A DNA stretch of 63,879 nucleotides, the filler included, from Reticulomyxa filosa (lineage: Eukaryota > Protista > Foraminifera), in the NCBI GenBank assembly GCA_000512085.1. It is 14 parts of 14 records of this genome, joined end to end, with 100 filler letters (N's around TTAATTAATTAA, not from the genome) between each part and the next. Parts side by side here need not be neighbours in the genome. Positions count along the whole stretch, not along the records: positions 2,645 to 12,952 come from ASPP01005786.1; 13 more parts are not named here. The stretch is one strand, 5' to 3'. This document shows, in pieces, positions 1 to 63,879 of this stretch. The notes below the pieces were generated by a model that searched no databases, had not been told where the DNA came from, and worked only from the letters and a program-made list of their open reading frames with translations. Numbering within the stretch: position 1 is the stretch's first letter; every line of letters starts with the position of its first letter. Position numbers and translations under genes: made by a program.

Positions 1-11
1 CAGAGCAAGTA

Positions 12-275
12 TTGTCTGTTGAATATTCACCATTTGTAATAAAGAATAGTATTGGTAATTCAAATGTGATATGTTCTGGATCAATGGATAATACAATTCG
101 TTTTTGGGATATTCGATCAAATAAGAATGAATTGTATATGATCAAAGGAGACGAAGAAGAAGATGGATTAATTTGTCTTAAATTTATTGTATTGAAAAAG
201 AAAACAAAGAATATTACATATGATCTAAATTTGTGCTATGGTTCATTCAAAGGTCCCATTCGTATTTGGGGATAA
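12..275 (+). CDS. C-terminal end of a WD40-repeat protein (5' part outside the window)
   Basis: ICSGSMDNTIRFWD and LCYGSFKGPIRIWG* are WD40 blades. Confidence 0.85.
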   Translation: MSVEYSPFVIKNSIGNSNVICSGSMDNTIRFWDIRSNKNELYMIKGDEEEDGLICLKFIVLKKKTKNITYDLNLCYGSFKGPIRIWG

Positions 276-729
276 TTTACTGTTTTGTCAAATGATAAAT
301 GAAGTGGTTTTTTTTGAAAAGTTTGATTAAAAGAAAAGTAAAGTAATATTAAACTTGTTGATTTGATTGAATGCAAGCATTGAAAGATATGTTTTATCTT
401 ACATTGTTGTTTAAAAAATTGAAAAAGCTGCGTTCAATGTTTTTGAAGAATTGAAAATCACAATAGTATCTAAATATCAAAATAAATCACATGTTCATCC
501 CCAAACATAAATTGGGTATTTGATTGAACAATCTTTTTTTAATTTTTTTTTTTCAATTGTTCAATTTCAGTAAGATGATATCATGTATTTACATGTTTAT
601 TTTCCTTTAAAATACATATTACAATTATGCTCAATCTGTTCGTTTTTTTTTATTTCTTCAAATTATTTTCAAATTTTGATAAAATTATCTTTGACATGGT
701 CGGAAGAATTTTACTTGATGTAACAGCAA

Positions 730-1360
730 ATGCAATAAATTCTGAGCTTGCATATGTTTCAATCGTGCATAGGCCAAAGCCACCTTACTTAATTGGTAAT
801 TGACATCGCATCCATTGTGATTGAGATAATGGCTGAGCTAGAATGACTCCCGTGCATTTCTTTATATTACAATCAAATTGATTAACCCATTGGTTATTGG
901 TATAACAAAGTTGGCTCTAAGTTGATAGTTAATTTTAGATAAGTTCAGAATTACGAAGTAAGAGGTGTATTTTCTGTATGCTGTAAGTTAATGATATTAT
1001 TAAATTGTTTATCAAAATCTTTTATATTACATTATTGATATAATTATAATCACCAATAGACAACTTACAATTGTTGTGTGAATGATATTATATATAATAT
1101 TATTATATTGAAAAGGTGATCGATGATCTTGAGACGCAAACCATTCGCATTTTGATAGATTAATTTCGATACCATGCAATTCTTTATATGTTTCAAGTGA
1201 TGATATTGCCTTCAATAAAACATTTGGATCCTCCGATGCAATAGTGAGGTCATCATGATATTCTGCATGATACAAGTTTGGTAAATTATTAAATGATAAA
1301 TTCATTTTTGCACATTTACAAGCAGTTTGTTGAACCAAGCAAGATCCTTGAACAGCTGCT
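730..1360 (-). mobile_element. Degenerate non-LTR retrotransposon reverse transcriptase, CRE/R2-like
   Basis: Minus strand reads AVQGSCL (QG motif, ~1345-1353), then YHDDLTI (1249-1260), then GIEINLSKCEW, and further on QWMRCQLPIK*GGFGL (LPxxxGGxGL motif, ~770-820). Stops and frameshifts are present. Confidence 0.7.
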
Positions 1361-1784
1361 ACCTTTACTAACTTAGTATCAACTTCAGCTACTTTAGCTC
1401 CTTTTCTTCCGAAGGGCTCAAACTGAACGTTTCCAAAACGATATTTTTTTTTTAGTTGGCTCAGTTAAACATTAACTCCATTTTGAGCATTCTGCAATTG
1501 CGCGATTGTTCTCAAACGAAAGTTGTTTTGAACAAAAAAGGTGTTTTCTTGGTGTTATTATTTTACAAAACATTTATTTTGAAACCACCAAAAAACACTC
1601 AGGTAAAACAAAAAAAATTTGAATAACAACCAAAGAGATAAAGAAAGAGATCAACCACTTTATTTTTAGGTTAATAATAAAGGAAAAGTGAAAATCAAAA
1701 CAAAAAAAAGCAAAAGATAGAATGTTTAATAACATTTCCCAAACAAACAGGAAGAAAAATAGAGATGATATAAAAAAAAAATCA

Positions 1785-2174
1785 TTACTCAGGTTCGATG
1801 GCTCCATAAATTTGTTTCAAAAACGTGAAAGTACTCCAACATCCAACAGCACCAAGCATTAAAAAGAATGCGTAAGAAATAGCTGTAGCGTAACTGAAAA
1901 AAAAGGCAGCTTGAAGCACACCATTCATATAGGATCGATAATGGTAATAAAACACATCGTATCCCAATATGTAAACTCTGGGACTGCTTGCAGTTGCAAA
2001 AGAGCGCTACCACTATCTCCAGTCATATCTTTGCAATTGAAAGTAGGTGGCTGCGATAGTAATTGCGACAGTGACGATCAACGACATGAAAAAGGCCAAA
2101 GACAAAATGCCAAACAATGTATACGTCTGATGTCCAAATATGGCTGTGAATAAAAAGTGTAATTCGATGTAGAT
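1785..2174 (-). pseudogene. TM9SF/nonaspanin (EMP70) C-terminal gene fragment with nonsense codons
   Basis: Translates as IYIELHFLFTAIFGHQTYTLFGIL...TYFQLQRYDWR*W*RSF...YYHYRSYMNGVLQAAFFFSY...AFFLMLGAVG...QIYGAIEPE. The conserved WWW is now TAG-TGG-TAG (2007-2015). Confidence 0.85.
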
Positions 2175-2461
2175 TTGAGTAAATGGATGAAGCTATTTGT
2201 CAAGTTATTGGAAATGCAATTGGATAATATTCATTGTAACAGTGTTAAAAATCATATATGCATATATATGTTTAGTTTGTTAGTGCTAAAATATCCATGG
2301 AGAAAATCAATTATCATCATAAGATATCGCTTTAGTCGTTCAGTTTTTTTGCAGCCTACTGTAGTTTAGTGTCAGTTTTTTCAAATATTTTTTTAAGTTT
2401 TTCCCAAAGTTATTGTTTGTTGTTAATTTTTTCGCCTTTATATATTTTACTTTAATTATCC

Positions 2462-2544
2462 ACCAATGCTTTCAATTGGATTCAGGTCTGGTGAATTAGG
2501 AGGAAAATTTATCAGTTCCATTATTTTCTTTAAACTAATCCATT
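2462..2544 (-). mobile_element. Tc1/mariner DDE transposase remnant
   Basis: Minus strand MELINFPPNSPDLNPIES contains the SPDLNPIE motif with the catalytic Glu; it is cut off at the contig end. Confidence 0.75.
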
Positions 2545-2644
2545 NNNNNNNNNNNNNNNNNNNNNNNNNNNNNNNNNNNNNNNNNNNNTTAATTAATTAA
2601 NNNNNNNNNNNNNNNNNNNNNNNNNNNNNNNNNNNNNNNNNNNN
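2545..2644. other. Artificial contig linker (first of 13; others at 12953-13052, 16255-16354, 17763-17862, 39973-40072, 42689-42788, 44570-44669, 45724-45823, 47232-47331, 49142-49241, 54362-54461, 58140-58239, 62762-62861)
   Basis: Identical 100-nt N-run/TTAATTAATTAA/N-run blocks with stops in all six frames; the flanking sequences are unrelated to each other. Confidence 0.98.
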
Positions 2645-3464
2645 GACGCTTTTTGAAGTTGTGCAAACATGGTGATATAATTTTAAAACAAACCCTTCAA
2701 TTGAACTAGAAAATTTTTGTGACGCAACTCTAATTTTTTGTTTGTATTAGATATCAAATAATTGTTCATGTAAAAAAATTAAGAGATTGGACAAGAAATT
2801 TTTTTGAAAATTACTAGAACAAAAGTATCACAATACATGTTTGCAAGCAAAAAAGAGTGAATCTATGTTTATTCAAATGCCATTATTTTCATTATCGTTT
2901 TTGTTATGTTTCTAATATCTTTGTCAATCTTAATTTACACTCGAACTGTTTTAATTTGACTGCATGAAGCGATTCAACCATTTACAATGTTAGTTCATGT
3001 CAAATTAGAAGTGATTACGAAGAAACTGAAGAATACCAGTATGTAACAAATGTAACAATGAATGAAATAAAATAAAAAAATTTATATCAATTTTTTATCA
3101 TTCATACATTTTTTTATTTCTTCTTTGCAATATTTTATCTTTTTAATATCGGCAAAGAAGATCTTAAGCTATTTATATTCGATTAATTGGCTTATTCAGA
3201 AACTGATAGAATTTTTTTGGGGGTAGTCTCTGGAAAAAAAAAATTACTAATGTCACTTGGACAAAATTTTGAAAGTATGAATAACTTATTAGGCATGACA
3301 ATTGAGAAGTTGAAGGCTTGTAGCGAAAATGGCATTGAGTTATATAAAAATGAACAAAAAAACTACAAAATGCAAAAAAAATAATTGTAATGATAATAAT
3401 ATAAAATAACAGCAACAATGATGGTGTAAATAAAAAAGACAATGTCAATATTAATATCAACGAC

Positions 3465-3558
3465 TATTCAAATGACAGTGACAATTCAAATGGCAATGTC
3501 AACTCAAATGACAATATCAATTCAAATGACAATGACAATTCAAATGACACTAATGACG
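3465..3558 (+). repeat. Imperfect ~18-nt tandem repeat (core AATTCAAATGAC) encoding an N/S/D-rich tract upstream of Rep
   Basis: Repeated TCAAATGACA(A/G)TGACAAT-like units; reads SNDSDNSNGNVNSNDNINSNDNDNSND. Confidence 0.7.
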
Positions 3559-3790
3559 GAAGTAAACAAGAAAGCCTTTATGTATTACAAAAAAAAAGGA
3601 GTATAGAAGACAAAAATACAATAGTCCTACCAGCTAAGAGGCTTAAAAAAATTACAAATGAAGAAAGTGATAATTATAGTTTCTTAGTAAGCAATAAATA
3701 ACAAATAGATGAAAGCATTAAACCAACTGAAGAATCGATTGGAGATAATACAAACGAAGAAAAAAAATGTGAAATAAGTCTAGACAAAAA

Positions 3791-4753
3791 AAAAGATTTA
3801 TTCAAGCAAAACAATTGTTCTTGACATATCTTCAATGTAATCTTTCGCCTGATGAAGCTATTGAATTGCTACAATAAAAAATTCCAATTGATGATTATTT
3901 AATTGCAGAAGAAAATCACTCAGATAGAGGTAAACATTTGCATTGTTATATTAAATGTAAAGAAAAAATCCAAATCTATTCACACTATAAACTGATTTAA
4001 ATGGATATCCTGGCAATTATCAAAGCTTTCGTAGTATATTGTCATTAAAAAATATTGTACAAAAGATAAAAATTATATAACAAATATAAAAAACTTTAAA
4101 ATAATGAAGCCATCTATAGAAGCGGTACAAATGGTAATAAAAGGTGATATTGATTGAGCAATTAATATAATAACAAATGATCCATCTTTGGCAAAAGATT
4201 ATTTAAGATATAGTTTGCGTATGGAACAAAGTATAAAGAAATTATCAAAAAGTTGTGATTTTGAAATAAAAAAAATTATAAATTTAAAAATGTATATGGG
4301 GTATCAAACTGGAATCGTTCAAAATATGTATTGTTGTTGCAAGGAAAAACAAAAACAGGCAAAACGCAATTTGCGTTACACTCTTTAACAAGCCACTGTT
4401 GGTAAGACATATTGGCCAATTAAAAAAACTTGATAATTCTTATGATGCATTGTATTTGATGACATGAACTTTTCAAGTTGGACGCGCCAAGAACAAATAC
4501 ATATAGTTGACGTAGAAGAAAAACAACAATCAATGTAAAATATACTTACGCTGAATTAAAAAAAGGATTACCACGAATCTTCACTAGCAATGATGTCATT
4601 TTTTCAAAAGATCAATCAATATTAAGAAGGATACGCTATATTCCTATAAATGAAGATATAAGGGATATCAGTGACAACGAATCAAGTGACAACAACAGTT
4701 TTGAAGTACTGATGAAATTTTTGAGCAAAAAAATTAAAAAATCTTCTAAATGA
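3791..4753 (+). mobile_element. rep: Endogenous geminivirus-like CRESS-DNA Rep (HUH endonuclease + SF3 helicase), pseudogenised
   Basis: Motifs in the expected order across frameshifts: KRFIQAKQLFLTYLQC (motif I, FLTY 3818-3829), EENHSDRGKHLHCY (motif II, HLH 3935-3943), DLNGYPGNYQS, YCTKD (motif III, 4053-4067), GKTKTGKT (Walker A, 4343-4366), IVFDD (Walker B, 4449-4463), PRIFTSN (motif C, 4571-4591), ILRR (Arg finger, 4619-4630), and a TGA stop at 4751-4753. Confidence 0.9.
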
Positions 4754-4859
4754 TTGTATGATTGTAAGATTCGAATTGGTGATGTTACATTTTCACAAAT
4801 AAATAAATAATTTGAAATTAATCCGTTGGATTGAGACAATAACTAAATAGCTTGACTTT

Positions 4860-5200
4860 GACTCCTTAATTCAAACATGTGAAAACAGAATCTATTTTGT
4901 TTCATTCAATTCCATTGCAATTCCTTTAAATAAATCTCTGAATGTATCACAATAATATCCATTTATTTTTTGAAATCTGTCAATCAAATATTGAAAAGTA
5001 TCATTGAAATGTTTTCCATTTAGATCAACTGCAATTGTCCCAATTAATTTCACATCATCTACGCACATCTGCATCATCATTTTTATCAGTGAACATATCC
5101 ATTGAAGAGTTAAAAGCTTTGTTCAATTGTTGTTTATTACATTTATATGAAATTGTTTTAATTAATTGAATGCACTTGATACGAATATTTTGATGTTTAT
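4860..5200 (-). pseudogene. Degenerate HEAT/ARM-like helical repeat fragment
   Basis: Repeating units CIQLIKTISYKCNKQQLNKAFNSSMD, LIGTIAVDLNGKHFNDTFQYLIDRF and LFKGIAMELNETK; frameshifted. Confidence 0.45.
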
Positions 5201-5414
5201 TTTTTTACGGTAAATTTGTGGGTTAATCTGAAAAAATTTTCAAACAAAATAATTTTTTGTTTTATCTTATCAAATATTGTGCCACATCTGCATCCAGAAA
5301 TTGTATTGCTTATATATTCATCTTTGATCGGGAACTTTCGTCAAGTGTTATTATGATATCTACGCAACAAATATAAAAAATGAACTTAAGCATTTGTTCT
5401 GTCTTACGGACATA

Positions 5415-5560
5415 CTATTGTACACCATTGTACCAACAAAAAACATAGTCAAATTCAGATAACACAATGACAATTGTCAGTCCTTTTCCATTGAATCTAT
5501 CACGAAACGCTTTTGCACCAAAATTATGATCACTCTTACGGTATAATAATTTCACTTTAC
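5415..5560 (-). pseudogene. TLDc-domain remnant
   Basis: KVKLLYRKSDHNFGAKAFRDRFNGKGLTIVIVLSEFDYVFCWY matches the TLDc pattern LLYRxSxxGFxxxxFHxxCDxKGPT...FGG. Confidence 0.6.
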
Positions 5561-6249
5561 ATTAGTTTCGTAGTAGTAACGATTCTAAAGCTTTTATTTC
5601 TTTAGCTTTGATAATATAGTAATCAGTGAAATTATCATTAAGACATACAATATAATTATATGAAAATGATAAATTTTATTCTTACAATATATTTATCACG
5701 ACACTTGACTTTATTTTCTTTTCGTGTTAACTTTTGTATATAATAATCATTGTATACACTAGCTCTAGTTCTATTTTTTAAAAAACTAAAATAAAAGATT
5801 CAATTATTTTTTTTACTTCGCTTCAATTGAAAGTTGAACACAATCTAATCATCTTCATGTAAAAGCGTAACAATTTTTTATTTTATCATTTTGATTATTA
5901 GGTAATCTAATACAAATTTTATGTATGTCCTTAAAATCACTTTTCTGCAAATAGATTTCATTATACAAAATGAAACTCAGGATTCAGAAAGCGTTATTTG
6001 TCAAGTCCTTAATTTCATTTTTCTACATACAAAAGCAAAATTGATTATAAATAAATATTATTTAAAAAAATGAAAATGATTTTTTGTTTTAAAAAAATTT
6101 CTTTTTGAAAATTTAAAAAAAGATTTAAAGAAACTGCTCATGATTTGATGATGATGGCATTCAGTGGCATTTGGCAACCATTCCCAAATATTTATTTTAG
6201 CTATAGTAATATAGCCAAAATAAATAGATACTGACAACATAATCAACAA

Positions 6250-7446
6250 TATAATAACATCAAACTATTCCCACAATAGTTGCTTCTTGGAGAATAGTGG
6301 GAATTTTGGACAATCTATATAAATAAAAAAAACACATACACATACATTCAATAATATTTATATAATATAACATACTTTTGACGGTGGCTTTTTCTTCAAT
6401 CTTGCGTGTCTTGCCTCCTGTCCAATCTATACACACATACATAATCAAATAATACAATATTTTATTTAAAAAAAAATATATATATATTAACATATTGGTG
6501 ATGGGATTTCATCATCTTAATAAATTTCCTTTTTTCTTCTTCTTTCTTCCCCATTTTCATCCTATTCCTCCAATTTTCTTCAATCATCAACGCCATCTTC
6601 ACCGTCATTGCTCTTTTATTGTCGTCGTCGTCGACGTCGCTCAAATCTATATTATACATTTACATACACATTACACACATACATAATTCAATTTATGTAT
6701 ATAAAAAAATATATATACATAAAAAAAAATAAAATAAAAATATGTATATTTATATATAGTACAATTATCAAATTTTTTTTTTACATACTTGGCTGATGTA
6801 GCTGTGACTTTGGCTTTGGCTTTAGCTGGGGCTGGGTCCGTAGCTGTGATTGTGTCTTTGTCTATCGCAGCAGTTGTTCTTGTTGTCGTTGTTCTCGTTG
6901 TCGCAGTTCTTGCAGCAGTTGTTCTTGTTGTTGCCTTTCTTGCTGAGTTTTCTCGCTGTCGTTGTTCTTGCTTCAGCTTTTCTCGTTGCTGACTTTCTAG
7001 TTGTCGCCATTCTTGATAAAGCTGTTCTCGTTGTTGCCTTTCTCGTTGTTGTTGTTCTATCTGTTGTTGTTTTTTTGTTCTTACTGTTGCATTTGTTGCA
7101 GTTGCAGTTCCAATTGTTGTCGTTGTTGTTGCAATTGCCGTTCTAGTTCCGCTTGTTCTTGGCCTTGTAGCCATTGTATCGACTCAGATGACAGTGGCTG
7201 TTGCTGTTGTTCCAATGCTATTCTATAATCTTCTGCGAATTGTTGTTGTCGTTGTTCCCGCTCTATCGCTGCTGATAGAAATTCTATTGGTTCAAGCATT
7301 TGAGATAATATATAGTCTTCGTGGTCCTCTTTCGTCCTTTCTATTTCTACCAAATCCTTGAATTTTGGACTTTTCTTGATCCGGCCTTTGTTATCTGTTT
7401 GGAGTAATTGTGTGAAAGACATAGTGTTTTTTTCAAAGAAATACAT
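6250..7446 (-). CDS. Hypothetical Q/E/R-rich coiled-coil protein, multi-exon and apparently frameshifted
   Basis: Q-rich ORFs 7081-7446 and 6671-7174 lie in different frames, followed by short downstream exons separated by GT-AG introns with (TA)n tracts. Confidence 0.35.
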
Positions 7447-7649
7447 GACAAAAGATCATACCTTTGTTGTTGGTCATATCTACTACTTGTTCTTTTTTTT
7501 TTCTTCAAAAATGGTTTATTCGGTTATTGCCGAAATGCAGCCTTTTTTAAAGAAGAATTCACTTTATCTCTGAATTTTTTTGATATATGTGTGTACTCGC
7601 AGTGTGGAAGTTGTGTTTTTCAGTCTCTGCCTTACTTTTTCACAATATC

Positions 7650-7800
7650 TACACTGTCCAAGCTTTACTAGTTACACACTGTATCACTCCCTACACAGTA
7701 CACGGTCTACTCTCAATTCATTATGTACACTCTCTACAGTGTGTACGCTCTCTACTCCCAATTCATTGTGTACACTATATACTCTCAATTCATTGTGTTC
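7650..7800 (+). repeat. Imperfect tandem repeat (TACTCTCAATTCATTGTG / TACACT units)
   Basis: Three copies of a TACTC(T/C)CAATTCATT(A/G)TGT unit, interspersed with TACAC repeats. Confidence 0.6.
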
Positions 7801-8069
7801 TTAATAAAGTAATGGTTATGCAATTTGTTATGTGAAAAAATCTGGTCCATGAAGAAAATTGATTGCGAAAAAAAATCAGGTATAATTTTTTTTATCAAAA
7901 AAGAATAAAATATGTTTGTTATTCATGTCTTTTTTTTTTTTTTTTTTTGCGAAAAAAAAAGCGATTCATAATTTTTTGGTCAAAAAAAAAAGAAAAAAAA
8001 AGCGACTAATAATTTTTTGATAAAAAAAAAGGGGGCTTATTTACTTAAAACAAAAAAAAAAAGAATAAC

Positions 8070-9349
8070 CATGAAGGCGTCGAGGAAAACACAGCAGAAG
8101 ACGAAGACGACGAAAGTAACAATGATTCGACCTCGGAGTCAAACACAAAAGCGGTCAATTGGGAGCCATCCTCTGAAGCACGACCACGAACAATGGAGTG
8201 ACAATAAGTTGACTGATCGTTGTGTGCTGCTTGCAACGACTCGAATCGACGCGAGGGAAAGGCACTCTGTTTTGCTCATCGATTGTTTACTTCCACACCG
8301 TTACGTGTCACTCTATATTTTATATTCATATATACATATATATATAAATCCCCTTTTTTTTTTGAACAAAGTTTAAACCCAAGTAACGTTGTCTGATACA
8401 AAGATTTCTGCTGCTCACCGTGTGCAATCGAATCGACGACGCGCAAGGCGATTCGAAGAGATTGCAAGAAATCTCGCAAATGTTGAAATTGTTAAGACAC
8501 GATAGTTGTTTGTTTGTTGTGAGGATTTAAAATAAAGACATGTGTTTTTTTTTAAAAAAAAAAAGCATGGAAGAGTGGGCCGAGTTACTGTTAGAAATAA
8601 GACTCCCCGCACACAGCGTGGCGAGAAATGGACTAAACCAGTTGATCTCGCGCATGCTGCAGCTGTTTCCACGTGACAAGTCTAGTGCGACGCACAAGTC
8701 GATCTTTGAAGCGACGCAAAGACTGTTAATTTACGTATCGCAATCACAACTTGCATCACGTTTGTCAAAGTTGGTCCATGCCCTTGGTTCGACGTGCGAC
8801 GCAGCCCGAGTTGGGATCCCTTTCGCATATACTACTCCGTCGCACCATGTCATTGTCTGTGTCAATATTTACCAACCCATCTCCGGTGTCCAAGCTGACG
8901 TTCAGACGAAAGAGTGCAAGATGATCGCGAGGCAGCTGACACTTATGATGTTCAAGCAGATAAAGGCTCATTCGTCCGACCGAGTTGCTTCGAAAAGTTT
9001 GTTTGTGTGTGTATATATATATTTGGCGTTTGTCATGTCAATAACAAATTCGTCGTTATTCATTGCGTATAAACAAAGGAAAGGACCGGCGATGACGCGT
9101 ACAAAAAATACTCCGAATATCGTGGCGCTGCGTGAGTTGGGTGAAAGTATCGCTATTTGGGAGAATTGGAAGTATGCAGCCAAAAGTTCCCTCGACGAAA
9201 AGTCGTCATTGAAAAAATGCTTCAAATCGGAGTGGAAATGGCTGAGTTTCAAAATCAATATGGACAGATTCAAATCTTTGCCGCTTTGGAAAGTCTTTCC
9301 ATGCTTAAATTCTCCACCGTCTGGGCTGTTTCGTCTTTTTTTTTTTTAA
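8070..9349 (+). CDS. Hypothetical multi-exon gene or pseudogene, no family recognised
   Basis: GC-richer exon-like blocks (e.g. within 8540-9349) separated by AT-rich introns; at least one in-frame stop near 8384. Confidence 0.35.
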
Positions 9350-9749
9350 ATGTAAAATCTAGCAATCAATCAATGAATTGGACACATATATATGTACACA
9401 TAAGAAAATCGAAGTCGAACATCTACAGTTTGCCCGGTTTCGATAAGAAAATCGAGGGCTGTTAGACAATCTGGAGTGCATGTCTTTGTCTTGTTCTCAT
9501 TGTTTCAAAAATCGCTCAACAGAACATATATTTGCAAAATAAATGTGAAATGGAAATGATCGCAACTCGTTGAACCAAATTGCGAAACCTCCAAGCTTTT
9601 TTTTTTTTTGCCCTCTTTTTTTTTGCCCCCCTTTTTTTTTGGTACGTGTAAAAAAAAATGTTATGATTTGATAAATTTTGTTTGAAAAAAAAAAAGATGA
9701 AAGTGCGGGTGCGACAAGTGTAACATATTACACGTATTGAATACAAGCA

Positions 9750-10480
9750 ATACGTATTTGAAAGGCGTGATAATGGAATCGAACCCACTTAGCGTGCCAT
9801 TACGAGATTCGTTGACTTGGGGAGACATGCCAAACATGTACAAGATGACACTGGGCTGTATGACAGATCGCAATGCATGAAAAGCGTGGCCAATGCCGAA
9901 CTTCTGTTGCTGGCCCAACAAGCTGCTATTGACGCGTCTGCAGTGACAGCCAAAATATTTCAAAGATGTTTTGTTGATATTACTTTTTTTTTTTTCTCTT
10001 TCCCCCCCCGAGAATTAACTCTGTTTTAAACAACCATATACACGCAGTCAATGTATGCTAATATGTAACGTTCATTATATATGTATATATGTATGTATAT
10101 AGGTTCATTAAAATGTATATACGCATACCCACCAAGGGGAAAGAGGCAAACATGCACTGCACGCACATCTGCACCCCTCAACGTATACACCAAATATGCT
10201 TTTATACAGTTATTTATGCCATTCACTCCAACTATTGGAATCGGTGTGTTTTCCAAACAATTGTACTTGGCATTTCAAAGTGGCAAGTTTCTGAATGTAC
10301 CGATAATTATCGGAACAAATCGCAATGAATCAGACATTGCGTACTTGTCCACTCCCCATCGATTGTAACGTTGAATACTTGCCTTTCTTGGAAGTCACGT
10401 ACGGAGACACTAGTGCACATAAGATTGCCCAATCTTATCAAGTCCCTCAAACAATTGGCTTAGTGTCCACGTCCCCACAG
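9750..10480 (+). pseudogene. Type-B carboxylesterase/lipase fragment
   Basis: GVIMESNPLSVPLRD, followed after an intron by LFMPFTPTIG...AFQSGKFLNVPIIIGTNRNES. This matches the COesterase AIxES and VPxxxGxNxxE motifs. Frameshifted, and the N-terminal catalytic Ser region is not seen. Confidence 0.6.
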
Positions 10481-11258
10481 ACAGTATTTTCTTGTGCTTA
10501 TCCAGAAATCTCACTTATAACAACACAAAGCAAGACCACACAAAATTCGCTATTAATAGTATTTTTTTTGGTTTTTCTTGATAAGTTTTTTAATATTAGA
10601 AAGTTATTTTGGTGTATTATTAACAATAATAATAAATAATGATAAGATAATGTAGCACATTTCAACATTGAAAGCATTGATGGAAGGCTTTATTTATTTA
10701 TCTGTGGAGAGGGAATTCGTTTGCTTTGTTTATTTTTCTCAAATTTAATTTACAAGTTTTGGTATCAGAACGCACTGAAGATATTATATTTTGCTGTTTC
10801 TCGCTTTTATTGAAAGAAAACAATATCATAACCTGCTGAAACAATGAGAAGGAGTCGAAATTCTCTGATTAATAAAAAAGTTTTGATTACTTGCAAACAC
10901 GAGTTAAGAAAAAAGAAACTTGGAATTGAAGTTTTCAAAGGCTCTTTCCGTTTGATGAAGCATGTGAAAATACCAACTTTGACTGAGAATAAGATCACAC
11001 CACTTTGTATGAGTGTTTTTGACAGCAGAGAAATCATTATAATATTAAACTTGGAAAAGTTTTGTTTTGGATTTCCAACTTGTAGTGTCTTTACTTTTAA
11101 TTGCTTGGATTCAAATAACACGATTCTTCGATATGCATAATCAAATACAAAGCTTTTTTTAAGCCCAACTAAAAAGACGCACACTTGAGTAAAAAAGAAA
11201 TTGAATTTAAACGTGTGCCCCCTCCCGTAAATTGGTGTCATTTATATACTTTTTTGAA

Positions 11259-12501
11259 AATGGTGGATAATAGTGTCCCTCCAAGTGCGCCTCGACCATC
11301 AGAGAGCGGTGCTGCACGAACGGAAGGAACAGGAGAAAGACGCGAAAGCCATTCTTTTGGTACGGTACCACAATATGAGACACCACAACGAGCGCGACAG
11401 CAGACCAGCCCTATCAAGTCGAAGATCCGCACGCTCAGCCTACACAGAAATCGAAAGCAGATGTGATTAGGACTTATGCGGATGGGGTTAAATACTTTGG
11501 TCCACGAAGCAAACGTATTCTGAGCATGGCATGTGCGCTTTTGCTGTATGCCTTGATGTCATTGGCGTATTGGTACGACACTGAAGATCTGAAGAAGGTC
11601 GACGATGCGGACGGTACGTCTTTTGTGGACGAGTACAATTGCAAAGGCACAGGTTTATTGTCGATATTATTCGCATGTTTGGCCTGCATATTCCTGCAAG
11701 TGTCCAAGTGTGCTAACACCGCGAAATCGGAATACGTGCTGATCAATTTGATTATCTTGGGGGTGTTTTCATTTGGAGGCTTCTTGTTTTTGGTAGGTGG
11801 TTTTGTTATTGCTGGGAGTTACGGCAAGCTCAGTTGAGTTTTAAAAAAAAAAAATTAGAAAATGTAAAAAGAAGGGGGGGGAGTAAAGTAGTTTTAAAAA
11901 AATGTGAACTTTTTTTTTAATTATAAAAAAAAAAAAGGATTTCCCCCCCCCCTTCTTTCTCCTTGTTCACGGTGAATCCAAAGATACCGACCATAATGTT
12001 GATATCCGCTCGTATCAGACAATGCATGTATCAGATGGATTTTTTATATGTCTGTTAAGCGTCGCCCTTGGTATGGACGTGTGGCGCAATTATTTGGCCA
12101 TTTCGATTCGCTTCCGAAGTGTGATAGTGGTGAACACCATCTATTTGTTTTCCGGACTGTTGTATTTCTTTGCCTTTGCCACGTTCAGCGACGATGTTGC
12201 CACCAACAACACACGTGCCGTCGCAGCTGGATTCTTCTTTGTTTTGCTTGGAGGTAGCCTGTTGTATGCCTTGGAGTTTATTGATATTTGCTGCAAATGG
12301 TTGGGTAAAATCCAGTTGTATGCAATGAAAGCACGCTTGAAAATTCTTCTCATTCTCATCATTGCCTTGTATCTCTTTGGCACCTTCCTCGTAGACTGTG
12401 GCTTGTGGGGCATTGTTGACAAGTCGAACGCCACTTCAAAAGCCAATGCCGTGGTTGTTGGAATGTCCTTTTTGTTTTCTGTCAATGTTAAAATTGATTA
12501 A
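11259..12501 (+). CDS. Hypothetical multi-pass membrane protein (multi-exon)
   Basis: ORFs 11463-11837 and 12022-12501 contain several hydrophobic helices; there is a hydrophilic N-terminus from MVDNSVPP, and an intron at ~11833-11938. Confidence 0.55.
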
Positions 12502-13079
12502 AAGGGAAGATAAGAGGATGGGGAGGGGGATGGACGAATAGTATGCAAAAAAAAAAAAATATATATATATATAAATCAAATACAAATGCAAATACAAATA
12601 TAAAACAAAACATAAACAATGTCGAAAAATTAAGAAATTCTTGCGAGCAAAGTTCGAACCAACTGTCAACAAAAATTGACGTAGCAAATGAAACGGTTTG
12701 ATAAAATGAACAACAAATTGTTGAACGATTTAAACAATGAGGACAAAAAATCGCAAAAAGAATTGAATGCGTTGGCAAAAGCCCAACAAAATTGCGACGA
12801 GAAAAAAAAGCAGGTGATTGCCGCTGAATAATCATTAAACGCAGAACTTCAGCGATTACAATAATACACTAAAAAGCATATCGTTCCAAAGTTTTTTTTG
12901 CCAAGTTTGTGGAAAAGTTTTGTGATAGTGTGGAAAAGCATACTCCGATTGANNNNNNNNNNNNNNNNNNNNNNNNNNNNNNNNNNNNNNNNNNNNTTAA
13001 TTAATTAANNNNNNNNNNNNNNNNNNNNNNNNNNNNNNNNNNNNNNNNNNNNAAAAAAAAAAAAAAATGTATATTACAG

Positions 13080-13283
13080 ACCATCAATTGCGTGTGCTTG
13101 CTGCTCATGAGCAGCGCGTACAAGAGACCCTACGAATTCTTATGCGCGGGATGCATTAACTGCTGCAAGTCCCCCGTTTCGATAATCGAAAAAAAGGTGA
13201 GCAAGATGGGCTCGGGTAAAGGTGAACCGTCCAGTCCCACTGATGCTACCACTGGTACTCAGGAAATGACCGAATATTACTAA
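13080..13283 (+). CDS. Last exon of a probable 7TM/GPCR-like membrane protein
   Basis: TINCVCLLLMSSAYKRPYEFLCAGCINCC looks like a final TM helix plus a Cys-rich helix 8, followed by a hydrophilic tail. Confidence 0.35.
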   Translation, partial: TINCVCLLLMSSAYKRPYEFLCAGCINCCKSPVSIIEKKVSKMGSGKGEPSSPTDATTGTQEMTEYY

Positions 13284-15506
13284 ACTTTTTTTGTTTTGTT
13301 TTTCTCTTCTTTTCTCCCTTGTTATTTGTTCATTTGGTTAGCTGCGCAATTGTCAACGGTCTTAGGTCTTTGCAGGTGATTTGCCATTACTTCCTATTCG
13401 CACTTTTGTATACTTATGAGCTTTAGTAAACATTTTTTTTTTTATCTGCTGGACACTGCTTTTATATGCTCGTGCGCACTTTTTGCTTTGCTGTCGAGGA
13501 ATTTTCTTTTTTTGTTTGTTTATTTTAATTAATTGTAAATGTCTCTTTTTCCTGACATATTACATGTTCTCTTACGACTGAGGGTAATTCATCCATCTCG
13601 GCAAACTTTGTCTTCCCTCCTTTGTAAACAAAGAAATGATAGTTTAGAAAAGTGTGCTAAAACAAGTTAAACAATCAGCCATGCATTGTCTTTGTAACTT
13701 TCAATACAATAAAATAATTTTTCGATCCAAAATTTTGGCTAAAAAAAATGAACACTGACGAGTGAAAAACTCTTTGTGGAATCATTTGTTTCATAGTGGT
13801 CCAGGGCAAAACTAGTGTTCTAATGTTCTAACAAAAAAAACTTGCTAAATGTTCACCCCAGCTTAAACAAACTCTTATTATAACAATTGGTCCAACACTT
13901 GCATTTGATCCATTTAAAATGTATTCAAATCAACAGCGTCATGAATACTGCCCTTTTTTAACTTTTGCCCTTTTGTCTTGTTCCGTACATTACAATGTAA
14001 GTACATGAAAATGAAATTTTCTTTTGCAGGTATTACCATGTACATAAATTATATAAGGGTTCCTGCTTTGTCCAAATAGCTTTGAAATATGTACTTGTTT
14101 ATAAGCTAATGGGCAACATAAAAAGCAATGAAATGAACCTATTTTGCTCAAAATTAAGATTAGCAATGGAACATGGCAAAGGCAAAATAGATTTAGATTC
14201 TTAATAGACTTTGTAAAACAGTTAGATATCCAGAGATATTTAATGCTTTGGCCAATGATAATATGATATTTGTTGATGGAATGAGTGAAAATAAATAGAA
14301 GAAATTTAAATACGTTTTCATAAGTATTATTGTATCTCAGTATTAAGAAGGGAGTTTCTATGTACATATCTTTGAGTAGCACTGCAGAAGGATAGAGTGT
14401 GAGAAATAACAGATCAAAGAAAAAGAATAGAAACGGGAAACCCAAAGGTATAAAATGATACAAACAAAGTTATCGGTCCAATAAATAGAGTGTCTAATGT
14501 TCGATTTCATTAAAATTTTTGGATCTTTTTTTTGAATTGTATATTAAAATGTACTGTTTATTTGGTCCATTAAAAACTTAGACGATAAAAACAAATCATT
14601 AATGTCAAGAATAGATTTAACTTTATTATTTATGATATTTTTGGCAATGTTTTGTTTGTACAAAAACTAGGAAAACAGATTAAATATTGCAAACTAAAAA
14701 AATTCTACAATTGCATTGCAAAGATTGTAAACCTATTTTACTAGACAAAACAAAAAAATTTTCTTTTAGACTGGATAATTAAAATGTTTAATATAGCAAT
14801 AAGAAATTTGCCTGTTTAGATATTTAAAGTACAATTTTCTTCAGATGGTCTGATTATATCATGTTTAGATGACAATACAATGCAAATTGAAAACCTGGAT
14901 AGAAATTAAACCGTGTGAAGGCATTAAAACAAGGACACGATCTTCACTAGATTGAAAACATTGCATCCAATTTTTGGATGGAAGTATTTGACTGTGTGCT
15001 ACAATTGCCATCCAATCAATAATAAAACTTTCGTGTCATTCAAATTAGGTAAAAATCTCATCTGATCGATATTTTCAAAGAGAAAATGCAAGTGGCATTT
15101 GATGCAAGTATTATGTGCAAAAAGCTTTTGTTTGCTATGTAAAACTGTTCGATCAGCTCTTTTATTGTTTTTTCAATTCGCTTCCATCATAGCACACGAT
15201 TTTACTTGCCATAACGCCTTCTTCCAACTGTATTAAACACACATAATGAGTTGACTCATATCAAAATGAGCAAATAAAAATGTAATGCAAATAAACTTTA
15301 AAAAAGTAATTGAATTTCACGCGATTTTTCGGTGAAAAATTATTGCGCTGCGGTGTCAATCCAAAAATTATTTTTTTTGCATCTTCGGATTTTTAAACGC
15401 GAACCAAAACGAGTTTGGAGGGAAGCAGAAGGCGTTGATTTTTTGGATATAGAAATAAATATAAACATTAGGATTTTGATAATCAGATAATAATATATAT
15501 AATTAA

Positions 15507-16254
15507 ATGGAAAGAACAAGACCTGTGCGTGCACGTGAAGTGCCAAAACTGGCAAGACCAGATTATTATTGCCTTCCGAGTATAAAAGAATTGGAAGCAA
15601 TGACAGAAGAGCAGTTGAGAGCAATAAAAAACTTGACAGTCGGACACAAAGTATATGGCAAGGTGATGTTTCCAGGAGAGACAGACGTGCGAGGGATCGA
15701 TCTGGACGAGGTGGTGACAATTGGATGGAGAGCGATTCAAGTCTATGTCGACGACGACCCTAAAAAACCAGCAATCGTTTGAGTGACGAGAGGAAGAAGA
15801 AGAGGGAGAGAAGGAAGAAGAAAAAAAAAAAAGGGGAGGGGAGTGCTAACTTAAATGTCCAAAAAAGTCCTATGCATATGACACACAACAAATGGTATTG
15901 CTAAACAAACAAATCAAAAAAAAAATAGGGTAAAGGACTAAATAAAAAAGCAGAAGTGGAATTGCACGGAGTAACGCCACTGCCGCCGAAGGACGCGAGT
16001 GAAGAGTGGAGACCGACGAGAGCGGAGATGGAAGCATTTGCATTGCAACTGGAGACGAACACGAGACACGACGAAGACGTGACGTGGATAGGCTTGGATG
16101 TCGACACATATGTTTGGCGATTCGCAGTGCGACATTGGACCATTTATGGCTTTTCCGAGGGCAAGCAGACGACCAAGCTGGAAGGAATGCCTACGCGAGC
16201 CCTTGTTGCTGCCGCTGCCACTTCCACTGCCACTGCTACTGCCACTGTGACGGC
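15507..16254 (+). CDS. Nup98/Nup96 autopeptidase (peptidase S59) domain protein, 3' truncated by the contig end
   Basis: Exon 1 PKLARPDYYCLPSIKEL...NLTVGHKVYGKVMFPGETDVRGIDLDEVVTI...VYVDDDPKKPAI; phase-0 intron 15777-15928 (GT..AG, with TGCTAAC inside); exon 2 GKGLNKKAEVELHGV...WRFAVRHWTIYGF. Confidence 0.88.
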
Positions 16255-16354
16255 NNNNNNNNNNNNNNNNNNNNNNNNNNNNNNNNNNNNNNNNNNNNTT
16301 AATTAATTAANNNNNNNNNNNNNNNNNNNNNNNNNNNNNNNNNNNNNNNNNNNN

Positions 16355-16545
16355 AAGTATTTTCTTTGTATCTGTTTTCGCCACAATCTTGTTGACGACG
16401 AAAATCGTTGTTAATAATCGAAGATTAACTTCGAACTTCTTTTAGATACTGCTAAATGTTGCAGATCTAGTTGTTCTTTGCCTTCCTTCAAAATACAACT
16501 TTTTTTTCAAAAGTTTATATCGATGATGAAGAATTATTATTTTTT
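16355..16545 (+). repeat. Dispersed non-coding repeat, copy 1
   Basis: AATCTTGTTGACGACGAAAATCG...CAAAAGTTTATATCGATGATGAA; reverse-complement match to 16955-17130 and direct match to 39450-39615. Confidence 0.8.
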
Positions 16546-17762
16546 TTATTTATTGGAACAAATGGATACTTCTTCCAGACTTTGTTGTAATAACCCTGGT
16601 TGGTCGCTCATCTCATTTACATCACTTATAAATATTAATGGTCCACAATGCCACGTCACCAGCAAACATGCCACACTGAATAAGCTGATGAATCACTGTT
16701 GTGGGTCATTAATATACAACAAAAATAATATTGAGGATAAAGCAGATCCTTGAGGGACTCCAGTATTGAATTCAATCCATTCTGAATGAACTCCATTCAA
16801 TCAACCCTTCCAAGTCGATCTGATAAAAAGTTATCCACCAATAATCTTCCATCTAGTTGAAATTCATTTCTCATTTTGTATCTTAATCCATTTCTCTAAA
16901 CACTGTCATATGCCGCATAAGTAACTGAATTAAAAAAAAAATTAATTTAAACATCCTTCATCATCGATATAAACTTTTGAAAAAAAAAGTTGCATTTTGA
17001 ATGAAGACAAGCACAGAACAACTAGATACTGTGCATCTAGCAGTATCTGAAAGAAGTTCGAAGTTAATTTCGTCTTCAACAAGATTGAAGCGAAAACAGA
17101 AACAAAAACAAAGATACAAAGAAAACAAACTTTTTAAACTAACAAAGAAAAATTTTTTTATCGTAGATAAAAAAATGTTTATACTAGTCGTGATATTTCG
17201 TAAGATATATCGAACAACCAGGATAAAAAGCGAAACCTCTGAAGGTATCGGTTGAAACAGAATAGCAAGACCAAACAAAGCTTACAAGCAAAAATTGAGC
17301 CATTTTCTAGTGAATAATTTCAATTAAACATTCACTCGATAACAATGCAATTGGTCTGTGACTATGATCTCTGTCAGGCTTGGGAATATGCATAATGTTT
17401 GCCTTTTTCCATTCAATTGGCATATATCCCACTCGGAAACTCCATCCAAATAGGAATACCAACGAATCAATCATTGGATTGTCACCATTCTTTAACATTT
17501 GATTGTGAATGTTATCAGGACCTTGAGCTTTATATGGAGACAAATGTCTCAATGACTCAATAATCTCCTTTGTAATGTCCCTTTGATGGATATCAAATGA
17601 CCGAATACAACTTTCATCCAATTCCAATGGCTTGAATATCGCCACTTTGAATCTAATATCTTTTTCTACCATCTCATAATGTTCTCATCCACATCTTTGG
17701 GAGATTGGGGTGGCTCTGCAAATGTCTTTGCCAACAGATACGCTTTATCTGCATCTGATCTC
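16545..17762 (-). mobile_element. Degenerate LINE (APE-type) reverse transcriptase interrupted by a non-coding repeat
   Basis: 17307-17672 reads KAQGPDNIHNQMLK...PIEWKKANIMHIPKP...HRPIALLSS; 16545-16920 reads AAYDSV...NFLSDR...NTGVPQGSALSSILFLLYIND. Confidence 0.85.
16921..17295 (-). repeat. Dispersed non-coding repeat, copy 2 (inverted relative to copy 1), splitting the RT
   Basis: TTCATCATCGATATAAACTTTTG...GAAGTTCGAAGTTAAT...CAACAAGATTG...GTTTATACTAGT is shared with the other copies. Confidence 0.8.
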
Positions 17763-20074
17763 NNNNNNNNNNNNNNNNNNNNNNNNNNNNNNNNNNNNNN
17801 NNNNNNTTAATTAATTAANNNNNNNNNNNNNNNNNNNNNNNNNNNNNNNNNNNNNNNNNNNNCAGTGAAAGAAAGTTTCTTGTTATAGATTTGACAAAGA
17901 GTGCTGCTAATTTTTTGTTTTCAACTTCTGAAATTATATCATATTGTACAAGTTTGAAGTATTTTGTTCATATATTTGTTCTTAGTCCGGATCAACAACA
18001 AAACATATCATGTATTAAATATCAATGGCAGAAACGTTGGTCAGATAGTGCTTCATCTACACTATTATATTATTTCAAATTTCAAAGAGCATAGACTTCA
18101 AGTATATGTACAGTTCCAATCACATTTATCACACTCTTATAAAAAATTATTTTTTAAAGAATATAAACATTGCAACTGATAAAATTTAAACTGCTTTTTT
18201 AAATTCTCAATTTGTAAAAACTTAAAATTTTTTCATTTTGTAAGTATTCTATTTCCAATTGCAAAGTTTGAATTTTTAAAACTAAAGTAATTTGGCAATT
18301 TATTACTTTTACTTGTAAATTTTTCCTTTTGTGAAAATCAATATATTATTACACTTTTTATTAGCATTACAAAACTTTGACATACACATAATAGCTGTAG
18401 GCCACATTTCCAAAGCTATCAGTTTCTAATATTTTAAAAAAATCTTCTTTGATCAATGCAACAGAGAAACTTAGAAAACAGTCTTACTTTCTTTGAGCAT
18501 ACTTATTAACATTTATTTTTCAAAAAATTGAAAAGTTTTTTTAGAAGAATAATCGCACTTACCAGTTATTTTATGTTTTAAACCTCTGAGGAATTTGTTC
18601 ATACTTTTTGAGACAAGGGAAGCAAAAACTAAAAAAAGGTCGAAAAGGAGAAGTGCATTTATTGCCAAGGTTAAAAAAATTTGTTCCTTAATCCCATGTT
18701 CTCATTAGATTCTGGATCAATCAGTTGTGCTGATAACAAGTATTTTTAATTATTGTTTTAACTTTTATTTTCTTTTTGTGAGAATGAACGGAGACATTAT
18801 TTTCATGAACGGGGACAGGCCAAGCTCCTTTTTTTCTTATCACAATGGCGCCAATCAAAAATGCAAGCAAAACCGGCCAGAGCACTGGTGGAATGAAGGT
18901 CATCATGAGGATACAAATAGAAAGAAAAGAAGCTTTTCACAACTATCGGCAGATGACAAAGAGATTGAACAAACAAGCAACGGGCCATGCCATCAATTGA
19001 AACGGCATCGTTCCAATATAGCCAACCCAAAAAGTTTTTACCTCGAGGGCAACACGAATCAAAATTTCATTGGAGTGAATGATGCATCACAAGTTTTTTT
19101 TTATTCTTTTTTTTTAAAAGGGGTTGTTTGTGTCTTTTTTAAACGTAGATCATCTCTTTTTTTTTTTGATTGGGTGCGATTAGCTTCCAAAAAAAGTTAG
19201 CAATAAAACATCTTATCACACTAACGAAAGTTATAATCACTATCAAAAGTTACTCGAAGAAACAAATATGCGGAGTACTTCATACACTGGAGAATGCTTG
19301 AACACAAGATTTCGATTGCAGCCTTTTGAAATGAGCACAAAAAACAGCACCTCCAATGATCAGTGGTAAGTTTAAAAGTAGGGCCTTGTTTTCTATTTTT
19401 TTTAATTTATTTTGATGGATGTGTGAAATAGGAAGGAAAATATTGAACAAGCATTGGAAAAAGCGCGAAAAGACAACACTTTTGAACGCTTTAAAAGATG
19501 CAACAATGGACTGGGACAACAAGTATTAGCTGCAAAAATGCGCCAGCAAATAGAGAAACAACAGCCGGATAAAAGAATGAAAAGTTGATACATGTTGGCT
19601 CGAACAAATAAACAACGTGATCTTTGATTTCATCAAAAAATAAAATTTTTGAAATGTTTGCTGTTTTTTTTTATGTGTGTGTGTTCTCTTGTTTTATTTT
19701 TTAGATCTTATTTATTTTGGAGTTTTTGTTTTGTTGTTGTTCCTTCAGATTGTCAAACCGCAAAAATGTTGCTTTGAGAAAAGAATTACTGTTTGTTTTT
19801 GTTCAAACGAAGCGTAAATCAAATTAATTGTTATTATTCTATTTGCTCAGTTACAATAAGCGCATTTTGTTGAATTTGAAATTGCTCATTTTCAAATTAA
19901 AAAAATGTAATTACAATTTCCGGAGGGGAGGAATTGAAATACATTGACTGAAAGGAAAACAACATGCCGCATGAAAGACAAGACGTGTTGAACAAAAAAG
20001 TTTAGTAAAACAAGAAAAGAGGGGGTCGCTGGAAGGTCCATCTTTTTAGGAATTGTCAGGCTTTGTCATAGGTA

Positions 20075-23000
20075 TTGATATTCTACTCTGCAGAAATGAC
20101 ACAAAATGAGTCATATGAAGAAAAAGACACTTGCAATTGGGAAGAATTTGTGCGAAAAAATGTGGATAGAGGGCGACGCGTTCCCACAGAGCCCAATGAA
20201 GACTTGATACTCCAACATGTGGATACGGATTTGTATGTGGGATTTGTGCCAGGCTATGATGGCGAAAGAGACACAAGACTTCATCGTCCCGTGATCCGTA
20301 TATATGGAATAGACAAGCAAGGGCAGTCAGTGCTGATACACATATATGGGTTTTGTCCGTACTTTTTTGTGCAGTCATGGGGATTTGATGAAAGCCAGGC
20401 GGAGGAAATGTGCGAGCGACTGCAAAAAGCGTTGGAGTTTGCACTGTCGAGTGAAAAATCGAGTTCGAAATATGACGTATATGTTCCGAAGGTGTGCACC
20501 GTGGAAAAGCAGTCTCTTTGGGGTTGTCAATTTGGTCAGAACACAACGTTTCTGAAGATATACGTAACGGTACCAACCTTGGTCCCGACGTGTCGAGGCA
20601 TCTTGCAAGTAGGAGTGGACTTGGGTCCAGGAATCGGATTGCAATCGTTTGACACGTATGAGTCGAATGTACCATTTTTATTGCGTTATATGATCGATGC
20701 GGATTTGTATGGAAGCGCATGGTTTGAGGTAGAAGCATCACAGTACTCAGTAGTACCAAAGAATGAAATGGTCAGTCATTGTTCGATGGAAGTGATTGTC
20801 GCTTGGACCGATGTCAAGCCCCTTTCGAAAAAGTTGTCATTGCACTGGGATGTCGACAGTATTGCGCCATTGCGGCTGTTGTCATTTGATATCGAATGTC
20901 AATGTTCCCAAGGATTTCCCGAAGCCACCAACGATTCCGACAAAGTGATTCAGATTGCCAATGTATTGAAAATCGAAGGGCAAAAAGACTTTTGTTATCA
21001 AACAGTCTTTTGTTTGGGGTCATGTGCACCCATCCCCGGCTGTCATGTCCGAAGCTTTGAGACGGAGCGAGACTTGCTTCTTGCATGGGTACAGTTTGTT
21101 CAGAAGTGCGACCCGGACATCCTTACCGGGTACAATATTGTCAACTTCGATTTGCCCTATTTGTTGAATCGTGCAGCGCATATGGGTATTGCCGATTTCC
21201 CTTACTTGGGACGTATCCGCACCAGCAAGGCTCGAATCAAAGATTCCATGTTTTCGAGTCGCGCCTACGGCACTAGCGCGAGTAAAGATATCACCATCGA
21301 GGGTCGCATTCAAATGGATTTGTTCCCGCTCATTCGTCGGGAACACCGACTGCGCTCTTACAGCTTGAACAATGTCGCCTTTCATTTCCTGCAACAGAGC
21401 AAGGAAGATGTCCACTACTCGATTATCGGCGATTTGCAAAATGGAAATGACCAAACGCGAAGGCGATTGGCCGTGTATTGTCTCAAAGACGCAATGCTGC
21501 CCGTTCGCTTGAACGAACAGCTGATGATTTTGATCAACCAAATTGAAATGGCACGTGTCACCGGTGTTCCCATTACCTTCCTTATCACACGAGGACAGCA
21601 GATCAAAGTATTGTCCCAAATTTATCGCAAAGCCAAAGTGAAAGGATATTTGATTCCATACCGCAAAATGACAGGAGATGAAGAGACTTTTGACGGAGCC
21701 ATTGTAATTCCGCCACAAAGGGGATATTATGTATCCCCGATTACCACCTTGGACTTTGCCAGCTTGTATCCTAGCATTATGATGGCGCATAACTTGTGCT
21801 ATACTACAATGGCCAATCGTCATGACGCTTTGACCAAACTGAACGATGACCAATCCAGGTACACCCTCACGCCAACTGGAAATTACTTTGTCAAGCCTTG
21901 TGTCCAAAAAGGGCTTTTACCCGAAATTTTGGAAGAATTGCTGGCTGCACGCGCTGCCACCAAAAAAGCGATGAAAGAAACCACGGATCCATCCAAGCAA
22001 TCAGTGTTGAACGGACGACAACTGGCTTTGAAGATTACTGCCAATTCTGTTTACGGATTCACTGGAGCAACTGTTGGCTCATTACCATGCTTTGCTATTA
22101 GCTCCAGTGTCACCGGCTTTGGTCGGGAGATGATTGAACGTGCCAAAGAAATTGTCGAAAGTGAATTTAATATGTCTAAGGGCTATGAACATAATGCACA
22201 AGTTATATACGGAGATACTGATTCGGTCATGGTCAAATTTGGAACAAATGAAATGAAAACTGCAATGGAATTGGGGCGCAAGGCAGCGGAATTAGTGACT
22301 TCACATTTTCAAAAGCCTATTCGCCTTGAGTTTGAAAAAGTGTATATGCCTTATCTTTTGATGAATAAAAAAAGATATGCCGGCATGTTATGGACAAAGA
22401 GTGACAAATGGGATTACATGGACGCAAAAGGAATTGAAACAGTTCGTAGAGACAATTGTGAGTTGGTGAAAACAGTAGTGCAAAAAGTATTGGATTACAT
22501 TTTAATTGAAAAGGATGTGCTAAAAGCGGAACAATTTACCAAATCAATCATTTCAAAACTGTTACAAAACAAAATTGACATGTCTCTGTTGGTCATCACC
22601 AAAGCACTTGGAAAAATTGATGAATACAAAGTAAAAACTGCTCACGTAGAATTAGTTCAAAGAATGAGAAAACGTGACAGTGCAACTGCTCCCAAAGTTG
22701 GTGATCGAGTGGCTTATGTCATTATTAAAGGCCCAAAAAATGCCAAAGCTTATGAACGAGTGGAAGATCCGTTGTATGCACTTGAAAATGGTATCCCGTT
22801 GGACAGTGAGTACTATTTGACACACCAATTGAAAGAACCTTTGAAAAGAATATTCGAACCTATACTAGGAGAAAAAATCAATTCATTGTTCAGTGGGCGA
22901 CATACCCGTGCCATAACTGTCTCAACTAGTAGAGTTGGTGCGATGAGTAAATTCACTGTCGTCAGGAAAACATGTGCTGGATGCAAAGTCAATTGGAGTG

Positions 23001-23245
23001 GTGTCGGAAGTGTTTGTGATCACTGCAAAGGAAAAGAACCTCAATTGTACATGAAACAAATGGCATTGGTCCGTTTGCACGAACAAAACTTCAACAGTCT
23101 TTGGACACAATGTCAACGATGTCAAGGCAGTCTGACACAAGAAGTCTTGTGCAGCAATAGAGATTGTCCTATTTTCTACAGACGAACAAAAGTTAAAAAG
23201 GATTTAGAGAATGCTCAACGAGTTTTAGCTCAATTTTCTTTGTAG
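20075..23245 (+). CDS. POLD1: DNA polymerase delta catalytic subunit (first ATG at 20096; possible short upstream exon MPHERQDVLNKK near 19964)
   Basis: ExoI SFDIEC, ExoII GYNIVNFDLPYL, ExoIII YCLKDA; polymerase motifs DFASLYPSIMMAHNLCY, KITANSVYGFTG and YGDTDS; C-terminal CysA (CAGC...CDHC) and CysB (CQRC...CSNRDCPIFY). Confidence 0.98.
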   Translation: MIFYSAEMTQNESYEEKDTCNWEEFVRKNVDRGRRVPTEPNEDLILQHVDTDLYVGFVPGYDGERDTRLHRPVIRIYGIDKQGQSVLIHIYGFCPYFFVQSWGFDESQAEEMCERLQKALEFALSSEKSSSKYDVYVPKVCTVEKQSLWGCQFGQNTTFLKIYVTVPTLVPTCRGILQVGVDLGPGIGLQSFDTYESNVPFLLRYMIDADLYGSAWFEVEASQYSVVPKNEMVSHCSMEVIVAWTDVKPLSKKLSLHWDVDSIAPLRLLSFDIECQCSQGFPEATNDSDKVIQIANVLKIEGQKDFCYQTVFCLGSCAPIPGCHVRSFETERDLLLAWVQFVQKCDPDILTGYNIVNFDLPYLLNRAAHMGIADFPYLGRIRTSKARIKDSMFSSRAYGTSASKDITIEGRIQMDLFPLIRREHRLRSYSLNNVAFHFLQQSKEDVHYSIIGDLQNGNDQTRRRLAVYCLKDAMLPVRLNEQLMILINQIEMARVTGVPITFLITRGQQIKVLSQIYRKAKVKGYLIPYRKMTGDEETFDGAIVIPPQRGYYVSPITTLDFASLYPSIMMAHNLCYTTMANRHDALTKLNDDQSRYTLTPTGNYFVKPCVQKGLLPEILEELLAARAATKKAMKETTDPSKQSVLNGRQLALKITANSVYGFTGATVGSLPCFAISSSVTGFGREMIERAKEIVESEFNMSKGYEHNAQVIYGDTDSVMVKFGTNEMKTAMELGRKAAELVTSHFQKPIRLEFEKVYMPYLLMNKKRYAGMLWTKSDKWDYMDAKGIETVRRDNCELVKTVVQKVLDYILIEKDVLKAEQFTKSIISKLLQNKIDMSLLVITKALGKIDEYKVKTAHVELVQRMRKRDSATAPKVGDRVAYVIIKGPKNAKAYERVEDPLYALENGIPLDSEYYLTHQLKEPLKRIFEPILGEKINSLFSGRHTRAITVSTSRVGAMSKFTVVRKTCAGCKVNWSGVGSVCDHCKGKEPQLYMKQMALVRLHEQNFNSLWTQCQRCQGSLTQEVLCSNRDCPIFYRRTKVKKDLENAQRVLAQFSL

Positions 23246-23720
23246 CATCCAACGGGTATTTACCCTTTTTACAATATTTTATTTAAAAATTCAAATGATT
23301 GATAATACGCATTTATTTGAATGTCATTAGTCATCTTTTTGCTTTTAGATCAAATTACAAAAACATCTTTTTTCACTTTATTTTACCAAATTTTTTTTGA
23401 GGATAATTTTCCTTTTAATGGCAAAACTCTTCAGAGAAAGACACGAATTAGAGGGAAATATCACAACGGAAAGAAAAATATTTGACTTAAAAAAACAAAT
23501 GTTTCAACAATACTAATAACAAATTTCTAGCTAAATTGTATCGAAACATCTTTTTTTTTTTTGTACTGCTAGTATGGCTGAGGAATCAAGAAAGAAAATT
23601 GATGAACACTCTCGCTCTCAACCAAAATTGATTTTTCTCCCCCCCCCCTTTTCTTAAAGAAACATTGACGTACATTGTGAGAAAAGATCATCCAAAATAG
23701 TATTCGGCATTCGTGTAGGA

Positions 23721-24824
23721 CTATCTTTTACACAAGCAAATGAAAAGACACAGAACATCTAAAACAAGGTGATACCAAAAAAAAACGCAAAGTAGTAGTG
23801 GTTGATTCTCAAGTGTCCATGTCTTCACAAATAACCCAATCATTTGCATTGGTATCACTTTCACTGTTTTCTTCGTTTTCATTTTCATCACTTGACATGC
23901 CTTCGTCTGTCGGGAGCTGATAAGACAAAGAAGGGACACGTCGATTTCTTGCTTGTGATCCATCACCAACATTAAGATTGTCAAAAAAATCATCGTCACT
24001 GTTGCTGCCCTCCATTTCTTTTATTGTTTGTATAGCAACAAAAAACAACCTCACACCGTATTACATTTACCACATGCATCCCCTTCAAGAGTAGGCAACA
24101 CAGTTGATTTATTAGCTCTGGGAGGGCACGTTACAACATGTGCAACAATTTATTGTAAGCATTTGTTTCGAAGTTGGTATGTTAGGATTTTCAACAAAAA
24201 AAAACAAAAACAAAAAAAGTATACGTAAAGTAGTGTTTAATTGGTAGAATGAATACCTTGTCCTTCATTTTGGATGCTACAAGAATAAGAAGCAGATGAT
24301 TGATTGTCGACGCAGTCACTTGTATGAGCATTAACAATTTCATTAGTGACATCGACATTATGATTACCCAACACACCAAGAGACGCCTCTTCAACACCTT
24401 GATGAGATTCCTCTGTAGAAAGAATGCTTATGTTTGTTGCAGTTCCAATGGGAGTTGTGTCATGTGACTTATCGTCAGTCCCCCTGTTTGCACGTTCACA
24501 AACTGGAGAAGTGATACTACCAATATCGAACTCAACAAGAGGAGAATGTGCGTCATAATCAGCGTTTACCGGTGCTAAGTTTGAATTTGTTTCGTATTCC
24601 TCTTCTGGTTCACTATCAGTTATAGCATAAGCAGTGTCGTCGTCCTCATCATACGCACGACAGGATTGTGTAACACCATGTTGATATAAATGATTATATG
24701 CAGTTGCTATGTCAAAATGATAGGGTTGCGCACCAGTTTGATAGGCAAACGCGTTGCGTTGAGTCGTGTTTGGTGGTAAATTCTTTTTTTGTTGTTTGTG
24801 TTCGTTTTTGTTTTTATAAAACAT
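23721..24824 (-). CDS. Hypothetical acidic, disordered protein (multi-exon)
   Basis: ORFs 24237-24824 and 23809-24054 have D/E/S/N-rich composition and plausible splice sites. Confidence 0.4.
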
Positions 24825-25422
24825 CTACAAATCAATTGAATTGTTTCTTAACAGCGTTTCGCGAAGTAAGTTGAAGGCGCTGCATTGTTTGTGTACGCGA
24901 AATATATAAATAGACAAAATAAAAATAAAGATTTAAAAATAAAAAAATTAAGAAATTAAAACCCCAGCTAGGCCGTGTTCTGTCGCCACACGAACACTGC
25001 TTTAAAGTAGCATAGTCTTCATAATGTCATAGCTTTACGAAATATTATTCAATATTTGTGAAAAAATTTCCGAAAAAAAAGATAATTTTGTATGTAAAAA
25101 AATAATCAGAACGAAATATCATAAATTCAAAATAAGGTGCCATTTAGGACAGAGTAGTCCCCAATTGAATGAGAAAAACAATCAAAGCTTCACAGGAAAA
25201 AAGAAAAAAAAGGAAAATGCAAGCGGAAAGAGGAAGCCTAAAGTATGGTGTAAAATGAGCGAGACTTCTTCGTTACATCATTTATTCTTATGTGTCAAAT
25301 ATCTCAGACTTGAAAAAAGCAAAACAAAACAACAACAACAAAGAAAGAGCTGTTATCACCACTTTTTTTTTCTCCCTACTCCTTTTGTTCAATTCCTCCG
25401 TTCCCTCATTTGCAATTTGCTA

Positions 25423-28291
25423 TTAGCTGTGACCGTGCAAGTCAATGAGATATTGCGACAATTCTAGCACTTGTTTTTCCAAAGTTTGCTTGGCTTTCAG
25501 CAGTTTGACATATTTGATCCTCCATTGTATTTCGAGTGAAATATCACAGTCGGAATTATATAACACGACATCATGGTCTTTTTTCTCTTCAATATTTTCA
25601 GCTTTGTTATCCTGGGCTTGCGTTTTGAAGCGAGCCATTTCTTGTTCCATCTCTTTATTCTTTTGCTGGATAGTGTGCAACTCCCTCTGAAGTCGGACAA
25701 TCATTGTGTCTTTCTCTTGAAACTGTCTTTTCATCTCTTTATCAATGCAAACATACACAAATCAATACATTATATATTATCGACTGTATTTTAATTTAAT
25801 AAGAATAGCTTACCTTCGTACTCCTTGACTCTATCAATACTATTGTCCATGAATTTACGCAACTCAATGGTCTGTCTTCTTTGTTCATTTAATTTGCTTT
25901 CGTATTCATCTCTCAATTCATCCATTTCTTGGATCAAACGAACATCGGATACTTTTTTCATATTGTGAAAAGCACTATTTGTGTTTTGTAGTTTCTGTTC
26001 CATGGAATGTCGGAGTTTTCGAATTTCGTTTTCATGAGTCAGCAATAGTTCTTGCTTTTCAGCTTTTAGCATTTTCACTTCCGTTTGTAATCTTTCAACG
26101 TCTCGTTTGGATTCTCGTAAATCACTTAGACTCACCTGTCCCTTTCGTAGCAACGGCTCGTTTCCGCGCAGCGATATTTTCCCGAGCTGTTCTTTCACTC
26201 GCTTCAGCGTATCTTCAATTTCAGAGTGATATTGACTCACGTCGTTGCTGTTGAGCAAATTGGCCAGCTGCAAGCGCAGGTGGTTCAATACCGCCACGGG
26301 ATCTTGAGGAGAATGACCTCCGATATTTACGTGCACGGGTGAATGCCCGTGGTCCAATGGAAGTCCACGTTGTTTGCATTTTTCCATTAATTCGTCATAT
26401 TTCGACTGCAATTCCTGGAATCTGTTTGTGGTTGTATTTCAACACGTCGATTTGCTTTGTTGATTGTTTGGCTGCGTGTGTATGTGATGTATGTTACCTA
26501 TTCTTTTGATCGATCAAGACGTTCCAAGACTTGGACTTTAAGTCGTCCAAAGTGTTTTCATGGGCGAGTCGTAAGTCTTGTAATCGTTGCAATAAAAGCT
26601 GAGTGTCTTTTTCTGGCAATAGTTTCTTTTGATAGCAATACTGTTTCAAAATGTCTTGCATTTGATACACTTTGGAAGGCAATGCGTCTTGTTGAAAGGT
26701 GCCTTCACTCAATTGTGATTGGAATATTTCTTTCAATTCCAATGTCAGTCGACGTTTGGTTCGTCTTTGTTGAACCGAGTTCATTAGAGTTTTTTTTTCA
26801 TCGTTTGAATTTTTGTCATTGTCGTTGTTTTTTTTGGACTGACGTTATTGTTATTATTATTATTGTTATTATTATTATTGTTATTATTATTATTGTTCTG
26901 ATTAGTCATTACACCTTTAGATGAAATAACAGCAGTATGGTCATTTGCAGGCAGCACTTGCATAATGCCTGTGGAGAGCAATTGCTGTTGAGACGGCCTT
27001 TGTGAAAACTTGAGTTCCAATCGCTTCAATCGCTCTTGACGATTTTGTCTCAAGCGCTCCAATGCTTTGGACAGATTTTCGGTTCCGCCCATGGGGATTA
27101 TTCCACGCTTCTCCAACTCGCCGACCGTTGGACGAATATCTTGGGATAACTTGCGCTTCAGAACGTGTTTGCGATGGCTTTTCAATGAGTCTTGTTGCGA
27201 CGGCGGTAACGAAGACAAGATGTTCTTTTCTTGCAGATCCGATTCATTTGGCCTTCGTTCCAAAAACTCTTCGATCGTTGAACTTTCCAATATTTTCGAA
27301 GGAACTCGCCTTTTTTGTGGCTTTTTTTGTATTGATATTTGCATATGTGTACATACATACACATGTATACATGTAGCCATAGTCATATGGATAAACACAA
27401 CAAAGAACGCAGATCAACCAACCCGTCTTCTCTCCGTTGTGCTTGTGTTTGAAATTGGACTCGCATGTTCATTTGTGTTGGAGTTGTTCGGTAGACCTGC
27501 CATCAAACGCATTGGAGATGGCGATCGTGCTTTTGTATTTTGATTAGTATTTATCATATTATTTTCTGCTGTTTTAATTCGCCGACGGCCTCGAACTATT
27601 ATTCGTTTGCTGCCATTATTATTATTATTATTATTATTACTAGTTGTAGTGCTGTTAGCATTATTACTTACATTCATATTTGTATTAATCTTTGCATTTG
27701 CATTTGTATTTGTATTTGTATTTACATTTGCTGTCACATTGGAATGCTTACCAGTGTTTGGCTCATTAATTGTTTTGTAATCTTCCATTGTTAATATATC
27801 TTTTTCTAACAATGCCTGGGGGGAAGGCCTTGTGACAAATTTTGTATTCAAATTCGTTACATTGCGTTGCTTTGCGCTTTCCAATACCCATTGGACATTA
27901 CTATTATCCTATTTGTTTTGCTTTACTTTGCTTTGGCATTTCGTATTACCTATTCTCAAAATAATAACAAACTAAACTAAACTGTCTCTGGGCTTAGTAA
28001 AATTCCTCTGTCGAGTAACTCTTGTTTTTCGGGACGAAATTTGTTTGAAAGCCGTTGGTTTAGCTTATATTTTACTTGTTCCTTTTCTTCCAGATCTGAT
28101 TGCTTAGGTCGTTGTGACAACATCGTGTTTGTTCTATTCGCCGGTTCCTGCTTACGCCTCTCCTCACCATCGGTCCCACTATTGTTCTTAGAACGATACC
28201 GATATCTTGATTGATCGTTACTATTTATATTATTTGTTATTGGATCAGGTTGTCTTGATGATGGGAGGGATTGGTCATTGCCAGAACTCAT
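25423..28291 (-). CDS. RPEL-repeat (G-actin-binding) protein with a C-terminal coiled coil, multi-exon
   Basis: RPEL-like motifs LSQRPKQSDLEEK, LSNKFRPEKQELLDRGIL, FVTRPSPQALLEKDIL, FLERRPNESDLQEKNIL, LSQDIRPTVGELEKRGII and FSQRPSQQQLLSTGIM; coiled-coil exons at 25423-26784. Confidence 0.85.
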
Positions 28292-28638
28292 GCTTATTTT
28301 TTGGACTATTGAAAAATTACAAAAACTTGCACGCAGCACAGGAGGAGCCACACTCCAACTTTGGTTTTTGTTTTAGTCAATACTTTGTAACCATTTCATC
28401 TTCTGAGCCTTTTCCAAATAGGGTGAAGACAAGAAATATTGCAAAGCCATCAATAGACTGTCCGTTCTTGCGAATAACGTTTTCGTTTTTTTGTCTTTCA
28501 AATGCTGATAATTCAACACATAATCTGAGTAAAAAAGGTATTACAAACTTAGAGCAAGTTACATATTAACTCAATAATACAAAAAAAAGAAAAAAACATG
28601 CACGATAGAAAACAAGACAAAAATGGCATCGAATGCAA

Positions 28639-31600
28639 CTAAAACCCTCGAATGACACCCTGTTTGACCATCCTCTTTTTCAATTTCTTGCCCACCATTT
28701 GGAAAGTATTGGTGTCTCTGGCCTGTTCCATCAAGCTTTGATATTCGTGGACCCATTTTGCCTTGGTCTTGGCTTCGTGTTCTTTCTTGCGTTTGACGCG
28801 TTCGGCCATAATGAATTGTGTGTCTCTGGTCAATTCGCGCATTAAAGAGCGTTCTTGTTTGCGTTTTGCCTTCTTTAATAATCTAAATTTCTTCTTTTCC
28901 AAATGTTTTTCGTTTTTGACTTTCAAGCGCAGGAAAGTTGGTTTCAAGTCTGGATCAAATTCTGGTTCTAACATTTGCAATGGTATTCGTCTGCGAATGG
29001 AATGCAAAGGTCTTCGACACAACGATTGAGTTACTGCTCGGTGATATATTTGTCGGAACAAATTGTTATAAAAGTTTGCAAATTCAGTTCCATTCGAATG
29101 AGATAGAATCATGGTCTCATGTTTTTGGAGAAGGTCCAAAAAGGGTCCAAACACCTCTGTATAGGCCAAAAAGTTTTTCCACATTTTGTGACTTTGTTCC
29201 AACAAAGACAAGGTCGCATATAATAGTTGCGATTTAAAATCACGGGTTTCAAACACGCGAGGATGAGCGTTGCTTGTCAAAAAGATCCACCGAATAGGGA
29301 GTCTTGATCCGCGTTCATTGCTTGCTATTTCATCTTTTGCTGATTCATTCTACGCATTTGCGAACAAAAAAAAGTTTTACATATAAGAAAATTTCTATTC
29401 CCTTTTTCCTGACATAAAAATAAAATAAAAGGTAAAACACACACACTCGAATATTCCAAATATTGGATCCCGGTTTAAATAAGAAATACAAGTCATCAGT
29501 TTCTTTTAAGAGATCGAATTGATTTTTGATTAGCTCATTGCTGTTCATAAAGCCTGCTCTCATCAAATTGAACAATCCGCGAACGACTTCCGGCACATAC
29601 CTTTGTCTCTTTTCCACGATTTCCAAGACCAATTGGATGCAGAAGATGTAGCACAATACATCTCTGCTTCCTTGAATAGGTATTTGGGTGATAATTTTGT
29701 TCAAAATGAGCAACACGCACGCCGTGAGATTGTTGTTTTTACTATCTTTCGGAAAGATGTGAGCAATGGTTTTCAAATAGAAGAGCAAGTATCCCGATGG
29801 CATAAACGAAATATCTGTCTTGTGTTCTTTGTCGACGCCATTCGAAGGCGAAAACAAATGTTGATTAGTCTTGGGATCGTAGTAGTCGTGCAAATGCGTG
29901 GATATATTGGACAGTTTATTTTTATGGCATTGATAGGCATAGTCGGAAACATCGTGCGACAATGCAAACAATGTGCGGGTCATGACATCAATATATTGAT
30001 AAAATGAGACATTGGCAGGATCGCTTGTATCTGCTTTCGGTTCAAAGTGCGTACAAAGAAGTTTCAAGTGTTCCATCAGCATATCATACAATCGAATAAT
30101 TTTCCCACGATTTTCTGATTGCAATCGAACGTGGTTTGTGCCCTATGTCATTGAACACATTCACATGTGTGTTGTATGTTGTGTGTATAGAAGCACACTC
30201 AACTCTCATACGCTTAAAAAGCGTGAGCTGTTCCTCGGGAGATTTGTCCAGAATCAACTCTTCAAATTCTTCAAATGTTTCTGGTATTGTCAATAAAAAT
30301 GGAATGTCTCTCAAATTTGACTCTCCGATAATGTCATTTTTGCCACGCAAATCCAGCAGATTCCATTCTTTGTTCACAGCGTTGTTGGCTATCTTTTCTT
30401 TTGAAGCGGATGTCGATCTCGTCCCAGTCCTTGGTCGACTCTTTTTTCAACTCTTGTTTCTGTTTCTTCAATTGTTCTGTCTCCATTTCCTCTTTCAACT
30501 TCATTGTCTCCAATACATTGCGATCATCTCCCACTGGCTCTGCCTTCAAAATTGCGTCTTCAAATTCACTATTCTCTTCGTTTTCTTCTTCATTTCCTTC
30601 TTCTTCTTCTTCCTCTTCTTCATTTTCTTCTTTTTTGTCGTCATCATCTTCCTTTTCCTTATCAATCTCCTCTTCATTGTCTTCCATGAGCTCGACTTTC
30701 AGCTTTGGCTTTTTTGGCATATATCTTTCGTCGATTTCAAAGTCCAGCTCCTGCATGCCGTCCTTGTCTTCCACTGCATCAAACATCTCGATAGTGCTGT
30801 CGCTCTCACTGAGATCGGCATCTCCATTGTCTATTGTTTTGTTGTTTTTTTCAAGTCATATCACATAACATTTTCCATGGAAGCTCCTGTCTTTCGTGTT
30901 TTTGTTCTGTTTCATTGGTATCGTTTGTTTGCAAACCAGTGAAGACAGCATCGCGTTTGGGATGTTGGTACTTTTTGATATGTTCAAATTCGTCGTTTTC
31001 ATTCATTTGTTGATCTTCGTCGTTTGAAGAAGACTCACCGCTTTGCTCCGCCAATGCAAACGCATTTTCCATTGCGTGGAGTTGCTTCAGATCGTTTTTG
31101 TGTTGACTCATCTCTTCGTCTTTTTCACTGTCATGGATCGAGTCTTTTTCTTCATCTGTCGATCTCTCCTCCTCATTATCGCCATTCTCGTTTTTATTTT
31201 TTGCTTGTCGACTTTGGGTTCTCAGCTCTCTTTTTTTGCAAATTTTTTCTCAATTTTTCTCAATACTTTTTTTTTTGGGCTTTGCTTAATTTGTCATCGA
31301 TTTCAATTTGTTGTTTCAGCTCCTCTTCTTTTTCCTTATCACTTGCCTCGCTTCCTTCGTCCAATGCGCCCTTCTCTCGTCTCTTTTCCAGTTTTTCGAG
31401 CTCTGCGTACATTCCCTTTGCTTTTTCTGCGACACTCATTTGTGTACCTGTCCATTTCATTTTCAATACATACATATATGTATATATGCATATATGTATA
31501 TTTGTAAAACAAAAATAAGTATGATTTCAAACAAAATAATTAACGGTCAGCTCGATGTCGAACGTCATTTCTCAATTCCTCTTCGGTGATACCAAAGTAC

Positions 31601-32670
31601 AACGAGTCGTTTTCAGAATTGGTCGAATGTAATTTCTTTTTGGATTGCAAGGACGACAGTAGGTCTTTCACTTCTGCAAATTGGGCATCAGTTTGCTCGG
31701 TGACGTGGGCAACAGTATGCATTTTCAATTGTTTCATTAATTTGTGATAGCGCGATCGCAATACATTTACTTGCGTGATTTGATATCGTGTTTTGTTTTC
31801 ATGTTTTTGTGGCAAGTGCGCCTCCTTCAAAATGTCTTCCAATGTTTTTCCATTTTTTATCATTTCCATCATTTGCTTATTGTTCAAACTCACAAACTCC
31901 GTCGCATTGTCGTCTTGTGTTGTTCCATTCAACTCTTTTGTTATCACACTGTCAATGGACTTGCCTAAACCACACACACACACACACGTATACATATATT
32001 CGATATATGCATATCATTATGCGAATGTGTTCATTCAAAATGCCAGAGAACGCATACCTAAATGTGTCAATTGCTCATTGTTTTGCGTGGGGAAATTGTC
32101 ATTTTCGTCGTCCAAGTTAAAGCGCTGTTGTTTTTTTTTGGTATTTTGCAATCGCTGCGTGTGAATTCGATTGAGCAAAGTCTCAATCTTTTTTTTTTCA
32201 TGTGCAATCGCGTATGGTGATTTGCTTGTTCCTTCCGCGCTTGTTGTGTTCAATCTCTCCAATTTTTCTTCAATCGGCGCTTCATATCTTTTGTCCACAA
32301 ACTCGTTAAATTGATTGTTTTCTATTGCATCAAACTCTCGCAACAGTGATTGCTTTCTTCGCTCAATGTTTCGCAATTGCGTTTGTCCTGGCTTTTTCAC
32401 TGTCCCTTTCAATCGTTGGCCTATCACAAGATTTCGAAAATTCTTTCCTGGTATTGTACTAAATGGATTATTCGCTATTTTCTTCTCTCTATCCAGAGAC
32501 CGTTTTGCTGCTGATCTTTCTGTTTTACATTTTGTGTTTAATTAGCACGTACAAAACAGTTACAAGGACAACGCTACTTATACTACTCGTTACACACAAA
32601 AGTAAAAAAATACTCAGCTTTGAGCAACTTTACGGGGATCTGGTTTTCTTTTCTTGATTGGCTTCGGCAT
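28639..32670 (-). CDS. NOP14: Nucleolar protein 14 (SSU processome), multi-exon
   Basis: NPFS...GQRLKG...RRKQSLLREF...NEFVDKR, RFNLDDE...LTHLG, IPFLLTIPETFEEF, RYVPEV, RRPL...IPLQMLEPEFD and ERSLMRELTRDTQFI, with a central acidic tract. The start codon assignment is tentative. Confidence 0.85.
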
Positions 32671-32916
32671 GATTATGTTTAATCCAATAAATGGGATACC
32701 AATTTAATAGTTCGGTCATTTTTTCGTTTTGAAGTTAAAACTACGGATTGCACATGCTTTCGTTTATTTTGATTTTTTCAACAACCTTAGTTTACTTTGT
32801 GTATGGTAATTGTAGATTATGAACCTTGACTTATGCTAATATCAAGTAAAGCGATATACAAATAAAATCAAGACGCTTTTGTCCAACTGATTTTTGTTCT
32901 TCTAATTCTTGTTTAG

Positions 32917-34800
32917 ATGGATACCGATCCTGTTGATAATACAAATCGCAGTGGCACAATGAATTTTGTTCCACTTGTAACACAAAAAGGACAGCAAGAG
33001 CGCAAATTAGAATCGTTCCGGTCTTTACAAGACGCCTTAAGAGTACAGAGAAGTGAATTACAAAGACGTTGTGACTTCATGTTATCTCGGCAAAAAAGTG
33101 AAATAACACGAAATTTTGAAATGGAGTTAACCAAAGTAAACGAAGAACTGAAAAATTTGAAATCTCAGCATAAAATAGAAATGGAAATGTTTGAGCATGA
33201 AAAAAAGGATTGTGAGGAAAAGTGGAAAGAAAAATATGAAAAAGAAGTGAATACACTAAGGTGAGCAATTAATTTTTAAAAAAACAAAAATAAATTTTTT
33301 AACGAGCGACAAACGGCAAAAGGCTGTCTACAAAAAAAAAAGAAATGAATTTAATAATGCTATCAAAGAAAAAGATAAACTTATTGACCAACTTCAGAAG
33401 AATGGATACGAATTGAAACAAACATTTGAGCAACAACAAATAATGCAAGATCAACACAACACGAAATTGGAGAAAATGGCACAAGAACACGAAACAAAAA
33501 TGCAGATAATTTGCAATGAATGCCATGAACAACACGCAAAGATAATAGAAAAAGTCCAAGACGACGCAAAAGTATCTACGCAAAAACTATCAGAAGCAAA
33601 TACGTCATGTCAAATTTTGGAAGAAAGGCTATGTGCGATGGAAACGTCTCAGGAACAAGTAAATTGTAGTTTTTTCCTTTTCTGTGCACGCCAACAAAAT
33701 TTATTAAACCGACAGCAATTTTCGATCAATACAATAATACTTAGATAGTTGCAGATTCTGTAAAGATTTCGAGAGACCTTAAAAACGACGTAGTTCATTG
33801 GATGCATCAGCAAGAGCAACAACTTTCCTTTGCTTTGAAAAAAAGGATATTTTCAGCGTTTGGTATTTATTTTATGTTTGTAGTAGAATTTTCGGGGGCA
33901 AATATAAAATACGCATTTAAATCAGCAGCCATAATGAACACGAACTGAAAAAGCTAAAAACTGAAGCGTCTGAAAAATTGAGACAAATGTCAGATAAGTG
34001 GCTTCGATTTAATAATATAACCCAAGTTATCTATCTTAAAAAGAATGATAGACATATACGTTTTTTACATATTGAAAACGTGACATGATTCACTTTATCA
34101 ATTTTAAAAGTAAAATTTTGCTTCATTGTTAACTGACACAAAAATATAAGGAGATGAAAAATCAATTCGAGGTCGTTGTGAGTAACAAAGAAAAAATAAT
34201 AAATGACTTAAACAATAGTATAACAGACAAAAAGCAACAAATTGATCAAAAAATCATTGATATGATGGAATTAGAAGATATGTTTCAGGTTCATTCTGAT
34301 AAGTGTACTTGTTTTATACTCTTGTGAATCTTACTAAAACTCATTATCTTAATAAAAAAAATGAAACAAAAAGGAAAAAAAAAATGAATGGAATGCAAGA
34401 GAGATAAAGTTACAAAGTGAACTGTATGCTTTTCAATACAACAAAGATCATTTAGAAGCACAAATAACTAAATTAGAAAATGAAAACAACACTAACAAAA
34501 AAAAAATTGAAGAATTGCTTGAAAGGGTATCAAAATCTGAAATATTGGTACAGCATTACAACGATACAATCAGTTTTTTGAGACAGGAAGTATCAACGAA
34601 AGATATTGAATTAAAAAACGTTTATCAAGAAAAAGAAAAAAATAAATATCGGTTACAAATTTCAGATAAAGAAAAAAATACTTTGATAAAGTAAGAATAT
34701 TTTTATTGTTATTTAAAGAACACAGCCAATATAAATATTGTAACTTTTTTGTATAGAGAAAGACAATTGCAACAAAATGAACTACAGAAGCAAAAGACAG
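32917..34800 (+). CDS. Hypothetical coiled-coil protein, multi-exon, divergent from NOP14
   Basis: E/K/Q heptad-rich exons at 32917-33264 and 33413-33660, with further blocks to ~34800. Confidence 0.5.
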
Positions 34801-35649
34801 TATCGTTAGTCAAGAGACAACATCAAAAACAATAATCAAATTTAGAATATATAACAATGCTTTATATGATTTGAAAATCAAAACACGTATTATTAGGATT
34901 AATACAACGATCAATTGAAATTGACAAATAAGTAACTTTTCAATTAGTGACAATCAAAACTATATGATCGTATAATATAATACTTTCTTTCAGCAATTAA
35001 TGTAATGCTTTAAACATAATATTAACAGTTAGACGTAGTGTTCTAAATTATAGATATATTTTACAATAAGAAAGTATTCATTCAAATTATAACAACAAAA
35101 TATTTATTATTAAATAAAGCAAGTTTAAGTATACAACAAAATGAAGAAAAGATGAATGAATAGATTAAATTTGAAAATATTTATAAATAAGACAGTATAT
35201 GTGTTCAAACACAAACTATAGTTGACGCAAATAAATGCAAAAGAACATAAATCAGAAAAATCAGTGATTAAGTTTGTTGTCAAGATATTGAAAGACAATA
35301 ACATTCAGATTATATATTCAATTGTGAAAGATGAACTATTTGATAAGAATAAGTAAAGATCAAAATCGCATTTCAAGTAATGCAGGAAATACTATAAGTT
35401 AAAACATATTACTAGTTAATGCTAGAAGAAAAGCAAAATTTGCAAATATTGATGAGTGGTAAATCATGAAGCATAAAAATGTATTCATAAGAACATATTC
35501 GCTGTGTATTAGTCGTAAGTCAAAGACAAATAAAAATAAAACTGAAGCTGATTAAATAAATATATAAAATGAGAATTAGAATAGATAAAATAAACATTAT
35601 ATTAATACAATACTTATTGCAGTCTATAAATCCAATACTGTGGCGGAAG

Positions 35650-37800
35650 TGGGAATCAAAAATCGCGTAAGGCTTAGGAATATGCACAATGTTTTCTTTC
35701 TTCTATGCAATAGGCATATATCACATTAGTAAACTCAACACAAATAGGAATATCAATGACTCAATCATTGTATTGCCAACATTTTTGCGCATTTGATTGA
35801 GCTTTGTAAGGCGAAAATGTATAATAGACTAAATAACTTATTCTTTTGTAATATCACTATGATGAATATAACTTAGACAAATGAAATTATAAGTTAATCC
35901 CAATGGTTTTGATATTGCGACTTGTGTTTCCTTCATGCAGCGAATTGATGACGTTTTTCTAATTTCAAATTTCTGTAGAAATTGCTTGACAGCTATCTTA
36001 TACAGCATCGAATTTCTTGGTGTTCTTTGTTTACAAAATATGTTCTTGATCTTTGAACTATATTTAGTAATCGACATAAACTGTCCGCAATGGTTTGCTG
36101 CCTTTCCAAATCGTGTCGCTTTTCCAGCTTCAACAGCACATTTGGCCCAAGATTCAATTGCTTTATCCAAAGAATCTTGATCCCGATACAATTGGACCAA
36201 TAGATTTAATCTAATTATCAATATTCATTTTCAATCTCAATCTGAACTGTTTACATTATTACTTCTCAGATTACAAGTCTAAATCTTTTGTTGTTCAATA
36301 AGTGGTGAACACTACGTAATTTTAATATTGAGCGTGATTGAGAGATCTGATTGCACACCCAATTAAATATAATCAGTTCTCCAATTACTATTTAATTGAA
36401 GAATAGCGATGAACATAATGTAATCAATGCTTAATATCGCATTGTTTTTCATGGACGTGCAGTTAAATGGAATTATTGATAATATATATAATCCATTGGA
36501 TACAATGGAATCAAGAATACTATCACCAACATCGTCGATTCTACAATGCCGATGATGAGTATTTTACTATATTCCAAGGACAATATATTCAGTAATTTTC
36601 ATAGCAAATTGTAATTCTTGCTTAAATACTTGAATATTGAAATGATTACACTGCAAATTTCGGTAGAAATTGCAGAACAATAACGGTTTCTCTTGATCAG
36701 GACATGAAATTTCCACCCAACACAATTCATAACCAAATACAGTATAATGCAAAGTAAAGTTGACACCTAAAATGGCACTTTATAGAGATGATTGATTTTC
36801 TACATGAAAAAACAACATTCAGACATAATTTTTTTAAAAAAATATCTACAAATCGTGTACCTTTTAAATATCATTTTAGTTTTTTATTAAATCTTTACTA
36901 ATTATTTCAATATTTTATCTTTTGTTTTTCTTTTCTTTTTTTTTTTATTTAAATGTAATTCCATACTTGAGTTTGTTAATTATTTTTTTGAAAATTGCAA
37001 AGGATTGAGAATTTTAACAAAAGATGTGCTATTGAACTGTTGCACGTGCTGGAGTTTGCGCAAATTGCAAATGTAAGTCATGAATGTGTGCGTAAATGGA
37101 AGCTGATGTTGATCATAAAAACATCAAAAATTGGTAGTGGAAGCATAATCGTGTGGTCTTGCTTTGTAGTATTAGGACCTGTTTATGAATGTAACATTAA
37201 TTGATGTGTCAACACAGATATTTACAAAGAAATTCCAGGTGATGAAATGATCAGAAAACATTAATTGGGGTTTAGAAGATAATGGAAATTGTATATTTCA
37301 GCAAGATAATGCAACTAGCCACATAAATTACAGCAAAAAGATGATTTGAACAAAATGCTATCAAAGTATTGAATTTCACTCCAAATTTTCCAGACCTGAA
37401 AATCTGTGATTCAAAAATCAATAAATTATTCAAATTTTTTAAACAATTAGAAAAGGTGTAATAAAAAACAAAAATGATATTTAAAAAGTACACGATTTGT
37501 AGATATTTTTTAAAAAATTATGTCTGAATATTGTTTTTTCATGTAGAAAATCAATCATCTCTATAAAGTGCCATTTTAGGTGTCAACTTTACTTTGCATT
37601 ATACTGTACGTTGAATGTATCAGGCATGTTATTGAATGATAGTGATGAATGCAAATCTCTTCGACACAATACTTCAGATCTTCCTGTCTCACTCCAGTGA
37701 TGAACATAAAGATCTGGAAATTATAATTGATATCATTCTTCTCTGATCTAAATCCTTCTTGCAATAAACAGATAGGAGGCTGCTTCTCAAATGTGCAGTG
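35650..37800 (-). mobile_element. Degenerate LINE ORF2 (AP endonuclease then RT N-terminus), interrupted by a Tc1 element
   Basis: PPICLLQEGF (APE QE motif, ~37750-37785); DTFNV|FGYELCWVEI...FCNFYRN...YIVLG; RT piece FSPYKAQ...MIESLIFLF...KKENIVHIPKP (~35670-35820) homologous to 17307-17672. Confidence 0.75.
36740..37606 (+). mobile_element. Internally deleted Tc1/mariner transposon with ~145-bp terminal inverted repeats and a TA target duplication
   Basis: TA|CAGTATAATGCAAAGTAAAGTTGACACC... at 36740 and its near-perfect reverse complement ending ...GCATTATACTG|TA at 37606. Internal remnants read KIGSGSIIVWSCF...GPV, IFQQDNATSH and PNFPDLK. Confidence 0.93.
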
Positions 37801-38034
37801 GCAACTAAAGAATTATTCTTATACTGATGCTGACAAAGGACAAGGATTAAATGGAAACGAAAGTAAGAATAGACCTCAGACCAAAGAAAAAGACCAATAG
37901 AAAGAATAATGAAGATCAAAGGCTGCAGAATAAGAAATCTGATGATGACGAAATTCATTGCTAAGATGTGAATTGACAAAGGTTAAATCAGCATTCCTGC
38001 AATTACAATCATTATTGCAATCAATGTCTCCATG

Positions 38035-38280
38035 CTAAGCATAATCAATTGCTTAAGAATGGTGGCAAAGCAATTATTGATTCGTTGGTATTTCTATTTG
38101 TATGGAGTTTCCGAATGGGATATATGCCAATTGAATGGAAAAAGGCAAACATTGTGCATATTCTCAAGACTGACAGAGATTATAGTCAGTACAAGAATCA
38201 CAGACTAATTGCATTATTATCGAGTGTTGGTAAATCGATTTAAAGAATCATCACAAGGAGATTAATGTGGTGGTTGAATG
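38035..38280 (+). mobile_element. LINE RT fragment (same family as 17307-17672)
   Basis: HNQLLKNGGKAIIDSLVFLFVWSFRMGYMPIEWKKANIVHILK...HRLIALLSSVGK. Confidence 0.85.
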
Positions 38281-39239
38281 TGGAAAAAAAATAAATATAA
38301 ACATATATTATCATTAACGATCGTCGTGAAAAAGTGTCCAAATTATCTCTAGATCACTTCAAGTAAACTTAGAACAAGTAGATATATCGATATATCTCAA
38401 AATCGTCGAAAAAGTCAAGTCGTTTCAACAAAACAAGAATCATCAAGTCAAAGTCCGAAATTTTTTTTTTTACTAGTAAAATTAATTTTTATAGTGATTA
38501 AAAATTTTTTATAGTAGTTGGATTTTTGTGATATTGTTAGTATTGTGTGGTTTTTAACCTTTTTCACCATTTGGCAACGTTTTGTTTGCAATTCATTTTC
38601 GGGTGGATATTGTCGTCGGTTCTGCATCTTGAGTGGTGTGACTGTGAGAGATGGAAGTCTTTTGTGATTGGCAGAACTCTGAGGGTCGGATAACTTTTAC
38701 TGAACCTCGAGCAAAACCAACCCACTCGCTGATAACAAGGCTTGTGAAGGCGATCCGGACGGTCGAGGCAAGGTGTCTTTACCCCAATCGGCTCTATGCT
38801 GGGACATGGAATTGGATCAAGCATCCGATCTAATGGTAAGACATGTTAACTACACTTCCTTTTTTTTTTAGCAAGAATCTTATCCCAAAAATTAAAGAAA
38901 AAAATCTACAAGATTTATCAAAAACTCACTCACAATCAACACTACAAGTAAAAGAATAAATTTAAAGTCTTAATTAAGTTTAAATTATCAAAAAAAGCAA
39001 AGCAAATCTCAAATGTTGGAGTTAGAAATCAGTCAACTGTTGTGAAAACAATTTGGCTCTTCCCTGTGGAATGGTCAGGGCAGAAGCAATGATAACGCTC
39101 AGCCGAATCATCTGAGCATTGTTTTCGAAGTGTTGAAATCTCATAAAATATTGAGATTCAATTCGCTTCTTTTAACGAATTAAAGCAAAACCAAAACAAA
39201 AATTAAAATCTAATACTTAAAATAATTGATTGTTGAATG

Positions 39240-39635
39240 TTGAATTGTACTTAGTCTTGATATTCTGTCTCAGCCGCTTTTTTTTAGACTTTTCTGCTGG
39301 TACCTTGAATAGTTTGTCGATATCTGATCTTACGCAATGTCGCAATATCAGATATCGAAATTTACAACTAGTATAAACATTTTTATCTTTCAAAAAAAAA
39401 ATGTTACTAGTTGAAAAAATTTATTTTTTTAGTAGTTGAAAAGTTTCTTTGATTCTGTTTTCCTCAATCTTGTTGACGACGAAAATCGTTAATGATAATC
39501 GAAGATTAACTTCAAATTTCGTTCAGATACTGCTAGATGTTGCAGTATCTAGTTGTTTTGCTTCCTTCATTCAAAATACAACTTTTTTTTCAAAAGTTTA
39601 TATCATGATGAATGATATTAAAATGATTTTTTTTT
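39240..39635 (+). repeat. Dispersed non-coding repeat, copy 3
   Basis: ACTAGTATAAAC...AATCTTGTTGACGACGAAAATCG...CAAAAGTTTATATCATGATGAA followed by a T-run; same family as 16355-16545 and 16921-17295. Confidence 0.78.
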
Positions 39636-40261
39636 TGCCACTAGTGAACTATCAAATGCCAGTATGCATGGTGGCATTGGAAATGGAATTGGACATAGTA
39701 TTGATATGCCTGATACAAGCAACGACAATCCAAAATGACGTCGAATAATGACATGGACGTCGACACAAATGGCACAAGGCGAATAGCCATAAAACGAAAG
39801 ACGGACTAACGGATGATATTGCAAAGAAAGCAAAGTTGTTACAAAGCTCAAGTATGCGAAGAAAAAAAGATTGATGATTGATTCAAATGAGGATTGGAAA
39901 TCGATCAAGAGATGAAATTAACATCGCGAATACTAATATGCAAGCAGATCAATGATCAGCAGTCTATTGGTGNNNNNNNNNNNNNNNNNNNNNNNNNNNN
40001 NNNNNNNNNNNNNNNNTTAATTAATTAANNNNNNNNNNNNNNNNNNNNNNNNNNNNNNNNNNNNNNNNNNNNCAACACTGAAGGTCCGCAAGGCGTCGCA
40101 TCAGGTCTCGGGCCAAACACTGCAGTTTTGACCTGATGCATCGTGTTGCGCACATATGCGCGATCTGGCGCGCATTCCTCAAATGGGTTAGGATTCAACT
40201 GGATCAAGATTCATTCCGCTTGTACGGTGTGAACTGCATCTAGCAACGAAATGAGGCATTT

Positions 40262-41644
40262 ATGCCCGCTATCCTTAGCAAATTCCGAGTTGTTGGACTT
40301 CATGGTTCAAAGAATTATAGCTTGTCGTTGAGCGACAATTCATTGATCATCGTGGGAGAGAACGGGTCGGGAAAAACTACTGTACTAAGAATGATGTTCT
40401 TTTTTCTTTCTGGACGATGGCAGGCTCTTGTCCAATTTCAGTTTGACTTCGTTGAGGCCGAGATTGATGGGAAGTCATATAAGGCGACCCGCGATGAAAT
40501 AAGAAGGTCATTTAAGAGTGGTGGGGGTTCAATATTAAGAAGATACCCGTTACAGGCTAGGATGAGGATTCGGGAAATAGTCGAATCTGGGAATCTGGAC
40601 GGGTTGACGGACGAAGTAGTAAGGCTTGGAGCAAGATATGGGGTGCCATCTCAAATGATTGAGCGCGATATTTTGCGCCTGATATCAGATGAGGTGGGTG
40701 TTGTTGATGACCTTCGGCCCATAAAACAAGTACAAGAAGCTATGCGTAGTGTTCAAGATGCGATGGGCGCGCAAATTTTATACCTTCCCACCTACAGGCG
40801 GATCGAACGAGAGTTGAGTAGCATTTTTGAAGGCTTGGATTCCAATGAGCTTGATAGACTAAGGCAAAAGCAACTTGAGGGTGGGCAATCGTATGTCGAG
40901 CTTGTTGAGTTTGGAATGAAGGACGTTCAGATCGCAGTGGACCGTTCAGTTACTAGTATTCGCGACTTCGCGCGCGAAAATCTTAACAAATTAACGCTAA
41001 GCTATTTAAGTGACGTCGTAAATCAGACGTACCTTCACGTAGAGTCTGGAAATATTCATACGATGAAGAACGAAGCCGTGCGCACAATTATTGAGAGAAT
41101 TGATGACTCGATACTTAGCGGCCCAAGCAAGGATCGGCTGTCAATGATAATTGGGTCACTGTCATCGAAAACGGGCGATCTAACCGACCACGAGAAGCTC
41201 GTATATCATTATTTTTCGACGATACTTCGCTTTCAAGAATCCCTCAAAGATCGCGAGAAGCCCATCTCAGCCTTCTGTGAGATATGTAATTCTTATATGC
41301 GAGACAAAAATTTCCTGTACAACAGTTCGACATTTAGTTTCTCAATTGCGGCAAAAGCATCAAAAGATGATGAAAAAATTAGCCTTGCGGATCTGTCGTC
41401 AGGGGAGAAGCAAATTGTTTCTCTATTTAGTCACTTATATCTTTCAGGTATTTCAAAATTCTTTGTGCTAATTGATGAGCCCGAGCTGTCCCTCTCAGTT
41501 CCATGGCAAAGGTCATTGCTGCCTGATGTAAGGGCGGGGGAATTCTGCTCTGGTGTGGTGGCAGTCACTCACTCGCCGTTTGTGTATGATAATGACCTTA
41601 GGAAATATGCTCACTCTCTTGATGAATTTGTGGTTTATAAATGA
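40262..41644 (+). CDS. ariA: Bacterial ABC-type ATPase (AAA_15/AAA_21), PARIS AriA-like sensor
   Basis: Walker A GENGSGKTT, YLPTYRR, ABC signature LSSGEKQ, Walker B/D-loop LIDEPELSL and H-loop VTHSP; GAGG RBS-like site at 40253-40256; no introns. Confidence 0.85.
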   Translation: MPAILSKFRVVGLHGSKNYSLSLSDNSLIIVGENGSGKTTVLRMMFFFLSGRWQALVQFQFDFVEAEIDGKSYKATRDEIRRSFKSGGGSILRRYPLQARMRIREIVESGNLDGLTDEVVRLGARYGVPSQMIERDILRLISDEVGVVDDLRPIKQVQEAMRSVQDAMGAQILYLPTYRRIERELSSIFEGLDSNELDRLRQKQLEGGQSYVELVEFGMKDVQIAVDRSVTSIRDFARENLNKLTLSYLSDVVNQTYLHVESGNIHTMKNEAVRTIIERIDDSILSGPSKDRLSMIIGSLSSKTGDLTDHEKLVYHYFSTILRFQESLKDREKPISAFCEICNSYMRDKNFLYNSSTFSFSIAAKASKDDEKISLADLSSGEKQIVSLFSHLYLSGISKFFVLIDEPELSLSVPWQRSLLPDVRAGEFCSGVVAVTHSPFVYDNDLRKYAHSLDEFVVYK

Positions 41645-42639
41645 GACCGCCAATGAGCATGATTGATATACACCAAGCCGCACTCGAGAGTTCAAGCGGG
41701 CCGTTCCATGAATTTTTGCTCTTTTACCAAAGGAGTATCCGCGTAGTATATGGATTCGTAGAGGGCAAAGAAGATCCCAGCTTCTACAAAAGCATAATTG
41801 ACCATGAGTTACCGTTCGGCTGGACAGTAAAGCTAATTCCGTCCGGCAGCAAGTCATCTGTATTGGGTGTTCTGCATAATTTTCCTTGGGGTAGATTTGA
41901 AAAAGGGCGAGTATGCTTTTTTATTGATAGAGATTTGTCTGAACTGATCGAATCAGAGGGAGAATATTGCAATGAAAGTCTTTATGTAACAGAGGGGTAC
42001 TCTATCGAAAATGATATTGTAAATGCTTATGTTTTTATTCGGCTACTAGAGGAGGTGTTTGGCGTATCAAACTTAACAGCTACCGAAACGGTGGATATAG
42101 AGCGCCATTTCGAGCGGAACTTGAATCAATTTTGCGAGGATCTAGTGCCTATTATGGCCCAAATATTAATATGGCGTAGAAGCGGAATTAAGGCAAATCT
42201 GAGCGACTTGAAACTTAAGCAAATATTTGATTTCGTCGGCGCGTCCCTCTCCTATAGAAACGGCTGTGATCACGCTGGCGCCCGGCTAAATGCGTTATCG
42301 AATGCACTTAAGATTGAGCTCTCAAGTGAGGAGGAAAGAGAGACTGCTGAAGCCCACTTCAGAGCAGCCGATGGAGCCAAAAGATTAACGCGAGGAAAGT
42401 ACCTAATATGGTTTCTTGTTGAGTACTCGTCGGCAGTTCATGCGGCCATTCCGAGCATTTGTTCGAGGCATAATAGTGTGCCGAAGGTAAAAATACAAAT
42501 TGGTCCCGGAAACGCTATGGGTATTGTCGGGCCGCGCGCTATGCCAAGTCAGACGCTTATTAGTTTTATTAAGAAAAATTACTGCAAATTCATATCTGAA
42601 TTCGAGGTGAATGCAGTTGTATCCTCGATGAGTGCTTGA
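41641..42639 (+). CDS. ariB: Bacterial DUF4435/TOPRIM-family nuclease, PARIS AriB-like effector
   Basis: TOPRIM motifs FVEGKEDPSFY and FFIDRD, plus YSIEN and RGK; ATGA start/stop overlap with the ATPase (41641-41644). Confidence 0.8.
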   Translation: MRPPMSMIDIHQAALESSSGPFHEFLLFYQRSIRVVYGFVEGKEDPSFYKSIIDHELPFGWTVKLIPSGSKSSVLGVLHNFPWGRFEKGRVCFFIDRDLSELIESEGEYCNESLYVTEGYSIENDIVNAYVFIRLLEEVFGVSNLTATETVDIERHFERNLNQFCEDLVPIMAQILIWRRSGIKANLSDLKLKQIFDFVGASLSYRNGCDHAGARLNALSNALKIELSSEEERETAEAHFRAADGAKRLTRGKYLIWFLVEYSSAVHAAIPSICSRHNSVPKVKIQIGPGNAMGIVGPRAMPSQTLISFIKKNYCKFISEFEVNAVVSSMSA

Positions 42640-42839
42640 AGCCCCCTACCCCACAATCTCCTTCAGCACCGACGCCCCGATCGTGTACNNNNNNNNNNNN
42701 NNNNNNNNNNNNNNNNNNNNNNNNNNNNNNNNTTAATTAATTAANNNNNNNNNNNNNNNNNNNNNNNNNNNNNNNNNNNNNNNNNNNNACAGCTTTTACG
42801 TTGGAAAGCACAAGTGACAAGTGTAAAAACATATACATA

Positions 42840-44504
42840 TTAATGTATATAAATAATATAAATATATAAAACAATAAAAAAAAAAAAAAAAAAACACACT
42901 TGATGAAATGCAATCCATGTTTTTTCTCTCCACAAAAATTCCTGATTTTGGACGAGGTGGGTCGAGTCTGTGATTTCTTGGTGGATTTGGCGCTTAATCA
43001 TTGCAAAAACGACATACAAAGTGGACTCGAGTAATAGATTGGTGTTCGTGATCATGTGATATCCACTCATGGCTTCCGCGACTTTGGTTAAAATGACGAC
43101 GCGCTCAGACTCTTGCAACCGATCAAATGGATAGATTTGAAAGGATTGATACATGAAATGATCCTTTTGTTGTCCAATTACAGACCAAAACAGATTAGAA
43201 AAGGGCACCAAATCGTCATTGCTATCAATGGGCAAAGCGTGTTTGAATGGATTTGTCATTTCCATTTTCTGTTTGTGGCCCTTGTGTTGTTTATAGTATT
43301 GATATTGATATTGATAATGATGTTGCTGTTGATGTTGATGTTGCTGTTGTTGTTGCTGTTGATGTTGATGTGAATGTGGATGTTGATATGGGTATTGATA
43401 CTGGCTTTCGACCGTGGCAGTGTCATTAATATCACTTGCCATAGTCATGCGAATACAATGGCTCAATAGCAACTCGCACATTTCCTCGTTACAGCACAGC
43501 TCCATTGGTGTTTTTTCTCCACAATTTTCAGAACACAGCAACAAATATGCCTCTTCAGCCCCTTCTTCACAAGTATACCTAGTTTCAATTTCGCGAACAG
43601 GAGTTGGATGATTTTGATCCGATTGTTGTTGTTGTTGTTGTTGTTGCAGTGATTGTAATTGTGAATGTGATTGTGATTGTAATTGTAATTGTAATTGTAA
43701 TTGTAATTGTTTGGTATCATTATCATTATTATCATTTTTATTATTATTATCATTTTTATTATTATTATCATTTTCATTATTATTATCATTTTCATTATTA
43801 TTATCATTTTTATGATTACTGTCCTCGTCTTGTTCCTGTTTCATTATGACAAAGTTGTTCACATTGGTGGAACAACAACAGCTGCAGTAGTCAAGCAACA
43901 ATCTAGCAATTAGCTCGAACCCGTGCTTACAAGCGATATGCAACACGTTGTTACGATATTCGTCACAAGTGAACACATCCGCCCCTTTCAACAGCAAATA
44001 CTTGCACATGTTCTCTTGGTTGTTCGCCACGGCCATTAGCAAAGGGGTTTCTCCATTGATTCCTCGACACTCAATGTTGCTGTCGCATTTGGACAACAGA
44101 TAGTCACTGATCCCAATGTGGCCATATTTGCAACTCAGCAATAGTCCGCTATCCAATATGCGATTGTCGCCACTTGCGTGGAGATTGGTGTTGGTATGAC
44201 CACTAATGCGACAACTGCTATTCTCGTCATCGTCATCGTCATCATCGTCATCATCGTCACCGTCGTTGTCGTCAGCCACGTTCTTTTGGTTTTCTGTTTG
44301 CCATAGAGACAGCAACGACGAAGAAGGCAGCGACTTCATCTTCATTCCCGGAAACATTTCTTCGAATAGCAAGCGGACCATTGCCAAATGTCCATGTTCG
44401 CACGCTTTCAAAAATGCCTCACATAACACCTCAAAGGGAATCAGATACGTACGTAATTCGATTAGCACTTGGGCCATTTTTGAGGTTTCACCATTTGATG
44501 CCAT
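42840..44504 (-). CDS. Ankyrin-repeat protein with poly-D/N/Q tracts (continues past an intron or the contig end)
   Basis: AFLKACEHGHLAMVRLLF, GLLLSCKYGHIGISDYLL, GETPLLMAVANNQENMCKYLLLKGAD and NNVLHIACKHGFELIARLLL. Confidence 0.88.
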   Translation of the reverse strand: MASNGETSKMAQVLIELRTYLIPFEVLCEAFLKACEHGHLAMVRLLFEEMFPGMKMKSLPSSSLLSLWQTENQKNVADDNDGDDDDDDDDDDDENSSCRISGHTNTNLHASGDNRILDSGLLLSCKYGHIGISDYLLSKCDSNIECRGINGETPLLMAVANNQENMCKYLLLKGADVFTCDEYRNNVLHIACKHGFELIARLLLDYCSCCCSTNVNNFVIMKQEQDEDSNHKNDNNNENDNNNENDNNNKNDNNNKNDNNDNDTKQLQLQLQLQLQSQSHSQLQSLQQQQQQQQSDQNHPTPVREIETRYTCEEGAEEAYLLLCSENCGEKTPMELCCNEEMCELLLSHCIRMTMASDINDTATVESQYQYPYQHPHSHQHQQQQQQQHQHQQQHHYQYQYQYYKQHKGHKQKMEMTNPFKHALPIDSNDDLVPFSNLFWSVIGQQKDHFMYQSFQIYPFDRLQESERVVILTKVAEAMSGYHMITNTNLLLESTLYVVFAMIKRQIHQEITDSTHLVQNQEFLWREKTWIAFHQVCFFFFFFIVLYIYIIYIH

Positions 44505-44532
44505 CTTGATATTTTAGTGTTATTCAATATCA

Positions 44533-44569
<37 letters not shown>

Positions 44570-44669
44570 NNNNNNNNNNNNNNNNNNNNNNNNNNNNNNN
44601 NNNNNNNNNNNNNTTAATTAATTAANNNNNNNNNNNNNNNNNNNNNNNNNNNNNNNNNNNNNNNNNNNN

Positions 44670-44960
44670 TCCACTGATAGTGAAAATGGCAGTGCCGTTA
44701 CCATAGGCGTTAACATCAGTAAAAGTAATAGCCTCATCCAAGGTTGTCACATTTTTGACTAGCAACACAGGACTAAATATTCCTTCATATGAAATCAAAC
44801 AACTATTTTATTCAACTCTCTTCTTTCCAAGCATGATCAATAAATCAATAAATAGTGATTTGCATTGCTTATTAGATAATATAACTTTGTAGCAAGTCAT
44901 GTGTGGTTCTACTCCAGTGATAATAGTCGGTCCAACGAAGTTACCTTTGGATAATCTTTG
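44670..44960 (-). pseudogene. ALDH6A1: Methylmalonate-semialdehyde dehydrogenase (ALDH6A1-like) fragment with a decayed intron
   Basis: KGNFVGPTIITGVEPHMTCYK [intron] EGIFSPVLLVKNVTTLDEAITFTDVNAYGNGTAIFTISG. The canonical EEIFGP is eroded and no upstream exons are recognisable. Confidence 0.75.
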
Positions 44961-47539
44961 AAGCGGTTTGTGTAAAAAAAAAGAGGGCATTTCGACGAAT
45001 TAAGGGTGTATTAGTTTGTATTTTATCTATCCAAGTTCTTGCCGAAAACGAAGTGAAAAGGGATCCAAATTCCTATTTACAATCATTCGCAAACAATACA
45101 CTGATGTAATTGTTATTTAAAATTCAAATATTTGTTTAATTTGCTTCAAAAAACTTTTTCATTAATTGGACGTGTTGCCATCAATTCTGCTTTCAAAAAA
45201 CTTTTACAAAACTGTGTTGCCATGTTTATCGTAAAAAAAAGTTTACATAAAGAAAAATAGAAAAGCTGTGAAATATGCAAAATACGCAAAAAGTAACATA
45301 ACAAGTTTATCTTTTAATAAACTTAAGTTACTAAATCATAATAATTCAAGCGTTATCACGAATGAATACATCAAAAAGTGATTAATGTTTAATCAACATA
45401 AAACAAGTCAAAAACAAAATTAATTCCTTAAAGTTATGTACTTCTTAATTTGAACAATATTTCTATCAATGTAATCATACTTTGAAAATGGTAAATATTA
45501 GAGATAGAGTGTCATTTGGAGCGTAAGCTAGTGTTCATTTATTTTTTTTGGCATAATTAACAAATGAAAATGTCAACGAAGCAGACGGACTGCAAGCCAA
45601 AGAAACAATTTTTTGAAACTCTCCCTAGGATTGAGAGTAAAGTCGCAGTCATATTAGAAAAAGCAAAGCAGATCTTACCATTATGTTTTTTTGCTTTGCA
45701 CTACTCGACAGCATGATGCAGGGNNNNNNNNNNNNNNNNNNNNNNNNNNNNNNNNNNNNNNNNNNNNTTAATTAATTAANNNNNNNNNNNNNNNNNNNNN
45801 NNNNNNNNNNNNNNNNNNNNNNNCGGACGTATAAGGCAAGTCCATATAACCAATTTCAATATAGCCGGTCTACTGGTTGCTTTTATTTTATTTTATTTTA
45901 TTTTTTTAAACAAATTTAACGCAATAAAATTTCGGAACTCTCTTTCTCTTCGTTTTCCTCTTCCTCATCTTCATCTTCTTGCTTGCTGGTATCTTGTGAG
46001 TCTCGCAGGCTAAATTGAACCATTCTTACAGGCGATTGTTCTCACGATGCAGTGGTTTGCTCGATGTCCATATAAGTTTTTTTTCAACGGTCCTTACTTT
46101 TTCTTGCTCGCCTTCAACTTCTTCGTCGGTCCAGTCGCTGCCGTCGTCGATACACCATAATATCGCATTGTTTTCGCTTTGCGTGCTGTCGTCGTTTTTT
46201 TCTTCCTGGCGAGCTTGCTTTTACATTTGGCGGCATCAAGGCAAGATATTGTTTGGATTAATCTGAGAATTTTGCCCCCAATGTCCAACTGATATCAAAC
46301 AAATTCTTTCTAATGTTTCGAGCTAACATTGCCAGACTTGCCAATCCTTTAGCACTTTTCCATTGGGCGCTCCATATGAAGTTAATTCACGCTCGCGAGT
46401 GGCGACTTTGCGCGTTTCTAGATATGAATATTTCATCACTAAATTTAACAAAGCCAGTCGACCTGTTTTTTTTTTTCTTCTCAAACAAATTCAACACGAT
46501 ACGGACTTGTCATTTTCTTCTCTTCATTCACATCCATCTTCTACTCATCTTTCTCTTCTTGCGTGCTGACGTCTTGACTCGAGTTTCGCAAACCCCTCCC
46601 GGGTACTGTTCAGCAAAGATAGTTTGCTCTTGCTTGACAAACGCGCCTCTTGTAATGATGGAACAACTTCTTTATTTTTTTCTCTATCTATATATTCATC
46701 AATGCTAAATATCGTTCGCTCTCCATACAATCAGCACACTCACGACCAAAATTCCAAAGTTGCGACTATGAGCACGTACACGATAAGTTCAATTGCAACG
46801 ACCAGTCTCTTCTTCTCGATTGTTCTTCCAAGTCTATAGAATTGGCACAACTTCAACAACAATCAATGTTCACTAGTTCGTCAGTACCACATTTACACAA
46901 ATGATTATAAGCTAACTTGTTTGCCATCAATGTAGGCAGTCTTTACAATTATTCAGATCGAAACTACGCGACCGTTAATTGGCTTTAGTTTCATACTTTT
47001 CCACCAACTTGCGCGATTCGCACAGGAACTATTTTTCTGCTGTTTGATCCATTCGTGCGTGTGATAATGCGCAAACTTCCAAGTTTTCAGGGAACAATAT
47101 CCCTTTTTTCTCTTTCCAATTATTCAACATTTTTTTTTCTTTTTTTTCTCTTTTTTTCTTTATTTTTTTCTTTTTTTTTCTCCCTATTTTTTTCTTCTTT
47201 TTTCTATCTTTTTTTCTCTTTTTTTCTATATNNNNNNNNNNNNNNNNNNNNNNNNNNNNNNNNNNNNNNNNNNNNTTAATTAATTAANNNNNNNNNNNNN
47301 NNNNNNNNNNNNNNNNNNNNNNNNNNNNNNNTTTCCAATTAATATCGCAATATATTGTAGTACTCTCAGCTGCAGTTTCTCTAGATCTTCAAGATATATC
47401 GTGTTTTAATCTTTGGACCAGGTTAAAGATCACGATATATTTCGGTTGATACTATTAAGAACTTACCTGGAACACTTTATTATCTTCTTGAATTGTGCAA
47501 TTAACATTACTGGAACACTACAATATTGTGGTTATTGAA

Positions 47540-49141
47540 ATGGCGAGCACGCAATCGGACTATGATTGTGATCCAAGTGAAAACTATCGTAAAAATGTAA
47601 AGCAAAAACAATGGAATCAAAAAAAAAAACGTAAATGTTCCACCATTGGAACATATGAACAATGACAATGATGATTTTCATTTCCTAAACCAACGGCGAC
47701 CATCACTCGATCTATCAAAACCTTATTACATCAAACAGAAACGACAAAGACCAGATGACGATGATGACAGTGGAAATGATCAAATGCAAAGAAGTAAGAA
47801 AAGTCGTATGAATGCTGATATAAGATTAAAAATATCTACATTACTAAACGACAACAGCGATGAACAAAAAGAAGAATTAGATGACAAAAATATATTGAAG
47901 AAAAGCAGAAAAATTAGAAGAGAATATTTCTGCAACAAGCTTCACACACTGGTTATTACACCAGTCAATGGCATATCATTTAAATCACAAACATCGGTAT
48001 TGAAATTATTTGGACAACATGGAAAGACCATCAAAGCACATACTTTCTCAACAACTTGGAGAACAATGTATGTACACTTTGATATAAAAATATCAGTTGA
48101 AATGCTTCAAGAGATTACTGTGGCATTCAATCAAAAACAACAATCAATTATGGAAAACTCAAAAAGTTCAGAGCTAGAATCGGAAAAAAAGAAACAGCAT
48201 AGAATCATGTTATGTTCGGTTTTCAGCCAAATTACGTAAAATCTCAAAAAGAAAAAAGATTAAAGTATGTCAAAAATCCAGATGTCAATAGATATGTATT
48301 ATTGAAAAACGTATCTATTCGAGAAAGTGAAAAAGAAATTTTGGAGACATTGAAAGATCTAAATCTAAACGTGGAAAAAGTAGAGCGTTTCAAAGGCTTG
48401 CCAATGGTAAAGGTATTGTTTGCAAATTCACAAGATGTTCGTCAATTGTTGCAGACAGGATCAATTCAAATTGGCTTTGAACATGCATCATGCGAACCAT
48501 TCGATTACAATCGCAATCGTCCAAAGTCTGCTTTGGACTAAACCATTACGCCAATGAATGCACAAGGAAACAGAAATGCAAGCATTGTGGAAAAGCAAAT
48601 CATAAATCAGAGAATTGTTTCCATAAACGCAAGCAAAGCAAATATAAATGCATATTGTGTCATGGTAACATACAAGTGACTCTGTATTGTGTCCTGTGAT
48701 TCAAAAAGTAGAAAGGACATTGGAGTCAATTTATCAAGAAAAGAAAAACTTTTCATCTTGAAGAAAGAACAAAAAGGGAATCCGACTGAAAATAAAACTG
48801 GACAAAAAACAAACAATATTCAAATATTATCAAAAAATAAGGAGTCAGAGTCAACAAGAAAAGTTGATGCTCCAAAGTTTATTAATTCAAAGTCCAATGG
48901 CGCTGGAACAAATAATAAAAAAGATTTGATCAATATGATAAGCAAAAACCAAAATCAGAGTCAAAACAAACAGAACGACAATAACCAAAACAACAACGAT
49001 ATCAACGAAATTTCCCAATTACGAAAGGAAATCTCCTATATTCGTTTAATTGTGAAACAACTTTCAGATTCATTCCAACTATTAGCTCCATTACTTCAGC
49101 CTCCGCAAAACAAAAAAGAAAACATCAACAAAAAAACCAGT
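47540..49141 (+). mobile_element. LINE ORF1 (gag-like): RRM-like region plus three zinc knuckles, frameshifted
   Basis: VLLKNVSIRESEKEILETLKDLNLNVEKVERF...MVKVLF, then CFGLNHYANEC, CKHCGKANHKSENC and CILCHGN(H), and a C-terminal coiled coil. Split over ORFs 47646, 48212, 48490 and 48689. Confidence 0.8.
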
Positions 49142-49241
49142 NNNNNNNNNNNNNNNNNNNNNNNNNNNNNNNNNNNNNNNNNNNNTTAATTAATTAANNN
49201 NNNNNNNNNNNNNNNNNNNNNNNNNNNNNNNNNNNNNNNNN

Positions 49242-52200
49242 AAAAACTAGATTCAATCCATTATTGTATGAATGTGATTTGCATAAACTCAAGGTGATTG
49301 AAGATACATTACAAACAAAGGTAACAAGGAACAACGAATTGCAGAAATTGTTTCATGAGATGATAAAGAATGGTTATTTGTGTGATTTAAGTACTACGTC
49401 ACCAAAAGAATCTCATAGTATCATCAAAAAACAAATGAATTATAATGTAAAGGATGAAAATGGTGAATTGATATTAAATGATAAAATATTGACAATATTA
49501 AATGAATTGAAGATATTGTATCATGATGATATTCATAAACGTATGGGATATCCACTTCAATTATATCAAATTTGTGCAATTTTATTGTATTGTGGTAAAT
49601 CATGTAATGTTCAATTCAGTTATGATCAAATACAATTTAGACATCATTTATGGCCTTATTTGGATTGGTATTTGATAGAAGCTATTGCTATCTTACACTC
49701 CCATGAAAGAAGAGAAGAAAGTGACATGGAATTATATTGTGGATTAAAAGGGGTGAGATTGGAGAATAAAGAAATAAAATCAGGATTTTTCATAAGTCAT
49801 GTAAGTACTTCTGATGATATTCAAGTTGCAAAAATGTATAGAAATCATCAAGGATGTATTTTACACTTTCATCCTTCTATGAGAAGAGCATTTTCCATTT
49901 TTAGTTGTGATATATCATGGATATCTTCATTCAAACATGAACGTGAAATTTTGTTTGCAAGACCTGTAATAAATTTTATTGGTGATGAGAAAACACATAA
50001 AGAGGAATATGCATGGAATGCAAAAGTAGAGAGTGAAGATGAATATACACAAATGATATTATTGACATGGGCGAGATATGATCAATTTATACAACAAGCT
50101 TTGAAAATTAATGCGAGATTATATCCTCTTCTTAATTTGAATCTTATTTATGTTGCACTTGAAAATTGTAATGAAAAAGATATAAATGAAGCAATTGCAT
50201 TGCTATCCGAATTTGAAGAATGGAAATTAAGAGATAATAATGAACAAAAATACAAAGAAGAAATGCACATATTTCTAGAAAAGCGTTGTTACAATCATAA
50301 CGTCAATCTATTTTATATGTTTCTCACTGAAAAAGGACCTCTGAAGAGACAACATGCCATGGAGAAATCAATGTTATCTACAGTTAATAATGGTTTACCT
50401 TTTGTTGAAAAAGATAATGATAATATATCTTTTTTTATTTTACCTTCTTTGCCTGTTCCACTTTATCAAAGTCAATGCGTAGTGCATAATTATGAAATAT
50501 TGATTTTTGGTGATTATTGTAACAACGAATGTTATTCATATCACACAATTAAATGTAAATATAAACGTATTTGTTCTTATCCAAGTAATGTTAAATTAAA
50601 TGGACATTGTGTAATAAAGCTTATGACCAATAATAATTCACATGATGTTACCTTATTGTCATTTGGTGGATATCCAAAACATACATTAATGATGAAATAT
50701 GTGAGCGTTTGGAATGATATAGAAAACGTTCAAAATGAATACAAAGAAAATAATATCAATGAGTGGATGCCTTTTATTGATAATAACAATGAACTAATTT
50801 CTATTGGAAGAGATAAAGATGATTATTTAGGATTACGTGCAATGATTAGTGGCAACAATAATCATTTATTATTTATTACATATTTTCCAAATAATATTAG
50901 CGTATTCAATTTAAATACATTTCAATATGTGAAACATAGTACTTTACCTACAAATGATAATGATAGAATAAGATATCATTGTTTTGTATCGAAAAAACCA
51001 TCAAAAAAGAATACAAATCAAAACATACATGAAATGATGTTATTTCACAAAAATACTGGGTTATCCATTGAATATGATGAAAATTACAATATTTTTCAAT
51101 TTTATGATGTACGAGTTTGTACAACTTTGAGGCCGTTTTGTTGTTATGGATTTGTTTATGTCAACGACTGTATTTTGTTTTTCGGTGGATATAATGAAAC
51201 AAAAAATGATTTAAGAGAAGTTTATCAGTATTCAATTGTAAAAGATCAATGGATAAAATTTAAATCAACTCTACCCATGTCATTGAATTGTTGTACTGCG
51301 ATACTGAGTGGAGATCAGAAATTTGTATACATTATTGGTGGTTATGACGAGAATAAGATTCTTTCTGTGAATATGAAAACAATAGTAAAAAAATGGATGT
51401 CAGTCAGGACAGAAATAGAACACAGCTGGATAAAGAGTGAAGAAAAAGAGAGAGACATTGAAGAAACAGAAAAAGAAAAAAAAGAAATTGAAAATATAGA
51501 TATGCAATTGAAAACGATGGAACAAAAACTTGATATACAAAAATTAAAAGTTAAAACATATTTTTTTTTATTTAATAGCCATATAAATAAATAACCAAAT
51601 AAAGAAAACAAAAGAAATTTCGACAATAATGGAATATTGGATTCGTTCATATTCAGTCAAGATGGGATGGATTAATGAATTTAATGCTATCGTTGCAAGA
51701 TATGTTTTGGTATGTTATATATTTTGTTTAATAATTTAATTTTCAAAAAAAAAAAAAAAATTAATAAATTAATAATAGAGAAGATACTGGAGAACATCAA
51801 AAATCCTTCAAATACAGCCTTCTTATGTACGCAATGTAAAATTTTCTCCAGATGGTTCTAAGATTGTTTTATGTTCAGATGAAACAGTTAAACTATGGGG
51901 AGTTATATCTGAAAAAAGAAATAGGCGTACTTAAAGGACATTCAAATACTGTAAATGATGCACAATTTTCACCAGATGGAAACATGATTGTATCATGTTC
52001 AGATGATCAGACCATTATATTATGGAATGTATCATCATGTAAAAAAAGGACTGAGTTAAGGGGACACAAACAAACTGTAACAAGTGTTCAATTTTCATCA
52101 GATGGAAAAACTATTGTGTCTGGTTCGCATGATCGAACAATTCGAGTATGGTAGTGTACACTCTGTACAAGAAGTAGTAATTTTAGAAGAATTATCAGAC

Positions 52201-52663
52201 AGTGTCGCATATACGCAATTTTCACCCAATGGTCAGCAAATTATGGCAGTTTTTAATGGTTATCCAATTGAAATTTGGGATCTAAAAAACGTAAAATAGT
52301 ATCTGTGATAAATGTGGATACCCAACGCGAAAGTAAAGCTAAATTTTCATCAAATGGCCGCTTTATCGCATCTTGCTCAGGGATAAAAACAATATCCTTA
52401 TGGGACGCATCAAAAATTAAAAAAAAACTTTAAAAGGGCATTCTGATACGGTAAACGATTTGCAATTCTTTCCGGACAATCAAACTCTTGCATCATGTTC
52501 AACAGATAATACAATTCGAATATGGGATGTGGAATTAGGAGTAGAAACACAAAAATTGAAAGGATGTTCTGGTAGTATAACCAGGATAGATGTTTCGTCA
52601 GACGGTAATACAATAGTATCAGCTTCTGAAAACGGAACAATTCAATTATGGAGATTATTGTAA
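49242..52663 (+). CDS. ADP-ribosyltransferase-like domain + helical linker + Kelch propeller + WD40 propeller fusion (5' truncated; WD40 exon frameshifted)
   Basis: ART-like motifs LYCGL (49732-49746), STS (49804-49812) and ERE (49939-49947). Kelch region LPSLPVPLYQSQCVVH...FFGGY...YIIGGY. Introns 51550-51604 and 51710-51778 lead in frame to WD40 blades (GHSNTVNDAQFSPDG, GHKQTVTSVQFSSDG, DNTIRIWD). Confidence 0.8.
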
Positions 52664-53223
52664 ATCTTTTTGATCATGAATACATGTTTTAAAATAACAT
52701 CGAACTCATTCACAGTTCGATGTTTCTTCTTGCTACGCTGTTTTTTGTTATTCTTTTGGTTTATCTTTGAACTTGTCTGTTTCCTTTTTTTTTCTCCCGA
52801 AAAGCTTTCGTTTATTTTGATAGAAAAAAGCTTAAACATTTTTCCATCTTATAATCAGCTAAGAAGATCTCAAGAGGAAAAAAAAGGTGTTGAAAGAATA
52901 GTAACTAACATTTTAAGCTTCAGTTCAGCTTTGAAAAGGTTATTATTTTTAGGTTTTTGTTGCAGTTATTGAATCAGCAGAAAAATATTAAAGTAATTAT
53001 TTACAATTTAATGACGTCTGATTATACTGACACGTGTAGACACGCCAAATAGGTTAAATGATATTAAAATCAAGACCTACTAAAGGACAAATTAGTCTGC
53101 ATTCAGATCTCAAAAAAAAAAAAAAAAGACTTATTTATCATTGTACAAAGAATTGAATTAGCAAATGGATTAATTCAAAAAAAAAAAAAAAGAAATGCTT
53201 GTACACGATTCAATATACTCTTT

Positions 53224-54300
53224 TTAACTGCTAGTGCTATCATTTTCCTCTTCTTCTCGTGTAATCTCATTTCCAGTTTTAACGTCAAAATTATTAAGCT
53301 TTGGCAGATAACTGTTGACGGCATCACTCAAGTCTTTTCCAAGCAATTCTGTCAGCAATTGTTCTCGAGTGAGTATACTTTTCACCAATTTATATCGTTC
53401 CTTGATAGTACACAATAACTCCCAGTTGATCTGGACATACTTCGAGCCAGGGGCAATATGCCTAAATCCAAGCCAAGAGCAAAAAAGTTTAGAGGCACTT
53501 TAAAAAAAAATTGGAGGCACTTTAAAAAAAAATTGGAGGCATTCTCTATATTAAAAAAAAAAATTAAATAAATAAATTAACCAGAGAAGGTAGTTCGTTC
53601 TAAGACCAGGAATAGCAAAGAGGCAGCAAAGAAACAGCAAGCAAGCGTAAGCGCAAGTTGTGCCAATTTGCAATGTCGAAATGTGAGACCATAAACCAAA
53701 GCAATAAACATAAACAACAAAAATGACAGGGAAGAGTATAGTGAGCAAACGGGACAAGAAATAGACTGGACCAAATACAAACCCCAATCCAAACAAGCTA
53801 ACAAAGAGAAGGGATTTGTACGATTGCATTACACTAGAGCATTTCAATACAAGAGGATAGTTCTTTTCCTTTACAATTTCCCATGTGTTGAAATAAATAT
53901 TCAAAATATCTGATAATATGTACATATACACATACATATATATGTATATGTATACGTAATCAAATATGCACTAAAAAAAAAAAAAAAAAAAATACATATG
54001 TACATATACATATATATGTGCATATGTGGCTCTATTCCTTCCCACTCGTCACTCTACAAAAGCTAATACTTTGGAGTAAAGAAGAATGAGTATCTTGTCG
54101 CAAATTCTTCAAAGTGACATGAGTGTACAAAGTGTTGGCTTCTTTTTGCAAATAAGATTGAAGGCACCCTAACACATGATTTGCACATGCCGCACGTAGA
54201 GCTACGTCAGGTCCCTCTTGCAAGAATTCTGTCATTTCCCACCACATTTCTCGGACGTTGCTGTCATCTTTTTGTTTTGGTTTTTATTATTATGATGTGT
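53224..54300 (-). CDS. Hypothetical membrane protein, 3' exons
   Basis: Hydrophobic exon within 53580-53900, flanked by exons 54032-54247 and 53224-53490 and T/A-rich introns. Confidence 0.4.
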
Positions 54301-54315
54301 TTGTTTATGTTTGGA

Positions 54316-54360
<45 letters not shown>

Positions 54361-54461
54361 TNNNNNNNNNNNNNNNNNNNNNNNNNNNNNNNNNNNNNNN
54401 NNNNNTTAATTAATTAANNNNNNNNNNNNNNNNNNNNNNNNNNNNNNNNNNNNNNNNNNNN

Positions 54462-56816
54462 AATCACAATACTCAATTCGGCTAACATTAATATGGATTT
54501 TCAAAATTGGAGTAATATAAAGATTCCTTATGCAATTTTAGACCGTGCATTTCTTGAAGGAACTAATTTTACTAATGCCAATTTAGACCACGTGCGTTTT
54601 TATCAAACTTGCTTAACCAAGGCCAATTTTACAAATGCATCAATGAATAGTGTTTACTTTGGAGAATATGCATACTTAGAAGGACACTCAGATGCAGTAA
54701 GGAGAGCTAAATTTTCATCAGACGGGACAAAAATAGTATCTTATTCCGATGATAATACGATTCGAATATGGGACACATCCTCAAGAAAACAACTTCACGT
54801 ATTACAAGGACACTCACACATAATAAATATGGTTCAATTTTCACATGACGATTCCAAAATTGTATCATGTTCGTGGGATGCAACGATTCAAATATGGGAT
54901 GTGCAATCAGGTAAACAAATTCATGTGTTGGAAGGGCATTCGTGGTATGTAAATACAGCAGAATTTTCATCAGACGACTCTAAGATTGTGTCTTGTTCAC
55001 ATGACAGCACTATTCGAATATGGGATGTGTCGTCCGGAAAAGAAATTCAAGTATTCGAAGGAATGTCAGATTGTGCAACATTTTCACCAGATGATTCCAA
55101 AATTGTTTCAAATTTAAATGATGAAAGAATTCGAATATGGGATGTATTATCAGGAACACAACTTTTATCACTGGAAGGGCATAAAGAAGACGTAATTAAA
55201 GCACAATTCATGTCCAATGGATCAAAAATCATATCATACTCAAGGGATAAAACTATTCGGATATGGGATGCATTATCAGGTCAACAACTTCAATTATTGG
55301 AGGGCCATACAGAGAATATAATTGGAATTCAATTATCACGAGATGGTTCAAAAGTCTTATCACATTCAGAAGATAAGACAATTCGAATATGGGACTTGCT
55401 GTCCGGAAAACAACTGCATGTTTTAGAAGAGCCAGATTTAGCATATACAGCAAGTTTTTCGTTTGATGGCTCCAGAATTGCATCTGGCTCAAAAGATGGT
55501 ACAATTCGATTATGGGATGTGTCATCTGGAAAACAAATTCAAGTATTAGAAGGACACTCAAATTATATAACAAATGTGGAATTTTTTCCAAATGAGTCCA
55601 AAATTTTGTCATGTTCAGCTGATAATACTATTCGAATATGGGACATATCTTTAGAAAGAAAAATCCAGTTAGCAGAAGGATATTTAGACTTTGTGACAAC
55701 AGTAGAATTTTCTCCTGATGGTTCTAAGATTGTATCAGGTTCTGTGGACAAAACAGTACGATTGTGGGATGCAAAATCAGGAAGACAAATCCAAGTATTT
55801 GAAGGTCATTCAGATCGCATAAATGGAGCATTATTTTCTCCAGATAGTTCCAAAATTGTATCATATTCAAATGATAAAACAGTCCGAATATGGGATGTAT
55901 TATCAGGAAAACAACTCCACTTATTGGAAGGACATTCAAAGCGAGTAAACAAAGTGGAATTTTCACGAGATGGCTCAAAAATTGTATCATCTTCATATGA
56001 TAAAACAATTCAAGTATGGGATACATTATCAGGAACAAAAATTGTGCTATTAGATGGACATTCTGAAATTGTTACTGACGCACAATTTTTAGGAGATGGA
56101 TATAAAGTTATATCTTGTTCACGGGATAATACAGTTAGATTGTGGGATGTATTATCTGGTAAACAAATCCAAATACTTGAAGGGCATACACATTTTGTAG
56201 AAGGAATGAACGTTTCACCAGATGGTTCTACATTTATATCATATTCAGAATGGGACAAGACAATGCAAGTATGGGAAATATCATCTGGAACACGGCTTTT
56301 TTTATTCGAAAATGAAGAGGTAATTGAAGCACGATTTTCTCCAGACGGTACTATAATTGCGTCCAGTTTAAAAGATAAAACAATTAAATTGTGGAATGTA
56401 TTGACAAGGAAACAAATCCAAACATTAAAAGGACATTTAGATAATATACGGGGAATAAAATTTTCATTAAATGGTTCTAAAGTTATTTCACATTCAGATG
56501 ACAAAACCATTCGAATATGGGATGTGTCTTCAGGAAAACAAATTCAAATATTAGAAGGCATAACGGGAATATTGATTGTATTCACCTGTCACTCGATGGT
56601 TCAAAAATAGTATCATGTTCAATGGATAAAACGATTCGATTATGGGGTAGTGCTAATGGTAACATTGATGATATAACCGAAACTAGTGTAGTGAGTTATA
56701 TTTGGAAAGTAGGTGTTCAAAGCGGTTTATCAATGAAAGATAGTATTTGGAAGGACGCAAATGGTTTGGAAGATGAACAAAAATTACTTTTGAAACAACG
56801 TGGTGGAATATTTTGA
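54462..56816 (+). CDS. Pentapeptide repeats + 16 WD40 repeats + GLxxxQxxLLKQRG tail: C-terminal part of a HET-E/NACHT-WD40-like receptor (5' truncated; 1-nt frameshift at ~56557)
   Basis: AFLEGTNFTNANLDHVRFYQTCLTKANFTNASM pentapeptides; 16 GH...FSxDGSKIVSxSxDxTIRIWD units counted; terminal GLSMKDSIWKDANGLEDEQKLLLKQRGGIF. Confidence 0.88.
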
Positions 56817-57457
56817 TGTTTCTTTTTTTATGTTTGTGAAATAAATCCATTCGCAACTATTCTTGTTAATACACTTAAATTGAAAATAAAAAAATTATTT
56901 GATTGAGAGAAAGACTTCATTTCTAGTTCAAAAAGTAAAATACAAATCATAAACAGGAGAAACAAAATTTGCTTTGCTATTTAAGTCTTACAAGACATTT
57001 TTGTTTTAAAAAATTTATGCTGTGGAACTTATAACATTAAAAGAAATGAAACACCAATGTATGAATGAAAAACTAATTGACGATAAATCCTTGGTTGTGG
57101 TGATTATGTAGAAAGAAAAATAATTGAAATATGTTTATTGATAGATTATTTACTTCATTTCTTTTTAAGGGATATTGGATAATAAAGCATTATGGGACAG
57201 AAAAAATTCCATTGTCAAAAAGGACAAGATAAATAGGTCAAAATTCAAATTTTTTTTTTTTCATTTTTTGGCATTTTCATGTTCAACTTACTTTCATTTA
57301 CTTGGTTCAAAAAAATACTTTGCTAAAGAAGTTAAATTGTTAAGGTAAACAAAAAAATCAGTATTAAAATATGTAAAAGAGTTTTTTCAAAAGAGTCTTG
57401 GCAAGTCCTCTTTTCTTTTAAAAAAATTAACTATTCAAAATTCAGTGACATTACAAT

Positions 57458-58139
57458 ATGGCTAATCAAAATACAACACAAGAACAAACTGGACAAAGTC
57501 AACATCTTATTACTTCAACGTCCTTTCAAATTTTGAAAGATTTACCCGTTCCACTTTCTCGTTCTCAGTGTGTGCTACACAAACACGAAATCCTCATTTG
57601 TGGAGGTGAAGGTAGCCAAGCTTGTTATTCTTATGATACACTCAAAAATGAATTCAAATTTATCTGTGAGTATCCAAGTGATATTATATTACGTGGACAC
57701 TGTGTAGTGAAACTGGTAGATAACAACAGCAAAGATGACAATCAAATCACTTTATTGTCTTTTGGTGGATGGGATAAACACACATTGATAATGAAATATG
57801 TAAGTGTTTGGAGTAATGAAAATAATAATAGCGATAATGAAAAGAATAGATCAAATAATTACAATAAATGGGTCCCTTTCACAGATAATCACAATAATCC
57901 AATTACCATTGGAAGAATTGAAGATATTTATGAAGGAGCGCGTGCAGTGATTGGTGGAAGCAATAATCATTTGTTATTTATCACTTATCCTATTGATAAT
58001 ATTAGCGTATTTAATTTAAATACATTTCGGTTTATTAAATATAGTACGTTACTAATTCAAGATTTTTCTATTGCTAATCATTGCTTTGTAAATGGACAAG
58101 AAATAATCACAACAAACGAAGAAAAAAAAAAAAAAAAAA
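57458..58139 (+). CDS. Stand-alone Kelch-type beta-propeller protein (3' truncated)
   Basis: LPVPLSRSQCVLHKHEILICGG...CYSY...YPS...GHCVVKL...LLSFGG..KHTLIMKYVSVW is collinear with the Kelch part of 49264-51594 but starts from its own Met. Confidence 0.85.
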
Positions 58140-58239
58140 NNNNNNNNNNNNNNNNNNNNNNNNNNNNNNNNNNNNNNNNNNNNTTAATTAATTAANNNNN
58201 NNNNNNNNNNNNNNNNNNNNNNNNNNNNNNNNNNNNNNN

Positions 58240-59265
58240 AAAAAAAAAAACAACTTTGGAACGGGGCTCTTGTCATCCATGGACATAATTGGAAGATTGC
58301 CGATTGCATTTGGATTGTTGGGGATTAAATTGGAAATGGAAGACGTGGTGGTACTGGTGGCAAGGATCCCTTTTAAAAAGGTGGCACTCCAAACTTTGTC
58401 GACGTGATCTGTCAACTTGTTGTCCAGTTCTTTCAAAGAAACAACCGGAACTCCTCGGCTGACTGCCAAAGTGTACATGTTATTGTCCAGTGTCAATAGT
58501 ACTGACATCAAATTGTTCGGTGTATTAAATTTCGAGTTATACATTTCCGCAACACCAACAATCTTCAAATCATTTTGGAGCAAAGCCGAAGCCATCATTT
58601 GCTATATACGTATATGTATACATATTTGTATGTGTTTGTATTATTTATAAAATGAAAAGTCCATAATTTTCATATATAAACAAATGAAATTTGTTATACA
58701 CACATAAAAAAAAAAAAAAACAAACTTCATTTTGTTGCATGCTTAGTTTTTGTAGTATTTTAAGTTGCGATGCTTTGTCAAAAATGCCGCTATGCCTTGT
58801 CAATTGTTGTGCACACATAATGGCCCGCGTAGCTCGTTTATTGTTTCTTTTGATATATTCCAATTCTTGGGTCACCGTGTAAGGCACGATCAATAGCGTC
58901 TTGTCACGCGCATTTGGCATTCCAAATCCAAACATTTTTTTTTCCGCCTTTTCAATGAGTCTGTCAAAATGAAATACGCTCGAGTTCTCAAACTGTTGCA
59001 AATTGACGGCAATTCCTTTAAATTTACGCGCTTCCTTGACATATTGTGTCATCTCTTTGGACGAAACAGTTATTCCCAGTGGGTGAATGATATCGTCCAA
59101 CAAGAATTTTCCCACTGCACGTAAGAGTCATCCAGGCTAGGAAACTTTTCTGGGTCTATGTAACTTGCACGTTCAATGGCAAAGAAAATCACGTTGTTGT
59201 CCACTGTCGGTACTGGATTCTTCTAAATAGTTATTTATTTATTTTTTAATTAAATGGATGGGAGC

Positions 59266-59303
<38 letters not shown>

Positions 59304-62106
59304 GTATGTGCATATATGCATAATATAATATTGTATAAACAAACCTTGGATTGATTGACGAAATCGTAAAAAAGTTGTTGAATTTGAGTAGAATCTAAAT
59401 CTGTCTTTAATTGTGGAAAAATTTGTGTTCGAAGCATTTTTTCGAAAGCATGGATATCGCTTGGCTTCTTTTTTGTCCGCATAGTCTTATGTCGGAGGAT
59501 TTCCAATAAAAATTGGTGGTTTTTTGTGGCTGACTCCCATTCCAATCTTCTTTCCTCCGGCGGTAATCGAACCATTTGGATTAAGACATTGGTGTCACAG
59601 ATTAGATATAAACAACTGTCATTATCGCTTATTACTTTTTCCTGATGCGTCTTTTGGGTGGTCTCATCTTCGATTTTTATATTGTTTATTTTTGTTTGAG
59701 TTTGCGCTTGTGGTTGTGCTTGTACTTGTGCCTGTGCTTGTGCTTGTGCTTGTGGTTCTGAATGTGATTCTGAGTGTGGTTTGGATGGTAGCTGTGTATT
59801 GCGGATGTCAGGAGGATTTGGTACTACGTCATTGTCCGGGCTTTCTTGTTTGTATTTTGGTACTTTCATTTCAAGTTCATCGGCTTCTTGTTGTTTCGCA
59901 TACGTCACTTCCGTCTCACTCTTTATTGTTTCTTCCTTTTCCTCTTTCTTTTCTTCCGTGTTTTGTTCCATGTCTGTTTTGTCATTCGCATCCAATGTCT
60001 TGTTTTCGGCGTCCTTGGTGTTGTCTGCATTGTCTTTGTTTTTGTCTTCTTCATTTTCATCACTTCCGTCATCATCGTTATCATTGTCATCTCCATCATT
60101 CTCTTTTTTGTCCTTTTCTTCTTCTTCTTCTTCTTCTTCTTCCTTTTTCTCAGTTTTTTCTTGTTCTTGTTGTTGCTGTCCTTGTGGTGGCTCGTGTTCT
60201 TGTTCTTTTTTATCTTGAAATAATGGCTCCACCTTGTGGTCGAGATTATCAACAAACGGCCTTTCCGAGAAATGATTGATTTGTTCCGTTTCACTAGCCT
60301 GGAAAATTGTACTCTCATTTGCATCTTCAATTTTATTTACACTTGCATTTGCATTTGCATTTACATTTCCATTTTCATGTTTATGTTGATGATTGTTCTC
60401 GTTTCCATTATCACCATAATCATTGTTATCCTCTTGTTCTTGTTCTTGTTCTTCTTCATATTCATCTTCATATTCATCTTCATTTATATTTGTAATAGCT
60501 CCAGTGTGATTTTGATTCGCAATAGCAGTAGTATGTGAATAATCATGTGAGCTGTAATTGCTGTCGGCGGTGAATTGAGATCGAAATTGGTACAAATGGA
60601 CCATGGGCAGATCAAAATGCCAGGTTTTGGGTATGGGAAAAGTGGGATGGACTTTGATCAAGTCATTGTCGATGAACGCGGCTTGGTCCTCGTCGTAGTC
60701 AAAGAAGCCATACTGTTTGCGCAGCATTTTAACGGGTAAATCCAAGCCTTCGTTTTTGAACGTCCGTTTGGTTTGCGACAGGATCGTGTGTATGTCTTTG
60801 TAGCATTGTCGATAGTACTCGGCCATTTCTTGCTTGGGGATACACGCCCGACTGTGGCAACAAATGGTGGAATCGGTAGAGTAGTCGTGGATGTCGTCGT
60901 TGTTGTTGTTGCTGTTATTGTTATCGTTATTGTTATTGTTGTGCGATTGTGCGTTGGGAAACATTACTTCGATGTAGTTTTCCGCAAAGCAATAGCGAAT
61001 ACCCTCAGTCTCACAATACGACAATGCCTGTTCCACGGGAATGTTGTTGTTGTCCAAAATCAGCCACAGCGGGGCCGCTTTTTGCAGGTAGTACGTGGTG
61101 TATGGGATTATCGGGTATTTCAACTTCAATTCGCTACTCGTCTCTCGAGATTTTATTCCATCCATTATATTCTTGAATCCATTCCATCCAATATTATTGT
61201 ATGACAAGCTCAGTTCATTTGGAGGGATACGTTGCTTCTTTTATGAATGAAGACAAGACACTGCAACCTTCATTATTATTATTATTATTATTATTTGTTT
61301 GAAACTTCAACAACAAATGTTTTCAAAGTAATAATAATTTTTTTTTTTTTTTTTTAAAAAAAAAACAAAAAAAAAAACAAGTAACCATTGTCGCCCAAAA
61401 AATTTCTTGAAAAATCTAGCTTTTGACAACAAAAATGATCAATGTTCTTGAGAAGGATTCGCAACCCCTTTGACGTGATTTGATTGCTGGACAGATGGAA
61501 AGATACAACAACCCACTTGATGCTCGCCTTATTTGGAAGAGCGACTTGCTTCAGTGCACCTTGCTGTTGCTGTGAACATACTTGTGAGATTTGATCGGTC
61601 AATTGCTTACACAATGCTGTCATATGCATGTCTGTGATTTCCTGGTAATTCCAATGTATGTCAAAACAACAGAATTTGTTTTGAGGGTACATTCGATAAT
61701 GCACAAAGCCGCAATCGTGATGGATGCAATCATTACTCTCGTTCATTTGTACTTTTTTTTCTTTCGACATTTCTATGTTTCGAAACGAGCTTGACAAATT
61801 CACCAATATTTTTTATGTTTTGTTTTGTTTTGTTTTTTTTTTTTAGTTTGTTGCATGTTGGAATGTTCTTAAAATTTTGACGAGTTGATTGTTCGGTAAA
61901 TATATGTACCTATAATATGCTCCATCTTCAGCAGCAGTACCTCTTCCTCGAAATGACCCTCGACCACGCCCTCGAACTCCCCTTCCTCTTCCCCTTCCCC
62001 TTCCCCTTCCTCGTCCTCTTCCTCGTCCTTGTCCTTGTCCTCGTCCTCGTCCTCTTGCCCTTCCTCTTCCTCGTCCTCGAATATAACCAGGTATGAGAGT
62101 TGACAT
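58240..62106 (-). CDS. Low-complexity N-terminus + RNI-like LRRs + acidic linker + PIN (Swt1/SMG6-like) ribonuclease domain protein, multi-exon, 3' truncated
   Basis: LRRs FHLSSNQITSKGLRILL, LDFSRNFLGDNG, LSLSYNNIGWNGF and LILDNNNI; PIN motifs LICDTNVLI, LIVPYTVTQELEYIK and LLTLDNNMYTLAVSRGVPVVSL. Confidence 0.7.
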
Positions 62107-62404
62107 TGATTATTATATGAGTAGCCCGAATGAGTTTTTTTCTTCATTTCGAAAATGCCCCCTTCTACCCTTTGACACAAAAAAAAGAAAGCATTGGAAA
62201 TGCTTGTGTTAGTCAATTAAGAGTATTAAAAAAAAATCGGTAAACAACTAATCCAACTGTTTTATCATTTTTTTTTTTTTAAATCTAGTATATAATTTTT
62301 TTTTGAAATTATTGATCTGATTTGAAAAAGGGACGAACGTGAATGAACAATGACTATTGTGAAGAGGTCTTCCAAAGGCGTAAATCCATGTACAACAAAG
62401 CTGC

Positions 62405-62723
62405 CTAAGTGTCGTATTTGATTTCGGTGGTTGAGCTATCATTGTCACTTTCCTCCAAGTCATCTGCAGTTTTATCGGAAATGCGAATAGTTTCAGCACA
62501 ATAGGACCGACAGATGGGGCATTTTGTGGATTTTTTTAACAATTGAACGGCGCATTCATGGCACATACACAAGTGGCGACATGGAAGTAGCGCAGTATTT
62601 CGAGGTTGAATCATGCAAATGACACATAAATTTTCTTCGCCAGAAAAAGGATCTTTAGCACAATCCAAGCCAAAGATATCCTGTGATTGATACGTGCGAC
62701 CTCGAATCTTTGATAATATATGC

Positions 62724-62725
<2 letters not shown>
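62405..62725 (-). CDS. RING-HC (C3HC4_3) E3 ligase last exon, MGRN1/RNF157/LOG2-like
   Basis: RTYQSQDIFGL...CVICMIQPRNTALLPCRHLCMCHECAVQL...CPICRS. Confidence 0.85.
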
Positions 62726-62761
<36 letters not shown>

Positions 62762-63879
62762 NNNNNNNNNNNNNNNNNNNNNNNNNNNNNNNNNNNNNNN
62801 NNNNNTTAATTAATTAANNNNNNNNNNNNNNNNNNNNNNNNNNNNNNNNNNNNNNNNNNNNTGTGGCTCCAATTTTTTTTAAATTTAAAAAAAAAAAAAA
62901 AAAAAGGATACAATAAAAACTCTCGAAGTTCACCTCGTCAATTTTGTGTGTATTATAACTCGGTGGTCGGCTGTTTTAAGCCTAACTGTCCCTTTAGTCA
63001 CATAAGTCCAGCGATTTGTCTCACCATTTACAGCACACCGACGAATCTAATCGACACAAATGCACTCAAGCAATTGGTTTCAAGTTTTGTACAAATCCTT
63101 TTGTTTTGTTTTTTTTGTGAAGTTGAGGACTACAAAGAACACAAACGTGGGAGGGGGGGGGGGGACTATTGGTAACTCAATGGCAACCAATGTAAATAGG
63201 CTGCGTACACGACCCCAACGAATTTTTTCACATTCACGTCCACGAGGAGCAAGTTGATTGCTTCACCTTGGAGTTCTGCACAACCATAGTTTTGTAAAGT
63301 ATACATATATCTGTACTTTATTAATTTAAAAAAAAAAGGGAATTACTTTTGCAATTACGTATATCTGTCATTTGAAATAACAAAGTTTGGAACAAATGAA
63401 TGTCCAAAGATATAGGACTGATAACAACAATAACAGTAAGGATATACAAAACACGAACAAACAGATTCGTGACCTTGCGTTGAATCGTTTGCAACAAGTA
63501 CTTACAGATGCACATTTGACGAAAGATTCTCCAAAAGAAGCGCAATTGCAATTGAGTTTTGAGAAAAAAAAAAAAAAAAAAAAAGGAGAACTTCACCTCT
63601 ATTTTTTTTTTTTTTTTTTTTTTTGAATTAATAAATTTTGTGCTTTTTGGCACTCTCAAATTTGTTACACCCCAAAACGATACCAACTCAAATCGACCCA
63701 ATTGTAATGTATGCAATTGTGTAGAGAACAGCGAGCCGTTCCAAAATAAAGAGCTAAATGTGAAGAATAGCCTCTCTGCTCGCTGGGTATGTATATGTAT
63801 GTCCTCTTGCTATTCGTTGTGTTTCCTTACACGTTGATGCGAAATTGCAAAACAAACTCTATTTTTTTTTTTTTTTTTT

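Follow-up and report, generated by a model that had tools for sequence, protein, structure and literature searches.

What kind of gene is a broken Rep, with a long low-complexity N terminus and no neighboring capsid gene, in the genome of a foraminifer? The gene lies in a 63,879-nucleotide stretch of Reticulomyxa filosa DNA (assembly GCA_000512085.1), which is the whole stretch that we analyzed and which we call the window. It is joined from 14 parts of 14 records, and the part that bears the gene (positions 2,645 to 12,952) comes from ASPP01005786.1. The 13 gaps between parts (e.g., 2545-2644) consist of two 44-N runs flanking a 12-base linker (TTAATTAATTAA in the gap that was read) and are not biology. 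A first-pass annotation proposed that the gene descends from a ~530-aa host-style protein, either the transposase of an undescribed capsid-less mobile element or a co-opted gene. We found that it belongs to a known Rep lineage (CRESSV6, or "P. pulchra-like") and is dead. With moderate confidence, we trace the locus to a capsid-less, plasmid-like circle whose Rep carried a long extension and that was captured in chromosomes several times.

Translated with stops as X, positions 3794-4750 matched Pfam Gemini_AL1 (E = 1.6e-8) and geminivirus Rep structures. The gene has what defines a CRESS-type Rep, namely, HUH motifs I to III with one catalytic Tyr and a C-terminal SF3 helicase with all four motifs (Table 1). 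In CRESS replicons, the HUH domain uses the Tyr of motif III to nick the origin, the DNA is unwound by the SF3 hexamer, and the host polymerase copies the circle. Frameshift-aware alignment to the intact relative ETO15557 placed 6 frameshifts and 2 stops in the Rep core, and with the extension included, the gene carries at least 10 lesions. The first-pass annotation had mentioned breaks in the extension only; those are there, but the core itself is also broken. The HLH, YCTK, Walker A, Walker B, motif C, and Arg finger motifs are all kept in the broken copy. We rejected the reading of TGA as Trp, as TGA aligns to Ser and TAA stops are present too. Homopolymer sequencing error was also rejected as the source of the breaks: near 4 of the 6 frameshifts no run exceeds 3, and in-frame stops occur as well. 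In the alignment, 201 of 300 codons (67%) were identical to those of ETO15557, with 78 of 90 identical at family-conserved columns versus 123 of 210 elsewhere. Because identity concentrates at the family-conserved columns, purifying selection must have acted during most of the divergence of the two copies, and decay came later. The copy in the window is dead and therefore is not itself a domesticated gene, so the proposal of a co-opted gene does not hold for this copy.

Table 1. Features of the Rep locus, in window coordinates
Feature	Position	Strand	Remarks
Gap	2545..2644	.	~685 bp of contiguous DNA between gap and presumed start
Likely first ~25 codons of extension	3329..3404	+	ATG 3329, in another frame than 3405 onward; weak, tentative assignment
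N/D/S/K/E-rich low-complexity N-terminal extension, 130 codons	3405..3794	+	One stop, TAA 3699-3701
18-bp tandem repeat, 5.1 copies	3458..3549	+	Encodes Asn/Asp tract
Basic patches KKRS (3591-3602) and PAKRLKK (3630-3650)	3591..3650	+	Predicted NLS-like by pattern alone
Frame break, extension to Rep core	A-run ~3786-3794	+	
HUH endonuclease domain (Gemini_AL1)	3794..4064	+	PF00799, E = 1.6e-8; 1 stop, 2 frameshifts
HUH motifs	Motif I 3818-3838; HLH 3935-3943; YCTK 4053-4064	+	
Central helical region, predicted oligomerization domain	4065..4270	+	1 stop, 1 frameshift at end
SF3 helicase	4271..4640	+	3 frameshifts; sister model matches SF3 helicase folds
SF3 motifs	Walker A 4343-4366; Walker B 4449-4463; motif C 4580-4591; Arg finger 4625-4630	+	
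Acidic C-terminal tail and stop	4664..4753	+	Acidic stretch 4664-4699; TGA 4751-4753
Host TLDc-domain pseudogene fragment	5412..5615	-	PF07534, E = 2e-4, below curated cutoff

The TLDc pseudogene fragment, ~660 bp downstream of the Rep stop, is the outer right limit of the element. Elsewhere in the window, positions 1-2544, upstream of the gap, hold gene relics (WD40 and EMP70 fragments, the latter with an E value of 3.6e-20) together with reverse transcriptase (E = 3.6e-6) and DDE_3 (E = 0.0014) fragments. An unbroken 1057-codon ORF at 20072-23245 (+), with GC above that of its surroundings, is presumably the catalytic subunit of DNA polymerase delta, as judged from its motifs. Between the gaps at 39973-40072 and 42689-42788, a pair of genes (40244-42639, +) that overlap, lack introns, and look bacterial encode an AAA_21/AAA_15 ATPase (E = 8e-16) and a DUF4435 protein (E = 6e-19). 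They sit on their own contig with ~43% GC and reflect either a mis-scaffolded bacterial contig or horizontal transfer.

Upstream of motif I, the N/D-rich peptide with basic patches that the first-pass annotation quoted does read at 3405-3794 (+) with a single stop, and the one frameshift that separates it from the Rep frame lies where it was placed, in the A-run at ~3786-3794. We found 1 stop in 130 codons versus the 11.1 expected per frame from dinucleotide shuffles (P = 0.0005; minimum over 3 frames, 2000 shuffles). With the tandem repeat removed (81 codons left), the depletion gave a P value of 0.006. Of the control stretches, the one upstream gave a P value of 0.012 and the one downstream 0.89. 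The extension is shorter here than the ~200 aa first claimed. It has 130 codons, or ~155 if ATG 3329 is the start, a figure that takes the start from the continuing N/D composition and requires one further break near 3401-3407. That ATG is the first after a stop, and the N/D composition continues across the junction with 3405; 3329..3404 had no significant match to the N terminus of ETO15557. An ancestral protein of ~530 aa is likewise too long for this copy, whose sequence allows about 450 to 475 aa. ORF 3187-3384, suggested as a further part of the extension, found no support: 3150-3404 is not stop depleted (P = 0.76), the 4791-bp flank contains 13 stop-free stretches of at least 65 codons, and the ORF does not match the first 30 residues of ETO15557 (P = 0.75).

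Two features that had been read as host-style traits also occur in Reps with short N termini. NLS-like patches precede motif I in such Reps (K[KR]x[KR] in 16 of the 90 whose leads are 12 to 70 residues long). The acidic tail is present at 4664-4699, but it is shared with short environmental Reps. We therefore rejected both features as marks of a host-style protein.

The best database match to the Rep core was ETO15557.1 (P0004), a 516-aa "rep" of R. filosa on a 2232-bp contig. The proposal presupposed more than a single copy, and this was found: ETO15557 is an intact sister, and RFI_31564 (P0255), which is broken, is a third copy. The three Reticulomyxa-type copies are 67, 60, and 67% alike over ~115 shared residues. 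In ETO15557, the one scoreable sister copy, the extension is in frame. This gene model, which is known from the protein alone and has a Met 34 residues before the core, has ~200 residues before motif I, with D/S/Q-rich 4-residue repeats, basic patches, and an acidic stretch in that order. AlphaFold2 gave a pLDDT of 36 to 51 over residues 1-180 and mostly above 85 over 201-490. The predicted structure has a confident HUH domain, a helical middle (helices 308-354), and an SF3 core, and its folds match geminivirus Rep domains (TM by target, 0.71 to 0.83) and SF3 helicases. The long Rep that the first-pass annotation predicted is thus borne out by an intact sister gene model.

In the copy in the window and in ETO15557 alike, an acidic repeat is followed by a KKRS patch, an acidic stretch, and then motif I. 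Their extensions aligned with a score of 83 (P about 0.04 by shuffles), and 6 unrelated low-complexity host segments scored 59 to 75. At the sequence level, homology between the two extensions is marginal. This marginal homology, together with the N/D-rich tracts that are common in the host ORFs of the window, is what one would see if a short Rep had inserted into an unrelated low-complexity host pseudogene. However, the tract lies on the same strand as the Rep, abuts motif I, and resembles the Rep in A-skew, GC (0.274 versus 0.271), and lesion density (1.9 versus 2.6 per 100 codons), and the sister has the shared order of elements. We regard insertion into an unrelated tract as barely credible; the extension belongs to the Rep, as the first-pass annotation held. 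An Atlas search with the ETO15557 extension gave no usable match, and no second copy was found within the window.

We placed the gene in two trees, both of which were midpoint rooted and lacked the red-algal plasmid Reps; we claim no direction of transfer from them. In a FastTree analysis of 111 Reps, the copy in the window and ETO15557 formed a pair with support of 1.0, and the ETO15557 branch was short (0.13). In a fast IQ-TREE run with SH-aLRT on 63 selected Reps, namely the nearest 50 and a further 13, the three Reticulomyxa-type copies grouped with the environmental Rep P0099 (SH-aLRT, 98.8), the position of which differs between the two trees. A larger clade (SH-aLRT, 86.7) comprised the Reticulomyxa-type group, an environmental subclade, and the Smittium Reps.

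The intact sister raises the question of whether ETO15557 is a co-opted host gene and the copy in the window its decayed duplicate. An intact reading frame, a short branch, and a low-complexity extension in the host's style would fit this. Its record, a 2232-bp contig, does not establish a chromosomal context, and two of the three copies are broken. Moreover, the nicking and unwinding motifs are all kept, and protein searches found no orthologue of ETO15557 in another eukaryote. We therefore consider domestication very unlikely.

The lineage is already in print, so the claim of a previously undescribed system falls. Kazlauskas et al. 2019 (PMC6668415) listed ETO15557, 8 Smittium accessions, and AAF36422-4, the Reps of capsid-less plasmids found in Pyropia pulchra, a red alga, as a "P. 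pulchra-like" cluster ("PpulchraPlasmids") that emerges from within CRESSV6. In Lee et al. 2016 (PMC4814812), two nuclear genes of R. filosa, including RFI_31564, were put with red-algal plasmid replicases, and a figure legend in the Replitron preprint repeats the grouping. We found that the gene in the window groups with the listed members ETO15557, OLY79389, and OLY79699. Like the cluster, it has HUH followed by SF3 with no capsid linked, and it is 67% identical to the listed ETO15557, its sister in every tree; it differs in being broken. The portion of the 2019 paper available to us does not discuss a long extension in this cluster, and the alignment rows of its supplement begin a few residues before motif I (PMC6668415).

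CRESSV6 viruses (unclassified Cressdnaviricota near geminiviruses and genomoviruses) share the Rep motifs and fold of this gene, and the Reps of their circular two-gene genomes are 35 to 39% identical to it. In contrast to these viruses, the copy in the window is chromosomal and has neither a capsid gene nor a nonamer hairpin. The extension spans 130 to 200 aa (copy in the window and sister); across 59 circular genomes, the lead before motif I has a median of 10 residues and does not exceed 80. The linked jelly-roll capsid gene and the nonanucleotide stem-loop origin of a complete CRESS-DNA virus were thus both absent from our searches, in agreement with what the first-pass annotation had seen by eye. 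Six-frame Pfam scans found no capsid family in the flanks, and 494 non-Rep ORFs from 154 loci had no match in 1-8000. The best E value was 0.016 with 16 profiles and 0.2 with 198 candidate second ORFs of circular loci. These searches covered ~685 bp upstream to the gap and ~660 bp downstream to the TLDc fragment, and a decayed, divergent capsid gene could escape them. A weak match to viral coat P2_N at 4892-5122 (E = 0.15) was unsupported by the ORF and profile searches and was rejected. Positions 2645-9000 contain no NANTATTAC-type nonamer and only weak AT-only hairpins.

The relatives that could be fetched (35 to 39% identity) are mostly 2- to 3.5-kb circles with an antisense second ORF and TAATATTAC-type hairpins. 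Pfam coat matches were found in 4 of 10 tested at an E value of ≤1e-5, with a weak match in a fifth. The nearest such locus (L155) is circular and 2060 bp long; its antisense ORF of 294 aa has a basic N-terminal arm and no Pfam match. Among 180 loci, 118 are circular, most of them from a collection selected as viruses, and 114 of these have a non-Rep ORF of at least 180 aa. Searches of viral contigs with P0004, P0099, and P0007 found no relatives (loci returned were all at least 2 kb, so shorter circles may be missing from that set), and prokaryote genomes and PLSDB plasmids gave no match.

The 4 circular loci without a large second ORF are L080, L109, L145, and L151. L080 (noted at 430-480 and 837-1919) is a unit of 1978 bp whose only gene is a Rep; it has a TAGTATTAC hairpin and end tandem repeats, and it sits on a long branch among the Smittium Reps, and its terminal overlap falls in a tandem repeat. 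L145 (1397-bp unit) and L109 (1598-bp unit) are Rep-only circles in which an open Rep frame requires TGA to encode Trp (each has 2 TGA and lacks TGG). They form one clade with P0082 (SH-aLRT, 99) and are likely mitochondrial or mollicute plasmids of CRESSV6 type.

The closest environmental Reps look different. Nine of them are 44 to 53% identical and 321 to 362 aa long, with an acidic tail and without an extension. We saw no free replicon with the extension, because all close environmental Reps lack it. In the close environmental subclade, 7 of 9 Reps leave 579 to 713 bp of contig outside the Rep; the minimum room in 109 two-gene circles (second ORF of at least 180 aa, full-length Rep) was 746 bp. 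P0009 and P0253 (321-aa Reps) are each on a 1556-bp contig and P0011 (324 aa) is on one of 1565 bp, matching sizes that are as expected for complete circles with a fixed noncoding part. Judged from contig sizes alone, and short contigs can be fragments, this hints at Rep-only circles among the close environmental relatives. P0099, P0007, and P0008 leave 1099, 1093, and 910 bp, respectively, which is enough for a capsid gene.

These data bear on whether the locus is an ordinary endogenous viral element, left by several integrations of a capsid-bearing, CRESSV6-type foraminiferal virus whose capsid gene was lost or decayed and whose lineage had the extension. The sister groups, 2- to 3.5-kb circles with capsid-type ORFs and nonamer hairpins, are consistent with this, as are the capsid room in the nearest relative, P0099, and the long N termini of a few Reps on 2.1- to 3.1-kb contigs (P0129, P0137, P0171, and P0082). 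There is also a precedent: Rep-only elements of Entamoeba and Giardia were later traced to capsid-bearing viruses (Kinsella et al. 2020; PMC7493932), which counts against a capsid-less source. However, we found no trace of a capsid in the 685 bp upstream or in the 660 bp downstream before the host pseudogene. The short contigs of 7 of 9 close relatives and the published grouping with capsid-less plasmids (PMC6668415) also argue against a virus. We consider a viral relic improbable, though the foremost of the alternatives. The place of ETO15557 in a published cluster with red-algal plasmid Reps, the lack of a capsid signal in the flanks, and the short environmental contigs make a capsid-less circle the likely source.

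To place the extension in the family, we measured the lead before motif I in 209 Reps with a matched N-terminal core. The median was 3 residues, and 11 Reps had a lead of at least 100: 2 with tandem HUH repeats, 4 named eukaryote gene models (ETO15557 and the Smittium proteins OLY79389, OLY79699, and PVV01280), and 5 on other contigs (P0082, P0129, P0137, P0171, and P0020). Among 7 named eukaryote models, 2 start inside the core and PVV03168 has a short N terminus; 4 of the 5 scoreable models have an extension of at least 120 aa. Sources were examined for 22 proteins, some of them chosen for long N termini, and eukaryotic gene callers can lengthen N termini. We treat the enrichment in eukaryote models as a lead and not a test, because the sample of 22 was partly chosen for this trait. 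The Smittium extensions are S/P rich and have no likeness by eye to the Reticulomyxa type; that of Smittium megazygosporum PVV01280 (P0251), whose record ends at helicase motif C, consists of about five 14-residue Ser/Pro-rich repeats. Separately, P0126 and P0247 (967 aa) have seven tandem geminivirus-type HUH domains without a helicase match and belong to a cluster of 6 proteins on contigs of up to 42.7 kb.

Could these copies belong to a family of rolling-circle transposons with a CRESS-type HUH and SF3 transposase, present in Reticulomyxa and separately in Smittium, with the extension as an adaptation to the host nucleus? Liu et al. 2011 suggested that Reps, once integrated, could multiply as selfish elements, and they reported an example with TIRs (PMC3198968). 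The genes are multicopy in both hosts (3 Reticulomyxa-type copies; 8 published Smittium accessions [PMC6668415] plus 3 more). Extensions of at least 120 aa in 4 of 5 scoreable eukaryote models, against the median of 3 residues, would fit such a family, as would the reverse transcriptase and DDE fragments on the neighboring contig of the window. In contrast, the copies are 60 to 67% alike, protein searches gave no hint of a recent burst, and the window contains no terminal hairpin, terminal repeat, or second copy. The Smittium extensions do not resemble those of Reticulomyxa, and the sample of long N termini was partly selected. We consider a transposon family rather unlikely. Also doubtful, to a similar degree, is a twofold origin in which capsid-less, CRESSV6-derived minicircles turned into chromosomal rolling-circle transposons once in foraminifera and once in Smittium, keeping SF3 and growing disordered tails independently; ETO15557 would then be an intact transposase.

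Known mobile elements differ from the gene in specific ways. Replitrons (Craig 2023; PMC10288648) likewise encode a eukaryotic genomic Y1 HUH Rep with variable termini that are predicted to be disordered. However, they are without a helicase, their motifs are mostly HUQ and GYxxK, they bear short terminal direct repeats, and they have been shown to transpose. The gene here has SF3, HLH, and YCTK, and we found no termini. Helitrons share rolling-circle HUH chemistry in a eukaryotic genome, but their Rep is of the Y2 type and is joined to an SF1B helicase (PMC10288648), in contrast to Y1 and SF3 here. The geminivirus-like transposon of Tuber melanosporum, like this lineage, is represented by multicopy CRESS-type Rep remnants in a eukaryote. 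It has copies that are >95% identical, 37-bp TIRs, and separate transposase ORFs (PMC3198968), none of which we saw.

We thus favor capture of a capsid-less, plasmid-like circle. Such a circle may have lived in the nucleus of a Reticulomyxa-like host and would have diversified under selection into lineages 60 to 67% alike. It would have been captured in chromosomes several times, by Rep-mediated joining or by repair. Repeat slippage likely lengthened the extension, which may serve nuclear import and flexible binding rather than catalysis. Alphasatellite Reps are of the nanovirus type and not CRESSV6. Alphasatellites and the Rep-only "circular molecules" described by Rosario et al. 2018 (PMC6186406) are capsid-less HUH and SF3 circles, as the proposed source replicon would be.

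What appears to be unremarked is the long disordered N terminus that recurs in genome-resident copies of two unrelated eukaryotes; we found no comment on it in the literature within our coverage, which leaves out most subscription journals. A source in the form of a Rep-only circle would mean that foraminifera harbor a plasmid-like replicon in the nucleus, and it would give an orphan clade of 1.5- to 1.7-kb environmental contigs a candidate type of host. The long disordered N termini gained repeatedly, in Reticulomyxa and Smittium, would mark the change of a free circle into a chromosomal element. Should shared termini exist, this would be an SF3-helicase rolling-circle transposon, an idea raised by Liu et al. 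2011 (PMC3198968). If the twofold transposon origin is true, the lineage would be a third class of eukaryotic HUH transposon beside Helitrons and Replitrons, in mid-transition from a plasmid.

Follow-up and report, generated by a model that had tools for sequence, protein, structure and literature searches.

Replication-associated proteins (Reps) of the CRESS type nick a hairpin origin by means of the tyrosine of motif III, unwind the DNA with a hexameric SF3 ring and rejoin the resulting circles. Among the groups described so far, the one closest to the locus considered here is the "P. pulchra-like" group, which, in the consulted part of Kazlauskas 2019 (PMC6668415), comprises the red-algal plasmid replicases together with proteins of Smittium and Reticulomyxa, numbers 12 proteins including ETO15557.1, and sits inside CRESSV6 beside a wastewater subclade. 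The same part of that paper describes a GRS motif as common to the P. pulchra-like proteins, the geminiviruses, the genomoviruses and pCRESS9, and an arginine finger as kept in the P. pulchra-like proteins whereas the other three have an asparagine. Two nuclear Reps of Reticulomyxa filosa had been grouped with circular viruses and the plasmid replicases of red algae by Lee 2016 (PMC4814812), whose Fig. S9 lists RFI_31564 besides ETO15557.1, and in which three P. pulchra replicase plasmids are marked "(1)", taken by us as one ORF each. R. filosa and Smittium are both assigned to this Rep group by Craig 2022 (10.1101/2022.12.15.520654), and further EVEs derived from cressdnaviruses are reported for Polymyxa betae, also a rhizarian, by Kinsella 2023 (PMC10193959); as with Lee 2016, we draw on parts of these papers. 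The accessible parts of Kinsella 2022 (with its supplement) and of Tarasova 2021 hold no added Reticulomyxa data.

Here we describe a broken Rep gene at 3791..4753 (plus strand) of the window, by which we mean the whole stretch of 63,879 nucleotides that was analysed. We read it, with a probability of about 0.8, as a P. pulchra-plasmid-like, CRESSV6-related Rep that was integrated in a foraminiferan nuclear genome and is decaying there. The window is composed of 14 contigs, and its 13 spacers (e.g. 2545-2644 and 12953-13052) are an identical 100 nt, made up of 12 nt that carry a stop in every frame, flanked on each side by 44 N. Since the contigs are merely joined by these spacers, adjacency across them is meaningless, and most host genes are not on the contig of the Rep. 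The context of the latter is 2645..12952 only, a contig of 10,308 bp (no strand assigned) with 26% GC in its left part and 37% GC, along with host-like genes, in its right part. The Rep lies 1.1 kb from the contig end in AT-rich surroundings, and its region has a GC content of about 27%, as against 34-54% for the 63 viral loci compared. In tetranucleotide usage, the two halves of the contig reach at best r=0.47 and 0.46 with host contigs, as against r=-0.02 and -0.10 with a bacterial contig of the window and r=0.16 between the left and right halves, such correlations being weak on pieces so short. The initial annotation had taken the contig to be probably foraminiferan, which is supported by a Kelch ORF on another contig that groups with all-eukaryote Atlas clusters, Foraminifera being the commonest (scores 0.93-0.95), a result that speaks to the lineage of the assembly rather than to its species, and by the best match of the Rep, which is from Reticulomyxa.

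Other contigs of the window carry a gene for the DNA polymerase delta catalytic subunit (20072-23245; 1,057 codons, without introns), the ORF of which had no exact match in the sequence collection, and Kelch and WD40-like repeat families at 49242-51594, 54462-56610 and 57449-58139, the WD40 label being assigned by eye. The bacterial-looking contig (40073-42688, 45% GC) is likely to be contaminant or symbiont DNA and displays a gene for an AAA_21 ATPase overlapping one for a DUF4435 protein, a pairing that occurs in defence or toxin-antitoxin loci.

A six-frame reading of 3000-5600 recovered all the Rep motifs in the expected order, spread over the three plus-strand frames. The HUH nuclease is represented by motif I (FLTYLQC, 3818-3838), motif II (HLH, 3935-3943) and motif III (YCTKD, 4053-4067) with the catalytic tyrosine, and the SF3 helicase by Walker A (GKTKTGKT, 4343-4366), Walker B (IVFDD, 4449-4463) and motif C (IFTSN, 4577-4591), these last three being also recovered by a profile alignment. 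The profile alignment further delineates a GRS-like segment between motifs II and III (about 3990-4025) and a kept arginine finger, RR, at 4625-4630; two phytoplasma control Reps have an asparagine at this position. The N-terminal 73 residues match the Pfam family Gemini_AL1 (E=1.5e-9; 38.3 bits against a cut-off of 24), in line with the Rep profile hit that had been anticipated, and the other six of the seven Rep pieces have no significant Pfam match. When read with an X at each break, the Rep reaches 370 bits with a profile built from 16 relatives, ETO15557.1 not being among them. All six solved-structure matches are Reps, and the top matches of the nuclease domain are the Reps of wheat dwarf virus and TYLCV. 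A predicted model of the relative P0160 (mean pLDDT 79), as distinct from the window copy itself, matches geminivirus nuclease domains and the SF3 helicases of PCV2, AAV, papillomavirus E1 and SV40. Thus, with motifs I-III, one catalytic tyrosine and C-terminal Walker A, Walker B and motif C, the locus codes for a full-length CRESS-type Rep (HUH endonuclease, linker and SF3 helicase, detected by Pfam, profile and frameshift-aware alignment) that is broken by two stops, near 3875 and 4155, and seven frame breaks, near 3993, 4040, 4270, 4380, 4448, 4522 and 4710. The initial annotation had claimed an ordered set of rolling-circle and helicase motifs belonging to a CRESS Rep and not to a Helitron; both points stand, with each motif located on the plus strand within 3818-4630, a single tyrosine and SF3 motifs that align to the profile.

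Upstream of this core, the plus strand codes for a probable, decayed N-terminal extension (3250..3790), acidic and of low complexity, with 18-nt tandem repeats at 3425-3549 and a KKKRS stretch; its frame differs from that of the core, the shift lying at an A-run near 3790. Its alignment with the 203-residue acidic extension of ETO15557.1 scores 82 against 58 +/- 8 for shuffled sequences, 4 of 500 of which score as high, and lends modest support to homology of the two extensions. The ATG at 3250 is a possible start of the extended Rep.

The closest relative, ETO15557.1 ("rep [Reticulomyxa filosa]"), is an intact protein of 516 aa on a contig of 2,232 bp. Among 1.84 billion representatives, a single-frame reading of the Rep, with stops as X, has 350 matches at E<=0.001, of which this protein is the first (E=1.8e-49) and the next has E=1.4e-26. 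A frameshift-aware alignment of 3800-4734 with residues 204-516 of ETO15557.1 has 202 of 307 positions identical (66%), two stops and seven frame breaks, and scores 972 as against 30, 31 and 37 in three shuffles. No match was returned by a word-based search with the 73-aa Rep piece, by the single-frame reading against viral contigs, plasmids and phages, by ETO15557.1 against metagenome contigs and phages, or by an alignment of the sister clade against prokaryote genomes; against viral contigs (51 of 64 parts) the sister-clade alignment found no close member, with a best full-length identity of 37-39%. Sequencing runs queried with 2645-8000 gave no listed run, a result that counts neither for nor against the reading.

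The placement in a Rep phylogeny that had been proposed as a check was obtained from three trees, all quick, without bootstrap, and with rows that include no geminivirus, genomovirus, P. pulchra or other red-algal Rep. The window copy pairs with ETO15557.1 in every one of them, with an SH-aLRT of 100 in the 58-row tree (a quick maximum-likelihood tree made with IQ-TREE under LG+C20 PMSF, SH-aLRT being its sole support measure). In that tree, the two fall in a 19-row clade (SH-aLRT 95) with a Smittium Rep and 16 further Reps; the clade with Smittium is found again in a 79-row quick IQ-TREE tree (SH-aLRT 94), and a FastTree of 291 rows places Smittium elsewhere. P0246, which matches a CRESSV6-Wastewater row by eye, falls in a clade near that of the window copy. 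We also observed three Reps of the same lineage in Smittium megazygosporum (P0016, P0223 and P0296), one of them on a 27-kb contig, which are probably endogenous copies in this gut fungus. Judged by these sequence comparisons, the lineage of the Rep is P. pulchra-plasmid-like, or CRESSV6-related. The earlier label "geminivirus-like" is hence apt for the nuclease domain only, as the Rep retains its arginine finger and has its closest named relative in the P. pulchra-like group beside CRESSV6.

Six of the ten breaks lie away from runs of at least five bases, which disfavors pure sequencing error as their source; three of eight frame breaks are at A-runs. The window copy retains 50 of 62 clade-invariant residues, as against 55 of 62 in ETO15557.1, and its branch in the 58-row tree is 0.38 long against 0.14, being two to three times longer across both IQ-TREE trees. 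We therefore consider the decay to be probably real, and in all likelihood no functional protein is produced from this copy.

The right flank of the Rep is occupied by remnants of eukaryotic genes. On the minus strand, 4895..5200 is a decayed fragment of a helical-repeat gene with an internal repeat of about 40 aa (0 of 1000 shuffles as high), which we assign to the flank rather than to the element. Its predicted model is all-helical (pLDDT 63); we take the repeat to be HEAT-like, and the fragment is probably host-type and not capsid-like. A hint of a P2_N capsid downstream of the Rep (E=0.1-0.15) was rejected because of the internal repeat, the all-helical, low-confidence model and the lack of any match to the ORFs of related loci; a fold search of the ORF concerned was uninformative. 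Also on the minus strand, and at most 0.7 kb from the Rep, is a decayed TLDc-domain gene (5412..5615; E=4e-4, below the Pfam cut-off), for which 28 of 30 Atlas matches are TLD clusters. Further to the right, a Gln-rich gene is readable for 198 codons through one predicted GT-AG intron of 28 nt (7057-7084, minus strand). This is the only intron predicted on the Rep contig, and the same splice test failed on the gene 11200-12952; the earlier statement that intron-containing host genes share the contig hence applies to this one gene, whereas most host genes lie on other contigs. Upstream of the Rep, 2890-2975 (minus strand) weakly matches (E=0.28) a WD40-like contig and is possibly a decayed host fragment.

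Neither element ends nor a target duplication were found around the Rep, nor was a second Rep copy found in the window. The best stem for an origin hairpin near the Rep is 5 bp, as against 8-11 bp in three control loci, the control L005 having likewise only 4 bp, and the Rep locus has no nonanucleotide hairpin. A coat gene and a TAATATTAC stem-loop origin are also absent from 2645-6500, which decay may explain. In light of its neighborhood, we hold that the decayed Rep is likely to be truly integrated in the foraminiferan nuclear genome.

The initial annotation regarded the locus as an endogenous viral element. An integrated, decayed copy is indeed the best reading; the viral nature of the donor fares less well, as no capsid remnant was found, and the odds between a capsid-less plasmid-like circle and a capsid-coding virus are about even. 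Under the viral account, to which we accord somewhat less than an even chance, the donor was a capsid-coding ssDNA virus of foraminifera, the capsid gene of which never integrated or has decayed past recognition. Such a donor would accord with the neighboring clades, the genomes of which are circular, measure 2-3 kb and contain a second ORF, and with a weak match of one compared locus (L007) to Gemini_coat and basic N-termini in three others (L005, L006 and L008); moreover, Rep-only EVEs are common according to the consulted part of Kinsella 2023 (PMC10193959). At least 900 nt of spare DNA, which is room for a capsid gene, is present in 6 of the 17 nearest sized relatives, but the contig of the intact ETO15557.1 has only 681 nt to spare, the median of its nearest group. 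The account is also weakened by a comparison of 507 ORFs from 119 related loci with the Rep contig, which returned no match outside the Rep and no capsid remnant, and by the viral contigs searched, with their lack of a close member. Among the viral contigs, one of 4.8 kb (L041) has two divergent Rep ORFs (330-1412 and 3446-4555).

In the clade around the window copy, the median of non-Rep DNA is 645 nt, with at least 900 nt in 8 of 41 rows, as against 1,147 nt and 82 of 102 rows outside it; this count, made on the 41 sized rows of a 47-leaf FastTree clade after setting aside Smittium rows, locus rows and unsized rows, is to be read with a clade picked after looking, non-independent kin, possibly incomplete contigs and contig DNA that was itself unseen. 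Since most of these relatives are on contigs that leave no room for a capsid gene, a plasmid-like replicon devoid of a capsid may have been the donor. More speculatively, foraminifera might carry a capsid-less, Rep-only rolling-circle plasmid, with the 2.2-kb contig of ETO15557.1 as the live circle and the window copy as its chromosomal fossil, both being part of a wide, undescribed environmental lineage of Rep-only replicons of 1.3-2.2 kb in microbial eukaryotes. Were this doubtful proposal true, it would widen the red-algal plasmid case to include Rhizaria as well as fungi and would supply a vector backbone native to foraminifera.

It is improbable that the Rep is part of a chromosomal HUH+SF3 element, transposon-like and present in many copies, that spreads in foraminiferan and Smittium genomes. 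The consulted part of Lee 2016 (PMC4814812), in its Fig. S9, has at least two annotated Reticulomyxa Reps, S. megazygosporum has the three proteins noted above, and short contigs might be collapsed repeats; however, neither termini nor a further copy in the window were found, the window copy and ETO15557.1 are 66% identical, unlike copies of a recent burst, and P0161 measures 1,556 nt in two independent records, an equality of size that fits a defined circle. Least probable of all is an assembly artefact, in which host DNA was wrongly assembled together with a contaminant or free circle, the frameshifts being due to errors, for, even though the assembly is fragmented and includes a bacterial contig, the contig end is only 1.1 kb away and some breaks are at A-runs, there are two substitution stops and five non-homopolymer frame breaks, the low GC is host-like, the eukaryotic neighbors are decayed to an equal degree, and one third of the residues differ from the intact ETO15557.1.

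Returning to the integrated Rep, we propose, by analogy with other CRESS Reps, that an intact protein of this lineage would nick a hairpin origin via the tyrosine of motif III, unwind with its SF3 ring and reclose the circles. A small circular replicon might then have entered the chromosome through Rep-mediated or repair-mediated joining, in a region of a foraminiferan chromosome that would be rich in AT and in pseudogenes, whereupon the integrated copy would have lost function and decayed along with its neighbors.

A link of ssDNA viruses to a rhizarian host had been put forward in the initial annotation, but this was already published (Lee 2016; Craig 2022; Kazlauskas 2019): ETO15557.1 had been classified and Reticulomyxa Reps had been reported in 2016 and 2022. 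Hence, the host link and the family were known before, and what is new here is the likely fossil copy. Nowhere in the literature covered is an integrated copy in a state of decay described, outside the scope of which lie the Zhao 2021 survey of endogenous Reps and the bioRxiv supplements, which may bear on it. The published Reticulomyxa Rep is on a 2.2-kb contig and might derive from contamination. For a real presence of this lineage in foraminifera, and one of some duration, stronger evidence comes from a sister copy that is itself decayed and surrounded by pseudogenes of host type. The value of the window copy is thus as probable fossil evidence of a foraminiferan host, which anchors a host for about 15 environmental sister Reps, and as an indication of a lineage that may lack capsids. 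If the lineage does lack capsids, it bears on how CRESS viruses become eukaryotic plasmids.

In comparison with the known systems, the window copy has the Gemini_AL1 nuclease domain in common with the Geminiviridae, the Genomoviridae and the phytoplasma pCRESS9 Reps, but these have an asparagine in place of the arginine finger, and the window copy retains RR; because of this, its identity as a geminivirus Rep was rejected. Geminiviridae also possess coat and movement genes and the TAATATTAC hairpin, none of which were found with the window Rep. Like the window copy, the Helitrons have an HUH Rep in a eukaryotic genome; however, they combine a two-tyrosine Rep with an SF1 helicase (PIF1), and the Replitrons have an HUH Rep devoid of a helicase (Craig 2022, 10.1101/2022.12.15.520654, in the part consulted), whereas the window copy has one tyrosine and an SF3 helicase, and both identities were rejected on these grounds. 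ETO15557.1 resembles it in having all the motifs and a long acidic N-terminal extension, but it is intact and its contig measures 2,232 bp, whereas the contig around the broken window copy is host-like and measures 10.3 kb. Within the P. pulchra-like group there are plasmid replicases, whereas the window copy is a pseudogene, compared using trees without any P. pulchra row; nevertheless, it shares the GRS-like segment and the kept arginine finger with this group, and clusters with the Smittium Rep (SH-aLRT 95) and the listed member ETO15557.1 (100).
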